From assembly GCA_963826115.1 (NCBI GenBank), contig CAWGVS010000002.1, forward strand, positions 64,001 to 128,000: a stretch of 64,000 nucleotides of DNA, given 5' to 3'. The notes beneath the pieces are model-generated. The model was not told the origin of the DNA, ran no database searches, and saw only the letters and a list, made by a program, of their open reading frames with translations. Below, piece by piece: positions 1 through 64,000 of this stretch (its first letter is position 1; every line of letters begins with the position of its first letter). The position numbers and the translations under genes were made by a program. Source of the DNA: an uncultured Candidatus Rokubacteria bacterium. GTDB taxonomy: Bacteria; Methylomirabilota; Methylomirabilia; Rokubacteriales; DASRDR01.

Positions 1-720
1 CGGCTTCCCGTCGGCCTTCGCCTTGTCGATGAACTTCAGGGCGAAATCGCGGATCTCGTCGTCCACCGTCTCCATGCGTTTCGGGCACAGCTCGCCCGCG
101 TCCTCGATCTTCTGCTTGCCGACCTTGCCCCAGCGTGGATCCACGGTGGCATCGTCCGCGGTGGTTGCCCACGAGTGGAGCATGTTGCGCGGCCCAACCT
201 TGTCCCGGAGATCCTGGGGATAGTTCGGATGGCAGGGGTCTTCCATCGCGTCGAGGTGATAGAGATAGCCGAAGAACTCGTCGAATCCGTGTGCCGTCGG
301 CAGGAACTCGTTCTTGTCGCCGAGATGGTTCTTGCCGAACTGGCCGGTGGCGTACCCCATGGACTTCAGCACCGTGGCGAGGGTCACGGCCTCCGCCGGG
401 AGACCGCTCGGCGCACCCGCCTGGCCGACGGTGGTCATGCCGGTGCGGATCGGCAGCTCGCCGGTGATGAAGTTGGCGCGGCCCGCCGTGCAGCTCGCCT
501 CGGCGTAGTAATCGGTGAACAGCATGCCCTCGGCGGCGATCTTGTCGAGGTTCGGCGTCCGTCCCGCCATCATGCCGCGATGGTAGGCGCCGATGTTCCA
601 GATGCCGACGTCGTCGCCCATGATGACGACGATGTTGGGCTTCGCTTGCGCGGCCGCCGGGCTGGCGCCCCAGGCGAGCGCGACCAAGATAACTACCCAG
701 ATTCCGATGGCTTTCCGCAT
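1..720 (-). CDS. Arylsulfatase (formylglycine-dependent), 5' part; runs off the window start
   Basis: Not in the ORF track; manual translation gives MRKAIGIWVVILVALAWGASPAAAQAKPNIVVIMGDDVG...YYAEASCTAGRANFITG, i.e. signal peptide, DD motif and CxxxR sulfatase signature; GGAGG SD upstream of ATG at 720. Confidence 0.93.
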   Translation of the reverse strand, partial: MRKAIGIWVVILVALAWGASPAAAQAKPNIVVIMGDDVGIWNIGAYHRGMMAGRTPNLDKIAAEGMLFTDYYAEASCTAGRANFITGELPIRTGMTTVGQAGAPSGLPAEAVTLATVLKSMGYATGQFGKNHLGDKNEFLPTAHGFDEFFGYLYHLDAMEDPCHPNYPQDLRDKVGPRNMLHSWATTADDATVDPRWGKVGKQKIEDAGELCPKRMETVDDEIRDFALKFIDKAKADGKP

Positions 721-822
721 GATGTCCTCCACGCTACGGGTGGTGATTCCGACGTGACGCGTCCTGCCGAAACGGGGCACCTCCAGACGGGAACTCGCAA
801 CCGGTGGGAGACGTGACGCAGC

Positions 823-1482
823 TCAGCTCGGAAGCGTATTGATCGCTCGCGAGAGGACGATGACCGTGGTCAGGAGCGAGATCATGCTCTCGACCATCAT
901 CAGCATCTTGGCCCGGTGCGTCAGCGGCGAGACGTCGGTGGGACTGAACGCCGTCGCCGTGTTGTAGGCGAGGAACAGGTAGTCGAGGAACAGCGGCCGC
1001 CAGCCGGCGGGGACGCCCTCCGGATCTCCCGGCTGAGGGAACAGCCAATCGGGCCTCGGGCTCGTGGCGCTGACGCGGGCAGCCGGGCCGCCCCGATCCA
1101 TCTGCCAGTACAGCAGCGAGAAGACCACGACGTTGGTGACCCAGATCGCCACGGAGGAGGACAGCAGCGAGAATGCGTTCCGGCCCGACGGGTGGAACGT
1201 CGTCACCCCGAGCATGTCGGCGAGCTCCGCGAGCGTGTTGACCCCGTAGACCGACGCCAAGAAAAGTATGATGGCGCGCTCGATGCGGAGCCACCGGGCG
1301 TGCCCGTTCGTGATCGCGACGGCCGCCATCGAGGTCAGCGCCACGAACGCGGCCAGGTGGCCCACCCAGACCGGGATGACGAAGACGTGCCCGCGCAGCG
1401 CCGCCAGCAGCAGGATGACGGCGACGATCGCGAGCGCGGGCGGCCAGCGCGACTCGTGGAGGGTGCCGGTCGAAATGCTCAT
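823..1482 (-). CDS. DUF1345-like membrane protein
   Basis: Several TM segments; C-terminal LFLDYLFLAYNTATAFSPTDVSPLT motif typical of this family. Confidence 0.8.
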   Translation of the reverse strand: MSISTGTLHESRWPPALAIVAVILLLAALRGHVFVIPVWVGHLAAFVALTSMAAVAITNGHARWLRIERAIILFLASVYGVNTLAELADMLGVTTFHPSGRNAFSLLSSSVAIWVTNVVVFSLLYWQMDRGGPAARVSATSPRPDWLFPQPGDPEGVPAGWRPLFLDYLFLAYNTATAFSPTDVSPLTHRAKMLMMVESMISLLTTVIVLSRAINTLPS

Positions 1483-1594
1483 GAGACACTCGGCGGGCCG
1501 GCGCGAGGCTCTTGCGGATCAAATCCAGGGAAATCTCGGTGTCCGAGCGCGACTCCGCCGAGCAGCGGCAGTAGGCGTTTCATCTCCGACCTGG

Positions 1595-2421
1595 CTACCG
1601 CGGGAAGAGCAGCTGGATCTGGATCCGGAGCTGCCACTCCGCCGCGTCGTCCGGCCGCACCACGTTGTAGTAGGCGCTGGCCTGCGCGTTCACGGGCGCT
1701 TGCCGATCCGCACGATCTTGCCCACGCCGACCCCGATGGGCACCGTCCACCGGTCGTCGCTGTCCGCCTCCCAGTTGGCCGTGATGATGGGTGCCGACGT
1801 CACGTACCACGCGTCGGGCAGGTTGTAGTTGACGAACGGCTGGATCAGCATCTGGTTCACGTCCCGCCGATCGCTGTCCCCCGCGAACGACCAGACGTTG
1901 TTGATGAGGGCGCCAAGCACCCACGGCCCGTGCACCGTCAGCGCGACGGCCGTCGGACCGGCCCCCCACTTCCCCTGGCCCAGCGAGTCGTCCGTCGCGC
2001 TGGGGAACTGGAAGATCGGTCCCACGCCCCAGATCAGCTTCCCGGGCTTCGCCGGCGAGAAGAACAGCGACTGCTGGATGTCGCCGAGGCCGAACACCTC
2101 GCCGACGCCCGGCGCCAGCTCCGGCTGGTAGATCAGGGGCACGATCGTCCGCGAGATGAGGTTCCAGTCCTCGGTCAGCCGGAACGGGATGACCGGCTGG
2201 ACGTTCAGGATGTACTGCACGTCGTCGTTCGGGCCCACGCCGAAGTTGACGTTGTTCTGGAACGGCACGGAGATCAGGTCCGCCACCGGGTTCTGCGTCT
2301 TCTTGGCGAGATCCGTGTCGTCCTGAGCCCAGCCAGGCCGCGGCCCGCAGGTCAGCGCCAGCACGAGCAGGAACACCGCCCCGATGCCGCGGCTCGTCCA
2401 TCGTCGCCCAGTGCGCCTCAT
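1595..2421 (-). CDS. Outer-membrane beta-barrel/transporter-like protein (often annotated 'neuromedin U'), with 1-bp frameshift near 1697
   Basis: Signal peptide then DLAKKTQNPVADLISVPFQNN...LNVQPVIPF; C-terminus PVNAQASAYYNVVRPDDAAEWQLRIQIQLLFPR lies in another frame; GGAG SD before ATG at 2421. Confidence 0.8.
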
Positions 2422-2664
2422 GTGCTCTCCTATCATCCGTTTCGCCCTGGCCTCCCCGAGTCGCCGTCGCGAGTCGCGCGGCGCCCCACCGGTCGGCACC
2501 GGCTCCATCGCCTCACTTCTGGAACGGGTAGAGCGCGACCACCGCCAGGAGCTCGTTCAACGGGGCTCGCGCCAGGTCGTCGTCCAGCAAGGCCAGGACT
2601 CCACAGTCACCACGGAGGCGGGGCGCGACGCCCCAACCATAGCCACATGGCCCCCGACGGGATA

Positions 2665-2680
2665 TAGGACTTTGGTCTTA
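2665..2680. promoter_or_regulatory. Imperfect palindrome TAGGAC-TTTG-GTCTTA, candidate NarL/LuxR-type activator site for the leftward sulfatase cluster
   Basis: AT-richer palindrome (1 mismatch) upstream of a minus-strand TATGGT -10-like hexamer at 2636-2641. Confidence 0.4.
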
Positions 2681-2728
2681 CTCGGAGCGAAGACGCCCGA
2701 GCACTTCATACGCCGGACGCCCGGCCGC

Positions 2729-3091
2729 TCAATGCCCGCCCGTGACCGTGTAGCCCTCGCGGCGCAAGTCGTCCGCCAGGTCGCGCTCCATCTGCGCGGC
2801 CGCCTCGTACGGCATGGGGTTGAGGTGAGCGTACAGCTGCGGCAGGAGACGCACGCTGTAGCGTCTGACCAGCGAGACGCTCCGGATGCCGAGTTTGTGA
2901 TTCTGGAAGCGCCTCTCGGGGTCGAGCCCCGTGAGCCCGACATACACGCTTGGCTCTGCGGGATCGCGGCCGGGATTGGCCCGGCGCACCTTTCGGAGCC
3001 CGTTGACGGCGTCGTCGAGCAAGACGACGTACACGCTGTGGTGCCCCGACGTCGATGCGATCGTAGATCGGCTCGGCTTGCGTCGCTTCAT
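2729..3091 (-). CDS. Small GIY-YIG-like nuclease family protein
   Basis: SVYVVLL...SVYVGLTGLDPERRFQNHKLG...AAQMERDLA matches GIY-YIG motif order (VY, YVG, R, H, E); start placed at MKRRKP. Confidence 0.7.
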   Translation of the reverse strand: MKRRKPSRSTIASTSGHHSVYVVLLDDAVNGLRKVRRANPGRDPAEPSVYVGLTGLDPERRFQNHKLGIRSVSLVRRYSVRLLPQLYAHLNPMPYEAAAQMERDLADDLRREGYTVTGGH

Positions 3092-3229
3092 CGACCCTCG
3101 TCGGGCCCGCGACACGAGCTCGAGCACGACGCCTCGCTCGCGGAGCACGCGCTAGTATACGTAGGCATGCGGAGGCCAGGCCGCCAGACGGCCGCGGGGT
3201 CGGATCGACCGCACGGTGACGAGACGGGT

Positions 3230-5980
3230 GTGGCCGGCGATGCCGCGCGCCCGGCCACCGTGGAGCGACGCCTCACCCTCGCGGTCTCGCCGTCGGGCCG
3301 GCTGCGGCTCCTGGAGGATCCGGACAGCCCGGCCCTGGAGGCCCTGCCCGCCGCGGCCATCGCGGCCGCCTTCGCCGCTGGCCCGGCCGCCGGGCTCTTC
3401 CATCTCGGGGCGGCCGAGGTCTCCACCCCGCTCGCGCCGGCGCTCGGGTTCTTCCGGGACTTCGCGCGCCTCTTCGTCACGCGGCTCTGCGCGATCGGCG
3501 ATCTCGAGGACCAGCGCGCCCGGGTCGCCGTGCCGGCCCCGGTCGACATCCTCGAGCGGCTGGCCCGGGAAGTGCCCCCGATCGCGGGCGCGGAGTACGT
3601 CGACCCCGCGCGCCTCGAGACGTGGTGGGCGGAGCTCGAGGCGCACTTTCGCGAGGAGATCGGCCGGCACCGGGGCACCGTCCAGTCGTACCTCCTCGCC
3701 CGGAACGCGGTGTGGAATCTCGTCGGCCGCGTCTACTTCCACCTGGCGGAGAACAAGGCCGACCCGGACCATCCCTTCGGCTTCCTGGCCACCTACACCA
3801 CCCGCCTGTCGGGCCAGGCCCGCCCGCAGCACCAGCCCCTTCGCCAGGCGCTCCGCACGTTCTCGGGCAACCGGTCCGCGCTGCTGTCGCTGCTCGCCCC
3901 GGTCGATCGGGCGGCCGCCGTCAGCCCCCTGCTGAAGGACCTCGTGGACACGGGCGACGTCTTCGAGGCGCTCGCGTGGACACCGCACGAGGCGCATCGC
4001 TTCCTCCACGACGTGCCCGCGTTCGAGGCGGCCGGGATCATGATCCGCGTGCCCGACTGGTGGCGGCGCGAGCGCCCCCGGCGGCTCGAGGTGAGCGTCA
4101 CCGTCGGCGGCAAGCCGCCGACGACGCTGGGTCTCGACGCGCTGCTGGACTTCTCGGTCGCCCTGGCCGTCGACGGCGAGCCCATCTCCGACGCGGAGTG
4201 GCGCGCGATCCTGGCGGGGACGGACGGCCTCGCCCTCGTGCGCGGGCGGTGGGTGGAGCTCGACCGCGAGAAGCTCCGCGAGGTGCTCGGCCACTGGGAG
4301 AGCGCGCGCCGCGCGGCGCGGGCGGGCCTGTCGTTCCGCGAGGCGATGCGCCTCCTGGCGGGAGCGGCCGTCGCCGACGGCGAGGCGGCCGAGGTGCCCG
4401 CGCCGGCCGGGGACTGGTCCCGCGTGGCCGCGGGCACGTGGCTCGCGACCACCCTGGCCGGGCTCCGCGATCCCCGGGCCCTGGCCGCCGCGACGCCCCG
4501 GGCCCTCCGCGCGACGCTCCGGCCCTACCAGGACGTCGGCGTCCGCTGGCTCCGGTTCCTCTCGCGCCTCGGCCTCGGGGCCTGCCTGGCCGACGACATG
4601 GGGCTCGGCAAGACGATCCAGGTGCTTGGCCTTCTCCTCCTGCTCAAGGGCGACCGGCCGCGCGCCGGGGATCGAGACGCCGCGGCGCGCCGGCCTCCCA
4701 GCCTCCTGGTGGTGCCCGCGTCCCTCATCGCCAACTGGCTCGCCGAGATCGAGCGCTTCGCCCCCGATCTCGCCGTGATCGTGGCCCATCCGTCGGCGCG
4801 GCCGAGCCGCCAGCTCGCGGCGCTCCCCGCCGGTGAGCTGGCCGGCGCCGATCTGGTCATCACCACGTACGGGCAGGTGGCACGGCTCCCGTGGCTCGGC
4901 GAGACCGCGTGGACGCTGATCGTCCTCGACGAGGCCCAGGCGATCAAGAACCCCGGGACCCGGCAGGCGCGCGCGGTCAAGCAGCTCCGCGGCAGCGCCC
5001 GGGTCGCCCTGACGGGCACGCCGATCGAGAACCGGCTCGGCGACCTCTGGTCGCTCTTCGACTTCCTGAACCCCGGGCTCCTCGGGAGCGCGCGCGCCTT
5101 CACGCGCGCCACCCGGGACATGGCCGCGGGCAGCGATCGCCACTACGGCCCCCTCCGGTCGCTCGTGCAGCCGTACATCCTGCGGCGCCTCAAGACGGAT
5201 CGCCAGGTGATCGCCGACCTGCCGGACAAGACCGAGGTCCGCGCGTTCTGCGCCCTGACGCGGAAGCAGGCCGCGCTCTACCAGCAGGCGGTGCAGGAGC
5301 TCGAGCGCCGCCTGGGCGCGACGGAGGGCATCGAGCGGCGCGGCACGATCCTCGCCACCCTCGTCCGCCTGAAGCAGATCTGCAACCATCCGTCCCAGTG
5401 GCTCGGCGACGGCGCCTTCGCGCCGGAGCACAGCGGGAAGTTCGCGCGGCTGGCCGAGCTCGTCGAGGAGCTCGCCTCGCGGCAGGAGAAGGCGCTCGTC
5501 TTCACCCAGTTCCGCGAGATGGCCGGGCCCCTGTCCGACTACCTCGCCCGGCTCTTCGGCCGGCCGGGCCTCGTGCTCCACGGCCAGACGCCCGTGAAGG
5601 AGCGCATGAAGCTCGTCGAGCGCTTCCAGACCGACGAGGCGATCCCGTTCTTCGTGCTCTCCCTCCGGGCGGGCGGGACGGGGCTCAACCTGACGGCCGC
5701 GTCCCAGGTGATCCACTTCGACCGCTGGTGGAACCCCGCGGTCGAGAACCAGGCCACCGACCGGGCCTTCCGGATCGGCCAGCGCCGCAACGTCCTCGTC
5801 CACAAGTTCGTCTGCCGCGGCACCGTGGAGGAACGGATCGACGCGCTCATCGAGCAGAAGAAGGGGCTGGCGGCGGACCTCCTCGCACCGGCCGGGGACA
5901 GCCTCATCACCGAGATGCCCGACCAGGACGTGCTCCGGATCGTCGCCCTCGACCTCCAGAGCGCGCTCGCCGAGGACTGA
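3230..5980 (+). CDS. SNF2-family DEAD/DEAH-box ATPase
   Basis: LRPYQ, LADDMGLGKTIQ, LDEAQAIKN, LTGTPIEN, RAGGTGLNLT, WWNPAVENQATDRAFRIGQ; start approximate (GTG 3230 or 3260), the ORF-track extension to 2384 overlaps a real minus-strand gene. Confidence 0.95.
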   Translation: MAGDAARPATVERRLTLAVSPSGRLRLLEDPDSPALEALPAAAIAAAFAAGPAAGLFHLGAAEVSTPLAPALGFFRDFARLFVTRLCAIGDLEDQRARVAVPAPVDILERLAREVPPIAGAEYVDPARLETWWAELEAHFREEIGRHRGTVQSYLLARNAVWNLVGRVYFHLAENKADPDHPFGFLATYTTRLSGQARPQHQPLRQALRTFSGNRSALLSLLAPVDRAAAVSPLLKDLVDTGDVFEALAWTPHEAHRFLHDVPAFEAAGIMIRVPDWWRRERPRRLEVSVTVGGKPPTTLGLDALLDFSVALAVDGEPISDAEWRAILAGTDGLALVRGRWVELDREKLREVLGHWESARRAARAGLSFREAMRLLAGAAVADGEAAEVPAPAGDWSRVAAGTWLATTLAGLRDPRALAAATPRALRATLRPYQDVGVRWLRFLSRLGLGACLADDMGLGKTIQVLGLLLLLKGDRPRAGDRDAAARRPPSLLVVPASLIANWLAEIERFAPDLAVIVAHPSARPSRQLAALPAGELAGADLVITTYGQVARLPWLGETAWTLIVLDEAQAIKNPGTRQARAVKQLRGSARVALTGTPIENRLGDLWSLFDFLNPGLLGSARAFTRATRDMAAGSDRHYGPLRSLVQPYILRRLKTDRQVIADLPDKTEVRAFCALTRKQAALYQQAVQELERRLGATEGIERRGTILATLVRLKQICNHPSQWLGDGAFAPEHSGKFARLAELVEELASRQEKALVFTQFREMAGPLSDYLARLFGRPGLVLHGQTPVKERMKLVERFQTDEAIPFFVLSLRAGGTGLNLTAASQVIHFDRWWNPAVENQATDRAFRIGQRRNVLVHKFVCRGTVEERIDALIEQKKGLAADLLAPAGDSLITEMPDQDVLRIVALDLQSALAED

Positions 5981-5991
5981 GGGCGCCGGCC

Positions 5992-6825
5992 GTGGCCTGG
6001 TACGAGTGGGCGCCCTACGTCCCGGTCGCGGCGCGGCGCCAGCAGGCGGCGTTCGAGGTCGCCCGGCTCCGCGCGAAGGGCCGGTCGATCGCGCCCGTGG
6101 TGATCGACGGTCGCGCGATCGCCCGGAGCTTCTGGGGGAAGGCCTGGTGCGACAACCTCGAGCGCTACAGCGACCACGCGAACCGGCTGCCCCGCGGCCG
6201 GACCTACGTTCGCAACGGCTCGGTGATGGACCTCCAGCCCGGCGCGGGGGCCGTCACCGCCCTCGTGAGCGGCAGCGAGCTCTACCGCGTCTCGGTCACG
6301 ATCGCGCCCCTGCCCCCGCGCCGATGGAAGGCCGTGGTCAAGGCGTGCGCGGGCCGGATCGGCTCCCTGGTGGAGCTCCTCCAGGGAAAGTTCTCGCGCG
6401 CGGTCATGGAGACGCTGATCCATCCGCGCGCCGGGCTGTTCCCGTCAGTCCGCGAGATCACCTTCGAGTGCTCCTGCCCGGACCGGGCGCGGCTCTGCAA
6501 GCACGTCGCGGCCACCCTGTACGGGGTCGGCGCGCGCCTCGACACCGAGCCCGAGCTGTTCTTCCGGCTGCGGCGGGTCGACCAGCTGGATCTCCTGTCG
6601 GCCGCGAGCCGCGCGAGCCTGCCGTCCGGCGGCCGGACGCCGCGCAAGCGGATCGCCGCCGCGGCGCTGGCCGAGGTGTTCGGGATCGAGCTGGACGTGG
6701 CCGCGCCGGACTCCAGCGCGCCTCGGCCGGCCGCGCCCGGACGAGGGCGGCCCCGGAGCCCGGCCGGCGGGACGACGCGACCGCGCGGCCCCACGCGCGC
6801 CCGGCGGGCGGCACGAGGCGATTGA
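5992..6825 (+). CDS. SWIM zinc-finger protein
   Basis: FWGKAWCDNLE...NRLPRGRTYVRNGSV and FECSCPDRARLCKHVAA (CxC-x5-CxH); GTG start 11 nt after SNF2 stop. Confidence 0.92.
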   Translation: MAWYEWAPYVPVAARRQQAAFEVARLRAKGRSIAPVVIDGRAIARSFWGKAWCDNLERYSDHANRLPRGRTYVRNGSVMDLQPGAGAVTALVSGSELYRVSVTIAPLPPRRWKAVVKACAGRIGSLVELLQGKFSRAVMETLIHPRAGLFPSVREITFECSCPDRARLCKHVAATLYGVGARLDTEPELFFRLRRVDQLDLLSAASRASLPSGGRTPRKRIAAAALAEVFGIELDVAAPDSSAPRPAAPGRGRPRSPAGGTTRPRGPTRARRAARGD

Positions 6826-6996
6826 CCGGCTTCCGCGCAACGCGCCCGATCAGCCCACGGATGGCCGCCGCGGTAGGCGGAGGTCATGGGGAACGAGATC
6901 ACGGCGGCGCCGCTGCCCGCGGGTCGACGACGCGGGCCGGGCCGGGCCCCGCATTTCCCTCGATTCCACGCGCCGGAACGCACTAGAATTCGGGCT

Positions 6997-9603
6997 GTGG
7001 CGGACCCGGTGGTCGAGGGCCGCGCCCTGGTGACGGAGGCGATCCGGTCGCTGGCGATCGCCTGCCGGGCCTGGGCGGCCTACCCTTCCGAGCATCCGAA
7101 CGTGACCCAGGCGGTGGGCGCCGCGCAGACGCGCGTCGGCGAGATGCTGGCGGTTCACGGCTCGGTGGCGCTCGGTATCTCGAAGAACCAACTCCGGGTC
7201 GGCGTCTGGACGTTCGAGTCGGCCCAGGCCCGCGGCCTCGCCCAGGCCCTCTACCGGCGCCAGGCGGCGGTCCTGCGCCTCGAGCGCGGCGTCCAGGCGG
7301 ACGAGCTCCGGGCGCTGGTGCAGTGGCTCGCGGGCCCGGCGGTGCCGCTCGAGCCGGGGGCGGCCGCCGCCGGGCCGCCGACGCTCCCCACCGCGCGCCA
7401 CCTCCACCTCCAGCCGCTCGACTACTCCGCCGTCCGGCTGACCGATCGCCTCGGCGAGGCGCAGATCCAGCTGCCCCTCGGCCCGGAGGCCGCCACGGCC
7501 GTCTCGCTGAGCGACCGCCTGCTGAACGTCCTCCTCGAGTGGGCCGTGCCGGCCGAGGCGGACTGGAGCGGTGACGAGCCCGCGAAGCCTGGAACAGTCC
7601 CGGCCGAGATCGCGATGGTCGCGTGGCTCAAGAACTTCCTGGAAGGTCAGAGCGCGCGCGATCGCGGCGAGGCGGCGGACGGCGGCGCGACCGCGGCGGG
7701 CGCCGGCGGCCCCGTCGGTGAGGGCGGCGCGGGTGGCGGCCTGGGCGGGACTGGTAACGGCGCCGGGACGGGCGAGAGCGGCACGGGCCACGGGTCCGGA
7801 GCGGGCGGCGCGGGTGACGGCTCGGGAACCGCGATCGGCGAGGCCGACGCCGCGCCCGGCGCTACCGGACAGGCGGCCGCGACGCTCTTCCCCGACGCGG
7901 GCGTGGGCACGGCGGGCGCACCGGGCCCGGCGGGCGCGGGGATCCCGGCGGCCGCCGGCACGGCCACGGCGCCGGGCAGAGACGCCGGCCCGACGCGGGG
8001 CGCCGGCATCGTGGGGCTCGGGTCAGACACGGGGGCGACCCGCGAGGGCGACGAGGGCATCGACGCGCCGGGCCCGGCGCCCCGGCAGCTCCTCGTGAGG
8101 CTCTCCGAGGCGACGACCGCGCACCTCGAGGCCACCTCGGGGGCGGGCCGCGCGCTCGCCGCCCGGCAGACGGCGCAACTCATCATGCGGCTCCCCGAGG
8201 GGCTCCGCGACAGCCTCATGCGCGCCGCGCTCCGGGTCGTCGCCGCCGATCCGGCCGGGGAGGACGCCCTCCAGGCGTTCACCTCGTCGATGAGCGCCCA
8301 CCCGGTCCTCCGCGTCATGCGCCAGCTAGGGGCCGAGGGCGTGCCGCTCTCGCGCCACGCGCAGCGGCTCGTCGAGCTACTCGCCTCCACGCGGCCCGAC
8401 TCGGAGTCCGACGAGGTGCCGGCCCAAGACCTGGAGACCCTCCGCGCGGAGCTCCTCACGCTGTTCCGCGAGGAGGACATCGACCGCTACAACCCGGAGG
8501 ACCACCTGGCGCTCCTCGCGCGCGCGATGCTGGCGTGGCCCACGCGCACGCCGGTCGAGCTCGGGACGCTCGAGACCCTCGGAGAGCGGGTCGGGACCTT
8601 GACCGAGGACGCGGTCGGCCACCAGCTCGCCGAGACGCTCCTCGACCTCCTCGGCCGCTACGCCGACGACAAGCTCGGCGCGGTCCTCGGCCGGCTCGAG
8701 CAGCTCGTCCAGGGAGCGCTCGCCCGCGGCTCGCTCGACGAGGCCGCCTTCGCCATCGAGGGGATGACGCGACTCGCGGGCGATGAGGCCGTGGCCGAGC
8801 CGACGCGGGTGGCGATGCGGAACCAGCTCGAGCACCTCGCGAGCCCGGAGACCCTGTCGGCACTCGCCGCCTCGCTCGGCGGCACGCCCAGCCCCGGCGC
8901 GGTCCGGCTGGTGCGGCTCCTCGGGCCGGGCGCGATCCGGAGCCTTCTCGACGTGCTGGTCCACGAGAAGGTCCGCGTCCGCCGCCGCCGGGTCTTCGAC
9001 CTCCTGTCCGCCCTCGGGCCCGAGGTGGTCCAGGAGGCCACGCGCTGGCTCACGGATCCGAACTGGTACGTCGTCCGCAACATCATCGCGCTCCTCCGCG
9101 CGGTGGGCGACCGCACGTCCTTGCCCGTGGTGCGACGGCTGACGGGCCACGGCGACCTGCGCGTCCGCCTCGAGGCGCTGCGGAGCCTCCTCGAGCTCGA
9201 CCCCGCCGTCGGGCAAGACTACCTCCTGAGCGCCATCGCCGATCCGGATCCGCGCGCGGCGACGGCGGCGGTGGAGGTGGCGGGCCAGCGCGGCGGGCCC
9301 ACCATGGTGGAGCCACTCCTGGGCGTGCTCGCGCCCTGGGATTTCCGGGGGCAGCGGCGCGCCGTGCGGCTGGCCGCCCTCCAGGCGCTCGGCCGCGTGG
9401 GCCGCCCCGAGGCCTTGCCGCGCCTGGCGCGCTTCTTCCGCGAGCGCTGGGGCCCGTTCCCCGCGGCCACCGAGCGCCGCGCGGCCTTCGAGTCGCTCCA
9501 GGGTTACCCGCCCGACGCGCGAGCCTGGCTCGTGATGCGCGGGCTCCGCTCGCGGGATCCCGAGATCCGCGCGGTGTGCGAGCGCCTCCGGAGTGAGGGA
9601 TGA
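6997..9603 (+). CDS. HEAT-repeat protein with Gly/Ala-rich linker
   Basis: N-terminal YPSEHP motif; C-terminal HEAT units (LTDPNWYVVRNIIALL, HGDLRVRLEALRSL); GTG start 7 nt after TAGAAT. Confidence 0.82.
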   Translation: MADPVVEGRALVTEAIRSLAIACRAWAAYPSEHPNVTQAVGAAQTRVGEMLAVHGSVALGISKNQLRVGVWTFESAQARGLAQALYRRQAAVLRLERGVQADELRALVQWLAGPAVPLEPGAAAAGPPTLPTARHLHLQPLDYSAVRLTDRLGEAQIQLPLGPEAATAVSLSDRLLNVLLEWAVPAEADWSGDEPAKPGTVPAEIAMVAWLKNFLEGQSARDRGEAADGGATAAGAGGPVGEGGAGGGLGGTGNGAGTGESGTGHGSGAGGAGDGSGTAIGEADAAPGATGQAAATLFPDAGVGTAGAPGPAGAGIPAAAGTATAPGRDAGPTRGAGIVGLGSDTGATREGDEGIDAPGPAPRQLLVRLSEATTAHLEATSGAGRALAARQTAQLIMRLPEGLRDSLMRAALRVVAADPAGEDALQAFTSSMSAHPVLRVMRQLGAEGVPLSRHAQRLVELLASTRPDSESDEVPAQDLETLRAELLTLFREEDIDRYNPEDHLALLARAMLAWPTRTPVELGTLETLGERVGTLTEDAVGHQLAETLLDLLGRYADDKLGAVLGRLEQLVQGALARGSLDEAAFAIEGMTRLAGDEAVAEPTRVAMRNQLEHLASPETLSALAASLGGTPSPGAVRLVRLLGPGAIRSLLDVLVHEKVRVRRRRVFDLLSALGPEVVQEATRWLTDPNWYVVRNIIALLRAVGDRTSLPVVRRLTGHGDLRVRLEALRSLLELDPAVGQDYLLSAIADPDPRAATAAVEVAGQRGGPTMVEPLLGVLAPWDFRGQRRAVRLAALQALGRVGRPEALPRLARFFRERWGPFPAATERRAAFESLQGYPPDARAWLVMRGLRSRDPEIRAVCERLRSEG

Positions 9604-10784
9604 CCGGCCCGGCCGGTGGCCCGCCGCCGCGGCCGATGGAGGCGCCGGCGTCCGCCGCCCAGGCGACCGTCGAGCGGCTCATCGCCCAGGTGGCGGGCGC
9701 GCTGACGACGAGCGCGCTCTATCCGCCGGCCCACCCCGCGGTCGGGGTCGCGCTCGCGCAGCTCCGGGACGGCGTCGTGGCGGCGTGCGACGAGCGGCGG
9801 CAGGACGCGCTCACCTTCCTCCGCCTGGACGACGAGATCGTGGTGGACGGGCGGCCCCTCCGGACCGGCGCCCTCTACCTCCAGCCGTTCATCCGCGCGC
9901 TCCGGCGGAGCGACGTGGCGCGCCTCACGCTCGCGCGCGACGTGGACCCGGAGGAGTGCCGGGACCTCGTCGACGCGCTCGCAGCCGGCCGCCGCCCCGA
10001 GTCGACCGCCCACGTCGTGGTCGGCCAGGTCGAGATCGCCTCGCCGGGCAGCGCGCCCGGCGAGCCGCCGCCCCCGGGCGCGCGGCGCGGGGGCGGCGGG
10101 GGCGGTGGCGTCTCGGGCCAGCACGTCGAGCTCGCGCGGGACGTCTTCGCGCGCATCCGGCACGAGGGCGTGACGGGGCTCGACCCCGTGGAGGAGCTGG
10201 TCTGGGGGCTCGCGGACGCGGTCGCGCGCTCGACCCAGGCCGTGCTTCCCACCGTCCCGCTGAAGTCGCACGACGAGTACACGTTCGTCCACTCGGTCAA
10301 CGTGTCGCTCCTGGTCCTGGCCCAGGCCCGCGGCTTCGGGTTCGACGGGCCGCTCCTCCACGCGATCGGCGTCGCGGCGCTCCTCCACGACGTGGGCAAG
10401 CTCCGCGTTCCGCTCGACGTCCTGAACAAGGCCGGGAAGCTCTCCGGCGACGAGTGGACGACGATGGCGAGCCACGCGGAGCTGGGCGCGTGGGAGCTCG
10501 GCGCCCTCGCGAACAGCGCGCCGCTCTCGATCCTGGTCGCCTTCGAGCACCACCTCCGCTACGACGGCGAGCCCAACTACCCGGCGGTGCGCGTCGCGCG
10601 GGCGCCGAGCCTCGCGAGCCAGCTGACGGCGATCGCCGACGTCTACGACGCCATCTGCACGGTTCGGCCGTACCGCCGCGCGCTCTCCCAGGCCGCCGCG
10701 CTGGACGTGCTCCGGGGGCGCGCCGGCACGTTCCACGATCCGTACCTGGTCGGCCAGTTCTGCCAGCTGGTCACGACCGGGTAG
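9600..10784 (+). CDS. HD-GYP-like phosphohydrolase
   Basis: HDEYTFVHSVNV, LLHDVGK, EHHLRYDGEPNYP, IADVYDAICTVRPYRRA; ATGA overlap with the HEAT gene. Confidence 0.9.
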   Translation: MTGPAGGPPPRPMEAPASAAQATVERLIAQVAGALTTSALYPPAHPAVGVALAQLRDGVVAACDERRQDALTFLRLDDEIVVDGRPLRTGALYLQPFIRALRRSDVARLTLARDVDPEECRDLVDALAAGRRPESTAHVVVGQVEIASPGSAPGEPPPPGARRGGGGGGGVSGQHVELARDVFARIRHEGVTGLDPVEELVWGLADAVARSTQAVLPTVPLKSHDEYTFVHSVNVSLLVLAQARGFGFDGPLLHAIGVAALLHDVGKLRVPLDVLNKAGKLSGDEWTTMASHAELGAWELGALANSAPLSILVAFEHHLRYDGEPNYPAVRVARAPSLASQLTAIADVYDAICTVRPYRRALSQAAALDVLRGRAGTFHDPYLVGQFCQLVTTG

Positions 10785-10816
10785 CGCCGCTCCGCCCGAG
10801 GCGCCCGGACTCCCCG

Positions 10817-13800
10817 ATGCAGTGCCCGCGGTGCCGTCACGAGAACCCGCCGCCCGCGAAGTTCTGCCAGGAGTGCGGGCAGCGGCTCCCCGCCGCCTGC
10901 CCGGCGTGCGGCGCGCCGCTCCCGGAGTCGGCGAAGTTCTGCCCGGAGTGCGGCCACCCGGTCGGGGCCGCCTCGGCGCCGGCCCCGGCGGCCGCGCCAG
11001 CGCCGGTCGCGCCGGCGGCGCGGACACCCGCCGCCTACACGCCGCGCCACCTCGCCGAGCGGATCCTCACCACCCGGAGCGCGCTGGAGGGCGAGCGGAA
11101 GCCCGTCACGGTGCTCTTCTGCGACCTCGTCGGGTCCACCGCGCTCGCCGAGCGGCTCGGGGCGGAGGGGATGCACGTCCTCGTGAGCGCGTTCTTCGAG
11201 ACCGCGCTCGCCGAGGTCCATCGCTACGAGGGCACCGTCAACCAGTTTCTCGGCGACGGCTTCATGGCGCTCTTCGGCGCGCCCCTCGCCCACGAGGACC
11301 ACGCGCGGCGCGCCGCCCTTGCCGCGCTCGGCGTCGCCCGCGCGCTCCGCGACCGGCCGATCGCCGTGGCCCCGGGCGCCGACGTCGCCCTCACGGTCCG
11401 CATGGGCCTCCACACCGGCTTCGTGATCGTCGGCGCGATCGGCGACAACCTGCGGATGGACTACACCGCCATCGGCGACACGACGCACCTCGCCGCGCGC
11501 CTCCAGCAGCTCGCCGAACCGGGCGCGATCCTCGCGAGCGAGGCCACGTGGCGCCAGGTCGAGGGCTACGTCCGCGGGGAGCGGGTCGGGCCCGCCCAGG
11601 TCAAGGGCCGCACCGAGCCCGTCGTCGTCTTCCGGCTCCTCGGCGTGGGGCCGCGCCGCTCGCCGCTCGAGGGGCTCGGCCCTCGAGGGCTCAGCCACTT
11701 CGTCGGCCGCGAGCGCGAGCTCGAGACCTTGCGCGATCTCTTCGCCCTCGCCGAGGAGGGGCGCGGGCAGGCCGTCGGCATCGTCGGGGAGCCGGGCGTC
11801 GGCAAGTCGCGCCTCCTCCTCGAGTTTCGCCGGGGCCTCGCGGGGCGCCGCGTCACCTACCTTCAAGGCCGGTGCCTCTCGTACGGGGCGGCCATCCCGT
11901 ACGTGCCCGTCATCGACGTCGTGCGGGCGAACTGCGGGATCGCCGAGACCGACGGGCCGGACGCGGTCGCCGAGAAGCTCCGCTTCGGGATCCAGGAGAT
12001 CGGCATGGACCCGGGCGCCGCGGCGCCGTACCTCCTCCGGCTCCTGGGCGGCCGGGATCCGAGCGGCGCGCTCGATGGGCTCTCGCCCGAGGTGATCAAG
12101 ACCCGGACGTTCGACGCCCTCCGGCAGATGTCGCTCCACGGGAGCCGCCGGCGCCCACTCGTGCTGGAGATCGAGGACCTCCACTGGGTGGACCGGACGT
12201 CGGAGGAGTACCTCACGTTCCTGGCCGAGAGCCTGGCGGGCGCGCCGGTCTTGCTGATCGCGACCTACCGGCCCGGGTACCGGCCGCCCTGGAGCGACCG
12301 GTCGTTCGCGACCCAGCTCTCCCTCCGGCCCCTGGCCGGGGACGAGAGCCGGTCGATCGTCCGCTCGCTGCTCCCTGCCGGCGACGCCGGCGCCTTCCCT
12401 GGAGCAGCTGATCCTCGACAAGGCCGAGGGCAATCCCTTCTTTCTCGAAGAGCTGACGCGTGCCGTCGGCGAGCAGGGCCTCGGGGCGGGCCTCCCCGTC
12501 CCCGACACCGTCCACGGCGTCCTCACCGCGCGCATCGACCGGCTCGCCGAGGACGACAAGCGCGCGCTCCAGACCGCCTCGGTGCTCGGCCGCGAGTTCA
12601 CGCCGGCCCTCCTCGCCGCCATCTGGGACGGGCCCGGTCCCGTCGAGCCACGCCTCCGCGAGCTCGCGCGGCTCGAGTTCCTGTTCGTGCGGCCGGCCGG
12701 CGACGAGGTCGTGTACGCGTTCAAGCACGCGCTCACCCAGGACGTGGCGGAGGCGACGCTCCTGCCGTCGCGGCGGCGCGAGCTCCACCACAAGGCCGGC
12801 GACGCGCTCGAGCGCCTGAATCCCGAGCGCCTCGACGAGCTCGCGCCGCGGCTCGCCCACCACTACGGCGAGGCGGAGGCGTGGGCCCCGGCCGCGCGGC
12901 ACGCGCTCGCGGCGGCCGAGGCGGCCCGCGCCGTGTTCGCGAACCGGGAGGCGCTCGTCCGCTACGACCTGGCCATCCTCGCCGCCGACCGCGCCGAGCT
13001 CCCGCCGGCCGAGCGGCTCCGGCCGCGAGAGGGGCGCGCGGACGTCCACGCCGTCCTCGGCGACTTCGAGCGCGCCCGCGCGGACTACGAGGCGGCCCTC
13101 GGGCTCGCAAGCGCGGTGGCGGACCCCCTCGCAGAGGCGCGCATCCTCGGCACGCTCGCGGCGCTCTGGGGCGGCCACAAGGACTACGACCGGGGCCTCG
13201 CGCTGAGCCGCGAGGCGGTCCGCGTGGCGGAGCGCGCGGGCGACACCGCCGAGGCGCGGCGAGTCTCCGCCGAGACGCGGCTCCGCGTCGGCCTGATGGA
13301 GCTGAACCTCGCGCGGATGACCGCGAGCCGGCAGGACCTCGGTCGCGCCCTCGCGCTCTTCCGCGAGCTCGACGACGTGGGCGGCGAGGCGCGGGCGCTC
13401 GACGCCCTCTCGATGGCGCACCTCGTCTCGGGAGACCTCGACGGCGCCATCGGGCACGGGCAGGAGGCGATCCCGCGCCTGGTCCAGGTCGGCGACCGGA
13501 ACACCGAGGCCTCCTGCCGCGCGAACCTCGCCTGGTCCCTCCTCTACCGCGGGCGCCGAACGGAGGGCGAGCCGAGCATCGCCCAGGCCCTCGAGCTGGC
13601 CCGGGCGATCGGCGCGCGGGCGATGGAGACCTACGTCCACGCGTCGGCGGGCGGGCTGGTCGAGGCGTACGGCGAGTGGGGCCGGTCCTTCAGCGAGTCC
13701 GAGACGGCGCTGGCGATCGCCCGGGAGCTCGGCCACCGCGAGTGGACCGCCGCGGCCCTCTCGGCGCTCGGGCGCGTGCGCCGGAACTGCGGCGACACGG

Positions 13801-14399
13801 CCGGCGCCCGGGCCGGCCACGAGGAGATGCTCGGTATCGCGCGCGAGCTCGGTAGCCCGCTCTGGATCGCGGACGCGCTGAGCGAGCTGGGACACGACCT
13901 CGTGGCCGCGGGCGAGCTCGGCGAGGGCGAGCGCCGGCTCGCCGAGGCGATCGACGCCGCGCGCGAGGCCCTCCAGTTCACGGTGCGCCCCAGGATCGCC
14001 CTGATGGAGCTCGCACTGCGAACCGGGCGGCCGGGCGATGCGCTCGACCAGTGGGCGAGGCTCCCGCCCAGCGCCGCCCAGTTCGCCGTGTACGCGCTCG
14101 ACGCGCGACGCGTGGAGGCCGAGGCCCTCGCGGCCCTCGGGCGCTGCGACGAGGTCGAGGCGCGCCTCCGGGCGGTCCGGGCCGACGCCGCGACGCTCGG
14201 CGGCATCCCCGCCGGCTGGCGCGCGAGCCTCGCGCTGGCGCGCCTCCTCGAGGCCGCCGGTCGCGGGGACGAGGCGCAGGCCGCGCGCGCCGACGCCCGC
14301 CGCGGGCTCGAGAGGGTGGCGGCCGGGCTCACGGGCGCGCCCGACCTCCTCCGCGGGTTCAAGGCATCGGCCCCGTACCGGGAGGCCTTCGGCAGCTAG
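10817..14399 (+). CDS. Double zinc ribbon + class III adenylate/guanylate cyclase + AAA ATPase + TPR protein, with 1-bp frameshift near 12395
   Basis: CPRC..FCQEC..CPAC..FCPEC; ERKPVTVLFCDLVGST; FLGDGFMALFGAP; GEPGVGKS; IEDLHWVD; continuation LEQLILDKAEGNPFFLEEL in the next frame joins ORF 12582..14399. Confidence 0.9.
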
Positions 14400-14425
14400 C
14401 CCGCCGCCGGCGGTCGGCGCCGGCG

Positions 14426-15583
14426 CTACGCGGCGCGGCGAATCGCGGGCCGCGGCCACCGCCCGAGCGCGAGCGGAACGCAGGCGAGACACGCGAGGCC
14501 GAGCGTCACGTACAGGATCGCCGGCGACGACACCGAGAGGACCGAGGTCGCGAGGACGGGGCCGATGAAGGACCCGCCGATGCGCGCCGAGTTGATGATG
14601 CCGATCGCGCCCCCGCTCCCCCGCTGCGCGGTCCGCGCGACCACCAGGGGGAAGATCGGCGCCGCGAACAGGACCTGGAGGAACCGCACGGCCGCGAACC
14701 CCCAGGCGCTCTGCGGGAGCGCCATCGCGGCCATCAGGAGCCCCGAGGAGACGAGCAGCGCCGCGATCAGCGTCGATTCCGGCAGGAGCGCCGCCAGGCG
14801 CGGCGTCGCCAGCGCGCCGAGGCCGGCGGCCACGGCCGACACGAAGACGAGGAGGCCGCCCACCTCCACGACGCGGTCGGGCGCGACGCCCAGGCGCGGG
14901 AGGATCTCGGGCAGCACGGCCGTCAGGAAGAAGAGCTGGTTCGAGACCGCCAGGACGAGCGCCACCGGGAGGACGAGGTCGCGGACGCGCACCGGCGAGG
15001 TCTCGAGCCGCGGGCGCTGGAGGTGAGGCGGGAGCCGCACCCCCCACTGCACGAACGCCGCCGATCCGAGGAGGATCACGCCGCCCAGCACGAACGACGG
15101 CCGGAACCCGACGCGCGCCGCGGCCGCCGCGCCGCCGAGTGGCCCCAGCACCTGCCCCATGGTCATCGCGAGCTGGACCGCCGCCACCTCGCGGCGCACC
15201 TCCCCGGGGTCGGTCCGCCGGCTCGCGATGATGAAGGCGAGCGTCGACGCCGCCCCCATCGCACCCAGGATCAGGCGGGCGACGAAGAGCTGCGGCAGCG
15301 TGTGGGCGATCGCCATCCCCATGAAGGCCAGGCCCTGGAAGACCTGCACCAGGGTGTACTGCTGGCGCGGATCGCCGCGCTCGCCCACCCGGCCCCAGGC
15401 CGGGCTCGTCAAGACCGTCACGAGCGAGGAGATACCGAGGATCCAGCCGGCCCAGCGGAGCGTGGTCCCGGGGTCGTAGGTGGTGATCGACTGGATGTAG
15501 AAGGGCAGGCTGATGAAGGCGAACGACCACGCGAAGCTCCCGAGGAACATCGAGATCGTGAGGGGGCCGGCGATCCGGGGCAT
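14426..15583 (-). CDS. MFS transporter
   Basis: About 12 hydrophobic segments; WGRVGERGDPR motif A variant; ARLILG. Confidence 0.9.
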   Translation of the reverse strand: MPRIAGPLTISMFLGSFAWSFAFISLPFYIQSITTYDPGTTLRWAGWILGISSLVTVLTSPAWGRVGERGDPRQQYTLVQVFQGLAFMGMAIAHTLPQLFVARLILGAMGAASTLAFIIASRRTDPGEVRREVAAVQLAMTMGQVLGPLGGAAAAARVGFRPSFVLGGVILLGSAAFVQWGVRLPPHLQRPRLETSPVRVRDLVLPVALVLAVSNQLFFLTAVLPEILPRLGVAPDRVVEVGGLLVFVSAVAAGLGALATPRLAALLPESTLIAALLVSSGLLMAAMALPQSAWGFAAVRFLQVLFAAPIFPLVVARTAQRGSGGAIGIINSARIGGSFIGPVLATSVLSVSSPAILYVTLGLACLACVPLALGRWPRPAIRRAA

Positions 15584-15637
15584 GCGGGGCCTCGCGCTAC
15601 GGAACGGGCGCCCGGCGGGCGGCTCGGCCGCGGCGGC

Positions 15638-16918
15638 TCAATCGCGGAGGAGCAGGCGCGGGCCCACCAGCGTGAGCCATGGCCAGTAGGTCACCACCCC
15701 CAGCATCAGGACCATGACGGCCAGGTACGGCCAGAGCGGCCGCAGGACGCGCGAGAGGGGCTCGCGGGAGATGGAGCACGCGACGAAGAGGCACGTCCCC
15801 ACCGGCGGCGTCACGTAGCCGATACCGAGGTTCGCCAGGAGGATGATCCCGAAGTGGACCACGTCGATCCCGAACCGCTCCGCCATCGGCAAGAGGATCG
15901 GCACCAGGATCACCAGGAGGGCCGTCGCGTTCAGGAAGCAGCCGCCGATCAGGAACAGGACGTTCACCAGCACGAGGAACACCCAGGGGCTCGGCGAGAG
16001 CGCGAGGATCAGGCTCGCCAGGGTCGCCGGGACGCGGTGCACGGTGAGCACCCACGCGAAGAGACCGGCCAGCCCGAGGAGGAGGCTCACGATCCCGGTC
16101 GTGACGGCCGACTCGGTCAGGAGCCGCGGCATGTCCCGCCATCCGAGCTCGCGGTAGTAGAAGAGCGCCACCGCGAGGCCATAGAGGACCGCCACCGCGG
16201 CCGACTCGGTGGCGGTGAAGATGCCGCCGAAGATGCCGCCGAGGATGATCACCGGCATGATCAGCGCCGGAAGCGCCTCCAGTACGGCGCGCCGGATTTC
16301 GGCGGCGGTTGCCCGCGGCTCGGTCGGGAGCCCGTGGCGGCGGGCATAGATCCACGTGTAGAGCATGAGCGCCGCCGCCGTGGCCAAGCACGGGAGGAAG
16401 CCGGCGGCGAAGATCGCGGCCACCGAAGCGTTCGCGAGCCAGCCGTAGATCACGCCGGTGATGCTGGGCGGGATCAGGACCGCCATGCCGCCCGCCACCG
16501 CGACGATGGCCGTGGCGAACGGCGCCGGGTAGCCGAGGCGGATCATCGCCGGGATCGTCACGGAGCCGATGGCGGCCGCGTCGGCGGCCGACGAGCCCGA
16601 GACCTCCGAGAAGAAGATCGTCGCGACGATCACGACCAGACCGAGGCCCCCGGGCAGGTGGCGCACGAGGACGTTGGCGAGGTTCACGAGCCGCCGGCCC
16701 ACCCCGCCCGTCTCGAGGAACGCGCCGGCCAGGACGAAGAGCGGCACGGCCAGCACCGGGAACGAGTCGAGCGACGTGAAGATCTTCTGCGGGAGGACCA
16801 GGAGCGGCGTGCGCCCGTCGACGACCGTCGTCACCAGCGCGGCGAGCCCCAGCGAGAAGGAGACGGGGGCGTTCAGGAGGAGGAGCGCGCCGAAGACCCC
16901 GAACAGGAGCGCCGTCAC
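15638..16918 (-). CDS. dctM: TRAP transporter large permease (DctM)
   Basis: SFPVLAVPLFVLAG, SGSSAADAAAIG, LIPPSI, GIFTATESAA, TPPVG; GTG start overlaps dctQ stop. Confidence 0.93.
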   Translation of the reverse strand: MTALLFGVFGALLLLNAPVSFSLGLAALVTTVVDGRTPLLVLPQKIFTSLDSFPVLAVPLFVLAGAFLETGGVGRRLVNLANVLVRHLPGGLGLVVIVATIFFSEVSGSSAADAAAIGSVTIPAMIRLGYPAPFATAIVAVAGGMAVLIPPSITGVIYGWLANASVAAIFAAGFLPCLATAAALMLYTWIYARRHGLPTEPRATAAEIRRAVLEALPALIMPVIILGGIFGGIFTATESAAVAVLYGLAVALFYYRELGWRDMPRLLTESAVTTGIVSLLLGLAGLFAWVLTVHRVPATLASLILALSPSPWVFLVLVNVLFLIGGCFLNATALLVILVPILLPMAERFGIDVVHFGIILLANLGIGYVTPPVGTCLFVACSISREPLSRVLRPLWPYLAVMVLMLGVVTYWPWLTLVGPRLLLRD

Positions 16919-17379
16919 GGGGAGGCGGTCCCGCGGCAGCGCCGGCGCGCGCTGGCGGCGAGACTCCATGCCATCAGCAGGGCGGCCACCGGGATCGCCG
17001 CATAGGGCCAGGTCATGGGGATCTCGAGGGCCGCCGACGGCTGCTCGCGGACGCGCCATGCGAGCGACGCGCCGTGCCAGGCGAGGAGGGCGGCGAAGGC
17101 GGCGCACAGGAGGTCGATGCCCGCCGCGAGCCGGCGCGCGACGCCCCCCGGGAAGCGGGTCGTCAGGAGATCGAGCGAGAAGTGCACGCCGCGGTCGACC
17201 CCGAGGGCGGCCCCGAGGAGCGCCACCCACACGAACAGGTAGCGCGCGGCTTCCTCGGGCCAGGCCGCCGGATGCTGGAAGACGTAGCGCGTCAGGACCT
17301 GGAAAGCGACCACGCCGGTGATCGCCGCCATCAGGCCGGCCGACACCAACTCGACCAGCCGGCGGACGGCCGGCGTCAC
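16915..17379 (-). CDS. dctQ: TRAP transporter small permease (DctQ)
   Basis: QVLTRYVF..WPEEAARYLFVW..HFSLDLL; 4 TM; lies between dctP and dctM. Confidence 0.9.
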   Translation of the reverse strand: MTPAVRRLVELVSAGLMAAITGVVAFQVLTRYVFQHPAAWPEEAARYLFVWVALLGAALGVDRGVHFSLDLLTTRFPGGVARRLAAGIDLLCAAFAALLAWHGASLAWRVREQPSAALEIPMTWPYAAIPVAALLMAWSLAASARRRCRGTASP

Positions 17380-18365
17380 CGGAGCGCCTGGATCTGCCGG
17401 ATCTTCTCGAGCCCGATGCCCTTGCCGTACTGCTCGTAGACGGCCTGCACGGCCTTCTGGTAGGGACCGAGGTCGTCGGGCACCACCACGGTCCGTCCCT
17501 TGGCCCGGAGCTCGGTGAGGTTGCGGTTCTCCTCTTCCTCGTTGATCTGCCGCTCGAACACGAGCGAGTCACGGAACGCCTGCTCGAGCGGCCCACGGAC
17601 GTCAGCCGGCAGCGCCTGCCATCGGGACTCCGCGATCCCCACGACCACGACCGTGATCAGGTACCGGATGTGGAGGACGTGGGGCGCGACCTCGTCGAGC
17701 TTCGAGGTCCGGTACGTCACGATGTTCCCCTCGCCCGCGTCGACGACGCCCGACTGGAGCGCCGAGTACACCTCCGGGAACGGGATGGGCGTCGGGATCG
17801 ATCCCAGCGCGCGCCAGGTCGCGGTGACGATCGGGGCCTCGAGCGTCCGGACCTTCAGCCCCTTCAGGTCGTCCATGCCGCGGAGGGGCTTCCGCGCGTA
17901 CACGCCGCGCGTCCCTCCGGTGTAGAAACCGAGGACGCGGATGCCCTTCTTCAGCGCGGCCGCCCGCATCTCGGCGCCGCCCGGGCCGTCGAGGTAAGCA
18001 TGGAGGTGGGCGAAGTCGCGGAAGAGGAACGGGAGGTCCAGCACCTCCAGCTCCTTGACGACCCGGCTCGCGACCGCGGCCGTGGGCATCGCCATCTCGA
18101 CGGTGCCCACCTGCATCCCCTCGACCATCTCACGCGACCCGCCGAGCTGGGCCGAGGGGAACACCTGGACGTCGAGCCGGCCGTTCGTCAGCTCGCTGGC
18201 TCGCTTGCTCATCACCTCCGCCGCCCGCGTGTAGGGATGCCGCGGGTCGACCTCGAGCGCGTAGCGGAGCGTGACCTTGTCCTGCGCCGTCACGCGCGTC
18301 GCCGCGGCGCCGGTCGCGCAGAGCGTCACGAGGGCGAGAAGCGCGAGCCGCCAATCGGGTCTCAT
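17376..18365 (-). CDS. dctP: TRAP transporter substrate-binding protein (DctP)
   Basis: Signal peptide; VFPSAQLG, DLPFLF, DLKGLKVRT, EVYSALQSGVVDAGE; AGGAGG SD. Confidence 0.93.
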   Translation of the reverse strand: MRPDWRLALLALVTLCATGAAATRVTAQDKVTLRYALEVDPRHPYTRAAEVMSKRASELTNGRLDVQVFPSAQLGGSREMVEGMQVGTVEMAMPTAAVASRVVKELEVLDLPFLFRDFAHLHAYLDGPGGAEMRAAALKKGIRVLGFYTGGTRGVYARKPLRGMDDLKGLKVRTLEAPIVTATWRALGSIPTPIPFPEVYSALQSGVVDAGEGNIVTYRTSKLDEVAPHVLHIRYLITVVVVGIAESRWQALPADVRGPLEQAFRDSLVFERQINEEEENRNLTELRAKGRTVVVPDDLGPYQKAVQAVYEQYGKGIGLEKIRQIQALR

Positions 18366-18537
18366 GCGTGTCCTCCTGGTGCGGGATCCGCGCCGGCCGG
18401 CGCTGGGCCGATAGTCCGTGGCGGCGCCGGACACTGTCAAGGGCCCCGCGGTCAGCGGGCACGCGCCCGTTGCGCCCGTCAACAACCCCGTCGGACAATG
18501 CCGGCGGGCCCCGAGGCGGGCCGGAGGGAGCTGCCGG

Positions 18538-19780
18538 ATGTCGCTGACCCTGCTCAAGAACGCGAAGCTCCTCGACCCCACGAAGTCCGACCTCCAGGAC
18601 GGCGTGGCCGTGCTCGTCGAGGGCGGCCGGATCCGGGAGGTCTCGCCCCGGCCGATCCGCGCGGCCGGCGCGACCGTCGTCGACGTGGGCGGCCGGACGC
18701 TCATGCCGGGACTGATCGACTGCCACGTCCACGTGTTCCTGCCCGAGGTCAACATCCGGGCGCTCGAGGCGGTGCCCCTCACCCTTCTGACCGCGCGGGC
18801 GGCGCCCCTCATGCGCGCCATGCTGGACCGGGGCTTCACGACCGTGCGCGACACCGGCGGCGCCGACTGGGGCATCCGGGAGGCGGTCGAGCGCGGCTAT
18901 CTCCCCGGCCCGCGGCTCTTCATCGCGGGGCGCGCGATCGGCCAGACGAGCGGCCACAGCGACCCGCGGCGACGGACCGACCTCGGCGGCGGCTGCCCGA
19001 CCGAGAACGCCATGGCGTTCACCATGGCCATCGCCGACGGCGTGACCGAGGTGCGGCGGGCCGTCCGCGAGCAGCTCCGCCAGGGCGCCGACCACATCAA
19101 GATCATGGTGTCGGGCGGCGTGGCCTCGCCCTACGACCCGCTCGACAGCCTCCAGTACTCGACCGGACGAGATCCGCGCCGCGGTCGAGGAGGCCACGGC
19201 GTTCAAGCGCTACGTCTGCGCTCACGCCTACCCCGCGAACGCGATCGCGCGCGCCATCGAGTGCGGAGTCCGAGTGATCGAGCACGGGAACCTGATCGAC
19301 GCGCCCACGGCGAAGCTCATGGCGAAGAAGGAAGCGTTCCTCGTCCCGACGCTCGTGGCCTACGACGCGATCCGCCGCCACGCCGCCGAGTTCGGCATGG
19401 GGCCGGAGAACCTCGAGAAGAACACGGTCGTGCTGGAGGCGGGCCTCCGCTCTCTCGAGCTCGCCAAGCGCGCGGGCGTCCGCATGGCGTTCGGGTCGGA
19501 CCTCCTGGGCCAGCTCCAGCCCGACCAGTCGAAGGAGTTCCTCCTGCGGAGCGAGGCGCTGAGCCCGCAGGAGATCATCCACGCGGCGACGATCGTCGGG
19601 GCCGAGCTCCTCGGTCGCCCCGGCGAGCTCGGAGTGATCGCGCCCGGTGCCCTCGCCGACCTCCTGGTGGTCGACGGGAATCCCCTGAAGGACCTGGGCC
19701 TCTTCCAGGAACAGGGCGCGCACATCCCGGTCGTGATGCAGGACGGGCGCTTCCACCGGAACCGGCTCGGCGCCGGATGA
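18538..19780 (+). CDS. Metal-dependent amidohydrolase (prolidase-like), with 1-bp frameshift near 19165
   Basis: MPGLIDCHVH, GFTTVRDTGG, GADHIKIMVSGGVAS; after the shift AHAY, IEHGN, FGSD, ADLLVVDGNP. Confidence 0.9.
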
Positions 19781-19859
19781 CGGCCACCGTGGCGGTCGGC
19801 AGCTTCGCCGCGCGGCCGACGTCCTGGCCTGAGCGACGCGGGCTTCGCGAGGGCGTCAG

Positions 19860-21047
19860 CTACTCGGCGGGTACCAGGCCGCGCGCCTGTGAGGCGCGGT
19901 AGTCGACGAGCTGGGCGATGGTCGCGTCGATGGCGGCGCCGAGCTCCGCGTGCCACGGCTGCGACGCGCTGTGGGCCAGCAGCAGCCGCTCCACTCGCGC
20001 CGCGTCGAGCCGGGCGGGCACGTTCCGCTTGAGCCGGGCGAGCTTCTTGCGCCGGCGGGCGCTCAGCCGGGCGCCGTCGTTTCCCTCGCGCTCGCCCGCC
20101 GCCTCCGGATGAAATCGCCGGTCGGCCTCGATCCGGTGCAGCGCGCGGAGGCTCTCGCCGGCCACGTAGTCGGCGGGTCGGAGCGGACCGCCCCGAATCT
20201 CTCGCAGTCCGTCGTAGAAGGGCCGCAAGTAGTCGATGTCGTGGATTCGGGGCAGGTCGTTGCTGGCCATGGCGAGCCGCTCGAGCCCCACGCCGATCCC
20301 GGTGGCACCGGTCTCGAGCGGCTCGAGCCCCACGATCTCCTCGCGGCGAGGCTCCGACCCACGGAAGCGTGGCCGCCACACCAGGTACTCGGCCGTCGCC
20401 ACGTCGAGCAGCCGCGGGTGGCCGGACACCCCCATGTCGACATGGACCTCGTTCCGGTAGCCCCACGGCGTGGGGCGATGCACGTGCAGCGCGAGCAGCG
20501 TCGCGCGCGTGGCGTCCGCCGTGAGGTTCGCGTCGGGCACCCCGGCCGCGAGGAACGCGTCCCGGGAGATCGTGTCAGGAGGAATGGCGCCGTCGAACCG
20601 GTACGCCCCGCCGGTGAGGTCGGCGATCCGCCCGCCGGCCGAGTAGCTCGCGTGGATGCGCGCCGGTGGAATCCCGACCGTCTCGAGGAGCCGGATCAGC
20701 TCGGCGATCTGCCAGCGCTGGAGTGAGTCGTAGTCCGGGCGGACGCGAAGAGCGATCTCGCCGCACAGGTCGCCCATCTCGAAGACCCCCAGGTAGCGCA
20801 CCCCGTCGGCCGTCGACAAGAACGCGAAGTCGGCGAGGCGGACGCAGCTCTGGATGGTCGAGAAGACGTAGTCCCGGTGCCAGTCGAGATAGCCGCCGAA
20901 CTCCCGCAGCCAGTGGTGCTCGGTGGAGCTCAGGTTGAAGTCACCGGGGAAGGCCGCCGTGACCAGGGGCGCTCGGCGAACGGGCTGACACCCCGCATAC
21001 TTCGGCCAGCCGGCGAGGAGCGCGCGGAGGCGCGCGTAGGGAATCAT
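19860..21047 (-). CDS. Alanyl-tRNA-synthetase-like protein, catalytic domain only (divergent paralog)
   Basis: TIQSCVR (motif 2), YLGVFEM, WGYRNEVHVD, LEPLETGATGIGVGLERLA (motif 3), IHDIDYLRP; 395 aa, no editing or C-Ala domain. Confidence 0.75.
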   Translation of the reverse strand: MIPYARLRALLAGWPKYAGCQPVRRAPLVTAAFPGDFNLSSTEHHWLREFGGYLDWHRDYVFSTIQSCVRLADFAFLSTADGVRYLGVFEMGDLCGEIALRVRPDYDSLQRWQIAELIRLLETVGIPPARIHASYSAGGRIADLTGGAYRFDGAIPPDTISRDAFLAAGVPDANLTADATRATLLALHVHRPTPWGYRNEVHVDMGVSGHPRLLDVATAEYLVWRPRFRGSEPRREEIVGLEPLETGATGIGVGLERLAMASNDLPRIHDIDYLRPFYDGLREIRGGPLRPADYVAGESLRALHRIEADRRFHPEAAGEREGNDGARLSARRRKKLARLKRNVPARLDAARVERLLLAHSASQPWHAELGAAIDATIAQLVDYRASQARGLVPAE

Positions 21048-22657
21048 CGCGCGGAGTTGGCCGGGGCCGCGGGCCCCCGGGCGGGGGGGCCGGAGTGGCA
21101 GTGGAGCACCTTGCCCGAGCGCTCGCCGATCGGCGCCCGGACCTCGACCCGGAACACGCCGGTGTCCCGCCAGAGAAGCGCGGCCACGCGGGCGGCGCCG
21201 GCGCCGGCGCCGACGTGATCCAGAAAGGCGGTCGCCACCGCGCGCGGGTCGACCGGGCCCACCCGCGGGCTCACGAAGAGCACGAGGCCCGGGCGGCCGG
21301 CGGTATCTTCCTCCTCGACCAGCTGGTAGTCCGCCCCGGAGCCCCCGAACCGTGCGGGCAGCACGGTCTCCAGCGCCGCGACCGCATCCGTGTCAAGGAG
21401 CGTCATCCCGCCGGCCGTGAGCTTCTCGAAGCTCCGGACCGCGTGGAGGTGGGTCGTCCACCCGAGCGCCTCCAGCGGGCACCCGCAATGGCGCCGGGTC
21501 AGGATCCCCTCATCGCCGAGCGAGACGTTCAGGAGCGTGAGGGGCGCCGTCGGGCGGAGCGACGACACCAGGAGGGCGCCCGGCGGGAGCAGCGCGCCGG
21601 AGGCCGACCCGGCCTGGACGACGGCGTGCAGGTCGTCGAAGACGTGGATCTCGTCGGGCGACGCGGGCGCCAGGCAGCCCTCGCCGATCCGGCCCACCTC
21701 CATGCTCCCGTAGTGCGGAAGGGCGTCGACACCGGCCGCCCGGATGACGGAGAGACGCGCGGGGGTGACCGGCTCGCCGCCGATGGACATCCGGCTGCCC
21801 GCGAGGTCGAGCCCCGCCTCGCGGGCCCCGTGGCACAAGGCGACGGCCGAGCTCGGGAAGGTCGCGAGGTGCGGTGTCTGGCCGGCGTCGAGACAGCGAC
21901 GCATCCACGCTCCGACCGTCCGGGTACCATCGAGCGGCGCCCAGACAGGCGGCGGCAGCCTCGTGCCAACGACGCGACCGGCCCAGCGGAGGGCCCGGGC
22001 GGTCCAGGCATAGCGCGGATCGAGCTCGCGACTCGCGGGATCGATCTGGGAGAACCATGCCTCCGTCGGGACGCCGAGCGCGGCATGCTGGAGGAGGACG
22101 ACGAGCGCGGCGCCGCCCGGTACCACCCAGAGCGCGTGGCGCCAGCCCACCCCCTGGCGAGCCTCCAGCACGAGCCGCGCGTTCACGGCCCGATCACGAA
22201 AGTAGCGGATGTCCAGCGACACACGCGTCGCCGGGCCGCGGCTCCCGCTGCTCCGGTAGACCATGTGCGAGGCGGTCAGCGGGTTCGCGAGGCTCGCCGG
22301 GGCCACGTCGAAGGTGGTCGACCCCCGGATGACCGGCCGCCGGCCCTTCGCCTCGTCCGCAGTCAGGAAGACCCCGTGGCGCGCCAGGCGGGTGAGCGTC
22401 GACTCCACGCCGTCCTGGGCGACCATCCGCTCAAGATCGGCGTACGCGCAGCCCGCCATCGCCAGGAGCCGAGCGTAGGGGCTCGCCGCCTGGCCGAAGG
22501 CCGCGCGGCGGACCAGCGTGAGGAAGTCGGCCGACCGGGCCTCCTGGCGAGACCGGAGGGCGGCACGCGCTATCGGGCCGCTCATGGGTCGGCGGAAGAG
22601 GCCGGGGAGCCGCGCGACCAGCCGCACCCCTCGTATCGCGTCGGCCGCCCAGGACAC
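21044..22657 (-). CDS. PaaK/CapK-like adenylate-forming enzyme
   Basis: RSSGSRG (P-loop), IGGEPVT, HYGSMEVG, LLNVSLGD, terminal ERSGKVLH; GTG start 2 nt after upstream stop. Confidence 0.78.
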   Translation of the reverse strand: MSWAADAIRGVRLVARLPGLFRRPMSGPIARAALRSRQEARSADFLTLVRRAAFGQAASPYARLLAMAGCAYADLERMVAQDGVESTLTRLARHGVFLTADEAKGRRPVIRGSTTFDVAPASLANPLTASHMVYRSSGSRGPATRVSLDIRYFRDRAVNARLVLEARQGVGWRHALWVVPGGAALVVLLQHAALGVPTEAWFSQIDPASRELDPRYAWTARALRWAGRVVGTRLPPPVWAPLDGTRTVGAWMRRCLDAGQTPHLATFPSSAVALCHGAREAGLDLAGSRMSIGGEPVTPARLSVIRAAGVDALPHYGSMEVGRIGEGCLAPASPDEIHVFDDLHAVVQAGSASGALLPPGALLVSSLRPTAPLTLLNVSLGDEGILTRRHCGCPLEALGWTTHLHAVRSFEKLTAGGMTLLDTDAVAALETVLPARFGGSGADYQLVEEEDTAGRPGLVLFVSPRVGPVDPRAVATAFLDHVGAGAGAARVAALLWRDTGVFRVEVRAPIGERSGKVLHCHSGPPARGPAAPANSAR

Positions 22658-22659
22658 GG

Positions 22660-24042
22660 TCAGATCTGCCCGGTTGCGCCGCACGCCTCGATGCGTCGGA
22701 CGTACGCGGGGTCGTCGTAGCGGGAGAGGAGGAAGGCGGAGGCGTAGTCCGGCAGCGGCGCGCCGGTGACGTGGGCCGCGGCCAGCTCGCCGCCGGCGCA
22801 GCTCGCCATGATGCCGAAGCCCGAGTACGCGCTCGAGACGTAGGCGCCCTCGACCGGGAGCGGTCCGATGAGCGGCCGGTTCTCGCGCGTCTTCGCGTAG
22901 TAGCCGCCGTCGACGTAGGCGCGCGGCATCGGGTCGAGGTAGCCTCGGAAGCCCGGCAGCATGCGCGCCATCCCGCGGATCACGAGCTCGGTGTAGAAGG
23001 GCGGCTCCGGCATCGGGAACACGACCTCGGTCGCCGCCGAGTCGTACGACCAGAGCACGAGCAGCGTCCGGCTCTCCGGGCTCGCGCCCTCGGGGCGCGT
23101 GTGGACGCCCGGCGGGAACGGCTCGAGCATCCAGCGGAGCTCGGGATCCGCCGCGAGGGCCGCCCGCTCCTCGGCACTCCACGGAAGCGTCTGCCCGTCG
23201 TCCCAGATGAGGAACGGCGCGTCCCGCGGGACCGCGCCGAGCGTGTCCTCGATCGCGATCTTGTGGTGCTGCTCGGAGAACACGGGGAGCGTGAGCCCGA
23301 GGAGCCGCGCGGCGTCGGGAAGGAGCGGCCCCGCCGCGAGGACCAGGCGCGCGGTCGCGAGCGACCGCGAGCCGCCCGGCCCGTCGATCCGGACCCCGGT
23401 GACACGCCCTCCGACGACGTCGATCGCCGCGAGGCGCCCGGTGACGAGCTCGGCGCCGGCCCGGCGGGCGAGCTCGAGGAGATGCATCCCCAGCTGCTGC
23501 CCGGAGAGCCACCCACAGCGGCGCGCGTGGAGGAGCGCCACGGTGTCGTCGGCAACGTACGGGAAGTGGCGGCGGATCAAGGCGCGATCGAGGAGCAGGT
23601 CGATCCCCGCGGGCTGGGCATGCCAGTCCCCCGCCGAGGGCGGCGGGTAGACGGCCCGAGCGGCACCGCCGTCGTGGACCCGGAGCGGCCCCGCGCCCCA
23701 GCCGGCCACGGTCTCGGCCATCGCCCGGAGCTCGGCGGCGCGCGCCGGCGCCGCCGTCCCGAAGACATAGCCCCGCCGGTTCATGCGGAACACGTTGTCG
23801 CTCGCGTCGGCGAGATGCTCGAGGAGGTCGATGCTGCGGTTCATGAACCGCACCATCGCGTCGTCGGGGCCCGGCCAGAAGTTCCGGTAGGCCTCGGTCG
23901 ACTTGTCGCTCGTGAGCGACAGCGGCGGCCGCTCGTCCACGAGGACGACCCGCCGCACGCCGTGGCGCGCGGCCAGGTGGTAGGCGGCCGCGACGCCGGC
24001 GATGCCGGCGCCACAGACGACGACGTCGGCCGCGGGCGTCAC
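22660..24042 (-). CDS. FAD-dependent oxidoreductase (DAO/sarcosine oxidase beta-like)
   Basis: VVVCGAGIAG Rossmann motif; LVLAAG; YYAKTRENRPLIGP; SGFGIMAS. Confidence 0.88.
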   Translation of the reverse strand: MTPAADVVVCGAGIAGVAAAYHLAARHGVRRVVLVDERPPLSLTSDKSTEAYRNFWPGPDDAMVRFMNRSIDLLEHLADASDNVFRMNRRGYVFGTAAPARAAELRAMAETVAGWGAGPLRVHDGGAARAVYPPPSAGDWHAQPAGIDLLLDRALIRRHFPYVADDTVALLHARRCGWLSGQQLGMHLLELARRAGAELVTGRLAAIDVVGGRVTGVRIDGPGGSRSLATARLVLAAGPLLPDAARLLGLTLPVFSEQHHKIAIEDTLGAVPRDAPFLIWDDGQTLPWSAEERAALAADPELRWMLEPFPPGVHTRPEGASPESRTLLVLWSYDSAATEVVFPMPEPPFYTELVIRGMARMLPGFRGYLDPMPRAYVDGGYYAKTRENRPLIGPLPVEGAYVSSAYSGFGIMASCAGGELAAAHVTGAPLPDYASAFLLSRYDDPAYVRRIEACGATGQI

Positions 24043-24061
24043 GAGCCCGGGACCCGCGTGG

Positions 24062-25402
24062 CTAGTCGCGGAGGCGGCGGACCACCCGGTCGACGGCGCC
24101 GACCAGCTCGTCGATCTCCGTCTCGGTGGTCATGACGCCGAGGGCGCCCGCGCACGTGGTCTGCATCAGGATCCCCTCGTTCAGCAGGCCCGTGTAGAGA
24201 CCGCGCGTCATCTCGGCGTCGTCCGCGACGACGTCGCGGTAGCTCCGGATCGGCCGCGCGTTGAAGTGGATCCCGAACAGCGAGGCGGCCCCCGTCACCT
24301 GGGTCGGCACCCCGGTCGCCTGGAGCGTCCGGCGGAGCTTCTCCCGGAGCGACTCGCCCAGCTCGGCGAGGCGCCGGTAGATCGGCGGCGTCAGCGCGCG
24401 CATGACCGCCTCCCCGGCGACGAGCGTCATCGGGTTCGCGTTGAACGTCCCCGCGTGGGCGATGCGCGCCCCGCCGGCCGCCGTGGGGTCGTACTGGGCC
24501 ATGATGTCCCGGCGGCCGCCGAAGGCGCCGATCGGCAGGCCCCCGCCGATGATCTTCCCGAAGCAGGTGAGGTCCGGCGTCACGCCGAAGAGCTCCTGGG
24601 CGCCCCCCGGCGCGACCCGCAGGCTCTGCACCTCGTCGTAGATCAGGACGATGTTGAGCTCCTCGGTCAGCTTCCGGATCCCGCGAAGGAACTCCGGGTC
24701 GCCGGGGACGTAGCCGAAGCTCGAGACGATCGGCTCCATGATCAGGGCGCCGATCTCGTCCTTGTGGGCGCGGAGGATCCGGTCGCACGCGGGCAGGTCG
24801 TTGTACGGGAGCACGACCACGTCCCGGAGGACGCCCTCGGGCTGGCCGGGGTACTCGGGGATCGCCGACGGCCCCTTCGGATCCAGGCGGTCCGCCGAGG
24901 GCCGGACGCTCACCGCCACGTGCTCGTGAGCGCCATGGTAGCCGCCCTCGAACTTCGCGAGCTTGTGCTTGCCCGTGAACGCCCACGCGGCCCGGATGGC
25001 CATGAGCGTCCCCTCGGTGCCCGAGTTCGTGAAGCGGATGGTGTCGAGCGAGGGGATGCGGTCGCAGAGGAGCCGCGCGACCCGGACCTGCACCTCGGTC
25101 GGGGTGCTGAAGGCCGTGCCCTTCCGGATCTGCTCGCCGAGCGCCTCGACGACCATCGGGTTCGCGTGTCCCACGATGAGCGTCGTCGCGTTCAGCATGA
25201 AGTCGAGGTAGCGGTTCCCGTCGACGTCGTAGACGTAGTGCCCGTCGCCGTGGTCCGCGAAGAAGGGATAGGGCGAGAAGTAGGCGGTGCCGCGGGAGCT
25301 CCCGCCGGGCAGGACCTGCTCGGCCTCGGCCTGGAGGGCCCGGGACTTGGGGGTCTTCGCGGTGTACCGCTCGATCTCTCGGGCGACGGCCTTCGACGTC
25401 AT
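24062..25402 (-). CDS. Class III PLP aminotransferase (GSA-aminomutase-like)
   Basis: DVDGNRYLD, RFTNSGTE, FEGGYHG, LIYDEV, DLTCFGKIIGGGLPIGAFGG, AGTFNANP; GGAGG SD before MTSKAV. Confidence 0.92.
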   Translation of the reverse strand: MTSKAVAREIERYTAKTPKSRALQAEAEQVLPGGSSRGTAYFSPYPFFADHGDGHYVYDVDGNRYLDFMLNATTLIVGHANPMVVEALGEQIRKGTAFSTPTEVQVRVARLLCDRIPSLDTIRFTNSGTEGTLMAIRAAWAFTGKHKLAKFEGGYHGAHEHVAVSVRPSADRLDPKGPSAIPEYPGQPEGVLRDVVVLPYNDLPACDRILRAHKDEIGALIMEPIVSSFGYVPGDPEFLRGIRKLTEELNIVLIYDEVQSLRVAPGGAQELFGVTPDLTCFGKIIGGGLPIGAFGGRRDIMAQYDPTAAGGARIAHAGTFNANPMTLVAGEAVMRALTPPIYRRLAELGESLREKLRRTLQATGVPTQVTGAASLFGIHFNARPIRSYRDVVADDAEMTRGLYTGLLNEGILMQTTCAGALGVMTTETEIDELVGAVDRVVRRLRD

Positions 25403-25502
25403 GGACTCTCCTCCGCATTCGGCGCGCTCGGACCGCCGCGCCTGCGCGGAAAAGGATTCCACGACCGTCCGCGCGCCGCAAGGCCCGCCCGGACGTCGAG
25501 GT

Positions 25503-25566
25503 CCGGGGTCAGATCCCGACGTTGCCTTTTTCCGCGCCGGAAGTCGAAGTCAGGGCCGGACCCCGG
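25503..25566. repeat. Degenerate REP-like inverted repeat
   Basis: CCGGGGTCAGATCCCGAC...GTCAGGGCCGGACCCCGG; perfect outer 8 bp (CCGGGGTC/GACCCCGG), imperfect inner arms. Confidence 0.45.
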
Positions 25567-25587
25567 CGCGTGCTTTACCCTGGGGCG

Positions 25588-25989
25588 ATGGAGGCGCGGG
25601 TCCGCCGGGCCCTCGAGACCGAGCGCACCATCGACATCACCACGATCGGGCGCACCACGGGGCGCCCGCGGCGGATCGAGATGTGGTTCCACAACCTCGA
25701 CGGCCGGCTCTACCTCACGGGCACACCGGGGACCCGCGACTGGTACGCCAACCTGCAACAGCACCCGGTCTTCATCTTTCACCTCAAGGGCCGGGTGCGG
25801 GCCGACCTGCCGGCGCGCGCCACGCCCATCGTGGAGCCGGCGCGGCGCCGGGCCATCCTCACGCCGCTCCTCGACCGTCTGGGCCGGGCGGCGGACCTGG
25901 AGGCGTGGGTCCGCGAGAGCCCGCTGGTCGAGGTGGAGATCTTCGCCGTCGAGCCCGGAGCCGGCGCCGGCGAACCCCCGACGGCCTGA
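25588..25989 (+). CDS. Deazaflavin(F420)-dependent nitroreductase-like / split-barrel protein
   Basis: IDITTIGRTTGRPRRIEMWF...RDWYANLQQHP. Confidence 0.8.
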   Translation: MEARVRRALETERTIDITTIGRTTGRPRRIEMWFHNLDGRLYLTGTPGTRDWYANLQQHPVFIFHLKGRVRADLPARATPIVEPARRRAILTPLLDRLGRAADLEAWVRESPLVEVEIFAVEPGAGAGEPPTA

Positions 25990-26047
25990 CGGCTTCCCGG
26001 CCAACTCACTCGGCCCGGTCCGGACGGCCGGGCGGGCCGGCGCCGCC

Positions 26048-26076
26048 TGGACACCCCCGGCCGCGTCGGGTACCGT
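26048..26076 (+). promoter_or_regulatory. sigma70-type promoter for the EamA gene
   Basis: TGGACA-17bp-TACCGT. Confidence 0.45.
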
Positions 26077-26134
26077 CGGCGAGGCCACGCCGGGATCCGG
26101 GCGCGCCCGGAAGCGGGGCTCCGAAGGAGGCGCG

Positions 26135-27016
26135 GTGGACCGGCCCCAGAGCGTGACGCGGGCGCTCGCCTACATGGTGGGGGCCGCGGTCGCGTTCGCG
26201 ATCCTGAACGCCGCGGTCAAATCGCTCCGCGGCGAGATCCCGACGGTCCAGCTCGTGTGGGTGCGGACGCTGGGCCACCTCCTCTTCGTGATCGCCGCGT
26301 TCGCCCCGCGCCACGGGTGGAAGCTCTTCGAGACCCGGCATCCCGTCTTCCAGCTCGTCCGCTCCTGCCTCCTCCTCACCTCGACCGTCTTCTACTTCAC
26401 GGCGATCGGCTTCGTCACCCTCGCGACCGCCGCCACGATCTCGTTCATGACGCCGTGCCTGATCGCGGTGCTGGCGGGGCCGATGCTCGGCGAGCGCGTC
26501 GGGCCCCGCCGCTGGGCCGCCGTGGGCTTCGGCTTCCTCGGCGTGCTGATCGTGGCGCGCCCGGGCGCGGACACCGCCAACCTCGCGTCCCTCCTGGTGC
26601 TCGGGAGCGCGGCCGCCTCGGCCCTCTACGACCTCCTCACCCGGCGTGTCGTCGCCGCGGACCCGCCGGAGACCGCCGTCGGCTACGCCGCCGTCGTCGG
26701 CACGGTCGTCCTGGCCATGGTGGTGCCGTTCGTGTGGACTCCGCCGCGGTCCTGGTCGAGCCTCCTCATCATGCTGAGCCTCGGACTCTGGGGCGGGCTC
26801 GGGCACTACCTCACCGCCCGCGCGTACCACTGCGCGCCCGCGTCGGTGGTCGCGCCGTTCTCGTACCTGCAGCTCGTGGGAGCGGCGATCAGCGGCTATC
26901 TCGCGTTCGGCGAGGTGCCGGGCGCCGGCGTGTGGCTCGGCGCCGGGCTGATCGTGGCGAGCGGGCTCTTCCTCGTCTACGCCGAGGGCCGCGCTCGCCG
27001 CGCCGCGGGCGCCTGA
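26135..27016 (+). CDS. DMT/EamA family transporter
   Basis: 10 TM; LGERVGPRRW, VLIVARPG, ASVVAPFSYLQLV, FGEVP; AAGGAGG SD. Confidence 0.92.
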   Translation: MDRPQSVTRALAYMVGAAVAFAILNAAVKSLRGEIPTVQLVWVRTLGHLLFVIAAFAPRHGWKLFETRHPVFQLVRSCLLLTSTVFYFTAIGFVTLATAATISFMTPCLIAVLAGPMLGERVGPRRWAAVGFGFLGVLIVARPGADTANLASLLVLGSAAASALYDLLTRRVVAADPPETAVGYAAVVGTVVLAMVVPFVWTPPRSWSSLLIMLSLGLWGGLGHYLTARAYHCAPASVVAPFSYLQLVGAAISGYLAFGEVPGAGVWLGAGLIVASGLFLVYAEGRARRAAGA

Positions 27017-27351
27017 CCCGCGGTGATCACGCCGCCCTCGTCCGATCTCCGACCGTCCTTGCGTGGGACTCGGACGCCGCGCTATCGTTCTGGCGCGCCG
27101 GCCCGAGGGAGACGCCGAGGAACGCGCCGGCTCGCCCGGGCTCCGGCGCTCAGAGCCAACCTGGTGACCTCGCGCACGGCTGCCCCGGCGGTCCGATCCG
27201 CGGCGCTCCCGCGGGTCGCGACCCTGCCGTCCCGAGTCCCCACCGCACGCTCGATCCACGGGCCCGCCTCGCAGGCGCCTCGCCGACCGTAACCGAGGCG
27301 CCTAGATTGGCGACGAATCCGACCGGAGCCGGACGAGAGCCTGGTGCCGAC

Positions 27352-29112
27352 GTGCAGCCGCTCGCGCGGAGGCAAGCCCCGGATCGCGTCGGCCCCTTCC
27401 GGCGGGGCGCCCATGCGCCCTTGGCGATTCGCTGGTTCGGCTCGACCGCCCTGACCGGCCACCTCCGACACCTGGTGGCGGTGGCCGCCGCGAGCAATCA
27501 GCTCGACCTGCGAGACTGGATGCGCCCGGAGGACGGGACCGCGCTGCTCGGCCGGGTGGGCAGCGTCCTGGGCGCCGCGGCGTCCGGCGCCAGCCTGGCC
27601 GAGCGCCTGGGTCGGGAGGTGTGGATCGACTTCGTGGCCGACACCGGTGACGACTACGACGTGAGCGCCGCGGTGGCGCGCATGCTGTTCGCCGAGTACG
27701 CGCTGTCGGAGGACCAGCGCGCCCTGCCTCGCGGCGACCTCCTGGTGTTTGGCGGCGACACTGCGTATCCGGCAGCCTCCGCACACGAGATCGAGCGCCG
27801 GCTGCTCCGGCCCTGGAACCTCGCCCTGCGCCACCGGGCGGATGGCCGCCCTCGTGTCCTGCTCGGGATCCCGGGCAACCACGACTGGTACGACGGCCTC
27901 GACGGTTTCGGGCGCCTCTTCCGGCGGAGCGCGACCGGCGGGCTCGCCCCCCCGGCCAGCGCCGTGGCCACCGCCGGAGAGGTGGACGATTCCTCCGCGG
28001 GGCGGACCGAGGGCGCGATCAAGCGGCAGCTGCACGTCGACGAGCTCGCGGAGTCGCTGCGCATGGCCGAAGAGGCGATCGAGTCCCTCGCGGCCCTCCT
28101 GGGCCGCTCGATGGTCCGACGAGCGGGCCGGCTCACCCTCGCGGGGTACACCGCCGTCCAGGAAGCGTCCTACTGGGCGCTGCCGCTCGCGCCGGGCCTG
28201 GACCTCTGGGGCGTCGACCGCCAGCTCCGCGGGGCGGACTTCCGGCAGCGGCTCTTCTTCGCCCAGCGGCGCGCCGAGGCCCATCCCGGGAAGATCGCCT
28301 TCGTGGCCCCCGATCCGGCCCTCGCGTACGGCGAGCCCAACCCGCCGGGCAAGAAGCTGCTCGAGGCCTGCGGCCTCGGACTGGACACGGCCCGACTCTG
28401 CTACCTGACCGCGGACTACCATCACTACGAACGCCACACGGTGGGGAACTCGCTGCACGTCGTCGCGGGCGGCGGCGGCGCGTTCCTCCACGGCACCCGG
28501 ATCGACCCGAGCCCGCCCGAGGCGCGACCTGACTGCGTCTATCCTGACGGACCCACCAGCCTCCGCCTCCTCCTCGGCATGCCGCTGAAGCTCGCGGCCG
28601 GGACGGCCGGCTTTCTCCCGCACATCACGTTCGGCCTGCTCGCCGCGCTCGAGATCTGGGCGGTGCGGCGCGGGCCGATCGCCGGCGCCCTGGTCGCGAG
28701 CGTCGTGACCCTGGTCGCCATCTTCTGCCTGAGCCTTGCGGTGCAGGCGCGCCTCGAGCGTCCCCGCGCGACCTGGGCCGCGGCGTCCCTGTTCGGGCTG
28801 ATCCTCGGGCTCGCCCCGCTGGGACTGCACCGGTTCCTGCCTCGCGTGGTGCCGTGGCTGGGCGACCTCGTGCCGGTGGCGCTCGGACAGGCCTTCCTCG
28901 GAAGCCTCGTCCTGGGGGTGTTCCTCCTCACGCTGGCCCTCACCGGGCTCGAGCGCCAGCAGGGATTCGCCGCCCTGGGTCATCCGGGCTTCCGACACTT
29001 CGTCCGCCTCTGCGTCCATCCCGGAGGCCGGATCGAGGGATTCGTCATCGGCAAGGACGACCCGCTGGGCAAGGATCCGCCCGTCCTGATCGATCGGTTC
29101 GTCTGGGATTGA
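27352..29112 (+). CDS. Calcineurin-like metallophosphoesterase with C-terminal TM segments
   Basis: DFVADTGD, GGDTAYP, PGNHDWYDG, ADYHHYER, GGGGAFLH; start approximate. Confidence 0.82.
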   Translation: MQPLARRQAPDRVGPFRRGAHAPLAIRWFGSTALTGHLRHLVAVAAASNQLDLRDWMRPEDGTALLGRVGSVLGAAASGASLAERLGREVWIDFVADTGDDYDVSAAVARMLFAEYALSEDQRALPRGDLLVFGGDTAYPAASAHEIERRLLRPWNLALRHRADGRPRVLLGIPGNHDWYDGLDGFGRLFRRSATGGLAPPASAVATAGEVDDSSAGRTEGAIKRQLHVDELAESLRMAEEAIESLAALLGRSMVRRAGRLTLAGYTAVQEASYWALPLAPGLDLWGVDRQLRGADFRQRLFFAQRRAEAHPGKIAFVAPDPALAYGEPNPPGKKLLEACGLGLDTARLCYLTADYHHYERHTVGNSLHVVAGGGGAFLHGTRIDPSPPEARPDCVYPDGPTSLRLLLGMPLKLAAGTAGFLPHITFGLLAALEIWAVRRGPIAGALVASVVTLVAIFCLSLAVQARLERPRATWAAASLFGLILGLAPLGLHRFLPRVVPWLGDLVPVALGQAFLGSLVLGVFLLTLALTGLERQQGFAALGHPGFRHFVRLCVHPGGRIEGFVIGKDDPLGKDPPVLIDRFVWD

Positions 29113-29155
29113 GCGCGCGCCACACTCGCCCGCACCCCATGCTCCGGGAGGACCG

Positions 29156-29377
29156 ATGCGCTACGTCTACCTGGTGGTGATCCTGCTCCTGACGGCCGCC
29201 GTGCTCGTCTTCACGTTCCAGAACCTCGCGTCGGTGACCGTCGCGTTCTGGAACATCCGCGCCACCCTGCCGATCGCGCTGCTCGTCCTCACCGTGTACG
29301 TCTTCGGCATGCTCACGGGCGGGGCGCTGTGGGGACTGGTTCGCGCGTCGTACCGCGGGGCATTCGACCGCCGATAG
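29156..29377 (+). CDS. LapA/DUF1049-family small membrane protein
   Basis: Two TM helices with FTFQN..VTVAFW..LP motif; GGAGG SD. Confidence 0.8.
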   Translation: MRYVYLVVILLLTAAVLVFTFQNLASVTVAFWNIRATLPIALLVLTVYVFGMLTGGALWGLVRASYRGAFDRR

Positions 29378-29466
29378 CCGCCCTCGGCGGCGTCCGCCCC
29401 CACCGGCTCCGACGTCACGGCTCGCAGCTTGGCAGTCCGCGGACGAGGGCTTATGCTCGAATCGTA

Positions 29467-30327
29467 GTGACACGACCGGCCATCCTGATCTCCGTCCTGA
29501 CGCTGGCGCTCCTCGTCGCGCCTGTGCTCGCGTCGGCCGGACCGGCCACGCCGAACCCGATGTGCCCGCACCTCGACACCTGGAACCCGAAAGGCATCAA
29601 GGGCCCGAACAAGGTCGACATGCTGATCGTGAAGTTCCCCGCGGGGAGCGCGTCCCAGCGCGGGGGCTCCTGCTCCGTCCTGGTCGACGCCTCCTACGAG
29701 CGAGAGCGCGAGCGGTCGTACTCGTTCATGTCCGCCGGCCAGTTCCTGGTCAACGAGCGGTTCAGCCGGTCGTCGGACCGCGACTCGGCCGTCTCGGGGA
29801 CGCGCGCGTTCTTCCTCTTCCCGCGCCCGCGGTGGTTGAAGCTCGAGCCGCAGGCGCGCGGCGGCGTGGTCACGGTCCGTCTGGACCCCGTGCGCGTGGT
29901 CGAGGTCGGCCGGTCGGGGTACATCAGCCGCATGACCGGCGCGGTCCTCGAGGAGGCGCCGGCGATCACGGCGCTGACCCAGGGCGGCGTCGTCTTCAAG
30001 CGCTTCGAGGGCGTGGTGCTGGACGCGGGCTGGGGGCGCGGGGAGGTGGCCTTCCGGAAGTTCCCGGACGCGGAGTCCACCTTCACGGACCGGGGCGGGC
30101 GCACCTGCAGCGCGCCCAACCGGGAGGTCTTCAGCTACGAGGACCGGCTCCATCCCGTGCTGGCGCACGGGAGCGACGCCGAGCTCGCGCGGTTCCTGAC
30201 GGCGCGCTGCGGACCGGAGTTCGACGTCGCGCCGCTCCGCGCGGGCCCGCGGCGGGCCGACATCTCGGTCCTCGAGCCGCCGAGCACGGTCCCGCCCCCG
30301 CCCCGGCGGCCCCAGCCGCCCCGCTAA
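29467..30327 (+). CDS. Hypothetical secreted protein
   Basis: Signal peptide (ILISVLTLALLVAPVLASA), typical GC3-biased codons, four Cys, Pro-rich tail. Confidence 0.75.
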   Translation: MTRPAILISVLTLALLVAPVLASAGPATPNPMCPHLDTWNPKGIKGPNKVDMLIVKFPAGSASQRGGSCSVLVDASYERERERSYSFMSAGQFLVNERFSRSSDRDSAVSGTRAFFLFPRPRWLKLEPQARGGVVTVRLDPVRVVEVGRSGYISRMTGAVLEEAPAITALTQGGVVFKRFEGVVLDAGWGRGEVAFRKFPDAESTFTDRGGRTCSAPNREVFSYEDRLHPVLAHGSDAELARFLTARCGPEFDVAPLRAGPRRADISVLEPPSTVPPPPRRPQPPR

Positions 30328-30329
30328 GC

Positions 30330-31904
30330 TCAGGCGCGCGCCGGCCGGAGCGCGCGGCCCGGCAGGGCCGGCGTCCGCTGACCGTCGAGCAGCACGGGCT
30401 CCCCGTTCACGAGGACGTGGTCCACACCGGCCGCGGGCTGGCGCCCGTCGGCGTAGGTCGCGCGGTCGCCCACCCGGTCGGCGTCGAAGACCAGGAGATC
30501 GGCCGCCATCCCGGGCCGGATCAGGCCGCGGTCGGCGAGCCCGAGCCGCCGCGCCGGGTGGGCCGCCAGGTGCTGGACGGCCTCCTCGAGGGTCCAGGTG
30601 CGCGCCTCCCGCACGTAGTGGCCGAGGTAGCGTCCGAAGCAGCCCCAGCCGCGCGGGTGGGGCCGGCCCCCCGCGAAGATGCCGTCGCTCCCGCCCATCA
30701 TCGCCGGGTGGCGCATCAGCGCCGTCACGTCGGCCTCGGCCCGCTGCTGGTGGGCCACGACGCATCCGACGGCCAGCGACGAGGCGACGAGCACGTCGCA
30801 GACGAAGTCGACGATGGCCTCCGGACCGCCCCGGCCGGCCGCGCGGCGCGCGGCCTCGGCGAGCGTCAGACCCTCGTAGGCCCGGTAGGCCGGCGCCTCG
30901 ACGTAGCTCAGGCGCACGTCGTCGAGTGGGCCGCGGGGCCCGGCGAATCCCTCCGCCCGCAGCCGGGCGCGGACCGCGGGATCGGCGAGCCGGGCGAGCG
31001 TCGCGTCGGCCCCGCCCTCCTGGACCCAGGGCGGCAGCGCGATCATCCCGAGGATCGTCGAGCCGGCGAGATAGCCGTACAGATCGAAGGCCACGTCGAG
31101 CCCGCTCGCGCGCGCCCGGTCCAGGTGGGGGAGCACCAGGTCGGCCTGGCTGTTGAAGTGCGAGATGAGGGCGGCGATGCCGGCCTCCCGCGCGATCTGG
31201 AACACCTCGTCCATCGCGCCGATGACGTTGCTGGGCGTGTAGCCGCGCATGTGGGTCACGTACACCCCGCCGAACGGCGCCAGCTCCCGGCAGAGCTCGG
31301 CGAGCTCCGCCGTCTGCGCGTAGCGGCTCGGGATGTAGTCGAGCCCGCTCGACAGGCCGACCGCGCCCTCCTCCATCGCCTGGCGGACGATACCGCGCAT
31401 GCGCGCGAGCTCGTCCCGGCTCGGCGGGCGGGTCTCGAGGCCCATGACGTCCATGCGAACGTTCCCGTTGGGGATCAGGCACGCGACGTTCACCGCCGCG
31501 CGGCGGTCGAAGCGCGCGAGGTACTCCGCCATCGTCGACCAGGTGCCCGGCACCTCGAACCGCCCGCTGAAGCCCGCGGTGTAGCGCCGCATGTACGCGA
31601 GGGTCGCGGGGGAGGCCGGCGCCATCGCGACGCCGTCCTGACCCAGGAGATATGTCGTCACGCCCTGCCGGATGGCGGCCTCGTGGAGCGGGTCCGCGAG
31701 CAACGCCAGGTCGGCGTGGACGTGCGTGTCGACGAAGCCCGGCGCGACCACGCGGTCGCGGACGTCGAGCCGCCGCCGCGCCTCGGCCGCGCCGAGCGCG
31801 CCGACGGCCGCGATCCGATCGCCCCGGATGCCCACGTCCGCGCGAAACCACGGGCTGCCGGTGCCGTCCACCACGCGCCCGCCTGCCAGCACGAGATCGA
31901 ACAT
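30330..31904 (-). CDS. N-acyl-D-amino-acid deacylase (D-aminoacylase)
   Basis: GGRVVDGTG, APGFVDTHVHAD, GAVGLSSGLDY, YVTHMR, HPRGWGCF. Confidence 0.92.
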   Translation of the reverse strand: MFDLVLAGGRVVDGTGSPWFRADVGIRGDRIAAVGALGAAEARRRLDVRDRVVAPGFVDTHVHADLALLADPLHEAAIRQGVTTYLLGQDGVAMAPASPATLAYMRRYTAGFSGRFEVPGTWSTMAEYLARFDRRAAVNVACLIPNGNVRMDVMGLETRPPSRDELARMRGIVRQAMEEGAVGLSSGLDYIPSRYAQTAELAELCRELAPFGGVYVTHMRGYTPSNVIGAMDEVFQIAREAGIAALISHFNSQADLVLPHLDRARASGLDVAFDLYGYLAGSTILGMIALPPWVQEGGADATLARLADPAVRARLRAEGFAGPRGPLDDVRLSYVEAPAYRAYEGLTLAEAARRAAGRGGPEAIVDFVCDVLVASSLAVGCVVAHQQRAEADVTALMRHPAMMGGSDGIFAGGRPHPRGWGCFGRYLGHYVREARTWTLEEAVQHLAAHPARRLGLADRGLIRPGMAADLLVFDADRVGDRATYADGRQPAAGVDHVLVNGEPVLLDGQRTPALPGRALRPARA

Positions 31905-31916
31905 TGGCGCTCCTCG

Positions 31917-33545
<1,629 letters not shown>

Positions 33546-33787
33546 TGAGACCCTCCCGGTGCCTGTCCCGACCCGTCCGGGCCGGCGCCCTAAGAGGATA
33601 AACGATCCCCGGGCAAGGGCCCGGGCCTCCCTGCGGGTCGGCCCCCCTCTCGTGGGCGCCCGTGGTAGCATGTGGGCCGGCCGGCGGGGGGGTCCGTCCC
33701 GAGGCAGCGTTGCCGGGGACAGACGATGGCGTCCGGTTCGCATTGCCCGCTGGCCCCGGGCGGCGGGCCCTGAGAAGGAGGTCACCA

Positions 33788-34768
33788 ATGCGTCGTGGGA
33801 AATGGGGCGGACCTGTCGCACTCGTCGCGATCTTCCTGGTCCTGGCGGCCGCGGGCTGCGCGACGGCGCCGCCGGTCAAGCCAACGTCGATCGCCTCGGG
33901 GGCCGTCGGCGGCATCTACCAGCCGATCGCCGAGAGCATCGCGAAGATCGCCCGCGAGACGGCGGGGCTCGATCTCCCGCTGACGGTCGAGGCCACCGGC
34001 GCCTCGGTCGCCAACGTCGATCTCCTCAGCACCGGGAAGGTGCAGCTGGCCCTCGTCCAGAACGACATCGCCTTCTACGCGGCCGAGGGCACCACGCTCC
34101 CGGCGTTCCGGGGCAACAAGCGAAAGAACCTCCGCGCCATCCTCTCGATCTACCCCGAGTACGTCCAGGTCGTGGCGACCAAGGCATCCGGGATCACGTC
34201 GGTCGAGGGCTTCCGGGGCAAGCGCGTCGCGCTCGGCCCGGAGGGCTCCGGCACCGAGCAGAACGCGCTCCAGCTGCTCGAGGTCAGCGGGCTCAAGGTG
34301 ACCGACCTCGCGGAGGCGCAGCGCATCGACACCGCCGACGCCGTCACGAAGATGAAGGCCGGCCAGCTGGACGCGGCCTTCTTCACGGTCGGCGCGGGGT
34401 CGCCCCTCGTGCGGGACCTCCTGGCGGACGGCAACGCCCAGCTGGTCCCGGTCCCCCGCGCGCAGATCGCGCGCCTCATCGCCAAGGTCCCCTTCTACTG
34501 GCTGGACGAGATTCCCGCGGGAACCTATCCCGGACAGACGGCCGCGGTCTCGACGCCGTCCCTTCGGGTCCTCCTCCTGACCACCGACAACGCCGACGAG
34601 GCCGCGATCTACGGGCTGACGAAGGCGCTCGTCGACAACATCGCGGCGCTCCGGGCGTCCCATCCGGCGGCGAGCGGGCTGACCGTCGACACCATGCTCC
34701 GCGTCGTCACGGTGCCCCTCCACCCGGGTGCTCTCCGGCTCTACCGCGAGCGCAACATCCAGCAGTAG
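33788..34768 (+). CDS. TAXI-family TRAP solute-binding lipoprotein
   Basis: Lipobox AAGC; [43 protein letters not shown]; AAGGAGG SD. Confidence 0.92.
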
Positions 34769-35221
34769 ACGTGTCCTCGGGGCCGCGCTCCTCGCCGCCG
34801 GCTGCGCCGCGGTGGGCAGCCAGGAGCACGGCCTCGTGTTGACCGTCACCGACGTCGACCGCGGACGCCTCCTCGCGCGGGAGCGCGTCGAGCCGGGCGC
34901 GCTCGTCGTCCTCACCTACGTGCACTCGACGGAGGGCCGGCCCGTGCGCGCGACGCTCCGCGTCGAGGCGGATCGGACGCTGCGCCTGGTCGAGACCGCG
35001 TACCCGAGCGTGGGACCCGGCCTGCCTCCGCTCGGGCCCCCCGGAACGTGGGCCATCGAGGGGGGCGAGATCGTGGACCGCGCCGCCCGCCCCCCCTGCC
35101 CGAGCTGCGGCTTCGAGCAGTGCCGCGGACGCAGCACCGGCTGGTGATGCCCTCCGGCCGCGCGCTCGACCTCGGCACGCTCGTCCCGGCGGGCGACGCC
35201 GTCCGCCTCGCGGTGGAGTAA
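34728..35221 (+). CDS. DUF1850-family protein, frameshifted at a C7 tract (35090-35096)
   Basis: LAAGC lipobox, LTYVHSTEGRPV, GPGLP; other frame continues LPELRLRAVPRTQHRL...VRLAVE*; typical neighbour of TAXI genes. Confidence 0.7.
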
Positions 35222-35231
35222 CCCGGGCCCG

Positions 35232-36446
35232 ATGGCCAGCCCCGACGCCAGCGCACCCGGCCCAAGCCCCCGCGGGCGAGTGCTGGTCGTGGACGACGAG
35301 GTCGCGCTGCTGGACATCCTGGGGACCATGCTGGCGGACGCCGGCTGGCAGGCGGACACCGCGCCCGGCGGACGGCAGGCCCTCGGCTTCGTCGACGCGC
35401 ACCGCTACGACGTCATCCTCTCGGACATCGACATGCCGGGCATCAACGGGGTCCAGCTTCTGCGCGAGATCCGCGCGCGCGACCTCGACGTGCCGGTGCT
35501 CCTCATCACCGGGCATCCGCGGGTGGAGACGGCCGTGGAGGCGCTCGAGCACGGCGCCCTCCGATACCTCCAGAAGCCCCTCCGGGAGCGCGATCTCCTC
35601 CAGGCGGTGGACGACGCCGCGCGGCTCCACCGCATGGCGCGGCTCAAGCGCGAGGCGCTGGCGGCGGTGGGGCTCGAGGGCCGGCTGCCCTCGGACCGAG
35701 CGGGGCTGGAGAACCGGTTCGGCCAGGCGCTCGCGTCCCTGCGTCTCGTCTTCCAGCCCATCCTCCGAGCGGCCGACGGGACCGTCTTCGGCTACGAGGC
35801 GCTGACGCGCACGAGCGAGCCGAGCCTCCCGAACCCCGGCGCCCTGTTCGAGGCCGCGGAACGGCTCGGTCGCGTGCACGAGGTCGGCGGCGTCGTGCGG
35901 GACCGCGCGGCGTCGTTCCTCTCCCGCGCGCCGTTCCTGACCCTGTTCGTGAACGTGCACGCGCAGGAGCTGACGGACGACGCACTCCTGTCGCCGGCGG
36001 CGGCGCTGTCGACTCACGCGCGCTCGGTGGTGCTCGAGCTGACCGAGCGGAGCTCGTTCGAGCACGTGCCGAACCTGCGCGCGCGGGTCTCGCTCCTCCG
36101 GCGCCTCGGCTTCCGGCTGGCGGTGGACGATCTCGGCGCGGGCTACGCGGGCCTCACGAGCTTCGCGGCCCTCAACCCCCACGTCGTCAAGCTCGACATG
36201 TCGCTCGTGCGCGGCGCCGACACCGAGCCGGTCAAGCAGCGGCTGATCGGGTCGATGGCGTCGCTCTGCAAGGAGTTCGGCATCATGGTGGTGGCCGAGG
36301 GCATCGAGACGGTCGGCGAGCGCGACACCGTCGTCGGGCTCGGCTGCGACCTCATGCAGGGCTTCCTCTTCGGCCACCCGGTCGAGGCCGAGGTCGCGCT
36401 GGCGGCGCACGAGAGCCGGCCGCCCGCCGCGGCGCCGGACCGATGA
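35232..36446 (+). CDS. Response regulator with EAL c-di-GMP phosphodiesterase domain
   Basis: VLVVDDE, SDIDMPG, YLQKP; FQPI, YEALTR, FVN, ELTE, DDLGAGYAG, KLD, VAEGIE, QGFLFG. Confidence 0.93.
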   Translation: MASPDASAPGPSPRGRVLVVDDEVALLDILGTMLADAGWQADTAPGGRQALGFVDAHRYDVILSDIDMPGINGVQLLREIRARDLDVPVLLITGHPRVETAVEALEHGALRYLQKPLRERDLLQAVDDAARLHRMARLKREALAAVGLEGRLPSDRAGLENRFGQALASLRLVFQPILRAADGTVFGYEALTRTSEPSLPNPGALFEAAERLGRVHEVGGVVRDRAASFLSRAPFLTLFVNVHAQELTDDALLSPAAALSTHARSVVLELTERSSFEHVPNLRARVSLLRRLGFRLAVDDLGAGYAGLTSFAALNPHVVKLDMSLVRGADTEPVKQRLIGSMASLCKEFGIMVVAEGIETVGERDTVVGLGCDLMQGFLFGHPVEAEVALAAHESRPPAAAPDR

Positions 36447-36817
36447 CCTACCGATCGCCCGCGCGACTCCCGGCCGCGTCCCGGCTGTCGCACCAGGCTC
36501 ATCCGGCGACCTCGGGCTGACGCTCGGGGTCGGAGGGCGATGTCGGTGCGCTACCTAGTGGCCGATCTCCCTGACATCGCGGCCATCCCAAGCCCACCTG
36601 GGTGATTGCCGAGCTCGCCGCCTTCGAATGACGTGGGTCGTCCGGCGCGCCGCGCGTCGACCGCCTTGGCGGGCGATCTTCCCGGTCCAGCACGTCGGCG
36701 CCGAGTACCCCGGCGCATCCGGCGCCTATCTCGTCTTCCAGTTCGCGGTGGCCGCCGCCGAGCGGATGTGGGCGGTTCCCGCGCCGTCTCGGCCCGTCTC
36801 GGCGCGGCGGGATGGCG

Positions 36818-38509
36818 TCAGCCGCCGGGCGGTGCCGGCGGGGGAATCCGCTCCTTGACGAAGAGGAGCGGAACACCCTGACGGGCCACGACATGGACCA
36901 CCCGGCCCTGGAACCGCTGGTCGCACGCCCACCTCGTGGTCGCGATGAAGATGTCCGGTCGGTCGTCGATCGGCCGGAAGGCGTAGCTCCCCACGTACTC
37001 GAACCGGTCCGGGGGCAGGTAGTACTCCACCGAGAGCGGCGGCGAGCAGCTGCCCACGCGGAGGCGCGTCATCCCCGGCGCCTCCCGGTAGTGTCGCGCC
37101 ACCCACTCCGTGCCTTCCCGGTAGCTATTGCCCCAGTAGTCCGTCTCGTAGCGCCCGGCGGCCTCCGACAGGCCCCCTGCGATCGCGCGGTTGAAGAACA
37201 CGGTCTCGTAGGGATGGAGCTGGACCATGTCGCGCAGGGTCACGAGGAGGGATAGGGCTCCTCCGACGGCCACGACCAGGCACAGGAGGCGGTGGCGCCG
37301 GTCGGCGAGGAGGGCATCGAACGCGCACCCGCAGAGACTGGCGAGCAAGGGGATCGTGAACAGCGCGTGCCGGAGGCCGTCGTAGACCACGGTGCCGCGG
37401 GTGGCGGCGTACGCGTAGGGCCCGAACGCCGCGGCGCCGACGAGCGCGAGGCCGATCACTCGCGGGTTTCCGAGGGCGCTCCGGCCGGCCCTCACCAGCG
37501 CCGGCGCCGCGAGGACGGCGCCCCCCGCAAGCGCCAGGAAGTACACCTCGGGGAGCGTGAGGGCCGCCCACTTGGCGAGGTAGTAGGGGGGAAGCTGGGC
37601 CGCGGGCACGAAGCGGCCCTCGAACAGCACCGGATACGTCCAGGGGAAGCGCTCGGCGATTCCCAGTGCCTCCAACGGATGGCGCAGCGGGCGCACCTGG
37701 GCGGCCGGCCAGACGATCAGCATCACGACGTAGGCGATGGCCGCGATCGCCAGCCAGGTCACGCCGAGGTGGCCGAGCTCCGCCGCGAGATGCCGGACCC
37801 CTTGGTCTCGCCGGGTTCGGCCGGCGCGATCCACGATCCCGAGCAGGCCGGCCAGCCCGAGCAGGGCCAGGAGGAACACCCCGGCGATGCGAATCGCGAG
37901 CGTGGCGCCGATCATCAGGCCCAGCGGGAGCACCTGCCTGAACGACAGCCGCGGCAAGCGTGGGACCGCGGCGACAACGGCGCCGAGCGCCCACACGACC
38001 CCGAGTGCGAACGGCACGTCCTTGGGATTGTTGAACGCGTGACCGAAGAAGACCGGCGTCGCGATCAGGATGAGGCTGGCCCAGAACGCCGCCCGCGCGC
38101 TCCAGAGCCGGGTCGTCAGGCGCTGGACCCCGATGACGGTCGCGACGCCGCACAGCCCGGAGAGCAGGTGGCGCGTCTCGAACGCGCCGACGGGGGACAC
38201 GCGCGCGAGACCCTGGGCCACGACGTCGAAGAGGCCACCCAGGTATGAGTACAGTCCTTGATGCAGGGCACGCGGGTCGGTCAGTCCGCTCCCGTACCAG
38301 GCGAGGATGGCGTCCCCGTAGCCGGCGTGCCCGCGCTCGTCCCAGGTGATGCCGGCGTCGTTGTAGAGGATCAGGGTGGCCACGGTGTACGCGGCGATGA
38401 GGAGCCAGTTCGCGAGCGCCCACGGGGCCGGGCGTGGTGGCGCGGGCCCGTCCGACCCCGGGCGTGCCTCCGCCGGTGGCCGGGCCCCGTCGCCCTGGCC
38501 TTGTGTCAC
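36818..38509 (-). CDS. GT-C glycosyltransferase (family 39, ArnT/PMT-like)
   Basis: GITWDE, FFGHAFNNPKDVPFA, YDGLRH, YETDYWG; many TM; GTG start overlaps upstream stop. Confidence 0.85.
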   Translation of the reverse strand: MTQGQGDGARPPAEARPGSDGPAPPRPAPWALANWLLIAAYTVATLILYNDAGITWDERGHAGYGDAILAWYGSGLTDPRALHQGLYSYLGGLFDVVAQGLARVSPVGAFETRHLLSGLCGVATVIGVQRLTTRLWSARAAFWASLILIATPVFFGHAFNNPKDVPFALGVVWALGAVVAAVPRLPRLSFRQVLPLGLMIGATLAIRIAGVFLLALLGLAGLLGIVDRAGRTRRDQGVRHLAAELGHLGVTWLAIAAIAYVVMLIVWPAAQVRPLRHPLEALGIAERFPWTYPVLFEGRFVPAAQLPPYYLAKWAALTLPEVYFLALAGGAVLAAPALVRAGRSALGNPRVIGLALVGAAAFGPYAYAATRGTVVYDGLRHALFTIPLLASLCGCAFDALLADRRHRLLCLVVAVGGALSLLVTLRDMVQLHPYETVFFNRAIAGGLSEAAGRYETDYWGNSYREGTEWVARHYREAPGMTRLRVGSCSPPLSVEYYLPPDRFEYVGSYAFRPIDDRPDIFIATTRWACDQRFQGRVVHVVARQGVPLLFVKERIPPPAPPGG

Positions 38510-39300
38510 GCCTGCCGAGCTCCCGCGCGGTCCGGTGCGCCGTTGCGCGCGACCAGGACGGCCGCGCCGAAGCGCGCGAGCGTCCCGTAGCACGGCAGGG
38601 CGAGGACGGTCACCCGGCCCGGCGGGACGGGCGCTGCTCCGGCCAGGGCCTGGAGGGTCTCCTTCGGCAGCGACAGTCGCGCGAGCACGACGGCGACCCG
38701 GCATCCTGTCCTGACCTCGTTCCGCAGCGGCACCGGCGGATCCGTCGCGGCACGCAGAATGAGGGCGGCCGGCAGGAGCGTCAGGATGGACGTGTGGAGC
38801 CAGGCGAACGGGTTCAGCAGCGCCCCGAGGATGCTCCAGAGCGCGAAGAGCGCGCCCTCGAGAGCCTGGCTCGTCCGGGCCGGCAGGCGCCAGATCAGAA
38901 CGAGGGCCGCGCCGATCCGGCCGGAGATGAGGCGCGCCGTCATGGGCACGTCGACGAGCGGCTCCGCGCGCCGGCCGGCGGAGACGAGCCGCGTCACCAG
39001 ACCCGTGACGGAGACGCCGTTCTCGAGGCGGTCCTCCCAGAACGCGATGTTCGCGGGCGCCCGAGAGAGGAATGCGCGCCACGGGTCGGTCCCGATGACC
39101 GCCACCCACCCGAAGGCCAGCGCGCCGACCGTCACGACGAGCGCGACAGCCGCGCGCGGGCGGCGGAGCGCCGAATACGGGAACACCGCCGGCGGCGTGA
39201 GCTTGAACGTCGAGGCGAGACCGATGAGGGTAGTCGACATGAAACCCCTGCTCGGTCAGGTCCCCATGGGAGCTGGCGGACAACGCTCGCCCTGCGTGAG
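38506..39300 (-). pseudogene. 5'-truncated/degraded GT87 (DUF2029) glycosyltransferase
   Basis: IGLASTFKLTP and LLNPFAWLH resemble GT87 motifs; N-terminal half absent, sequence stops near the IS left end. Confidence 0.6.
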
Positions 39301-39341
39301 GGCCGCACGCGACCCCAATCCTGCGCCGGCGGCGCGGAGGG

Positions 39342-40681
39342 TGTCAAGAACGCGATCGCCCTCAAAACAAGTGCTACCCAAACGAAAGGGGTTGCCTCAA
39401 AACCGGTGTTACCAAGTCACTCACCGGAAAGGGGCCCCTGTGACCGAGCCAGCGCGCCGAGAATACGCCGCGGTGATGCGCGCCCGCTATCAGCACGCCA
39501 ATCGGCGGGAGCGTGGCCGACTGCTCGACGAGTACTGCCGCACCACCGGCTGTCACCGCAAGGCGGCCATCCGGCGACTGCGGCGCCGGCCTGGCCCACG
39601 CGGCCAGGCTCCGGGACGCCCCGTCCAGTACGTGCCGCGCGACTTGGCCGCGGTCCTCGAGCGGGCCTGGCTGGCCAGCGATCAGCTCTCCGGCAAGCTG
39701 CTGCGCCCCATCCTCCCCACGTTGCTGACAGCCCTGGCCACGCGGCATGGCCTGCCCATCGCCCCGACGGTTCAGGCTGCGCTCACCCGCGCCAGTGCGG
39801 CCACCCTGGACCGGCTGCTGCGGCCGCTGCGGCGGCGCCGCCCGCGCCAGCCCCGGCGGCGCGCCCCAGCCCTCACCGCGCTGCGCGCCCAGGTGCCGCG
39901 TCGCACCTGGAGCGAGTGGACCGGCGTCGCCCCGGGCGCACTGCAAGGCGATCTGGTCCTGCATTGCGGGGAGTCGACCGCCGGCCGATACTGCGCGACG
40001 CTGGTCGCCGTCGACGTGGCCACCAGTTGGACCGAACTGCAGGCCCTCTGGGATCTGCACCACCAGCGGGTCACCGGCGCCATCCAGCACGTCCACGCAC
40101 GTCTGCCGTTCTCGCTGCGCGAGTGGCACAGCGACAATGGCAGTGAGTTCATCAACGCCGCCTTGCTCGGCTGGTGCCGGCGCCACGGGGTCCGCTTCAC
40201 CCGCGGGCGGCCCTACCGAAAGAACGACCAGGCGTGGGTCGAACAGCGCAACGGCCTGCTCGTGCGCCGCCTCGTCGGCTACGACCGCTATAGCTCCCGG
40301 GCCGCCTGGGCCCTCTTGCAGCGCCTCTACGGCCTGCTCCGGCTCCAGCCCAACTTCTTCCGCCCAATGCGCAAGCTGCTCAGCAAGCGCCGGCTCGGGA
40401 GTAAGGTCCTCAAGCGCTACGATGCCGCACAGACCCCCGACCAGCGGGTCCTCGCCGCAGGCGGACTCACCCCTGAACAGCGACAGGCCCTGGCCGCCCA
40501 GTTTCACGCCCTCGACCCCATCACCTTGGCCCGGGACATTCAGCGAACCCTGGACCAGCTCTGGCCGCTCGCCGATACTCGATCTCCTCGGCAGGAGACC
40601 GCCCATGGGTAACACCCTTTTGAGGCACCGCCCCCACCGCTCGGTAACACCTACTTCTGAGGCATCACGGGATGCACGACG
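39342..40681 (+). mobile_element. Insertion sequence (DDE/rve, ISNCY-type) with two repeated transposase-binding-like motifs at each end
   Basis: Left GCCTCAAAA..GTG(C/T)TACC at 39358-39379 and 39393-39413; inverted copies GGTAACAC..TGAGGCA at 40608-40627 and 40643-40664; left tip TGTCAAG; exact ends uncertain. Confidence 0.8.
39440..40612 (+). CDS. DDE integrase-core transposase
   Basis: QGDLVLHCG, HSDNGSEFIN, FTRGRPYRKNDQAWVEQRN; lower GC than flanks. Confidence 0.92.
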   Translation: MTEPARREYAAVMRARYQHANRRERGRLLDEYCRTTGCHRKAAIRRLRRRPGPRGQAPGRPVQYVPRDLAAVLERAWLASDQLSGKLLRPILPTLLTALATRHGLPIAPTVQAALTRASAATLDRLLRPLRRRRPRQPRRRAPALTALRAQVPRRTWSEWTGVAPGALQGDLVLHCGESTAGRYCATLVAVDVATSWTELQALWDLHHQRVTGAIQHVHARLPFSLREWHSDNGSEFINAALLGWCRRHGVRFTRGRPYRKNDQAWVEQRNGLLVRRLVGYDRYSSRAAWALLQRLYGLLRLQPNFFRPMRKLLSKRRLGSKVLKRYDAAQTPDQRVLAAGGLTPEQRQALAAQFHALDPITLARDIQRTLDQLWPLADTRSPRQETAHG

Positions 40682-40739
40682 TGGGATCCGCAGCGTTCAG
40701 GACTTCGGCGTCGTCTGGTGAGGGCGTGGGGAAGCACGG

Positions 40740-40950
40740 GGCAAACCGTCTCCAGGTCAAGCAAGGGCACTCCGAAGCGCCGGCAGAACACGCCGAAGGC
40801 GGCGTCGACGGCCGCGATACGGAGGTCGCACCAGAGGGCAGTTCAAGGCCGCCAGCCACCGCGTGGCCCTCCACTGCGGCGAGCCCGGGCTTGCTCAGGA
40901 GCAGGCGAGTCGGGCCGAGGGGCGCCAGCGCGTCCTCACCCGAGTCGAGG
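40740..40950 (-). pseudogene. Enoyl-CoA hydratase/crotonase fragment
   Basis: PLGPTRLLLSKPGLAAVEGHAVAGGLEL then, after a frameshift, ALWCDLRIAAVDAAFGVFCRRFGVPLLD. Confidence 0.8.
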
Positions 40951-41088
40951 GCATCAGGGGTCTCTCCGGGCGGGTTTCCATTCTGATTGCCATTCGACGG
41001 CGAAAACGGGGAAGAAAGGGGGCACACGAAGGTGTCCGTGGAGGTCGGCAAGCCAAGGCCGAATCGCGTGAAATCCTCGGAAGATCGG

Positions 41089-41164
41089 TGGTAGGCGGAG
41101 CAGGATTCGAACCTGCGACATCAGCCTTGTAAGGGCTGCGCTCTGTCCGCTGAGCTATCCGCCC
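41089..41164 (-). tRNA. tRNA-Val(TAC)
   Basis: GGGCGGATAGCTCAGCGGACAGAGCGCAGCCCTTACAAGGCTGATGTCGCAGGTTCGAATCCTGCTCCGCCTACCA; 76 nt cloverleaf, anticodon loop CTTACAA, encoded CCA. Confidence 0.96.
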
Positions 41165-41174
41165 GTGCCCAGGA

Positions 41175-41203
41175 AATCTAGCGAGTTACGCGGCGGCGGT
41201 CAA
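41175..41203 (-). promoter_or_regulatory. sigma70 promoter of tRNA-Val
   Basis: TTGACC-17bp-TAGATT ending 10 nt upstream of the tRNA 5' end. Confidence 0.75.
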
Positions 41204-41292
41204 CGTCGGCCATGGTGAGCCTCGCGCTCGGCCACCGGCCATGGTGACCACAATCGTGGGCGTCGGCGGGGTGATCCTGTACGATCCGGGCC

Positions 41293-42681
41293 GTGCGCGT
41301 GCACCTGATCACGGCCGAGTCGCCGGAGTCGCGACGCCTCCGCCGCGGCCGGCTCATCCAGTTTCCCCAGCTCACCATGCCGCTGATCGCGGCTCTCACG
41401 CCGCGCGAGCACGTGGTCACGCACACGGACGAGATCGTCGAGCCGGTGCGCTTCGACGTCCCGGCGGACCTGGTCGGGATCACCGCGCCGACGCCCTCCG
41501 CGCCGCACGCCTATCGCCTGGCCCGGGAATTCCGCCGCCGCGGCGTGCCGGTGGTCCTGGGCGGGCCGCACGCCACCGCGCTGCCCGAGGAGGCGGCGCG
41601 CCACGCCAGCGCCGTCGTCGTCGGAGAGGCCGAGGACACCTGGCCCCGGGTGCTGCACGATGCCGCCCGCGGAACGCTGGAGGCGGTCTACGTCTCGAGC
41701 CGGAAGGCCTCGCTGGCCGGCATGCCCGCCCCCCGCTGGGACCTCATCAAGGGACGCCGCTACGGAAAGGCCGTCACCATCGCGACGCGCGGGTGCCCCC
41801 ACCGCTGCGACTACTGCACGATCCCGCTCCTCTACGGCCCGGGAACCGTCCGCTACCGCCCCATCGACGAGGTCGTCCGGGAGGTGGCCGCGAGCCCCAC
41901 GCGGGCGGTGGTGTTCTGGGACGACAACATCGGCGCGAACCCGCGCTATGCGAAGGCGCTGTTCCGGGCGCTCACGCCGCTCCGGAAGTGGTGGACGAGC
42001 CAGTGCACGGCCAACGCCGCGCGGGATGAGGAGCTCGTCGCGCTGGCCGCGCGGAGCGGCTGCAAGGCGCTGTTCCTGGGCCTGGAGTCGATCTCCCAGG
42101 AGAGCCTCGAGGGCACGAACAAGGCGCACAACCGGGTCGACGACTACCACCGGCTCATCAGGAGCCTGCACCGCCTGGGGATCGCGGTCCACCTGGGGAT
42201 CATGTTCGGCTTCGACCAGGACGACGCCGGGATCTTCCGGCGCACGGCGGACTTCCTCGACGAGGCCTGCGTGGACGTCGCCACGGTGAGCATGGTGGTG
42301 CCCATGCCGGGGACGCCGACCTTCCGGCGCCTCCACGCCGAGGGACGGATCCTGACCGCCGACTGGTCGCGATACGACGGGAAGAAGCACTGCGTCTTCG
42401 AGCCCGCCCGCATGTCGCCGGCGGAGCTGGAGGCCGGGACGGAGTGGGTCGCTCGCCGCTTCTACTCGCCGCGCTCGATCGCCCGGCGCCTCGCCGGCTC
42501 GCGCGCGGGCGTCTGGTGGAATCTCCCGCGGAACGTGGGCTACATGATCGCCGACCGGTTGAACGCGCGACCAGCGTGGGACCCCGGCCGGGGGCGCACA
42601 CCGCGGGCGAGCGACGAAGCGCCGGCCGCAGGCGTCGACGGCCAGGCGCCGCGCGTCATGTCGTTACCTTCGCGCTCCTAG
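41293..42681 (+). CDS. B12-binding radical SAM protein
   Basis: VVLGGPHAT, VVGEAE, TRGCPHRCDYC (CxxxCxxC), FWDDN, LGLES, PMPGTP. Confidence 0.92.
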   Translation: MRVHLITAESPESRRLRRGRLIQFPQLTMPLIAALTPREHVVTHTDEIVEPVRFDVPADLVGITAPTPSAPHAYRLAREFRRRGVPVVLGGPHATALPEEAARHASAVVVGEAEDTWPRVLHDAARGTLEAVYVSSRKASLAGMPAPRWDLIKGRRYGKAVTIATRGCPHRCDYCTIPLLYGPGTVRYRPIDEVVREVAASPTRAVVFWDDNIGANPRYAKALFRALTPLRKWWTSQCTANAARDEELVALAARSGCKALFLGLESISQESLEGTNKAHNRVDDYHRLIRSLHRLGIAVHLGIMFGFDQDDAGIFRRTADFLDEACVDVATVSMVVPMPGTPTFRRLHAEGRILTADWSRYDGKKHCVFEPARMSPAELEAGTEWVARRFYSPRSIARRLAGSRAGVWWNLPRNVGYMIADRLNARPAWDPGRGRTPRASDEAPAAGVDGQAPRVMSLPSRS

Positions 42682-43874
42682 GCGCGGATCTCTTCCTCCC
42701 GCTCGATCTTGCCCGGGTCGAGCGCCATGTTGGCGCCGGGCGCGTCGGGGAGGTGGATGAGCCCGTTCACCGGGCGGAGCGGGTGCTTCAGGAAGTGCAT
42801 GTTGATGTCGTTCCACTTCGCCAGATACTCCTGGTACGGGGTGTGGATCGGCGATTGCGTCACCGAGAAGTGGATGGTCATCGGCGTCGAGTGTCCGTGG
42901 GGAATCGTGATCAGGTCGTGGGCGGTCGCGCAGGCCGCGATCTTCAGCGTCTCCGAGAGACCGCCGCACCAGTAGATGTCCGGCTGGAGGACGTCCAGGG
43001 CGTCCCGGTCGAGGAAGCGCTTGAAGCCCCAGCGCGTGTACTCGTGCTCGGCGCCCGACAGCGGGATCCGCGTCTTGGCCTTGAGCTTCACGTAGCTGTC
43101 GACGCGGTCGGGCATGAAGGCCTCTTCGAGCCAGCGCGGCCGGTATTCCTCGATCCGCTCGCAGAGGTCGACGGCGTAGTCGAAGCTCATGCTCTGCCAG
43201 CAATCCAGCATGATCGGGTAGCCGTCGCCGAGCGTCTCGCGGAGGGCCCGGACCAGCGCGACGTTCTTCGCGAGGCCCTCGGGCCCGCTCATCGGCCCGT
43301 GCCGGAAGAACCACTTCTGGGCCGGGTAGCCCAGCTCGCGATACCGGAGGGCGCGCTCGCGAACCTTGCCGAGATCCTCGACCGCGTACCCCAGCATGCT
43401 GGCGTAGGCCGGCACCTCGGTGCGCGTGGGTCCACCGAGGAGGCGCCAGATCGGCTGGCCCAAGGCCTGTCCCTTGATGTCCCAGAGGGCGCAGTCGACC
43501 GCGGAGATCGCGATCATGGCGTCGCCCTGGCGCCCGTGCACCTGGAAGCGGTGCATCTGATCCCAGAGGCGCTCGGTGGCGTGCGGATCCTGGCCCAGGA
43601 GAAGGTGGGCGAGCTGCGTCAGGACGAGCCGGGCGGGATCGGGCCAGAGCGGCCCGGCGATGCCGCTGATCCCCTCGTCGGTCGAGATCTCCAGGAACTC
43701 CTGCGTGGTGCGGAAATGCCGATCGTCGATCTGCTCGCCGCCGGCGGTCCGCCAGGGATCGCGTCGATGCTCCGGGTAGACGTCGATCGGGCGGACCAGG
43801 CGGTCCTCCCACATGGGGCCGTCGGTCGACAGGGTACCGGTGAGCCGCCGCACCCTGAGGCTCCGGATCTTCAT
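42678..43874 (-). CDS. Mandelate racemase/enolase-superfamily acid-sugar dehydratase
   Basis: AISAVDCALWDIKG, IMLDCW, WLEE, GAEHEYT, QPDIYWCGG, IPHG. Confidence 0.9.
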   Translation of the reverse strand: MKIRSLRVRRLTGTLSTDGPMWEDRLVRPIDVYPEHRRDPWRTAGGEQIDDRHFRTTQEFLEISTDEGISGIAGPLWPDPARLVLTQLAHLLLGQDPHATERLWDQMHRFQVHGRQGDAMIAISAVDCALWDIKGQALGQPIWRLLGGPTRTEVPAYASMLGYAVEDLGKVRERALRYRELGYPAQKWFFRHGPMSGPEGLAKNVALVRALRETLGDGYPIMLDCWQSMSFDYAVDLCERIEEYRPRWLEEAFMPDRVDSYVKLKAKTRIPLSGAEHEYTRWGFKRFLDRDALDVLQPDIYWCGGLSETLKIAACATAHDLITIPHGHSTPMTIHFSVTQSPIHTPYQEYLAKWNDINMHFLKHPLRPVNGLIHLPDAPGANMALDPGKIEREEEIRA

Positions 43875-44002
43875 GGCCGCACCGGGTGGCGTCCGTCCAT
43901 CACGTCATCCTCCCCCGCGCGAGCGCGGCCGGCGGGATCGTCGGGTCGAGAGCGGAGAGTACACGGCAGCCTCCTGGCCGCCGAGTTATTCGCCCGCCTG
44001 GA

Positions 44003-44031
44003 AACCTACGAGGTCACGGGACGCGCGTCAA
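44003..44031 (-). promoter_or_regulatory. sigma70-type promoter upstream of the dehydratase leader
   Basis: TTGACG-17bp-TAGGTT on the minus strand. Confidence 0.6.
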
Positions 44032-44080
44032 TCAGCGGGGGCACGCAGCGGGGCGCGCGACCGGGCGCGGCCGCCGGGCG

Positions 44081-44299
44081 TCAGCGCGACGGCGCGGGGT
44101 GTCGCATGCGCGACTGGAGCGCGGCGACGACCTCGAGGCAGTCGTCGTCCACGAGGACCTGCGCGGTCCGCGCGCCCAGCGGGCGCTCGAAGCGTATCAG
44201 GCCGCCGTCCTCGTAGAGGGCCCAGCCCGGTCGGCGGCAGTCGAGGTAGTCGTCGGGGTCGAAGGCGAGCTGCCTCCGGGAGACCGTTGCGGCGGTCAT
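44081..44299 (-). CDS. Small hypothetical protein (72 aa)
   Basis: MTAATVSRRQLAFDPDDYLDCRRPGWALYEDGGLIRFERP...; ATGA overlap with dcd-like stop; normal codon bias. Confidence 0.6.
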   Translation of the reverse strand: MTAATVSRRQLAFDPDDYLDCRRPGWALYEDGGLIRFERPLGARTAQVLVDDDCLEVVAALQSRMRHPAPSR

Positions 44300-44781
44300 C
44301 GGCGGCGCGCCTCGGCGGCGGACCCGGGCTCCCCGCGATGCGGTCGCACCGCCGGCTGGTCGAGCGAGTGGACGACGAGCTGGGCGAGGCGCATCCCGCA
44401 CTCGATCCGGACCGGCGTGTGGCGCGTGACGTTGCGGAGCTCGAGCGTCGCGACGCCGCACCAGCCGGGCTCGAGCCACGCGGTCATCGATTGCGCAAGG
44501 CCGTGGCTCTCCTTCGAGCTCTTGAGCGTGAGCTCGGCCGCATAGCCGCTCGGCACGGTCAGCCACTCGAGCGTCGGCACCATCGCGAGCTCTCCCGGCC
44601 TGAGCTCGACGGGCCCTGCGGTGAGGTCCACGGGCCGGAACTCTCCGGGGCCGACCTCGAGGAGCATCTCCCGCCCCACGCGCACGTCGATCGACGCGGG
44701 ATTGACCAGGTCGGGATCGGGCGCCGGGTCGCGGACGAGGTCGTTCAGGAGCTTCCAGAGGGACAGGTCGCCCAGCACCAT
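44296..44781 (-). CDS. dCTP deaminase-like protein (divergent)
   Basis: VNPASIDVRVG, TLEWLTVP, LKSS, EPGWCG.ATLELRN, GMRLAQL; GGAGG SD. Confidence 0.8.
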   Translation of the reverse strand: MVLGDLSLWKLLNDLVRDPAPDPDLVNPASIDVRVGREMLLEVGPGEFRPVDLTAGPVELRPGELAMVPTLEWLTVPSGYAAELTLKSSKESHGLAQSMTAWLEPGWCGVATLELRNVTRHTPVRIECGMRLAQLVVHSLDQPAVRPHRGEPGSAAEARRR

Positions 44782-45042
44782 GCTCGCCTCCCACCCCGGA
44801 TCGAGGCAAGGCCTGTGCCAGCGGAGGCACGGGCGACACCCACGGCCGGGGACTCAGGCCCGACGGTCCGTCCGGTCGATCCGGCCTGTAGAGTCAAGAG
44901 GTTGAGCCCTGTCTGGCTCTGCCGGCGGACAGTGCTCCGGGCGTGACACCCGTGACGCGTTGACGCGTGGCCGGCCAAACGACCCAATCTTGACGCGCCC
45001 GGGTCGATCCTCGGCCATCTACCCCGGCGTCCGTCCGCGCGG

Positions 45043-45462
45043 TCAGAGCGCCTTGCGGAAGAAGAGCCGCCGCGATCCCGCCGGCCAGCCCGGCAGGTCG
45101 CCGATCTGCTCGTAGCCGAGGCGGCGGTAGAAACCGGGCGCCTGGTAGGCGTGGGTGTCGAGCTGCATCTCCCGGCAGCCGCGGCCAGCAGCCTCCCGCT
45201 CGGCCGCCTCGAGGAGCCGCGCCCCGAGTCCCTGACCCCGGAGGTCCTCCCGGACCCACAGCGTTCGCACGAAGCCAGTGCCGCCCCAGGTCCATCCGTG
45301 GAGGCCGGCCGTGACGGCGCCGGCGGCGTCACGCACGAAGATCGCGAGCCAGCGCCCGTCATCGCAGCCGGTCACCGCCGCGCTGTGACGGTAGAGGTGC
45401 TCGCCGAGCGCCGCCACCTCTTCCAGGCGCGGCTCCGACTCGATCCGGAGATCCTCGTCCAT
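45043..45462 (-). CDS. GNAT family N-acetyltransferase
   Basis: LWVREDLRGQGLGARLL, LDTHAYQAPGFYRRLGY. Confidence 0.92.
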   Translation of the reverse strand: MDEDLRIESEPRLEEVAALGEHLYRHSAAVTGCDDGRWLAIFVRDAAGAVTAGLHGWTWGGTGFVRTLWVREDLRGQGLGARLLEAAEREAAGRGCREMQLDTHAYQAPGFYRRLGYEQIGDLPGWPAGSRRLFFRKAL

Positions 45463-45498
45463 GACCGCCTCCCTGGCTCGGCCGCGGCCGCGCGCGGG

Positions 45499-45990
45499 TC
45501 AGGCCTGGCCGCGCTCCGGCTCGAACGCCCGGACCGACGCCTCCTGGACGTGGTTCCGGAAGGCGATCGGGTCGTGCACCCGGAGGAAGACCTCGCGCGC
45601 GCCGCCGGTGCCGGTGACGACCAGGTCGCCGTAGTTGAAGAGGCGCCCGAGGAGCTTCTGCTGGACGCCGATCGACTCCACCTTGCCGAGAAGGAGCTCG
45701 GTCGTGTACCGGGCCACGATCCCGACCTTGAAGATGAGCCGCGTGGTCGTGACCGCGAACTCCGAGGTCAGAAGCTCGATGGTGTGGATCCCGCTCCAGG
45801 CGAGACCGGCGACGATCACGAGGAGCGTGAGGTACCAGATCCACTCGATCCGCGTGAGGGCGCCGACCGCCACGGTCAGCACGAGCGCGAAGAGCGTCAT
45901 CAGGACGGGCCGCGCGAACAGGATCCAGTGGAGGCGGGTCTTGTAGATCACCCGCTCGTTCGGCAGGAGATGGCGCTCGACGTACCCCAC
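45499..45990 (-). CDS. Membrane-anchored bacterial PH-domain (bPH_2) protein
   Basis: MGYVERHLLPNE, two TM, EFAVTTTRLIFKVG, VESIGVQQ..LGRLFNYGD. Confidence 0.88.
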   Translation of the reverse strand: MGYVERHLLPNERVIYKTRLHWILFARPVLMTLFALVLTVAVGALTRIEWIWYLTLLVIVAGLAWSGIHTIELLTSEFAVTTTRLIFKVGIVARYTTELLLGKVESIGVQQKLLGRLFNYGDLVVTGTGGAREVFLRVHDPIAFRNHVQEASVRAFEPERGQA

Positions 45991-46079
45991 GGCTCGCTCC
46001 TCCGGCGCCCGACCGCGAGCGGGCCGCCGGGCGCGAGGATAGCCCGGGCCGCGCCGCGCGGCAACGCGCGCGGCCAGCG

Positions 46080-46152
46080 CGTCGACCTCACCACCTGATG
46101 GGCGGACATTTTCACGGCGCAGTTAGACGGACATTTCTACTCGACAGCGACA
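46080..46152. mobile_element. 73-bp IS1202/ISNCY-family end remnant flanked by long direct repeats
   Basis: Two CGGACATTT motifs (46103, 46128), terminal ...GACA, perfect 18-bp direct repeat ACGCGCGCGGCCAGCGCG at 46064-46081 and 46152-46169. Confidence 0.75.
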
Positions 46153-46264
46153 CGCGCGCGGCCAGCGCGCCGCGCGGGCACGCGCGCCTCGACCCCCGGA
46201 GAGCCGCGTGCTAGCATTCCTTCGCTTCGCCCATCTTCCGCTCGCTCGAGGAGGTCACTCCGCG

Positions 46265-47386
46265 ATGGCCCGCACCGGCAAGGCCGCCGTGTTCCACGGT
46301 CCGGGGAAGCCGTTCGAGCTCCGCGAGCTCGCGCTCCCCGAGCTCGAGCCCGGCGCCGTCCTCGTCCGCGTGACGCTCGCCAACATCTGCGGCTCGGACC
46401 TCCACTTCTGGCGCGGGGACGCGCCGCTGGCGCTCCCGCCCGACGGCTGGATCTTCGGCCACGAGATGACGGGCCGCGTGGCGGGGCTCGGCGCCGGCGT
46501 CACGACCGACTCGCTCGGGCAGCCGCTCCGCGAGGGCGACCGCGTCGCGTACTGCTACTTCTACCCGTGCGGCCGCTGCTACGTGTGCCTCCACGGCCAG
46601 CGGGCCGCCTGCCCCCAGAAGGTCGGGCGCGCGACGGGCCCGGGCGAGTTCCCGCACTGGGTCGGCGCGTTCGCCGAGTACTACTACATCCGCCCCGGCG
46701 GCTTCGTCTTCCGCGTCCCCGACGACCTGCCGGATTCGCTCGTCTCCCCCGTGAACTGCGCGCTCTCGCAGGTTCTCTTCGGGCTCACGCGCGCCGGGCT
46801 CGGGTTCGGCGAGAGCGTGGTCATCCAGGGCGCGGGCGGCCTCGGGATCCAGGCGGTGGCCGTGGCGAAGGAGATGGGGGCGGGCACGGTGATCGTGATC
46901 GACCAGCTCGCCGAGCGGCTCGCGCTCGCCCGCGCGTTCGGCGCCGACCACACGCTCCACCTCGGCGAGGTCCCCGACCGGCGGGCGCGGATCAAGCAGG
47001 TGCGGGACTGGACGGGCGGCCGGGGCGCGGACCTCGCCTGCGACTTCGTGGGCTTCCCGCCGGTCGTGCCCGAGGGCGTCGAGATGCTGCGCTACGGCGG
47101 GCGCTACCTCGAGATCGGCTGCATCAGCCGGGGGCGCACGGTCGAGTTCGACCCCTCCGCGCTCGTCTGGGGATCGAAGTCGATCCTCGGCGTCGTGATG
47201 TACGACCCATGGGTCATCCCGCGGGCGCTCGAGTTCCTGCAGCGGTCACGCGCCCGCTATCCGTTCGATCGGCTCGTCTCCCACACGTATCCCCTCGACC
47301 GGATCGACGAGGCCTTCCGGGACGCCGAGTGGTACAACCGCGAGGCGGTCCCCAGCCGGATCACCCGCGCCGCGCTGGCGCCGTAG
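46265..47386 (+). CDS. Zinc-binding MDR-family alcohol dehydrogenase
   Basis: ICGSDLH, FGHE, CGRCYVC..C, QGAGGLG; GAGGAGG SD. Confidence 0.93.
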   Translation: MARTGKAAVFHGPGKPFELRELALPELEPGAVLVRVTLANICGSDLHFWRGDAPLALPPDGWIFGHEMTGRVAGLGAGVTTDSLGQPLREGDRVAYCYFYPCGRCYVCLHGQRAACPQKVGRATGPGEFPHWVGAFAEYYYIRPGGFVFRVPDDLPDSLVSPVNCALSQVLFGLTRAGLGFGESVVIQGAGGLGIQAVAVAKEMGAGTVIVIDQLAERLALARAFGADHTLHLGEVPDRRARIKQVRDWTGGRGADLACDFVGFPPVVPEGVEMLRYGGRYLEIGCISRGRTVEFDPSALVWGSKSILGVVMYDPWVIPRALEFLQRSRARYPFDRLVSHTYPLDRIDEAFRDAEWYNREAVPSRITRAALAP

Positions 47387-47415
47387 CCCACCGGCACGCT
47401 CCGGCCCCCGGCCCG

Positions 47416-48582
47416 ATGACCGCCCGGCTGGTCCCGATCGGTCTCATCACGTTCGTCTTCAACCTGGGCGGCGGCCTGATCGCGCCGGCCTTGCCGCTCT
47501 ACGCGCGAGCGCTCGGCGCCGACTACCGGGACCTCGGCCTCATCGGCGCGAGCCACGGGCTCGCGTTCGCCCTCCTCACCATCCCGCTCGGGCGGGCGTC
47601 GGACCGCGTGGGCCGGCGGGCGATCCTCCTCGTGTCCGGGATCGGCGTGGGGGCGGCGGCCGTCGTCTACCTCGTGGCCGGCGGCGTCGCGGGCCTCGCC
47701 GCCGGGAAGCTCCTCGAGGCCGCCGCGTGGGCCGCGTTCTGGCCGACGCTCGAAGCCTGGATCGCCGAGCGCTTCGGCGAGCGGGCGGGCGCGGCCATGG
47801 GCGTCGCCTACGGCGCCTACGCGGCGGCCTTCGTCGTGGGGAGCTCCCTCGGGGGCTTCGTGATCGAGAGCTTCGGCCTCCGCGCGCCGTTCGCGCTCTA
47901 CATCGCGACGTCGGCCCTGTCGGTGCTCCTCGTGGCCGTCCTCGCCGGCGGCCAGACCGGGGATCCGGAGGTCGCCCGCCACGGCGTGGCGGTGACGCCC
48001 CGGATCGTCACCACCCAGCCCGCGCTGGCCCGGACCCGGCGTGGGCTCGCCTACCTGACGGGGTTCGTCTACGTCTACGGGCTCGGCACCGTGCTCGCGT
48101 TCCTCCCCGCCTTCGGCGCGGACCGGGCACTCTCGCCGCGCGGCGTGGGGCTCCTGATCGCGTCCTACTGGATCGCGCGCGTCGTCGGCTCGCTCGGCGC
48201 CGGCCGCGTCTCCGACACGGTCGGCCGGCGCCTCGTGCTCGTCCCCGCGATGCTCGTCATGACGGCCGGGACAGGACTCCTCGTCGCGCCGTTCGGCTTC
48301 GGGACGCTCTTCCTCGGCGCCGTGGCGCTCGGCCTCGCGGCCGGCGCCTCGGCGCCGACCTGCGTCGGCCTCATCGCGGACCACGTGAGCGCCGAGCAGC
48401 GGGGGACCGCCATGGGCCTCTTCGAGGCCGCCTGCGGCGTCTCCATCCTGGCGTCGGGGCTCGTGGGCGGATTCGCCGCGGAGGGGCTCGGCGGAGAGGC
48501 GCCGTACGTCATCGTGGGGCTCCTCGCCCTCGTCTGGGCGGGCGTGCTCGTCCGCCGCCTGCGTCCGGCCGCCTCCGCCTGA
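47416..48582 (+). CDS. MFS transporter
   Basis: GRASDRVGRR and GRVSDTVGRR motif A copies; about 12 TM. Confidence 0.9.
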   Translation: MTARLVPIGLITFVFNLGGGLIAPALPLYARALGADYRDLGLIGASHGLAFALLTIPLGRASDRVGRRAILLVSGIGVGAAAVVYLVAGGVAGLAAGKLLEAAAWAAFWPTLEAWIAERFGERAGAAMGVAYGAYAAAFVVGSSLGGFVIESFGLRAPFALYIATSALSVLLVAVLAGGQTGDPEVARHGVAVTPRIVTTQPALARTRRGLAYLTGFVYVYGLGTVLAFLPAFGADRALSPRGVGLLIASYWIARVVGSLGAGRVSDTVGRRLVLVPAMLVMTAGTGLLVAPFGFGTLFLGAVALGLAAGASAPTCVGLIADHVSAEQRGTAMGLFEAACGVSILASGLVGGFAAEGLGGEAPYVIVGLLALVWAGVLVRRLRPAASA

Positions 48583-48716
48583 TCGTACTGGTCCGGCACC
48601 GCCCCGTCTGATCGGAGAGACGCCGCCGGACCACGCGCCGTCGGGGGGGCGCGTCGATTCGCGGTTTTGCCGGTCGGTCCGCGGGTGGCACGCTCGCTGC
48701 TCCTCCCGCGAAGACC

Positions 48717-49313
48717 ATGGACGCACGCCGGTGGCGTCGGCGCCTTCTCCGGCCGGCCCGACGGATCCTCCGTCGGGCCGCGTGGGCGGTCGCGGCCGCG
48801 GGCCAGCGGCTCGCCGAGCGGCTGGCCTATCGACCGCGCGAGGTCGTGGTGGTCGCGCTCCTCGCGGCCGGGCTCTTCGGCGGCCTCGCGATCGAGCGCG
48901 GGCGCGCCCGCCATCCCGCGATCGCGGAGCGGCTGGAGACGGAGCCCGCGCGACCGACCGCCGCGCCGCCAGTGCTCGCCGGGCCGCGAAGCCGCCCGCG
49001 CGCCGTCGCGTCCCGCTGCGAGGCGCCGGACGCGCGACCCGGGCGCGACCCCTGGCCCCTGACGGTCCGCCCGGCGCCGCGCCTCGATCTGAACCGCGCG
49101 ACGCCGGCGGAGCTCGCACGCGTGGCCGGCATCAGCTGGCGGCTCGCGGCGCGGATCGTCGCCGCGCGGGACGCCTTCGAGGGACGCGAGGTCCCCGCAG
49201 CTCCGTCCGACGAGGCGGCGGCGGAGGTCCCCTCCGCGCCGGCCGACGCGGCGCCCGAGCCCGCCCCGTCCCCACCGGACTCGGCGCCGCCGGCGGACGC
49301 GGAGCCGTCCTGA
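48717..49313 (+). CDS. comEA: ComEA-like helix-hairpin-helix protein
   Basis: One TM, then LDLNRATPAELARVAGISWRLAARIVAAR; directly upstream of comEC. Confidence 0.7.
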   Translation: MDARRWRRRLLRPARRILRRAAWAVAAAGQRLAERLAYRPREVVVVALLAAGLFGGLAIERGRARHPAIAERLETEPARPTAAPPVLAGPRSRPRAVASRCEAPDARPGRDPWPLTVRPAPRLDLNRATPAELARVAGISWRLAARIVAARDAFEGREVPAAPSDEAAAEVPSAPADAAPEPAPSPPDSAPPADAEPS

Positions 49314-51643
49314 GCGCGCCGCTCCTGCCGCTCGCGCTCGCCTTCGCGCTCGGCGCGGCGCTGGGCCTCGTCGTCGAGGCCCCCCGCTGGCTCGGCCCGG
49401 TGGGCCTCGCCCTCGTCGCGCTCCTTCTCGCGACGGGGCGCGGGCGGTCGCTCGCCGCCGCGGGACCCGGCGTGGTGGTGCTGCTGGTGCTCACGGGCTG
49501 GGCGCGCGTGGCGCTGCCCGATCCATTCCCCCCGGTGCGCGGGATCGCGCCCGGCCCGGCCGTGCTCGAGGGCCTGGTCGCGGGCCCCGCGGAGGTGGAG
49601 GGCCCGCGGACGCGGATCCCGCTGGTCCTGACGGCGGCGGGGAGCCCGCCCGCGCGTCCGGCCAGCGGCGCCCTCTCGCTGTCGCTCTACGGCGGCGCGC
49701 CCGTCCTCGCGCCCGGCGCCCACGTCCGCGTCGCCGGCGAGGTGCGGACCTTCGAGCCATTCCGGAATCCTGGCATCGAGCCGCGCGCGGGCGGGCCGCG
49801 CACGCCCCGCTACTTCGCGACGGCGCGCGGGAGCGGCGTCGAGCTCCTGCCACCCGCACCGCTCCCCTGGTGGCTCCGCACGCGGCTCTGGATCCACGCG
49901 GTCATCGAGTCGCACCTGCCGCCGGTATCCGGCGCGCTCCTCGAGGGACTCCTCATCGGGGAGCGGCGCCAGCTCCCGCCGACCCTCCTGGCGGACTTCC
50001 GGCAGGCGGGGGTCTACCACGTCCTCGCCATCTCGGGCTTCAACGTCGCGCTGGTCGCGGGCTCGGCGTTTCTCCTCTTCCGCCTCGCGCGGCTCCCCGC
50101 GCCGCTCGCGGCGGGCCTCGCGCTCGGGACGCTGCTCGCCTTCGCCGCCGTCGTCGGCGGCCAGCCCTCGGTCCTGCGGGCGACGGTCATGGGCGGGCTC
50201 TTCCTGGCCGCGAGCCTCCTCGGGCGCGAGAGCCGCGTGTGGAACAGCCTCGCCGCCGCCCTCCTCGCGCTCCTGCTCCTCGATCCCGGGAGCCTCCTCG
50301 AGCCGGGCCTCCAGCTCTCGTTCGCGGCCACGGCCGGCCTTCTCCACCTCGGGCCGTGGATCCGCCGGGGGCTCGCGCCCTGGTGCCCGGGGCCGATCGC
50401 GAGCCTGCTCGCCGCGTCCACGGGAGCCCAGCTCGGCGTCACGCCGGTGATGCTCTTCCACTTCGGTCAGCTGTCCCCGCTCGGCGTCGGCGCGAACCTC
50501 GTCGTCGTCCCGCTCGCCGCCCTCCTCACGACGGGCGGCGTCCTCACGCTCGCGGTGGCGGCCGTCAGCGAGCCCGTCGCCCATCCCCTCTTCCAGAGCC
50601 TCTGGCTCCTGCTCGTCGTCCTGCGCCTGGCCGTGCGCGCGCTCGCCGCGCTCCCGGGCGCGGTCGTCTACGTGGCGCCGCCGCCCGTGCTCGCGCTCCT
50701 GGCGCTCGGGCTCGTCTTGCTCGCGCTCCCCCGGGCGCGCGGGCGCGTCGCCTGGCTCGGGATCACCGCGCTCACCCTCGGCGCGGGCGTCGCGACGGTC
50801 CTCGCCGCCCGGCCGGACGGCCTCGCCCACGTGATCGTCCTCGACGTCGGGCACGGCGAGGCGATCCTCGTGCGGGCCCCGAACGGTCCGGCGCTCCTCG
50901 TGGACACCGGCGGCGGCGGGGCCGGGCGCGGAGACCGCGGGGAGCGGGTGGTCGTGCCGGCGCTCCGCCGCCTCGGGATCCGGCGGCTCGCCGCCCTCGC
51001 CCTCACCGAGGGCGCCCCTGACCGCGCGGGCGGTCTGCCCGGGCTCCTCGAGGGGATCGCGATCGACGAGGTGTGGATTCCGGCAGGGGCCGAGGCGGCG
51101 CCCTGGGTCGCGCCCGCCGCTCTGCGGGGCATTCCGCGGCGCGTTCTTGCGCGCGGCGATCGGCTCAGGCTCGGCCCCCTCGACCTCACCGTGCTCCACC
51201 CGGGCCGCGCCGACACGGACGGGGCGTCCACGGCGCCGGACGCGCGCGAGGCGCCGCTCCTCCTCCGCGTCGACTGGGGGCGCTTCGGGGCAGTGCTGGC
51301 CACGGGCGCCGGCCGTGGGGCCGAGGCCGCGACGCTTCGCGCCGGGGCGCCGCTCGCCGCCACGGCGCTAAAGGTGAGCGGGAACGGGAGCGCCCGGGGC
51401 TCCCCGGGGCCCTTCCTCGCCGCGGTGGGCCCGCGGGTCGCCGTCATCTCGGTGGGGGCGCGGAATCCGTTCGGGCACCCCGCGCCGGCCCTGCTCGGGC
51501 GGCTCGCCGCGGCGGGCGCGCGGGTCTATCGCACGGATCGGGACGGCGCCGTCGACATCGCGAGCGACGGACGCCGGGTGTGGGTGCGGGCCTGGGCCCG
51601 GCCGGGCCCGCCGGTCGAAATCCCCCTCGGGACCGGGCCGTGA
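49310..51643 (+). CDS. comEC: ComEC/Rec2 DNA uptake channel
   Basis: GLLIGER, AGVYHVLAISGFNV, PSVLRATVM, GLQLSF, LDVGHGEA, ISVGARNPFGHP, YRTDRDGAV; start uncertain (CTG overlapping comEA stop). Confidence 0.92.
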   Translation: MSAPLLPLALAFALGAALGLVVEAPRWLGPVGLALVALLLATGRGRSLAAAGPGVVVLLVLTGWARVALPDPFPPVRGIAPGPAVLEGLVAGPAEVEGPRTRIPLVLTAAGSPPARPASGALSLSLYGGAPVLAPGAHVRVAGEVRTFEPFRNPGIEPRAGGPRTPRYFATARGSGVELLPPAPLPWWLRTRLWIHAVIESHLPPVSGALLEGLLIGERRQLPPTLLADFRQAGVYHVLAISGFNVALVAGSAFLLFRLARLPAPLAAGLALGTLLAFAAVVGGQPSVLRATVMGGLFLAASLLGRESRVWNSLAAALLALLLLDPGSLLEPGLQLSFAATAGLLHLGPWIRRGLAPWCPGPIASLLAASTGAQLGVTPVMLFHFGQLSPLGVGANLVVVPLAALLTTGGVLTLAVAAVSEPVAHPLFQSLWLLLVVLRLAVRALAALPGAVVYVAPPPVLALLALGLVLLALPRARGRVAWLGITALTLGAGVATVLAARPDGLAHVIVLDVGHGEAILVRAPNGPALLVDTGGGGAGRGDRGERVVVPALRRLGIRRLAALALTEGAPDRAGGLPGLLEGIAIDEVWIPAGAEAAPWVAPAALRGIPRRVLARGDRLRLGPLDLTVLHPGRADTDGASTAPDAREAPLLLRVDWGRFGAVLATGAGRGAEAATLRAGAPLAATALKVSGNGSARGSPGPFLAAVGPRVAVISVGARNPFGHPAPALLGRLAAAGARVYRTDRDGAVDIASDGRRVWVRAWARPGPPVEIPLGTGP

Positions 51644-51658
51644 CGGCCCGGGAGACCG

Positions 51659-52651
51659 CTAGGCCTCGAAGGCGCGCTCGCGCTGGGCCCGGAGCCGCTC
51701 GAGCTCGGCCGCGTCGAGGCGCATGCCGAGGGACAGGTTCATGTCCGTCAGGATCGTCTTGATCTCGTTGAGCGACTTCTTGCCGAAGTTCTTGGTCTTC
51801 AGGAGCTCGGCCTCGCTCTTCTGCACGAGGTCCGCGATCGTGCGGATGTTCGCCGTCTTGAGGCAGTTGTAGGCGCGCACCGAGAGCTCGAGCTCATCCA
51901 CGCTCCGGAAGAGGTTCTCGTTCAGCTCGAGGCTGATCTCGGTCTTCGGGTCCTCCTCGGACTCGAGACCGGTCGGGAAGCGGCAGAGAAGGTTGAAGTG
52001 GTCCTCCAGGATGAGGGCCGCCTCGCCGACCGCGTCCTCGGGCGACACGCTGCCGTTCGTCCAGAGCTCGAGCACCAGCCGCTCGGCGCCCGGCTTCCGC
52101 TTGGCGGGCTCCACCTGGAAGTTCACCTTCTTGACGGGGGAGAAGTCTGCGTCCATCGCGAGCGCGTTGATGGACAGCGTCTCCGACTCCACCTTGTCCG
52201 CGGGCACGTAGCCGCGCCCCTTCTCGACGTGGACCTCCATCTCGAGGGTCACGTCGCGCTCGAGCGTGGCGAGCGGCTGCTCCGGGTTGAGGATCACGAG
52301 GTCGTGGTCCGTCTCGAAGTCGCTGGCCTTGGCGACGGCCGGCCCGGTCACCCGCAGGCGGATCAGGCGGCTCCGCTCCCCGTGGAGCTTGAAGACCACC
52401 CTCCGGAGGCTGGACAGGATGTCGAGGGAGTCCTCGGTGGCGCCCGTGAGGAAGGAGAACTCGTGGAGCACCCCGTCGATCTTGATCCACGTCGGAGCCG
52501 CGCCCTCGATCGAGGACAGGAGCACCCGGCGGAACGCGTTGCCGACGGTCAGGGCGAAGCCGGGCTCGAAGGGCTCGACCACGAACACGCCGTGATCGGG
52601 CTGGACCTCCTGCCACTCGTGCTTGCGGGGAAGCTGGATCGCGGTGGTCAT
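51659..52651 (-). CDS. rpoA: RNA polymerase alpha subunit, stand-alone divergent copy
   Basis: [64 protein letters not shown]; GAGGAGG SD. Confidence 0.96.
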
Positions 52652-52696
52652 GAAACCTCCTCAAGTGACACTGGGCGGGGTCAGGGACGAACGCAC

Positions 52697-52725
52697 ATTA
52701 TAGCGGAGGCTCTCGCGGTGGGGAA
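52697..52725 (-). promoter_or_regulatory. Own sigma70 promoter of rpoA
   Basis: Perfect TATAAT (52697-52702, minus strand) with weak TTCCCC -35 at 17 bp. Confidence 0.65.
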
Positions 52726-52751
52726 GTCCCCCGGCCCTGGGCGACCCGAAA

Positions 52752-52780
52752 TTGACAGGGGTCTCGGAAGCTCTTAGAAT
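52752..52780 (+). promoter_or_regulatory. sigma70 promoter of the mltG operon
   Basis: TTGACA-17bp-TAGAAT. Confidence 0.8.
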
Positions 52781-52820
52781 CAAACGGAATCTCGATATCG
52801 GCGCGGTCCCGTAGCGATCC

Positions 52821-53930
52821 GTGCGCCCAGACCTCATGTCGAGTCAGATATCTTCGCCGTCCGCGGAGCAACCCCCCGAGGGGCACCTCGTTCGCCGAGG
52901 CGTCGCCGCCGTCTGCCTCGGGCTGGCGGCGCTCGGGGCGATCGGGGTCATCGTCGCGGTCCGGCCGCCCCCGCCCCTCGCCCAGGGCTCCCGCACCGTC
53001 GAGGTCCCAGCGAGCGTGGGCGTGCTCGGGATCGCGCGCCACCTGGCCGCTCAGGGCGTGATCCGGAGCCAGATCGTCTTCGTCGGCCTGTCCACCCTCC
53101 GCGGAACGGCCCGCTCGCTCAAGGCGGGCGAGTACGAGGTGCCGCAGGGGGCGCCGCTCCTGGCCGTGCTCCAGCTCCTCGAGACGGGGCGGGTCAAGCC
53201 CCACCTCCTCGTGCTGCCCGAGGGCTTCACGATCCGCGACCTCGCCCGCCAGATCGAGGCCGAGGGGATCGCCCCGGCGAGCGACGTGATCCGGGTGGCC
53301 CGGAACCCCCAGACGGCCTGGAGCCTCGGGATCGAGGCGGACTCGCTCGAGGGCTACCTCTTCCCCGACACCTACCAGGTGACCAAGGGGATGCGCGTCG
53401 AGGAGATCCTCGGGCGGATGGTCCAGCGCTTCCGCGACCGTGCCGGCACCCCGGAGGTCGTCGCCCGCGCCCGGCAGCGCGGCCTGAGCCTCCACCAGCT
53501 CGTCACGCTCGCGTCCATCGTGGAGAAGGAAGCGGCCCTCGCCGCGGAGCGCCCCGTGATCGCCCGGGTGTTTCTCAACCGGCTACGGCTCGACATGCCG
53601 CTCCAGGCGGACCCCACGGTCGCCTACGCGCTCGCGAAGGAAGGGCGGGCGCCGACCCGCGAGGACCTCCAGATCGACCATCCGTTCAACACCTACCGGA
53701 ACCGGGGCCTTCCGCCCGGACCGATCGGGAGCCCTGGCCGGCCGGCGATCGACGCCGTCCTGGAGCCCGCGAACGCGCCGTACCTCTACTTCGTCGCCAT
53801 CGACGACCGGTCGCATCACTTCTCCACGACCCTCGAGGAGCACAACCAGGCGGTGGCGCGCTACCGGCAGTACCGCGCGCGGGCCCGGACGACGTCGATG
53901 CTTGCACCTGCCGACAAGCCGATGCTATGA
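52821..53930 (+). CDS. mltG: Endolytic transglycosylase MltG
   Basis: LKAGEY, LEGYLFPDTY, LASIVEKE, LQADPTV, NTYRNRGLPPGPI, YLYFV; start 52821 or 52836. Confidence 0.95.
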   Translation: MRPDLMSSQISSPSAEQPPEGHLVRRGVAAVCLGLAALGAIGVIVAVRPPPPLAQGSRTVEVPASVGVLGIARHLAAQGVIRSQIVFVGLSTLRGTARSLKAGEYEVPQGAPLLAVLQLLETGRVKPHLLVLPEGFTIRDLARQIEAEGIAPASDVIRVARNPQTAWSLGIEADSLEGYLFPDTYQVTKGMRVEEILGRMVQRFRDRAGTPEVVARARQRGLSLHQLVTLASIVEKEAALAAERPVIARVFLNRLRLDMPLQADPTVAYALAKEGRAPTREDLQIDHPFNTYRNRGLPPGPIGSPGRPAIDAVLEPANAPYLYFVAIDDRSHHFSTTLEEHNQAVARYRQYRARARTTSMLAPADKPML

Positions 53931-54676
53931 AGGCACGAGACCCTCGCGTGATGAGCCACACCTGGAAGCCCGTGCCCGTCGTCTGGAGCCGCGAGGCGCC
54001 GCCGACGGCGGGCGAGCCGGAGCGGGTGCCCGCGATGTACGCCGGGCTCAAGCGGCTGCTCTCCCCGCTCCTCCGGCAGTTCTTCGCCTTCCACGTGAGC
54101 GGCCTCGAGCACCTGCCCGAGCGGGGGCCCTTCATCGTCGCCGCGAACCATGCGAACTACCTGGACGGCGTCGTGCTCGCCACCGCGATCCCCCGGAAGG
54201 TCAGCTTCCTGGTCATGCCGCGGGTGTACCGGGCCACGCGGCTCCATCCCTTCTTCCACGACCACGTGGGCTCGATCCCGGTATCCCTGGCCCGCCCCGA
54301 CCCCGGGGCGATCCGGCGGGCGCTCCGGGTGCTCGAGCAGGGCGGGGTGGTGGGGATCTTCCCCGAGGGGCCGTTCAGCCAGTACGGGAAGCTCGTCCGC
54401 GGCCAGCCCGGCGTCGCCCTCGTCGCCCTCCGGTCGGGCGTGCCCGTCATCCCCGCCGCGATCTCGGGGACGTTCCGCGCGCTGGCCGCCCGGCGCTTCT
54501 TCGTGCCCCGCCGGGTGCCGCTCGCCGTGCGCTTCGGGAAGCCGATCCGCTTCACCCAGCCGCGCCAGCGGGCGACCCAGGGCCTCCGCGCCGACGTCAC
54601 CGGCCGGATCATGGAGGAGATCGCGGCGCTCCTCGCCGCGGACGGGTCCCGCGCCCCGGCGGCCGTCCCGCAATGA
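53927..54676 (+). CDS. Lysophospholipid (1-acyl-G3P) acyltransferase
   Basis: NHANYLD (HxxxxD), IFPEG, VPVIP. Confidence 0.9.
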   Translation: MKARDPRVMSHTWKPVPVVWSREAPPTAGEPERVPAMYAGLKRLLSPLLRQFFAFHVSGLEHLPERGPFIVAANHANYLDGVVLATAIPRKVSFLVMPRVYRATRLHPFFHDHVGSIPVSLARPDPGAIRRALRVLEQGGVVGIFPEGPFSQYGKLVRGQPGVALVALRSGVPVIPAAISGTFRALAARRFFVPRRVPLAVRFGKPIRFTQPRQRATQGLRADVTGRIMEEIAALLAADGSRAPAAVPQ

Positions 54677-56067
54677 CGGGTCCGGCCCCGAAGAGCCCGT
54701 GGGGCGGCCGCTTCGCCGAGCCGGCCGACACGTCGGCCCGCGCGTTCACGGCCTCCCTCCCCTTCGACCACCGGCTGTGGCCCCACGACATCCGGGGCAG
54801 CGAGGCCTGGGCGCGCGCGCTCGCGAAGGGCGGCGTCCTGTCGGAGGCGGACCTGGACGCGATCCTCCGCGGGCTCGCCGAGGTGCGGCACGAGCTCGAG
54901 ACCGGCGCGTTCCCCTACCGGATCGAGCTCGAGGACATCCACATGAACATCGAGCGGCGCCTGATCGAGAAGATCGGCGCCGTGGGCGGGAAGCTCCACA
55001 CCGGGCGGTCGCGGAACGACCAGATCGCGCTCGACATGCGGCTCTGGCTCCGGGGGGAGATCGACGCGATCCGCCTCGCCCTCCGCGAGGCGCAGGGGGC
55101 GCTCCTGGAGCAGGCCGAGCGGCACCGCGCGAGCCCGATGCCCGGCTACACGCACCTCCAGCGGGCGCAGCCGGTGCTCCTCGCGCACCACCTCCTCGCC
55201 TACGTGTTCATGCTGGGGCGGGACCGCGAGCGCCTCGCCGACGCGCGCCGGCGCCTCGACGTGTGCCCGCTCGGCGCGGGCGCCCTCGCGGGCACGACCG
55301 TCCCCGTCGACCGTCACGCGCTCGCGCAGGCGCTCGGCTTCCGGGCGCCGACCGCGAACAGCATGGATGCCGTGTCGGATCGCGACTTCGCGCTGGAGTT
55401 CTGCGCGGCGTCGGCCATCACGGCGACCCACCTCTCGCGCTTCGCCGAGGAGGTGGTGCTCTGGGCTTCGGCCGAGTTCGGCTTCGTCGAGCTGCCCGAC
55501 GCGTACTCGACCGGGTCGTCGATCATGCCCCAGAAGAAGAACCCGGACGTCGCCGAGCTGATCCGGGGAAAGACGGGGCGCGTCTACGGCGACCTCGTCC
55601 GCCTCCTGACCGTGATGAAGGGGCTGCCCCTCGCCTACCACTCCGACATGCAGGAGGACAAGGAAGGCTTCTTCGACGTCGCGGACACGCTGCGCGGCGT
55701 GCTCGGCATCCTCGCGCCCTTCGTGCGGGCGCTCCGCTTCCGGACCGACCGGCTCCGGGCGCTGGCCGGGGAGAGCTTCTCGACCGCGACCGACCTCGCC
55801 GGCTACCTCGTCCAGCGGGGCCTCCCCTTCCGGGACGCCCACGAGGCGGTCGGGCGGGCCGTGCGGCTGGCGGTCGAGCGCGGCGTCCGGCTCGAGGACC
55901 TCCCGCTCGCGGAGCTCCAGGCGCTGTCACCCCTCTTCGGCCCCGACTTCCGCGATGCCGTGTCGGTCGAGGCGTCCCTCGCCGCCCGCAACGTCTACGG
56001 CGGCACCGCGCCCGAGGCGGTAGCCCGCGCCCTCTCCGAGGCGCGCGACCTAATGGAGATCCCGTGA
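54673..56067 (+). CDS. argH: Argininosuccinate lyase
   Basis: WGGRF, EDIHMNIE, LHTGRSRNDQ, MPGYTHLQRAQP, GSSIMPQKKNPD. Confidence 0.97.
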   Translation: MTGPAPKSPWGGRFAEPADTSARAFTASLPFDHRLWPHDIRGSEAWARALAKGGVLSEADLDAILRGLAEVRHELETGAFPYRIELEDIHMNIERRLIEKIGAVGGKLHTGRSRNDQIALDMRLWLRGEIDAIRLALREAQGALLEQAERHRASPMPGYTHLQRAQPVLLAHHLLAYVFMLGRDRERLADARRRLDVCPLGAGALAGTTVPVDRHALAQALGFRAPTANSMDAVSDRDFALEFCAASAITATHLSRFAEEVVLWASAEFGFVELPDAYSTGSSIMPQKKNPDVAELIRGKTGRVYGDLVRLLTVMKGLPLAYHSDMQEDKEGFFDVADTLRGVLGILAPFVRALRFRTDRLRALAGESFSTATDLAGYLVQRGLPFRDAHEAVGRAVRLAVERGVRLEDLPLAELQALSPLFGPDFRDAVSVEASLAARNVYGGTAPEAVARALSEARDLMEIP

Positions 56068-57197
56068 GGGACGTGTCGCTGACCCGCGGATCCGGGTGGC
56101 CCCGTGCGGCGCTCGCCCTCGCGCTCCTGCTCCCGCTCGCGCTCGCCGCCTGCGGCAAGCGCGGGCCGCCGGTCGCGCCGGAGCGCAAGCTCCCGGCCGC
56201 CGTCCAGGACCTCCAGGGGAACGTCGAGGGCAGCGCGATCCGGCTCAACTGGACCCTGCCGAGGATCCGCGTCGACCGGAGCGCGCTGAAAGAGGTCCGG
56301 CGCACCGAGGTGTACCGCCGCGTGGAGGACGGGGCGCCCGAGGAGCCGGTCCGTCCCGCGGTTCTCGTCTTCGGCGGGCTGTTCGGTCCGCCCCCGGGCG
56401 TCCCCGGCTTCGAGCGGGTCGCCGACATCTCGGTCGCCGAGCCGGAGAAGGCACAGGTCCAGGGCAACCTGGTGACGTTCACCGACGCCCAGGACCTCAA
56501 GGTCGGCCGGCGCTACACCTACGTGGTCGTCGCGCTCGACGAGCACGGCCGCCCGAGCCCGCCGTCGAACAAGGTCGTCGTCGCGCTGGCGGCCGCGCCG
56601 GTCGCGCCCCCCCGTCTCGAGGCCGCGCCGGGAGACGGACAGATCCGGCTGACCTGGGACGCGCCGGCCACTCTGGTCGACGGGTCACCCGCGCCGGGCG
56701 ACCTCGTCTACGACGTGTTCCGGTCGACGACGCCGGGTCTGCCCGCCGGCCGCCCCCTGAACCAGGAGCCCGTCGCCGCCAACCAGTACCTGGACCTGGC
56801 GGTGCAGAACGACGTGACCTATCACTACGCCGTGCGAGCGCGGCTCGGCCCTGGCGGGGCCCAGAGCCAGCCCACCACGGTCGCGAGCGCGACGCCGGAG
56901 GACCAGACCGCGCCCGCCCAGCCGCGCGGGCTGGTGGCGGTCCTCGCCGGACCGACGGTCCGGCTCGCGTGGCAGGCGGTGCCCGACGCCGACGTGGCCG
57001 GCTACGTCGTCTACCGGAGCACGACGCCCGGCCGGGGCCACGTCCGGCTGACGGGCCAGCCGCAGGGCGGGACCACTTTCGTCGACAGCGACATGCGACC
57101 CGGACAGACGTACTACTACCAGGTCACCGCCGTCGACCGCGCGAAGCGCGCCAACGAGTCCGTGCCCTCCCAGGAGGTCTCCGCAACCCTGCCGTGA
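56064..57197 (+). CDS. Lipoprotein with three fibronectin type III domains
   Basis: LAACGKRGPPVAPE lipobox; repeated IRLxW..YxVxR..FxD..YxYxVxA units. Confidence 0.85.
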   Translation: MRDVSLTRGSGWPRAALALALLLPLALAACGKRGPPVAPERKLPAAVQDLQGNVEGSAIRLNWTLPRIRVDRSALKEVRRTEVYRRVEDGAPEEPVRPAVLVFGGLFGPPPGVPGFERVADISVAEPEKAQVQGNLVTFTDAQDLKVGRRYTYVVVALDEHGRPSPPSNKVVVALAAAPVAPPRLEAAPGDGQIRLTWDAPATLVDGSPAPGDLVYDVFRSTTPGLPAGRPLNQEPVAANQYLDLAVQNDVTYHYAVRARLGPGGAQSQPTTVASATPEDQTAPAQPRGLVAVLAGPTVRLAWQAVPDADVAGYVVYRSTTPGRGHVRLTGQPQGGTTFVDSDMRPGQTYYYQVTAVDRAKRANESVPSQEVSATLP

Positions 57198-57209
57198 GGC
57201 GTCGTTGTC

Positions 57210-57238
57210 TTGATTCACACCGGGGGGCATGCTAGCGT
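57210..57238 (+). promoter_or_regulatory. sigma70 promoter of dapA
   Basis: TTGATT-17bp-TAGCGT with extended -10 TG. Confidence 0.6.
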
Positions 57239-57293
57239 CCCCCGTGACGACTCCGCCCGCTCGAGTAGCGCCGTGCCGCGAAGGAGGCTGACG

Positions 57294-58184
57294 ATGCGAC
57301 GCACCTTCCAGGGCTCGCTGGTCGCGATGGTCACTCCGTTCCATGACGGCAAGGTCGACGAGGGCAAGCTCCGCGAGCTCGTGGAGTTCCATGTGGCGAG
57401 CGGCACCGACGGCCTGGTCCCCTGCGGGACGACCGGCGAATCGCCCACCCTCTCGCACGCGGAGCACAAGCGCGTCGTCGAGATCGTGATCGAGCAGGCG
57501 CGGGGCCGGATCCCGGTGGTCGCGGGCACGGGCTCCAACTCGACCGCCGAGGCGATCGAGATGACGCAGCACGCCGCCAAGGCCGGGGCCGCGGGCGCGC
57601 TGATCGTGACCCCGTACTACAACAAGCCGACCCAGCAGGGCCTCTACGAGCACTACCGCGCCATCGCGCAGGCCGCGCCCGACCTGCCCCTGATCATCTA
57701 CAACATCCAGGGGCGGACGGCCGTCAACATGGAGACCGAGACTCTGGCGCGCCTCGCCCAGATCCCGAACATCGTGGGCGTCAAGGAAGCGTCGGGGAGC
57801 CTCGATCAGATGACCGCCGTGATCCTGGCCTGCGGCCCGGAGTTCACGGTCCTCTCCGGCGACGACAACCTCACCCTTCCCCTGATGTCCGTCGGCGGGC
57901 GCGGCGTGATCTCCGTGGTCGGCAACTTCCTGGCCCGCGAGGTCGCCGACGTGACGCACGCGGCGCTCGAGGGCGACTGGAAGCGGGCTCGCGACCTCCA
58001 CCTGAAGCTCTATCCCGTCTGCAAGGCCATGTTCATCGAGACCAACCCGATCCCGGTGAAGGAAGCGATGGCCATGCTCGGGATGATCCGGGCGGAGTGG
58101 CGGCTGCCGATGTGCCCGATGACCCCGGCCAACCGGGAGAAGCTCCGCCAGGCGCTGGTCCAGGCCGGCGTCCTCAAGGCCTGA
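57294..58184 (+). CDS. dapA: 4-hydroxy-tetrahydrodipicolinate synthase
   Basis: GTTGESPTL, PYYNKP, YNIQGRT, GVKEASG, LSGDD, ETNPIPVK. Confidence 0.97.
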   Translation: MRRTFQGSLVAMVTPFHDGKVDEGKLRELVEFHVASGTDGLVPCGTTGESPTLSHAEHKRVVEIVIEQARGRIPVVAGTGSNSTAEAIEMTQHAAKAGAAGALIVTPYYNKPTQQGLYEHYRAIAQAAPDLPLIIYNIQGRTAVNMETETLARLAQIPNIVGVKEASGSLDQMTAVILACGPEFTVLSGDDNLTLPLMSVGGRGVISVVGNFLAREVADVTHAALEGDWKRARDLHLKLYPVCKAMFIETNPIPVKEAMAMLGMIRAEWRLPMCPMTPANREKLRQALVQAGVLKA

Positions 58185-58201
58185 GCCGGGCCGGGTCGCC
58201 C

Positions 58202-59002
58202 GTGGTCGAACTGGTCATCGCGGGCGCGGCCGGGCGGATGGGCGGCCGCGTCATCGCGCTGGCCCGGGAGGCGGCGGACCTCCGCGTGACGGGCGCCTTC
58301 GAGCGGCCCGGGCATCCCGACCTCGGCCGGGACGCCGGCGAGGTCGCGGGCGCGGGCCACCTCGGCGTGGCGATCGCGGTCGACGCCGGACCGCTCCTGG
58401 CTCCGGGTCGCGTCCTCGTGGAGTTCACCGCCCCGGAACCGACGCTCGAGCACCTTCGCCTCGCGGCCGCCCGCGGCGCCGGCGCCGTCGTCGGGACGAC
58501 GGGCCTCCAGGCCGCGCAGGTCGACGAACTCCGCCGGCTGGCGACGCGCGTGCCCATCATGTTCTCCCCCAACATGAGCGTGGGGGTGAACCTCGCGTTC
58601 CGGGTCTTGGCGCTCATGGCCAAGGCCCTCGGCGACGACTACGACGTGGAGATCACGGAGATTCACCACCGGATGAAGAAGGACGCGCCGAGCGGCACGG
58701 CCGCCAAGATGGCCGAGGTGCTCGCCGAGGCCCTCGGGCGCCGGATCGAGGACGCGGGCGTCTACGGCCGCCACGGCCTCGTCGGGGAACGGACGACGAA
58801 GGAGATCGGTGTCCACGCGCTCCGCGGCGGCGACGTCGTCGGCGAGCACACCGTGGTCTTCAGCACGACCGGCGAGCGCCTCGAGCTCACCCACCGGGCC
58901 CACAGTCGCGACACCTTCGCCCACGGGGCGCTCCGGGCGGCGCGGTTCGTCGCCGGGGCGCCCCCCGGCCTCTACTCCATGCACGACGTCCTCGGGCTCT
59001 AG
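58202..59002 (+). CDS. dapB: 4-hydroxy-tetrahydrodipicolinate reductase
   Basis: GAAGRMG, VGTTG, EIHHRMKKDAPSGTA, RGGDVVGEH. Confidence 0.96.
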   Translation: MVELVIAGAAGRMGGRVIALAREAADLRVTGAFERPGHPDLGRDAGEVAGAGHLGVAIAVDAGPLLAPGRVLVEFTAPEPTLEHLRLAAARGAGAVVGTTGLQAAQVDELRRLATRVPIMFSPNMSVGVNLAFRVLALMAKALGDDYDVEITEIHHRMKKDAPSGTAAKMAEVLAEALGRRIEDAGVYGRHGLVGERTTKEIGVHALRGGDVVGEHTVVFSTTGERLELTHRAHSRDTFAHGALRAARFVAGAPPGLYSMHDVLGL

Positions 59003-59057
59003 GCGGAGAGCGGCGGCCCGCATGAGCCCCGTCCGGCCGGGTCGCGGACCGTCTGAT

Positions 59058-59408
59058 ATGCTTTTCGTCGAAGACATCCGGTTCTACGGCCATCACGGGG
59101 TCACGCCGGCCCAGCAGGAGGTCGGGGCGTGGTTCTCGGCGGACGTGGAGCTGGCGCTGGACCTCACCCCCGCGGCGCTCTCCGACGACCTGGGCGCGGG
59201 CGTCGACTACGGGCGGGTGGTGGAGCGCGTCGTGGCCATCGGCACCGGCGAGCGGCTCCACCTGATCGAGCGGCTCGCGGGCCTGGTCTGCGAGGCGCTC
59301 CTCCGGGAGTACCCGGCGCGCGAGGTCACGGTGACCGTGCGCAAGGTCACGGCGCCGCTCGACGGGGTGGCCGCCACCCCGGGTGTCCGGATGACACGGA
59401 GTCGGTAG
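59058..59408 (+). CDS. folB: Dihydroneopterin aldolase
   Basis: FYGHHGV..QQEVG, SDDL..GVDY, LIERLA, VRK. Confidence 0.9.
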   Translation: MLFVEDIRFYGHHGVTPAQQEVGAWFSADVELALDLTPAALSDDLGAGVDYGRVVERVVAIGTGERLHLIERLAGLVCEALLREYPAREVTVTVRKVTAPLDGVAATPGVRMTRSR

Positions 59409-59410
59409 GC

Positions 59411-59917
59411 ATGGCGCGCGTGTTTCTCTCGCTGGGCTCGAACCTGGGCGACCGCCGGCGGCACCTCGAGACCGCCCTGGCGCTCCTGCGCGCGGAGCTG
59501 GGCGTGCGCGTCGTCACGTGCTCCCAGGTGTACGAGGCGCCGCCGTGGCCCGCGCTCGCCGCGCCGCGCGAGCACTGGCATCTGAACTGCGCCGTCGAGA
59601 TCGAGACGGATCTGCCGCCCCACCGGCTGCTCCGGCTGACCCAGGCGATCGAGAGCCAGTCGGGCCGCCCGGCGCCCGGGCCCCCGGGACCGACCGGGCC
59701 GCGCACGCTCGACATCGACATCCTGCTCTACGCCGACCAGGTGATCGCCGAGGACCAGCTCCAGATCCCGCACCCGTTCCTGCACCTTCGCCGGTTCGTG
59801 CTGGTGCCGCTCGCCGACATCGCCCCCGAGTTCGAGCACCCGACGCTCTACCAGTCGATCACCGATCTCCTGGGCGAGCTCGCGAGCGAGGGCGACATCG
59901 TCCCGTACCCCGACTGA
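59411..59917 (+). CDS. folK: HPPK (6-hydroxymethyl-7,8-dihydropterin pyrophosphokinase)
   Basis: LSLGSNLGDR, GPRTLDIDILLY, IPHP, RRFVLVPL. Confidence 0.95.
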   Translation: MARVFLSLGSNLGDRRRHLETALALLRAELGVRVVTCSQVYEAPPWPALAAPREHWHLNCAVEIETDLPPHRLLRLTQAIESQSGRPAPGPPGPTGPRTLDIDILLYADQVIAEDQLQIPHPFLHLRRFVLVPLADIAPEFEHPTLYQSITDLLGELASEGDIVPYPD

Positions 59918-59944
59918 CCGACGGCCGCCGCCGGCCCGCGCCCC

Positions 59945-59973
59945 TTGCCGAGGCCGGGGCATTCTGTTAGCTT
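59945..59973 (+). promoter_or_regulatory. sigma70 promoter of the ECF sigma gene
   Basis: TTGCCG-17bp-TAGCTT with extended -10 TG. Confidence 0.55.
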
Positions 59974-59992
59974 CCGCTGGCAGAGGCTAGCC

Positions 59993-60505
59993 GTGTCCGA
60001 GCCGTCCACAGAGTTCCGCCAGCAGGCGCTCACGCACCTCGATACCCTGTACAGCTTTGCCCTGCGCCTGACCAAGCGGCCGCCGGACGCCGACGACCTG
60101 GTCCAGGAGACCTACCTCCGGGCCTTCCGGTTCGCTCACCGCTTCGAACCGGGAACGCATCTCCGCGCCTGGTTGTTCCAGATACTGAGAAACACGTTCC
60201 TCACGTTCTACCGGCGGGAGACCCACCAGCCGGTGCTCCTCGACAAGGACCTGGACGACGGGCTCGAGGAGGCGCCGGCGGGGGAGGCCCCGGACCCGGC
60301 AGTCGTGACGATCCTGGACCTCGAACGGGCGCTTTCGGAGCTGCCCGAGGACTTCCGATCGGTGCTGCTGCTCGCGGACCTGGAAGGGCTGGCGCTGCAC
60401 GAGATCGGCCAGATCATGGACATCCCGATCGGCACGGTGAAGTCGCGGCTGTTCCGGGCCCGCCGGATGGTGCGGCGCCGTCTCGGCGATTATCGGACGC
60501 ACTGA
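59993..60505 (+). CDS. ECF RNA polymerase sigma factor
   Basis: DADDLVQETYLRA, LRAWLFQILRN, IPIGTVKSRLFRAR. Confidence 0.95.
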   Translation: MSEPSTEFRQQALTHLDTLYSFALRLTKRPPDADDLVQETYLRAFRFAHRFEPGTHLRAWLFQILRNTFLTFYRRETHQPVLLDKDLDDGLEEAPAGEAPDPAVVTILDLERALSELPEDFRSVLLLADLEGLALHEIGQIMDIPIGTVKSRLFRARRMVRRRLGDYRTH

Positions 60506-60508
60506 GCA

Positions 60509-61294
60509 ATGGACTGCCACGAGACCCGAGCCAGCCTCGAGGAGTACCGGCGGCGCGAGCTGCCGCCCGAGCGCGCGCGCGCCGTCGAGACGCACCTCGC
60601 GGGGTGCCCCGCCTGCCGGGCACTCCTGGCGCGCGAGGACGCCGTGGCGGCGCTGGTCCGGACGCTGCCGCGCACCCCGGCCCCGGCCGCGCTCCTCCGC
60701 CAGGTCCGGGCGCTCGGCGTCCGCCGGCGGGGCGTCGTCGGCTGGCTCCAGCGCCCCTCGGTCGCGGCCGCGGTCGCCGCGCTCGTCGTCGCCGCGGTCT
60801 TTGCGCCCTTCGTCCGCCGGGCGCCCGAATCGCCCGGAGACGCCGTCGAGGCGCTGATCCAGTCGGGCGTCACCGAGCACCGGCGGATCCTCCTCGACCT
60901 GGAGGCCCTGCCCCGGGAGCTCGTCGACGCCGATGTGCTGTTCCAGCGGGTGGCGTCGGTGACCGCCGTCGAGCTCCCCCGGGTGTTCGCGGGCAACGAC
61001 GAGCTTCACCTCGTCGCCGTGCGCCCGACCATCCTGGCCAGCCGGAAGACCGCCGCCGCGACCATGCGGTACCGGACCCTGTCCGACACGACGTACTTCG
61101 TGCTGTCGGGGGCGGACCTCCCCATGCCCACGACGGGGCGCGTCCAGATCGAGCAGTACCGGCCCTACATGCGCGAGGTGAACGGCTTCAACGTCGTGTA
61201 CTGGAAGCAGAAAGACCTGGCCTACCTCATGGTGTCGGGGCTCGACCGGGAGGGCTGCCAGAAGCTGTACCTCAAGGTGCGGCAGGCGCTGTAG
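60509..61294 (+). CDS. zf-HC2 membrane anti-sigma factor
   Basis: MDC...HLAGCPAC (HxxxCxxC), one TM, extracytoplasmic domain ending VVYW..YLMVS. Confidence 0.9.
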   Translation: MDCHETRASLEEYRRRELPPERARAVETHLAGCPACRALLAREDAVAALVRTLPRTPAPAALLRQVRALGVRRRGVVGWLQRPSVAAAVAALVVAAVFAPFVRRAPESPGDAVEALIQSGVTEHRRILLDLEALPRELVDADVLFQRVASVTAVELPRVFAGNDELHLVAVRPTILASRKTAAATMRYRTLSDTTYFVLSGADLPMPTTGRVQIEQYRPYMREVNGFNVVYWKQKDLAYLMVSGLDREGCQKLYLKVRQAL

Positions 61295-61331
61295 CCGGCC
61301 CCGCGGAGTCGAGAAGGAGGCAGCCACGGCG

Positions 61332-61500
61332 ATGCCCTCCTCCGCGCCCGGCGTTACCACGTCCGACGTCCAGCGCCTCTCCATCGTCGTGCCGGTGTAC
61401 CAGGGCGAGCGCACGCTCGACGCGTTGCTGGCGGAGATCGAGCCCCTCACAACACCGACCGCCACGCCCCGCGGCCGCCGGTTCCGGGTGGCCGAGGTGA
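61332..61500 (+). pseudogene. N-terminal fragment of a family 2 glycosyltransferase
   Basis: AAGGAGG SD; RLSIVVPVYQGERTLDALL...FRVAEV, then similarity stops before the expected VDDGS motif. Confidence 0.7.
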
Positions 61501-61519
61501 GGGCCGCCGGCCCGCGCGG

Positions 61520-62347
61520 TCAGCTCTCGCGCGGGTCCAGAAGGTCGCGCAGCCCGTCGCCGAGCAGGTTGAAGCCCAGCACGGCGAGCGCGATCGCCGC
61601 GCCCGGGAAGATCGCGTACCACGGGGAGAGCTGGAGGAAGTTCTGCGCCTCCCGCAGCATGAGCCCCCACGAGGGATGGGGCGGCTGGGTGCCGAGCCCG
61701 AGGTACGAGAGGGCGGCCTCGGCCAGGATCGCCAGCGGGAACGAGATGGTCGCCTGCACGATGAGCGGCGAGACCGTGTTCGGGAAGACGTGCCGGCGGA
61801 GGATCGCCCCGTCGCGGGCGCCGAGGGCCCGCGCCGCCGTGACGAACTCCTGCGTCTGGATCGAGAGGACGCTCGCTCGCGTGAGCCGCGCGAACACCGG
61901 CACGTAGGCCACCCCCACGGCGACCATGCTGATCAGCACGCCCGGGCCGAAGACCGCCGCGACGAGGAGCGCGGACAGGACCGCCGGGAAGCCGTAGATC
62001 GCGTCCGCCACCCGCATCGTCGCCTCGTCGAGCCACCCGCCCACCCAGCCGCCCGCCGCGCCCAGCGTCACGCCGACGGCCAGGCCGATGCCGACCGCGA
62101 TCGCGCCGACCGCGAGCGAGGCGATCGCGCCGCGCATGACGCGCGACAGGAGGTCGCGCCCGTACTGGTCGGTCCCCATCGGGTGGCCCGCGGACGGCGG
62201 CTCGAGCCGAGCCGTGAGCTCCATGCGGAGAGGATCCTGGGGCGTGTAGACGAGGGAGACCAGCGCGCTCGCGACGATCGCCAGCGTGAGCGCGAGCCCG
62301 ATCCCGAAGCTCGGGTGGCGGCGCGCGCGGCGCCAGCCCCTACTCAT
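61520..62347 (-). CDS. Dipeptide/oligopeptide ABC permease (DppC-like)
   Basis: HPMGTDQYGRD, EFVTAARALGA, AEAALSYLGLG, GFNLLGDGLRD. Confidence 0.94.
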   Translation of the reverse strand: MSRGWRRARRHPSFGIGLALTLAIVASALVSLVYTPQDPLRMELTARLEPPSAGHPMGTDQYGRDLLSRVMRGAIASLAVGAIAVGIGLAVGVTLGAAGGWVGGWLDEATMRVADAIYGFPAVLSALLVAAVFGPGVLISMVAVGVAYVPVFARLTRASVLSIQTQEFVTAARALGARDGAILRRHVFPNTVSPLIVQATISFPLAILAEAALSYLGLGTQPPHPSWGLMLREAQNFLQLSPWYAIFPGAAIALAVLGFNLLGDGLRDLLDPRES

Positions 62348-63284
62348 AGCGGATCCGCGGGTCGAGGACCGTGTAGAGGAGGTCCACGACGAAGTTCAGC
62401 GTGACGACGATGACAGCGACGAACAGCACCACGCCCTGCACCACCGGCAGGTCCCGCGCGCTGATCGCGCCGAGCGCGAGCCGCCCGAGCCCCGGCAGGT
62501 AGAAGACGCTCTCCAGCACGATGCTCCCGGTCAGGAGCTGCCCGAGCTGGAGCCCGGCGATCGTCACGATCGTCAAGAGCGCGTTCCGCACGACGTGCTT
62601 CCAGGTCACGGTGCCCTCGCCGAGGCCCTTGGCGCGCGCCGTCCGCACGTGATCGGCCCGCAGGACCTCGAGCACGGCGGCTCGCGTCGTGCGCGTCAGG
62701 ATGGCCGCCTGGACCACGCCGAGCGCGAAGGCCGGCAGGAGCAGCGCCCGGATGCCGGGCCAGAGGCCCGCGCCCCAGCCGTCGAACCCGCCGGCCTGGA
62801 CCCACCCCAGGCGGACCGCGAAGAGAAGGATCAGGAGGAGCCCGGCCCAGAACGACGGGATCGCGATGCCCAGCTGCGAGACGAGCATCGCGAGGTAGTC
62901 GCCCACCCGCCCCTGCCGCGTCGCCGCGTAGACGCCGAGCGGCACTGCCGTCAGGAGCATGAATCCGGCGGCGAGCAGCGTGAGCGGCAGGGTGACGGCC
63001 AGGCGGCTCAGGACGAGGCGTCCGACGCCCACGTCGTACTGGATGGAGCGCCCGAGGTCGCCGGTCAGCGCGCTCCCGAGCCACTCGACGTACTGGACCA
63101 GGATGGGCCGGTCGAGTCCCATCGCGCGGCGGAGCGCCGCGGCCGCCTCGGGGCTTCCCTCGGTGCCCATGATGAGGAGCGCGGGGTCGCCGGGGAGCAC
63201 GCGGACCACGGTGAAGACCAGGAGCGAGACGACGAAGAGCGTCGCCGCAAAGGCCACCGCGCGGCGGAGGATCAGCCGGCGCAT
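62340..63284 (-). CDS. Dipeptide/oligopeptide ABC permease (DppB-like)
   Basis: LPGDPA, GDLGRS, IPSFW, TARAKGL, ESVFYLPGLG, LDPRIR. Confidence 0.94.
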   Translation of the reverse strand: MRRLILRRAVAFAATLFVVSLLVFTVVRVLPGDPALLIMGTEGSPEAAAALRRAMGLDRPILVQYVEWLGSALTGDLGRSIQYDVGVGRLVLSRLAVTLPLTLLAAGFMLLTAVPLGVYAATRQGRVGDYLAMLVSQLGIAIPSFWAGLLLILLFAVRLGWVQAGGFDGWGAGLWPGIRALLLPAFALGVVQAAILTRTTRAAVLEVLRADHVRTARAKGLGEGTVTWKHVVRNALLTIVTIAGLQLGQLLTGSIVLESVFYLPGLGRLALGAISARDLPVVQGVVLFVAVIVVTLNFVVDLLYTVLDPRIRYE

Positions 63285-63369
63285 GCGTGGGCGGCCCCGC
63301 GAGACGGTGCCGCCCCGAGGCGGGCCCCGGGGCGGACGGTGACGCGGGACGCCACGGCGGCGCGCGCCG

Positions 63370-64000
63370 CTACTTCGCCCAGCCGACCTCCGACAGATCC
63401 ATGGCGGGCGTCGGCAGGTCCTTCCAGATGCCCTGGACGCCCTTCTTCGCCGCCACCAGGCGCGGGTAGGCGTAGAGCCAGACGACCGGGGCCTCGTCGG
63501 CCATGATCTTCTGGAGCTGCGCGTAGAGCTCGCGACGCTTCTTGTCGTCGAGCGTCGTCTCGGACTCCTGGAACACCGCCTGGAAGCGCGGGCTGTCGTA
63601 CCGGTAGTAGTACTTCGGGTTGGCGTAGTTCCCGGCATCCCACGCCTCGGCGTGCCCGATGATCGTCATGTCGTAGTCGGCGTTCTTGTAGACGCGCTCG
63701 AGCCACTGCCCCCACTCGATCTGCTCGAGCTTCACCTTGATGCCGATCTTCCCGAGCTGCTCGACGAGCACCTCGCCGGTCCGCACCGTGTACGGGTACT
63801 GCGGTGTGACGCGCAGCACCGCCTCGAAGCCGTTCGGGTAGCCCGCCTCGGCGAGGAGCTGCTTGGCCCGGGCGAGGTCGTACGGGACCGCCTTGGACAT
63901 GTCGACGAAGTACGGGTTGAGCGGGTCGACGTTGGAGCCGAGCACCCGCCCCAAGCCGAACATCGCCCCCTTCACCACCTCCGGCTTGTCGATGGCGTGC
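63370..64000 (-). CDS. Dipeptide/oligopeptide ABC substrate-binding protein, 3' part
   Basis: AIDK, YDLARAKQLLAEAGYPNGF, QLGKIGI, RRELYAQLQ; open to the window end. Confidence 0.92.
   Translation of the reverse strand, partial: HAIDKPEVVKGAMFGLGRVLGSNVDPLNPYFVDMSKAVPYDLARAKQLLAEAGYPNGFEAVLRVTPQYPYTVRTGEVLVEQLGKIGIKVKLEQIEWGQWLERVYKNADYDMTIIGHAEAWDAGNYANPKYYYRYDSPRFQAVFQESETTLDDKKRRELYAQLQKIMADEAPVVWLYAYPRLVAAKKGVQGIWKDLPTPAMDLSEVGWAK

What the first reader, a model, noticed from the sequence alone, without database searches (positions are those of the whole stretch)
19860..21047. Truncated AlaRS paralog with ATP site kept and alanine pocket rebuilt
Seen: 395-aa protein with AlaRS landmarks in order: QSCVR (cf. 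QRCVR), VFEM (cf. FFEM), WGYRNEV (cf. CGPCTEI), LEPL...GVGLERL (cf. MEPL...DTGMGLERI), IHDID, and a remnant helical region (AGESLRA...AD cf. IADHIRS...AD). No editing or C-Ala domain. The motif-3 Asp that binds the alpha-amino group (VDTG) is replaced (TGIG), and EIWN becomes DVAT. Established: truncated aaRS paralogs act as ligases outside translation (EpmA, MshC, GluQ; AlaRS-like enzymes in ascamycin biosynthesis). Inference: an ATP-dependent ligase for a non-alanine substrate with an unknown acceptor.
Basis: partly seen in the sequence, partly recalled or inferred. Interest (0 to 1): 0.78.

Follow-up and report, generated by a model that had tools for sequence, protein, structure and literature searches.

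The report
Orphan AlaRS-like adenylating enzyme family
A 395-residue stand-alone relative of alanyl-tRNA synthetase keeps the residues that hold ATP but has replaced those that hold alanine, and it belongs to an unnamed, rarely occurring protein family whose substrate is still unknown.

Summary
Window 19860-21047 (minus strand) is a real 395-aa gene. Its family profile matches only AlaRS catalytic fragments (best E 4e-15), and its AlphaFold model (pLDDT 94.8) superposes on them (TM 0.73). Across 58 relatives, the three residues that hold ATP in AlaRS are invariant. The two that hold alanine are replaced: Val by Glu, and Asp by a hydrophobic or small residue. There is no editing or C-Ala domain, and a full-length alaS lies elsewhere in the genome.

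New findings:
- The family is unannotated ("hypothetical", no Pfam hit) and rare: 2 of 201 genomes of its own phylum.
- Most relatives are in DPANN archaea and CPR bacteria, which also have a normal AlaRS.
- Here the gene is translationally coupled to a PaaK-family adenylating ligase. The two form a cassette in a variable slot behind a conserved aminotransferase/FAD-oxidoreductase pair.
- In one CPR subclade the gene abuts tRNA genes and tRNA-like elements with aberrant anticodon arms.

Best reading: an ATP-dependent adenylate-forming ligase for a non-alanine acid, acceptor unknown (about 0.5). The main rival is an AcmF-type aminoacyl-tRNA-dependent transferase. No function was tested.

The parts
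19860..21047 (-). AlaRS-like gene, 395 aa (P0001), stop codon included
   Evidence: ORF and translation; coding GC signature; AlaRS homology by profile, hhalign and fold
20262..21047 (-). Class II aminoacylation domain, about residues 1-262. Holds motif-2 Arg70, Asp73, Phe89, the WGYRNE strand (Gly196, Arg198, Glu200), the D-V-A-T-A-E strand (Asp215, Thr218, Glu220) and motif-3 Gly254-Leu-Glu256-Arg257
   Evidence: Secondary structure of the model; residue map to E. coli AlaRS; conservation in 58 relatives
19863..20261 (-). Shortened helical domain, about residues 263-395, matching the first part of the AlaRS tRNA-recognition domain; holds Arg301, His304 and Asp309
   Evidence: The profile alignment to AlaRS runs to profile position 375 / chain residue 356; helices 275-388 in the model; hhalign covers E. 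coli residues up to 328
21044..21047 (-). ATGA junction: the start codon of the AlaRS-like gene overlaps the stop codon of the upstream gene (translational coupling)
   Evidence: Sequence read directly...GCG CGA TGA / ATG ATT CCC
21044..22657 (-). PaaK-family (ANL) adenylating ligase, about 537 aa. The start is uncertain: GTG at 22657 or ATG at 22585
   Evidence: NCBIfam PaaK E 0.0025; profile against the PDB finds PaaK-like ligases at E 3.3e-4; model pLDDT 86.2; Foldseek PaaK1 E 4.7e-16, plus NatL2, AjiA1, ClxA and HCL
22660..24042 (-). FAD-dependent oxidoreductase (DAO family), same strand and upstream. Conserved neighbour that also occurs without the cassette
   Evidence: Pfam DAO E 2.1e-33; adjacent orthologs at 77-92% identity in same-genus genomes lacking the AlaRS-like gene
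24062..25462 (-). Class-III aminotransferase (HemL/GntE-like), first gene of the co-directional run. It also occurs without the cassette
   Evidence: Pfam Aminotran_3 E 3e-59; NCBIfam subfamily PRK00062 366.5 bits, below its cut-off of 398; GntE 305 bits; orthologs in the genus

Best explanation
The gene encodes a stand-alone enzyme derived from the catalytic core of alanyl-tRNA synthetase: the class II aminoacylation domain plus a shortened helical domain. It most likely still binds ATP and forms an acyl-adenylate, but from an acid other than L-alanine. It would then pass the acyl group to an acceptor that is not yet known. SHOWN: the fold and homology; invariance of the ATP-contacting Arg/Phe/Arg triad; replacement of the alanine-contacting Asp and Val; a family-specific invariant signature (Arg198, Thr218, Glu220) on the two strands that line the AlaRS pocket; a separate housekeeping alaS; and translational coupling to a PaaK-family ligase. 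INFERRED: ATP use, adenylate chemistry, and that the PaaK-family ligase works in the same small-molecule pathway (for example, making an amide or ester from two activated acids). The loss of the alpha-amine-binding Asp and the gain of a Glu at the methyl-pocket position suggest a substrate whose amine sits elsewhere or is absent (D-, beta- or hydroxy-acid). That last point is speculation.
For: Homology to the AlaRS catalytic fragment. In the AlaRS-ATP-Ala crystal structure, adenine stacks between motif-2 Phe89 and motif-3 Arg232, and Arg68 holds the alpha-phosphate (PMC12143591 section 18). The aligned residues Phe89, Arg257 and Arg70 are 58/58 in the family. The acidic residues aligned to the Glu of the CTEI strand and the Glu of EIWN are also kept (Glu200 56/58 plus 2 Asp; Asp/Glu215 58/58). 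Alanine contacts are lost. The position of E. coli Asp235 shows I, L, V, A, P or G in the 52 of 58 rows tallied, and no Asp or Glu among them. The position of the methyl-contacting Val is Glu in 53/58. Long relatives that do pass or approach Pfam tRNA-synt_2c carry the same signature. The PaaK-family partner overlaps by ATGA. It is adjacent in L004, L057 and L058 and fused in one ORF in P0210. On 7 further metagenome contigs the two proteins' clusters list the same longest-contig length. This last point is an inference, not a direct reading.
Against: No activity was measured. Invariant motif-2/3 residues could be kept for binding the adenosine of an aminoacyl-tRNA 3' end or an adenosine-like substrate rather than ATP: AcmF also keeps the motif-2 Arg, stacking aromatics and an acidic residue. 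The retained helical domain and the tRNA or tRNA-like genes abutting the gene in one CPR subclade point to an RNA partner. The PaaK-like partner is absent next to the 54-58% identical relatives and all DPANN/CPR relatives, so it cannot be essential to the family's core chemistry.
Confidence: 0.5

Rival explanations
1. Aminoacyl-tRNA-dependent transferase of the AcmF type. The protein binds a charged tRNA through the AlaRS-like scaffold and moves the aminoacyl group onto an amine of a small molecule, without using ATP.
For: AcmF has the same architecture (aminoacylation plus tRNA-recognition domains only) and works this way (PMC12945691, passages and section 5). The helical domain is retained here. 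The operon context includes an aminotransferase and an amine-type FAD oxidoreductase that could make an amine acceptor. tRNA genes abut the gene in 8 of 44 relatives' loci.
Against: The review describes AcmF as lacking most ATP-binding residues, whereas this family keeps the Arg/Phe/Arg triad in 58/58. AcmF's essential Glu232 sits at the Asp235 position and holds the alanyl amine; here that position is non-acidic in the residues tallied. The AcmF sequence could not be obtained, so relatedness was not tested. The aminotransferase/oxidoreductase pair occurs without the gene in at least 9 congeners.
Confidence: 0.2
2. A true synthetase-like enzyme that uses ATP to load a non-alanine acid onto the 3' end of a tRNA or a dedicated non-decoding tRNA-like RNA. 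This is a special case of the best explanation in which the acceptor is RNA.
For: AlaRS reads only the acceptor arm (recalled), and the family keeps part of the acceptor-binding helical domain. In all 9 members of one CPR subclade the ORF abuts tRNA genes or tRNA-like elements. Elements in L034, L041, L042, L037 and L039 fold as cloverleaves with an 8-11 bp hairpin in place of a normal anticodon arm. The four of these that were scanned (L034, L037, L041, L042) were not called by Rfam's tRNA model at gathering score. 7 of 14 acceptor/T-stem pairs show compensatory change.
Against: No such element lies next to the window's gene or next to any DPANN or high-GC bacterial relative. The model that finds the elements also hits ordinary type-II-length tRNAs at 45-70 bits in the same genomes, so they may be decayed tRNA-Leu copies in tRNA arrays, processing signals or integration scars. 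The helical domain is shorter than in AlaRS, and the alignment does not reach the region that (recalled) holds the Asp reading G3:U70. No independent sample could be obtained.
Confidence: 0.15
3. A catalytically inactive AlaRS relic with a binding or regulatory role (sensor, scaffold or tRNA-binding factor).
For: About 19 DPANN/CPR loci have a divergent TrmBL2-like regulator next to the gene, and one protein (L045) fuses the module to that regulator's C-terminal domain. E. coli AlaRS itself is annotated as a transcriptional repressor.
Against: Strict invariance of catalytic-site residues across bacteria and archaea at 21-44% overall identity is what purifying selection on an active site produces; pseudo-enzymes usually lose motif-2/3 arginines (general knowledge).
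Confidence: 0.1
4. A spare or split housekeeping AlaRS that charges tRNA-Ala with alanine.
For: It has the AlaRS fold and the ATP site.
Against: A full-length alaS is present (932 bits). All 5 DPANN/CPR hosts tested also have a canonical alaS above the cut-off. The alpha-amine-binding Asp and the methyl-contacting Val are replaced. The gene is found in only 2 of 201 genomes of its phylum.
Confidence: 0.03

Closest known systems
Catalytic fragment of alanyl-tRNA synthetase (AlaRS residues 1 to about 440; PDB 9jc7/9jdn, 3hxu, 4xem, 1riq)
   Same: The same two-domain fold (TM 0.73) with collinear motifs. The motif-2 Arg, adenine-stacking Phe and motif-3 G-x-E-R are conserved, and the ADHxR / xAD helix motifs are partly kept.
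   Different: 15-16% identity. The motif-2 loop is 4 residues shorter. Asp235 is replaced by a hydrophobic or small residue, Asn212 by Thr, and Val214 by Glu. A new invariant Arg198 sits at the second Cys of GPCGPC. The helical domain is shorter. There is no editing or C-Ala domain, and the protein fails the curated AlaRS HMM cut-offs.
AcmF, the AlaRS-like Ala-tRNA-dependent transferase of ascamycin biosynthesis (Zheng et al. 2024 ACS Catal, not seen; described in PMC12945691, passages and section 5 read)
   Same: A truncated AlaRS-like protein with only the aminoacylation and tRNA-recognition domains. It is not a housekeeping synthetase, and the Asn and Asp of the alanine site are changed.
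   Different: AcmF has Gln and Glu at those two positions and needs the Glu; this family has Thr and a non-acidic residue. AcmF is said to lack most ATP-binding residues, whereas this family keeps them. AcmF sits in a nucleoside-sulfamate cluster with a dedicated AlaRS (AcmD); nothing like that is here. Sequence relatedness to AcmF was not testable.
Other truncated aaRS paralogs that act outside translation (aa:carrier-protein ligases, AsnA, EpmA/PoxA, GluQRS, MshC, HisZ). The list is partly from PMC9437257 Table 1 (passage) and partly recalled.
   Same: The same general idea: a synthetase catalytic core without its accessory domains, re-used for ATP-dependent acyl activation or for regulation.
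   Different: None of them derives from AlaRS. The aa:CP ligases listed under AlaRS in that table are, as I recall, SerRS-like proteins that activate Ala. No carrier-protein gene was seen in the window, although small ORFs were not searched systematically.
Bacterial GlyRS alpha subunit (GlyQ)
   Same: The nearest non-AlaRS fold match; it belongs to the same class II subclass as AlaRS.
   Different: Only a second-tier match (Foldseek E 1.4e-6, TM 0.35), and absent from the profile-against-PDB hits at E up to 10.

Membership tests
Alanine--tRNA ligase (AlaRS; TIGR00344 / Pfam PF01411) | Class II AlaRS-type aminoacylation-domain fold with collinear motifs 2 and 3 | tested here: met
   Profile against the PDB E 4.1e-15; Foldseek TM 0.73; hhalign 97.9%
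Alanine--tRNA ligase (AlaRS; TIGR00344 / Pfam PF01411) | Scores above the curated family cut-offs | tested here: not met
   Pfam: no hit at E up to 10. TIGR00344: 10 bits against a cut-off of 457. Only 1 of 10 long relatives tested (P0218) passes PF01411 (35.2 against 30.3 bits)
Alanine--tRNA ligase (AlaRS; TIGR00344 / Pfam PF01411) | ATP-contacting residues (motif-2 Arg, stacking Phe, motif-3 Arg) | tested here: met
   Arg70, Phe89 and Arg257 are each 58/58; their roles come from PMC12143591 section 18
Alanine--tRNA ligase (AlaRS; TIGR00344 / Pfam PF01411) | Alanine-binding residues: the acidic Asp235 (alpha-amine) and Val214 (methyl) | tested here: not met
   The aligned positions are Gly250 (family: I/L/V/A/P/G in 52 of 58 tallied) and Glu220 (53/58). 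Roles. The equivalence of E. coli Val214 and DH-1 Val204 is inferred from the same 10-residue offset as Asp235/Asp225.
Alanine--tRNA ligase (AlaRS; TIGR00344 / Pfam PF01411) | Editing domain and C-Ala domain | tested here: not met
   395 aa; the alignment ends in the helical domain
Alanine--tRNA ligase (AlaRS; TIGR00344 / Pfam PF01411) | Asp-plus-Asn pair that reads the G3:U70 base pair | tested here: inconclusive
   The helical domain is shorter and the alignment reaches only E. coli residue 328 (hhalign) or chain residue 356. The residue numbers of the readers are recalled and were not checked in a paper.
AcmF-type aminoacyl-tRNA-dependent AlaRS-like transferase | Architecture: aminoacylation plus tRNA-recognition domains only | tested here: met
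   AcmF description
AcmF-type aminoacyl-tRNA-dependent AlaRS-like transferase | Glu at the Asp235 position (essential Glu232) and Gln at the Asn212 position | tested here: not met
   Gly250 (non-acidic across the tallied family rows) and Thr218 (57/58); AcmF residues
AcmF-type aminoacyl-tRNA-dependent AlaRS-like transferase | Loss of most ATP-binding residues | tested here: not met
   The ATP triad is invariant; the statement about AcmF is
AcmF-type aminoacyl-tRNA-dependent AlaRS-like transferase | Sequence clustering with AcmF; aminoacyl-tRNA-dependent activity | not testable with these tools
   No AcmF sequence could be obtained from any tool; activity needs a bench assay
PaaK-family ANL ligase (for the upstream partner 21044-22657) | PaaK-type two-domain adenylating fold | tested here: met
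   Foldseek PaaK1 E 4.7e-16, best TM 0.53; profile against the PDB E 3.3e-4
PaaK-family ANL ligase (for the upstream partner 21044-22657) | Passes a curated PaaK model | tested here: not met
   Pfam: none at E up to 10; NCBIfam PaaK 16.4 bits against a cut-off of 700

The most novel reading that the evidence does not exclude
The family is a previously unrecognised synthetase-like enzyme that loads a non-alanine, possibly non-alpha-amino, acid onto a tRNA or onto dedicated non-decoding tRNA-like RNAs. Copies of such RNAs are encoded immediately beside the gene in one CPR subclade. That would make it a natural enzyme/tRNA-like pair used for acyl transfer outside the ribosome, spread by horizontal transfer among DPANN archaea, CPR bacteria and a few soil bacteria.
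Probability: 0.12. Interest if true: 0.9.

Novelty: new variant of a known kind. Interest (0 to 1): 0.62.

Why it matters
Truncated synthetase paralogs have repeatedly turned out to be new enzymes (lysylation of EF-P, tRNA modification, mycothiol and asparagine synthesis, ascamycin alanylation). For AlaRS, the only characterised catalytic-core paralog found in my literature searches is AcmF. This protein represents a coherent, unannotated family with its own invariant active-site signature. It is shared between ultra-small archaea and bacteria and a few large-genome soil bacteria. Finding its substrate would add a new reaction to class II synthetase chemistry. If the tRNA-like neighbours are its acceptors, it would be a natural example of a synthetase-like enzyme with a private, non-decoding tRNA. 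The family also gives a clean test case for how an amino-acid pocket is rebuilt while the ATP site is held fixed.

Tried and rejected
Split or spare alaS: rejected.

GlyRS-alpha membership (a lead from memory): rejected, because it is only a second-tier fold match and is absent from the profile hits.

Operon-based function from the aminotransferase and DAO genes: weakened. That pair is conserved at 77-93% identity in at least 9 congeners without the AlaRS-like gene, and the slot behind it holds unrelated genes in G101, G169 and G208.

Conserved neighbours across the family: none apart from the TrmBL2-like regulator, in about 19 of 44 loci. Contexts in L005-L007 are heterogeneous.

Extra domains in long relatives: none found in 10 of 10 tested.

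Riboswitch or T-box: none in the window or in 10 loci scanned at gathering score.

Promoter/terminator scan of 19000-26200: 0 promoter-like sites and 2 terminator-like sites, no more than in shuffles.

Viral contigs and plasmids: no relatives.

Metagenome scan: only two near-identical loci, so adjacency at 60-80% identity rests on matching contig lengths.

Independent CPR sample for the tRNA-like element: 242 of 401 genomes matched the A1 profile. Apart from G004 itself, all matches were 103 bits or less, mostly in frames of about 600 aa, which I read as canonical AlaRS. So 0 of 400 gave a clear family member, and no test set was obtained.

Complex prediction of the PaaK-like and AlaRS-like proteins: verdict "no answer" (score 0.00). 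This is neither for nor against binding.

Model coordinates are not exposed, so no distance check of pocket residues was possible.

The ESM Atlas gave only "hypothetical protein" clusters, with PF01411 on 15-23% of members.

Supplements of papers were not opened. The primary AcmF paper (ACS Catal 2024) is not held, and its supplement may contain the AcmF sequence and alignment that I lacked.
Full report
OBSERVATION. The ORF 19860-21047 lies on the minus strand and encodes 395 residues from an ATG. Its codon-position GC (0.74/0.51/0.91) is the coding pattern of this 73% GC window. The single sequence is invisible to Pfam (no family at E up to 10) and scores 10 bits against the NCBIfam alaS model, whose cut-off is 457. 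Its only weak PDB hits are human AlaRS fragments at E = 1.

HOMOLOGY. A full HMMER scan of 1.84 billion representatives found 116 relatives at E <= 1e-3 (100 at <= 1e-10). Most are 350-410 aa, the longest is 533 aa, and none is a full-length AlaRS. I aligned 58 of the 116. These were near-full-length rows that I chose myself; I left out fragments, the 96%-identical P0003 and most rows over 410 aa.
- The profile of these 58 finds 15 AlaRS sequences first in the PDB (E 4.1e-15 to 4.4e-6). The match runs from the motif-2 region to profile position 375, well into the helical tRNA-recognition domain. The next family, PylRS, starts at E 0.013.
- hhalign against E. coli AlaRS 1-461 gives 97.9% probability and E 4.6e-13 over 295 columns.
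- The AlphaFold model has pLDDT 94.8 and pTM 0.93.
- Foldseek ranks AlaRS catalytic fragments first (E 1.5e-15, TM 0.73). Bacterial GlyRS alpha follows only at E 1.4e-6 and TM 0.35.
- Two 533-aa relatives hit Pfam tRNA-synt_2c directly (E 7e-9, above the cut-off, and E 1.9e-5) and carry the same signature as the rest, so they bridge the family to AlaRS.

ACTIVE SITE. In the AlaRS-ATP-alanine structure 9jc7/9jdn, the top hit of my profile, adenine is stacked between motif-2 Phe89 and motif-3 Arg232. Arg68 holds the alpha-phosphate and Val204 touches the alanine methyl (PMC12143591, section 18 read). The alpha-amine is held by the acidic residue that is Asp235 in E. coli and Asp225 in that enzyme (passages).

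By the alignments, the equivalents here are Phe89, Arg257, Arg70, Glu220 and Gly250. Across the 58 relatives:
- Arg70, Phe89 and Arg257 are each 58/58.
- Asp73, Gly196, Arg198 and Gly254 are also 58/58.
- Glu200 is 56/58 (plus 2 Asp).
- Position 215 is Asp or Glu in 58/58.
- Thr218 is 57/58.
- Glu220 is 53/58.
- Glu256 is 57/58.
- The Asp235 position shows I, L, V, A, P or G in the 52 rows tallied, with no acidic residue among them.

The family has a signature of its own: Q-x-x-x-R-x-x-D, W-G-Y-R-N-E, D-[IV]-[AG]-T-x-E and G-x-E-R. Coordinates of the model are not exposed, so the claim that Arg198, Thr218 and Glu220 face the pocket is an inference from their alignment to the two AlaRS strands that line it.

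NOT A SPLIT alaS. The same genome has a full-length alaS (932 bits, model positions 2-847) on another contig, plus two short editing-domain-like matches. All 5 DPANN/CPR host genomes I tested also have an alaS above the cut-off.

DISTRIBUTION. Every relative that carries a source name is called "hypothetical protein". None has a precomputed Pfam domain except one distant 533-aa protein. Of the 44 loci from species-representative genomes, one is a Rokubacteria MAG (86% identity) and three are high-GC delta-/proteobacterial MAGs (54-58%). The rest are DPANN archaea (Woese-, Pace-, Nano- and Iainarchaeota) and CPR bacteria (Saccharibacteria, Paceibacterota, Berkelbacteria and others).

The gene is rare. 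It occurs in 2 of 201 genomes of the window's phylum, counting the window's own, and in 1 of 10 other genomes of the genus. In a sample of 400 further genomes of the CPR phylum of G004, no match exceeded 103 bits. Nearly all matches lay in frames of about 600 aa, which I read as the canonical AlaRS. No relatives were found on viral contigs or plasmids.

A quick maximum-likelihood tree (41 rows, LG+G4, midpoint root for drawing only) splits the family into a CPR-dominated group (17 rows) and a DPANN-dominated group (24 rows). The window groups with the three high-GC bacterial MAGs (SH-aLRT 100). That clade sits next to a Woesearchaeota sequence (SH-aLRT 95) inside the DPANN-dominated group. This is what horizontal acquisition would give, but without a reliable root the direction is not shown. 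The four high-GC rows also differ in composition from the rest.

CONTEXT IN THE WINDOW. Four co-directional genes run on the minus strand:
- a class-III aminotransferase (HemL/GntE-like), 24062-25462;
- a DAO-family FAD oxidoreductase, 22660-24042;
- an unannotated 537-aa protein, 21044-22657;
- the AlaRS-like gene.

The last two overlap by ATGA. The 537-aa protein is a PaaK-family ANL adenylating enzyme by fold: model pLDDT 86.2, Foldseek PaaK1 E 4.7e-16, and also the amide/ester-forming NatL2, AjiA1 and ClxA. Its profile finds PaaK-like ligases in the PDB at E 3.3e-4. It fails the curated models.

The PaaK-like/AlaRS-like pair is adjacent in the sister genome (L004) and on two metagenome contigs (L057, L058), and it is fused into one 684-aa ORF in P0210. 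For seven further protein pairs at 61-83% identity, the clusters list the same longest-contig length (3133, 17902, 6158, 4224, 7228, 8665, 2837). That suggests adjacency but does not prove it.

The aminotransferase/oxidoreductase pair has adjacent orthologs at 77-93% identity in at least 9 congeners that lack the AlaRS-like gene. At three such sites the slot behind it holds unrelated genes. The unit that comes and goes is therefore the two-gene cassette. The relatives at 54-58% identity and all DPANN/CPR relatives lack the PaaK-like partner, so the partner is a lineage-specific addition.

CONTEXT ELSEWHERE. About 19 DPANN/CPR loci have a divergently transcribed protein of about 250 aa just upstream. 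It has a TrmB wHTH domain (Pfam E about 1e-13) and matches TrmBL2 over its full length (E 7.9e-9). In L045 (Berkelbacteria) the C-terminal ~140 residues of that regulator type are fused to the AlaRS-like module.

In 8 of 44 loci a tRNA gene lies within 150 nt of the ORF on the same strand. About 0.7 would be expected from the tRNA density of the same loci. All 8 are in the CPR group and they are not independent. Three of these elements (L034, L041, L042) are homologous to one another. A covariance model built from them finds further copies abutting the ORF in L036, L037, L039, L044 and, weakly, L038. Together with the tRNAs directly in front of the L043 gene, this covers all 9 members of one CPR subclade.

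These elements fold as cloverleaves with normal acceptor, D and T arms, but with an 8-11 bp hairpin and a 3-6 nt loop where the anticodon arm should be. Those in L034, L037, L041 and L042 are not called by Rfam's tRNA model at its gathering score; L038, L039 and L044 were not scanned with Rfam. Seven of 14 acceptor/T-stem pairs keep pairing through changes on both sides. However, the same model hits ordinary long-arm tRNAs at 45-70 bits elsewhere in these genomes. The elements could therefore be decayed tRNA-Leu-like copies within tRNA arrays. No such element is found in the window.

WHAT IT MOST LIKELY DOES. The invariant ATP triad, together with the two conserved acidic residues, is the pattern expected of an enzyme that still makes an acyl-adenylate. 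The loss of the alpha-amine-binding Asp and of the methyl-contacting Val rules out alanine as it is bound in AlaRS. I therefore favour an ATP-dependent adenylate-forming ligase for a non-alanine acid (about 0.5). In this genome it would work with the PaaK-family ligase.

The acceptor is open. An RNA acceptor (tRNA or tRNA-like) is a sub-case that I put at about 0.15.

The main rival (about 0.2) is an AcmF-like aminoacyl-tRNA-dependent transferase. AcmF has the same architecture. According to the review, however, it lacks most ATP-binding residues and relies on a Glu at the Asp235 position, which this family does not have.

A non-catalytic role (about 0.1) fits the link to the regulator but not the invariant catalytic residues.

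NOVELTY. Full-text searches for "alanyl-tRNA synthetase-like" with "biosynthesis" and for "AlaRS-like" each returned the AcmF review as the only relevant paper. A review of synthetase paralogs lists only aa:carrier-protein ligases under AlaRS (passage). I found no description of this family. These searches cover only the held library, and I did not see the primary AcmF paper. I rate the finding as a new variant of a known kind: a truncated synthetase paralog, but with a distinct active site, an unusual phyletic spread and an unexplained link to tRNA-like genes.

LIMITS. The complex prediction gave no answer. The residue numbers for the G3:U70 readers and the list of other truncated paralogs are partly recalled.

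Noticed in passing
window 21044-22657 (-); other copies across G000 (e.g. G000:C2:61037-62617, just outside the window): The PaaK-like protein belongs to a hugely expanded, unannotated paralog family. There are 19 matches in this genome, 31 in a congener, and matches in 13 of 14 other same-genus genomes. All are called 'hypothetical' with no Pfam domain, and there are 1244 relatives in the protein database.
   Followed up: partly
window about 18418-19780 (+): An amidohydrolase (Xaa-Pro dipeptidase-like) convergent on the AlaRS-like gene is split between two reading frames near 19046-19100. The ortholog is one intact 521-aa ORF in G101, and both halves are in one frame in G113. This is either a window-specific frameshift or an assembly error.
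   Followed up: partly
L008-L047, about 19 loci (e.g. L016:6481-7230, L018:6089-6859); fusion at L045:7944-9575: A TrmBL2-like wHTH regulator of about 250 aa is divergently transcribed next to the AlaRS-like gene in DPANN and CPR genomes. In a Berkelbacteria MAG its C-terminal ~140-aa domain is fused to the AlaRS-like module.
   Followed up: partly
L034:9224-9306, L041:6614-6698, L042:3141-3233, L037:9130-9217, L039:9135-9222, L036:9126-9211, L044:7844-7944, L038:2756-2839: tRNA-like genes abut the AlaRS-like ORF in one CPR subclade. They have normal acceptor, D and T arms but an 8-11 bp hairpin with a 3-6 nt loop in place of the anticodon arm. Of these elements, the four scanned with Rfam (L034, L037, L041, L042) were not called as tRNA.
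   Followed up: partly
L024:6871-8004 and 8001-9194; G004:C3:57171-58244: Some hosts carry more than one truncated AlaRS-like paralog. A Nanoarchaeota MAG has two in tandem, the first on a very long branch. The Paceibacterota genome G004 has a second, more divergent copy with a 437-aa frame.
   Followed up: no
P0210 (684 aa, from a 51-kb ENA contig): A single called ORF joins a PaaK-like protein (residues 1-479) to the first 138 residues of an AlaRS-like protein (residues 532-669). It is either a natural fusion or a frameshifted gene call.
   Followed up: partly
G001-G005 and about 240 CPR genomes: The canonical AlaRS of these DPANN/CPR genomes sits in frames of only about 600 aa (aminoacylation plus editing region matched; model positions beyond about 725 not matched). 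The AlaRS-like family profile scores them higher (up to 103 bits) than E. coli AlaRS (36 bits).
   Followed up: no
window 15638-18400 (-) and 14426-15583 (-): A TRAP transporter (DctP, DctQ, DctM) and an MFS transporter lie just beyond the amidohydrolase. An F420H2/PNPOx-like gene (25522-25989, +) and an EamA transporter (about 26100-27016, +) lie on the other side of the operon.
   Followed up: no
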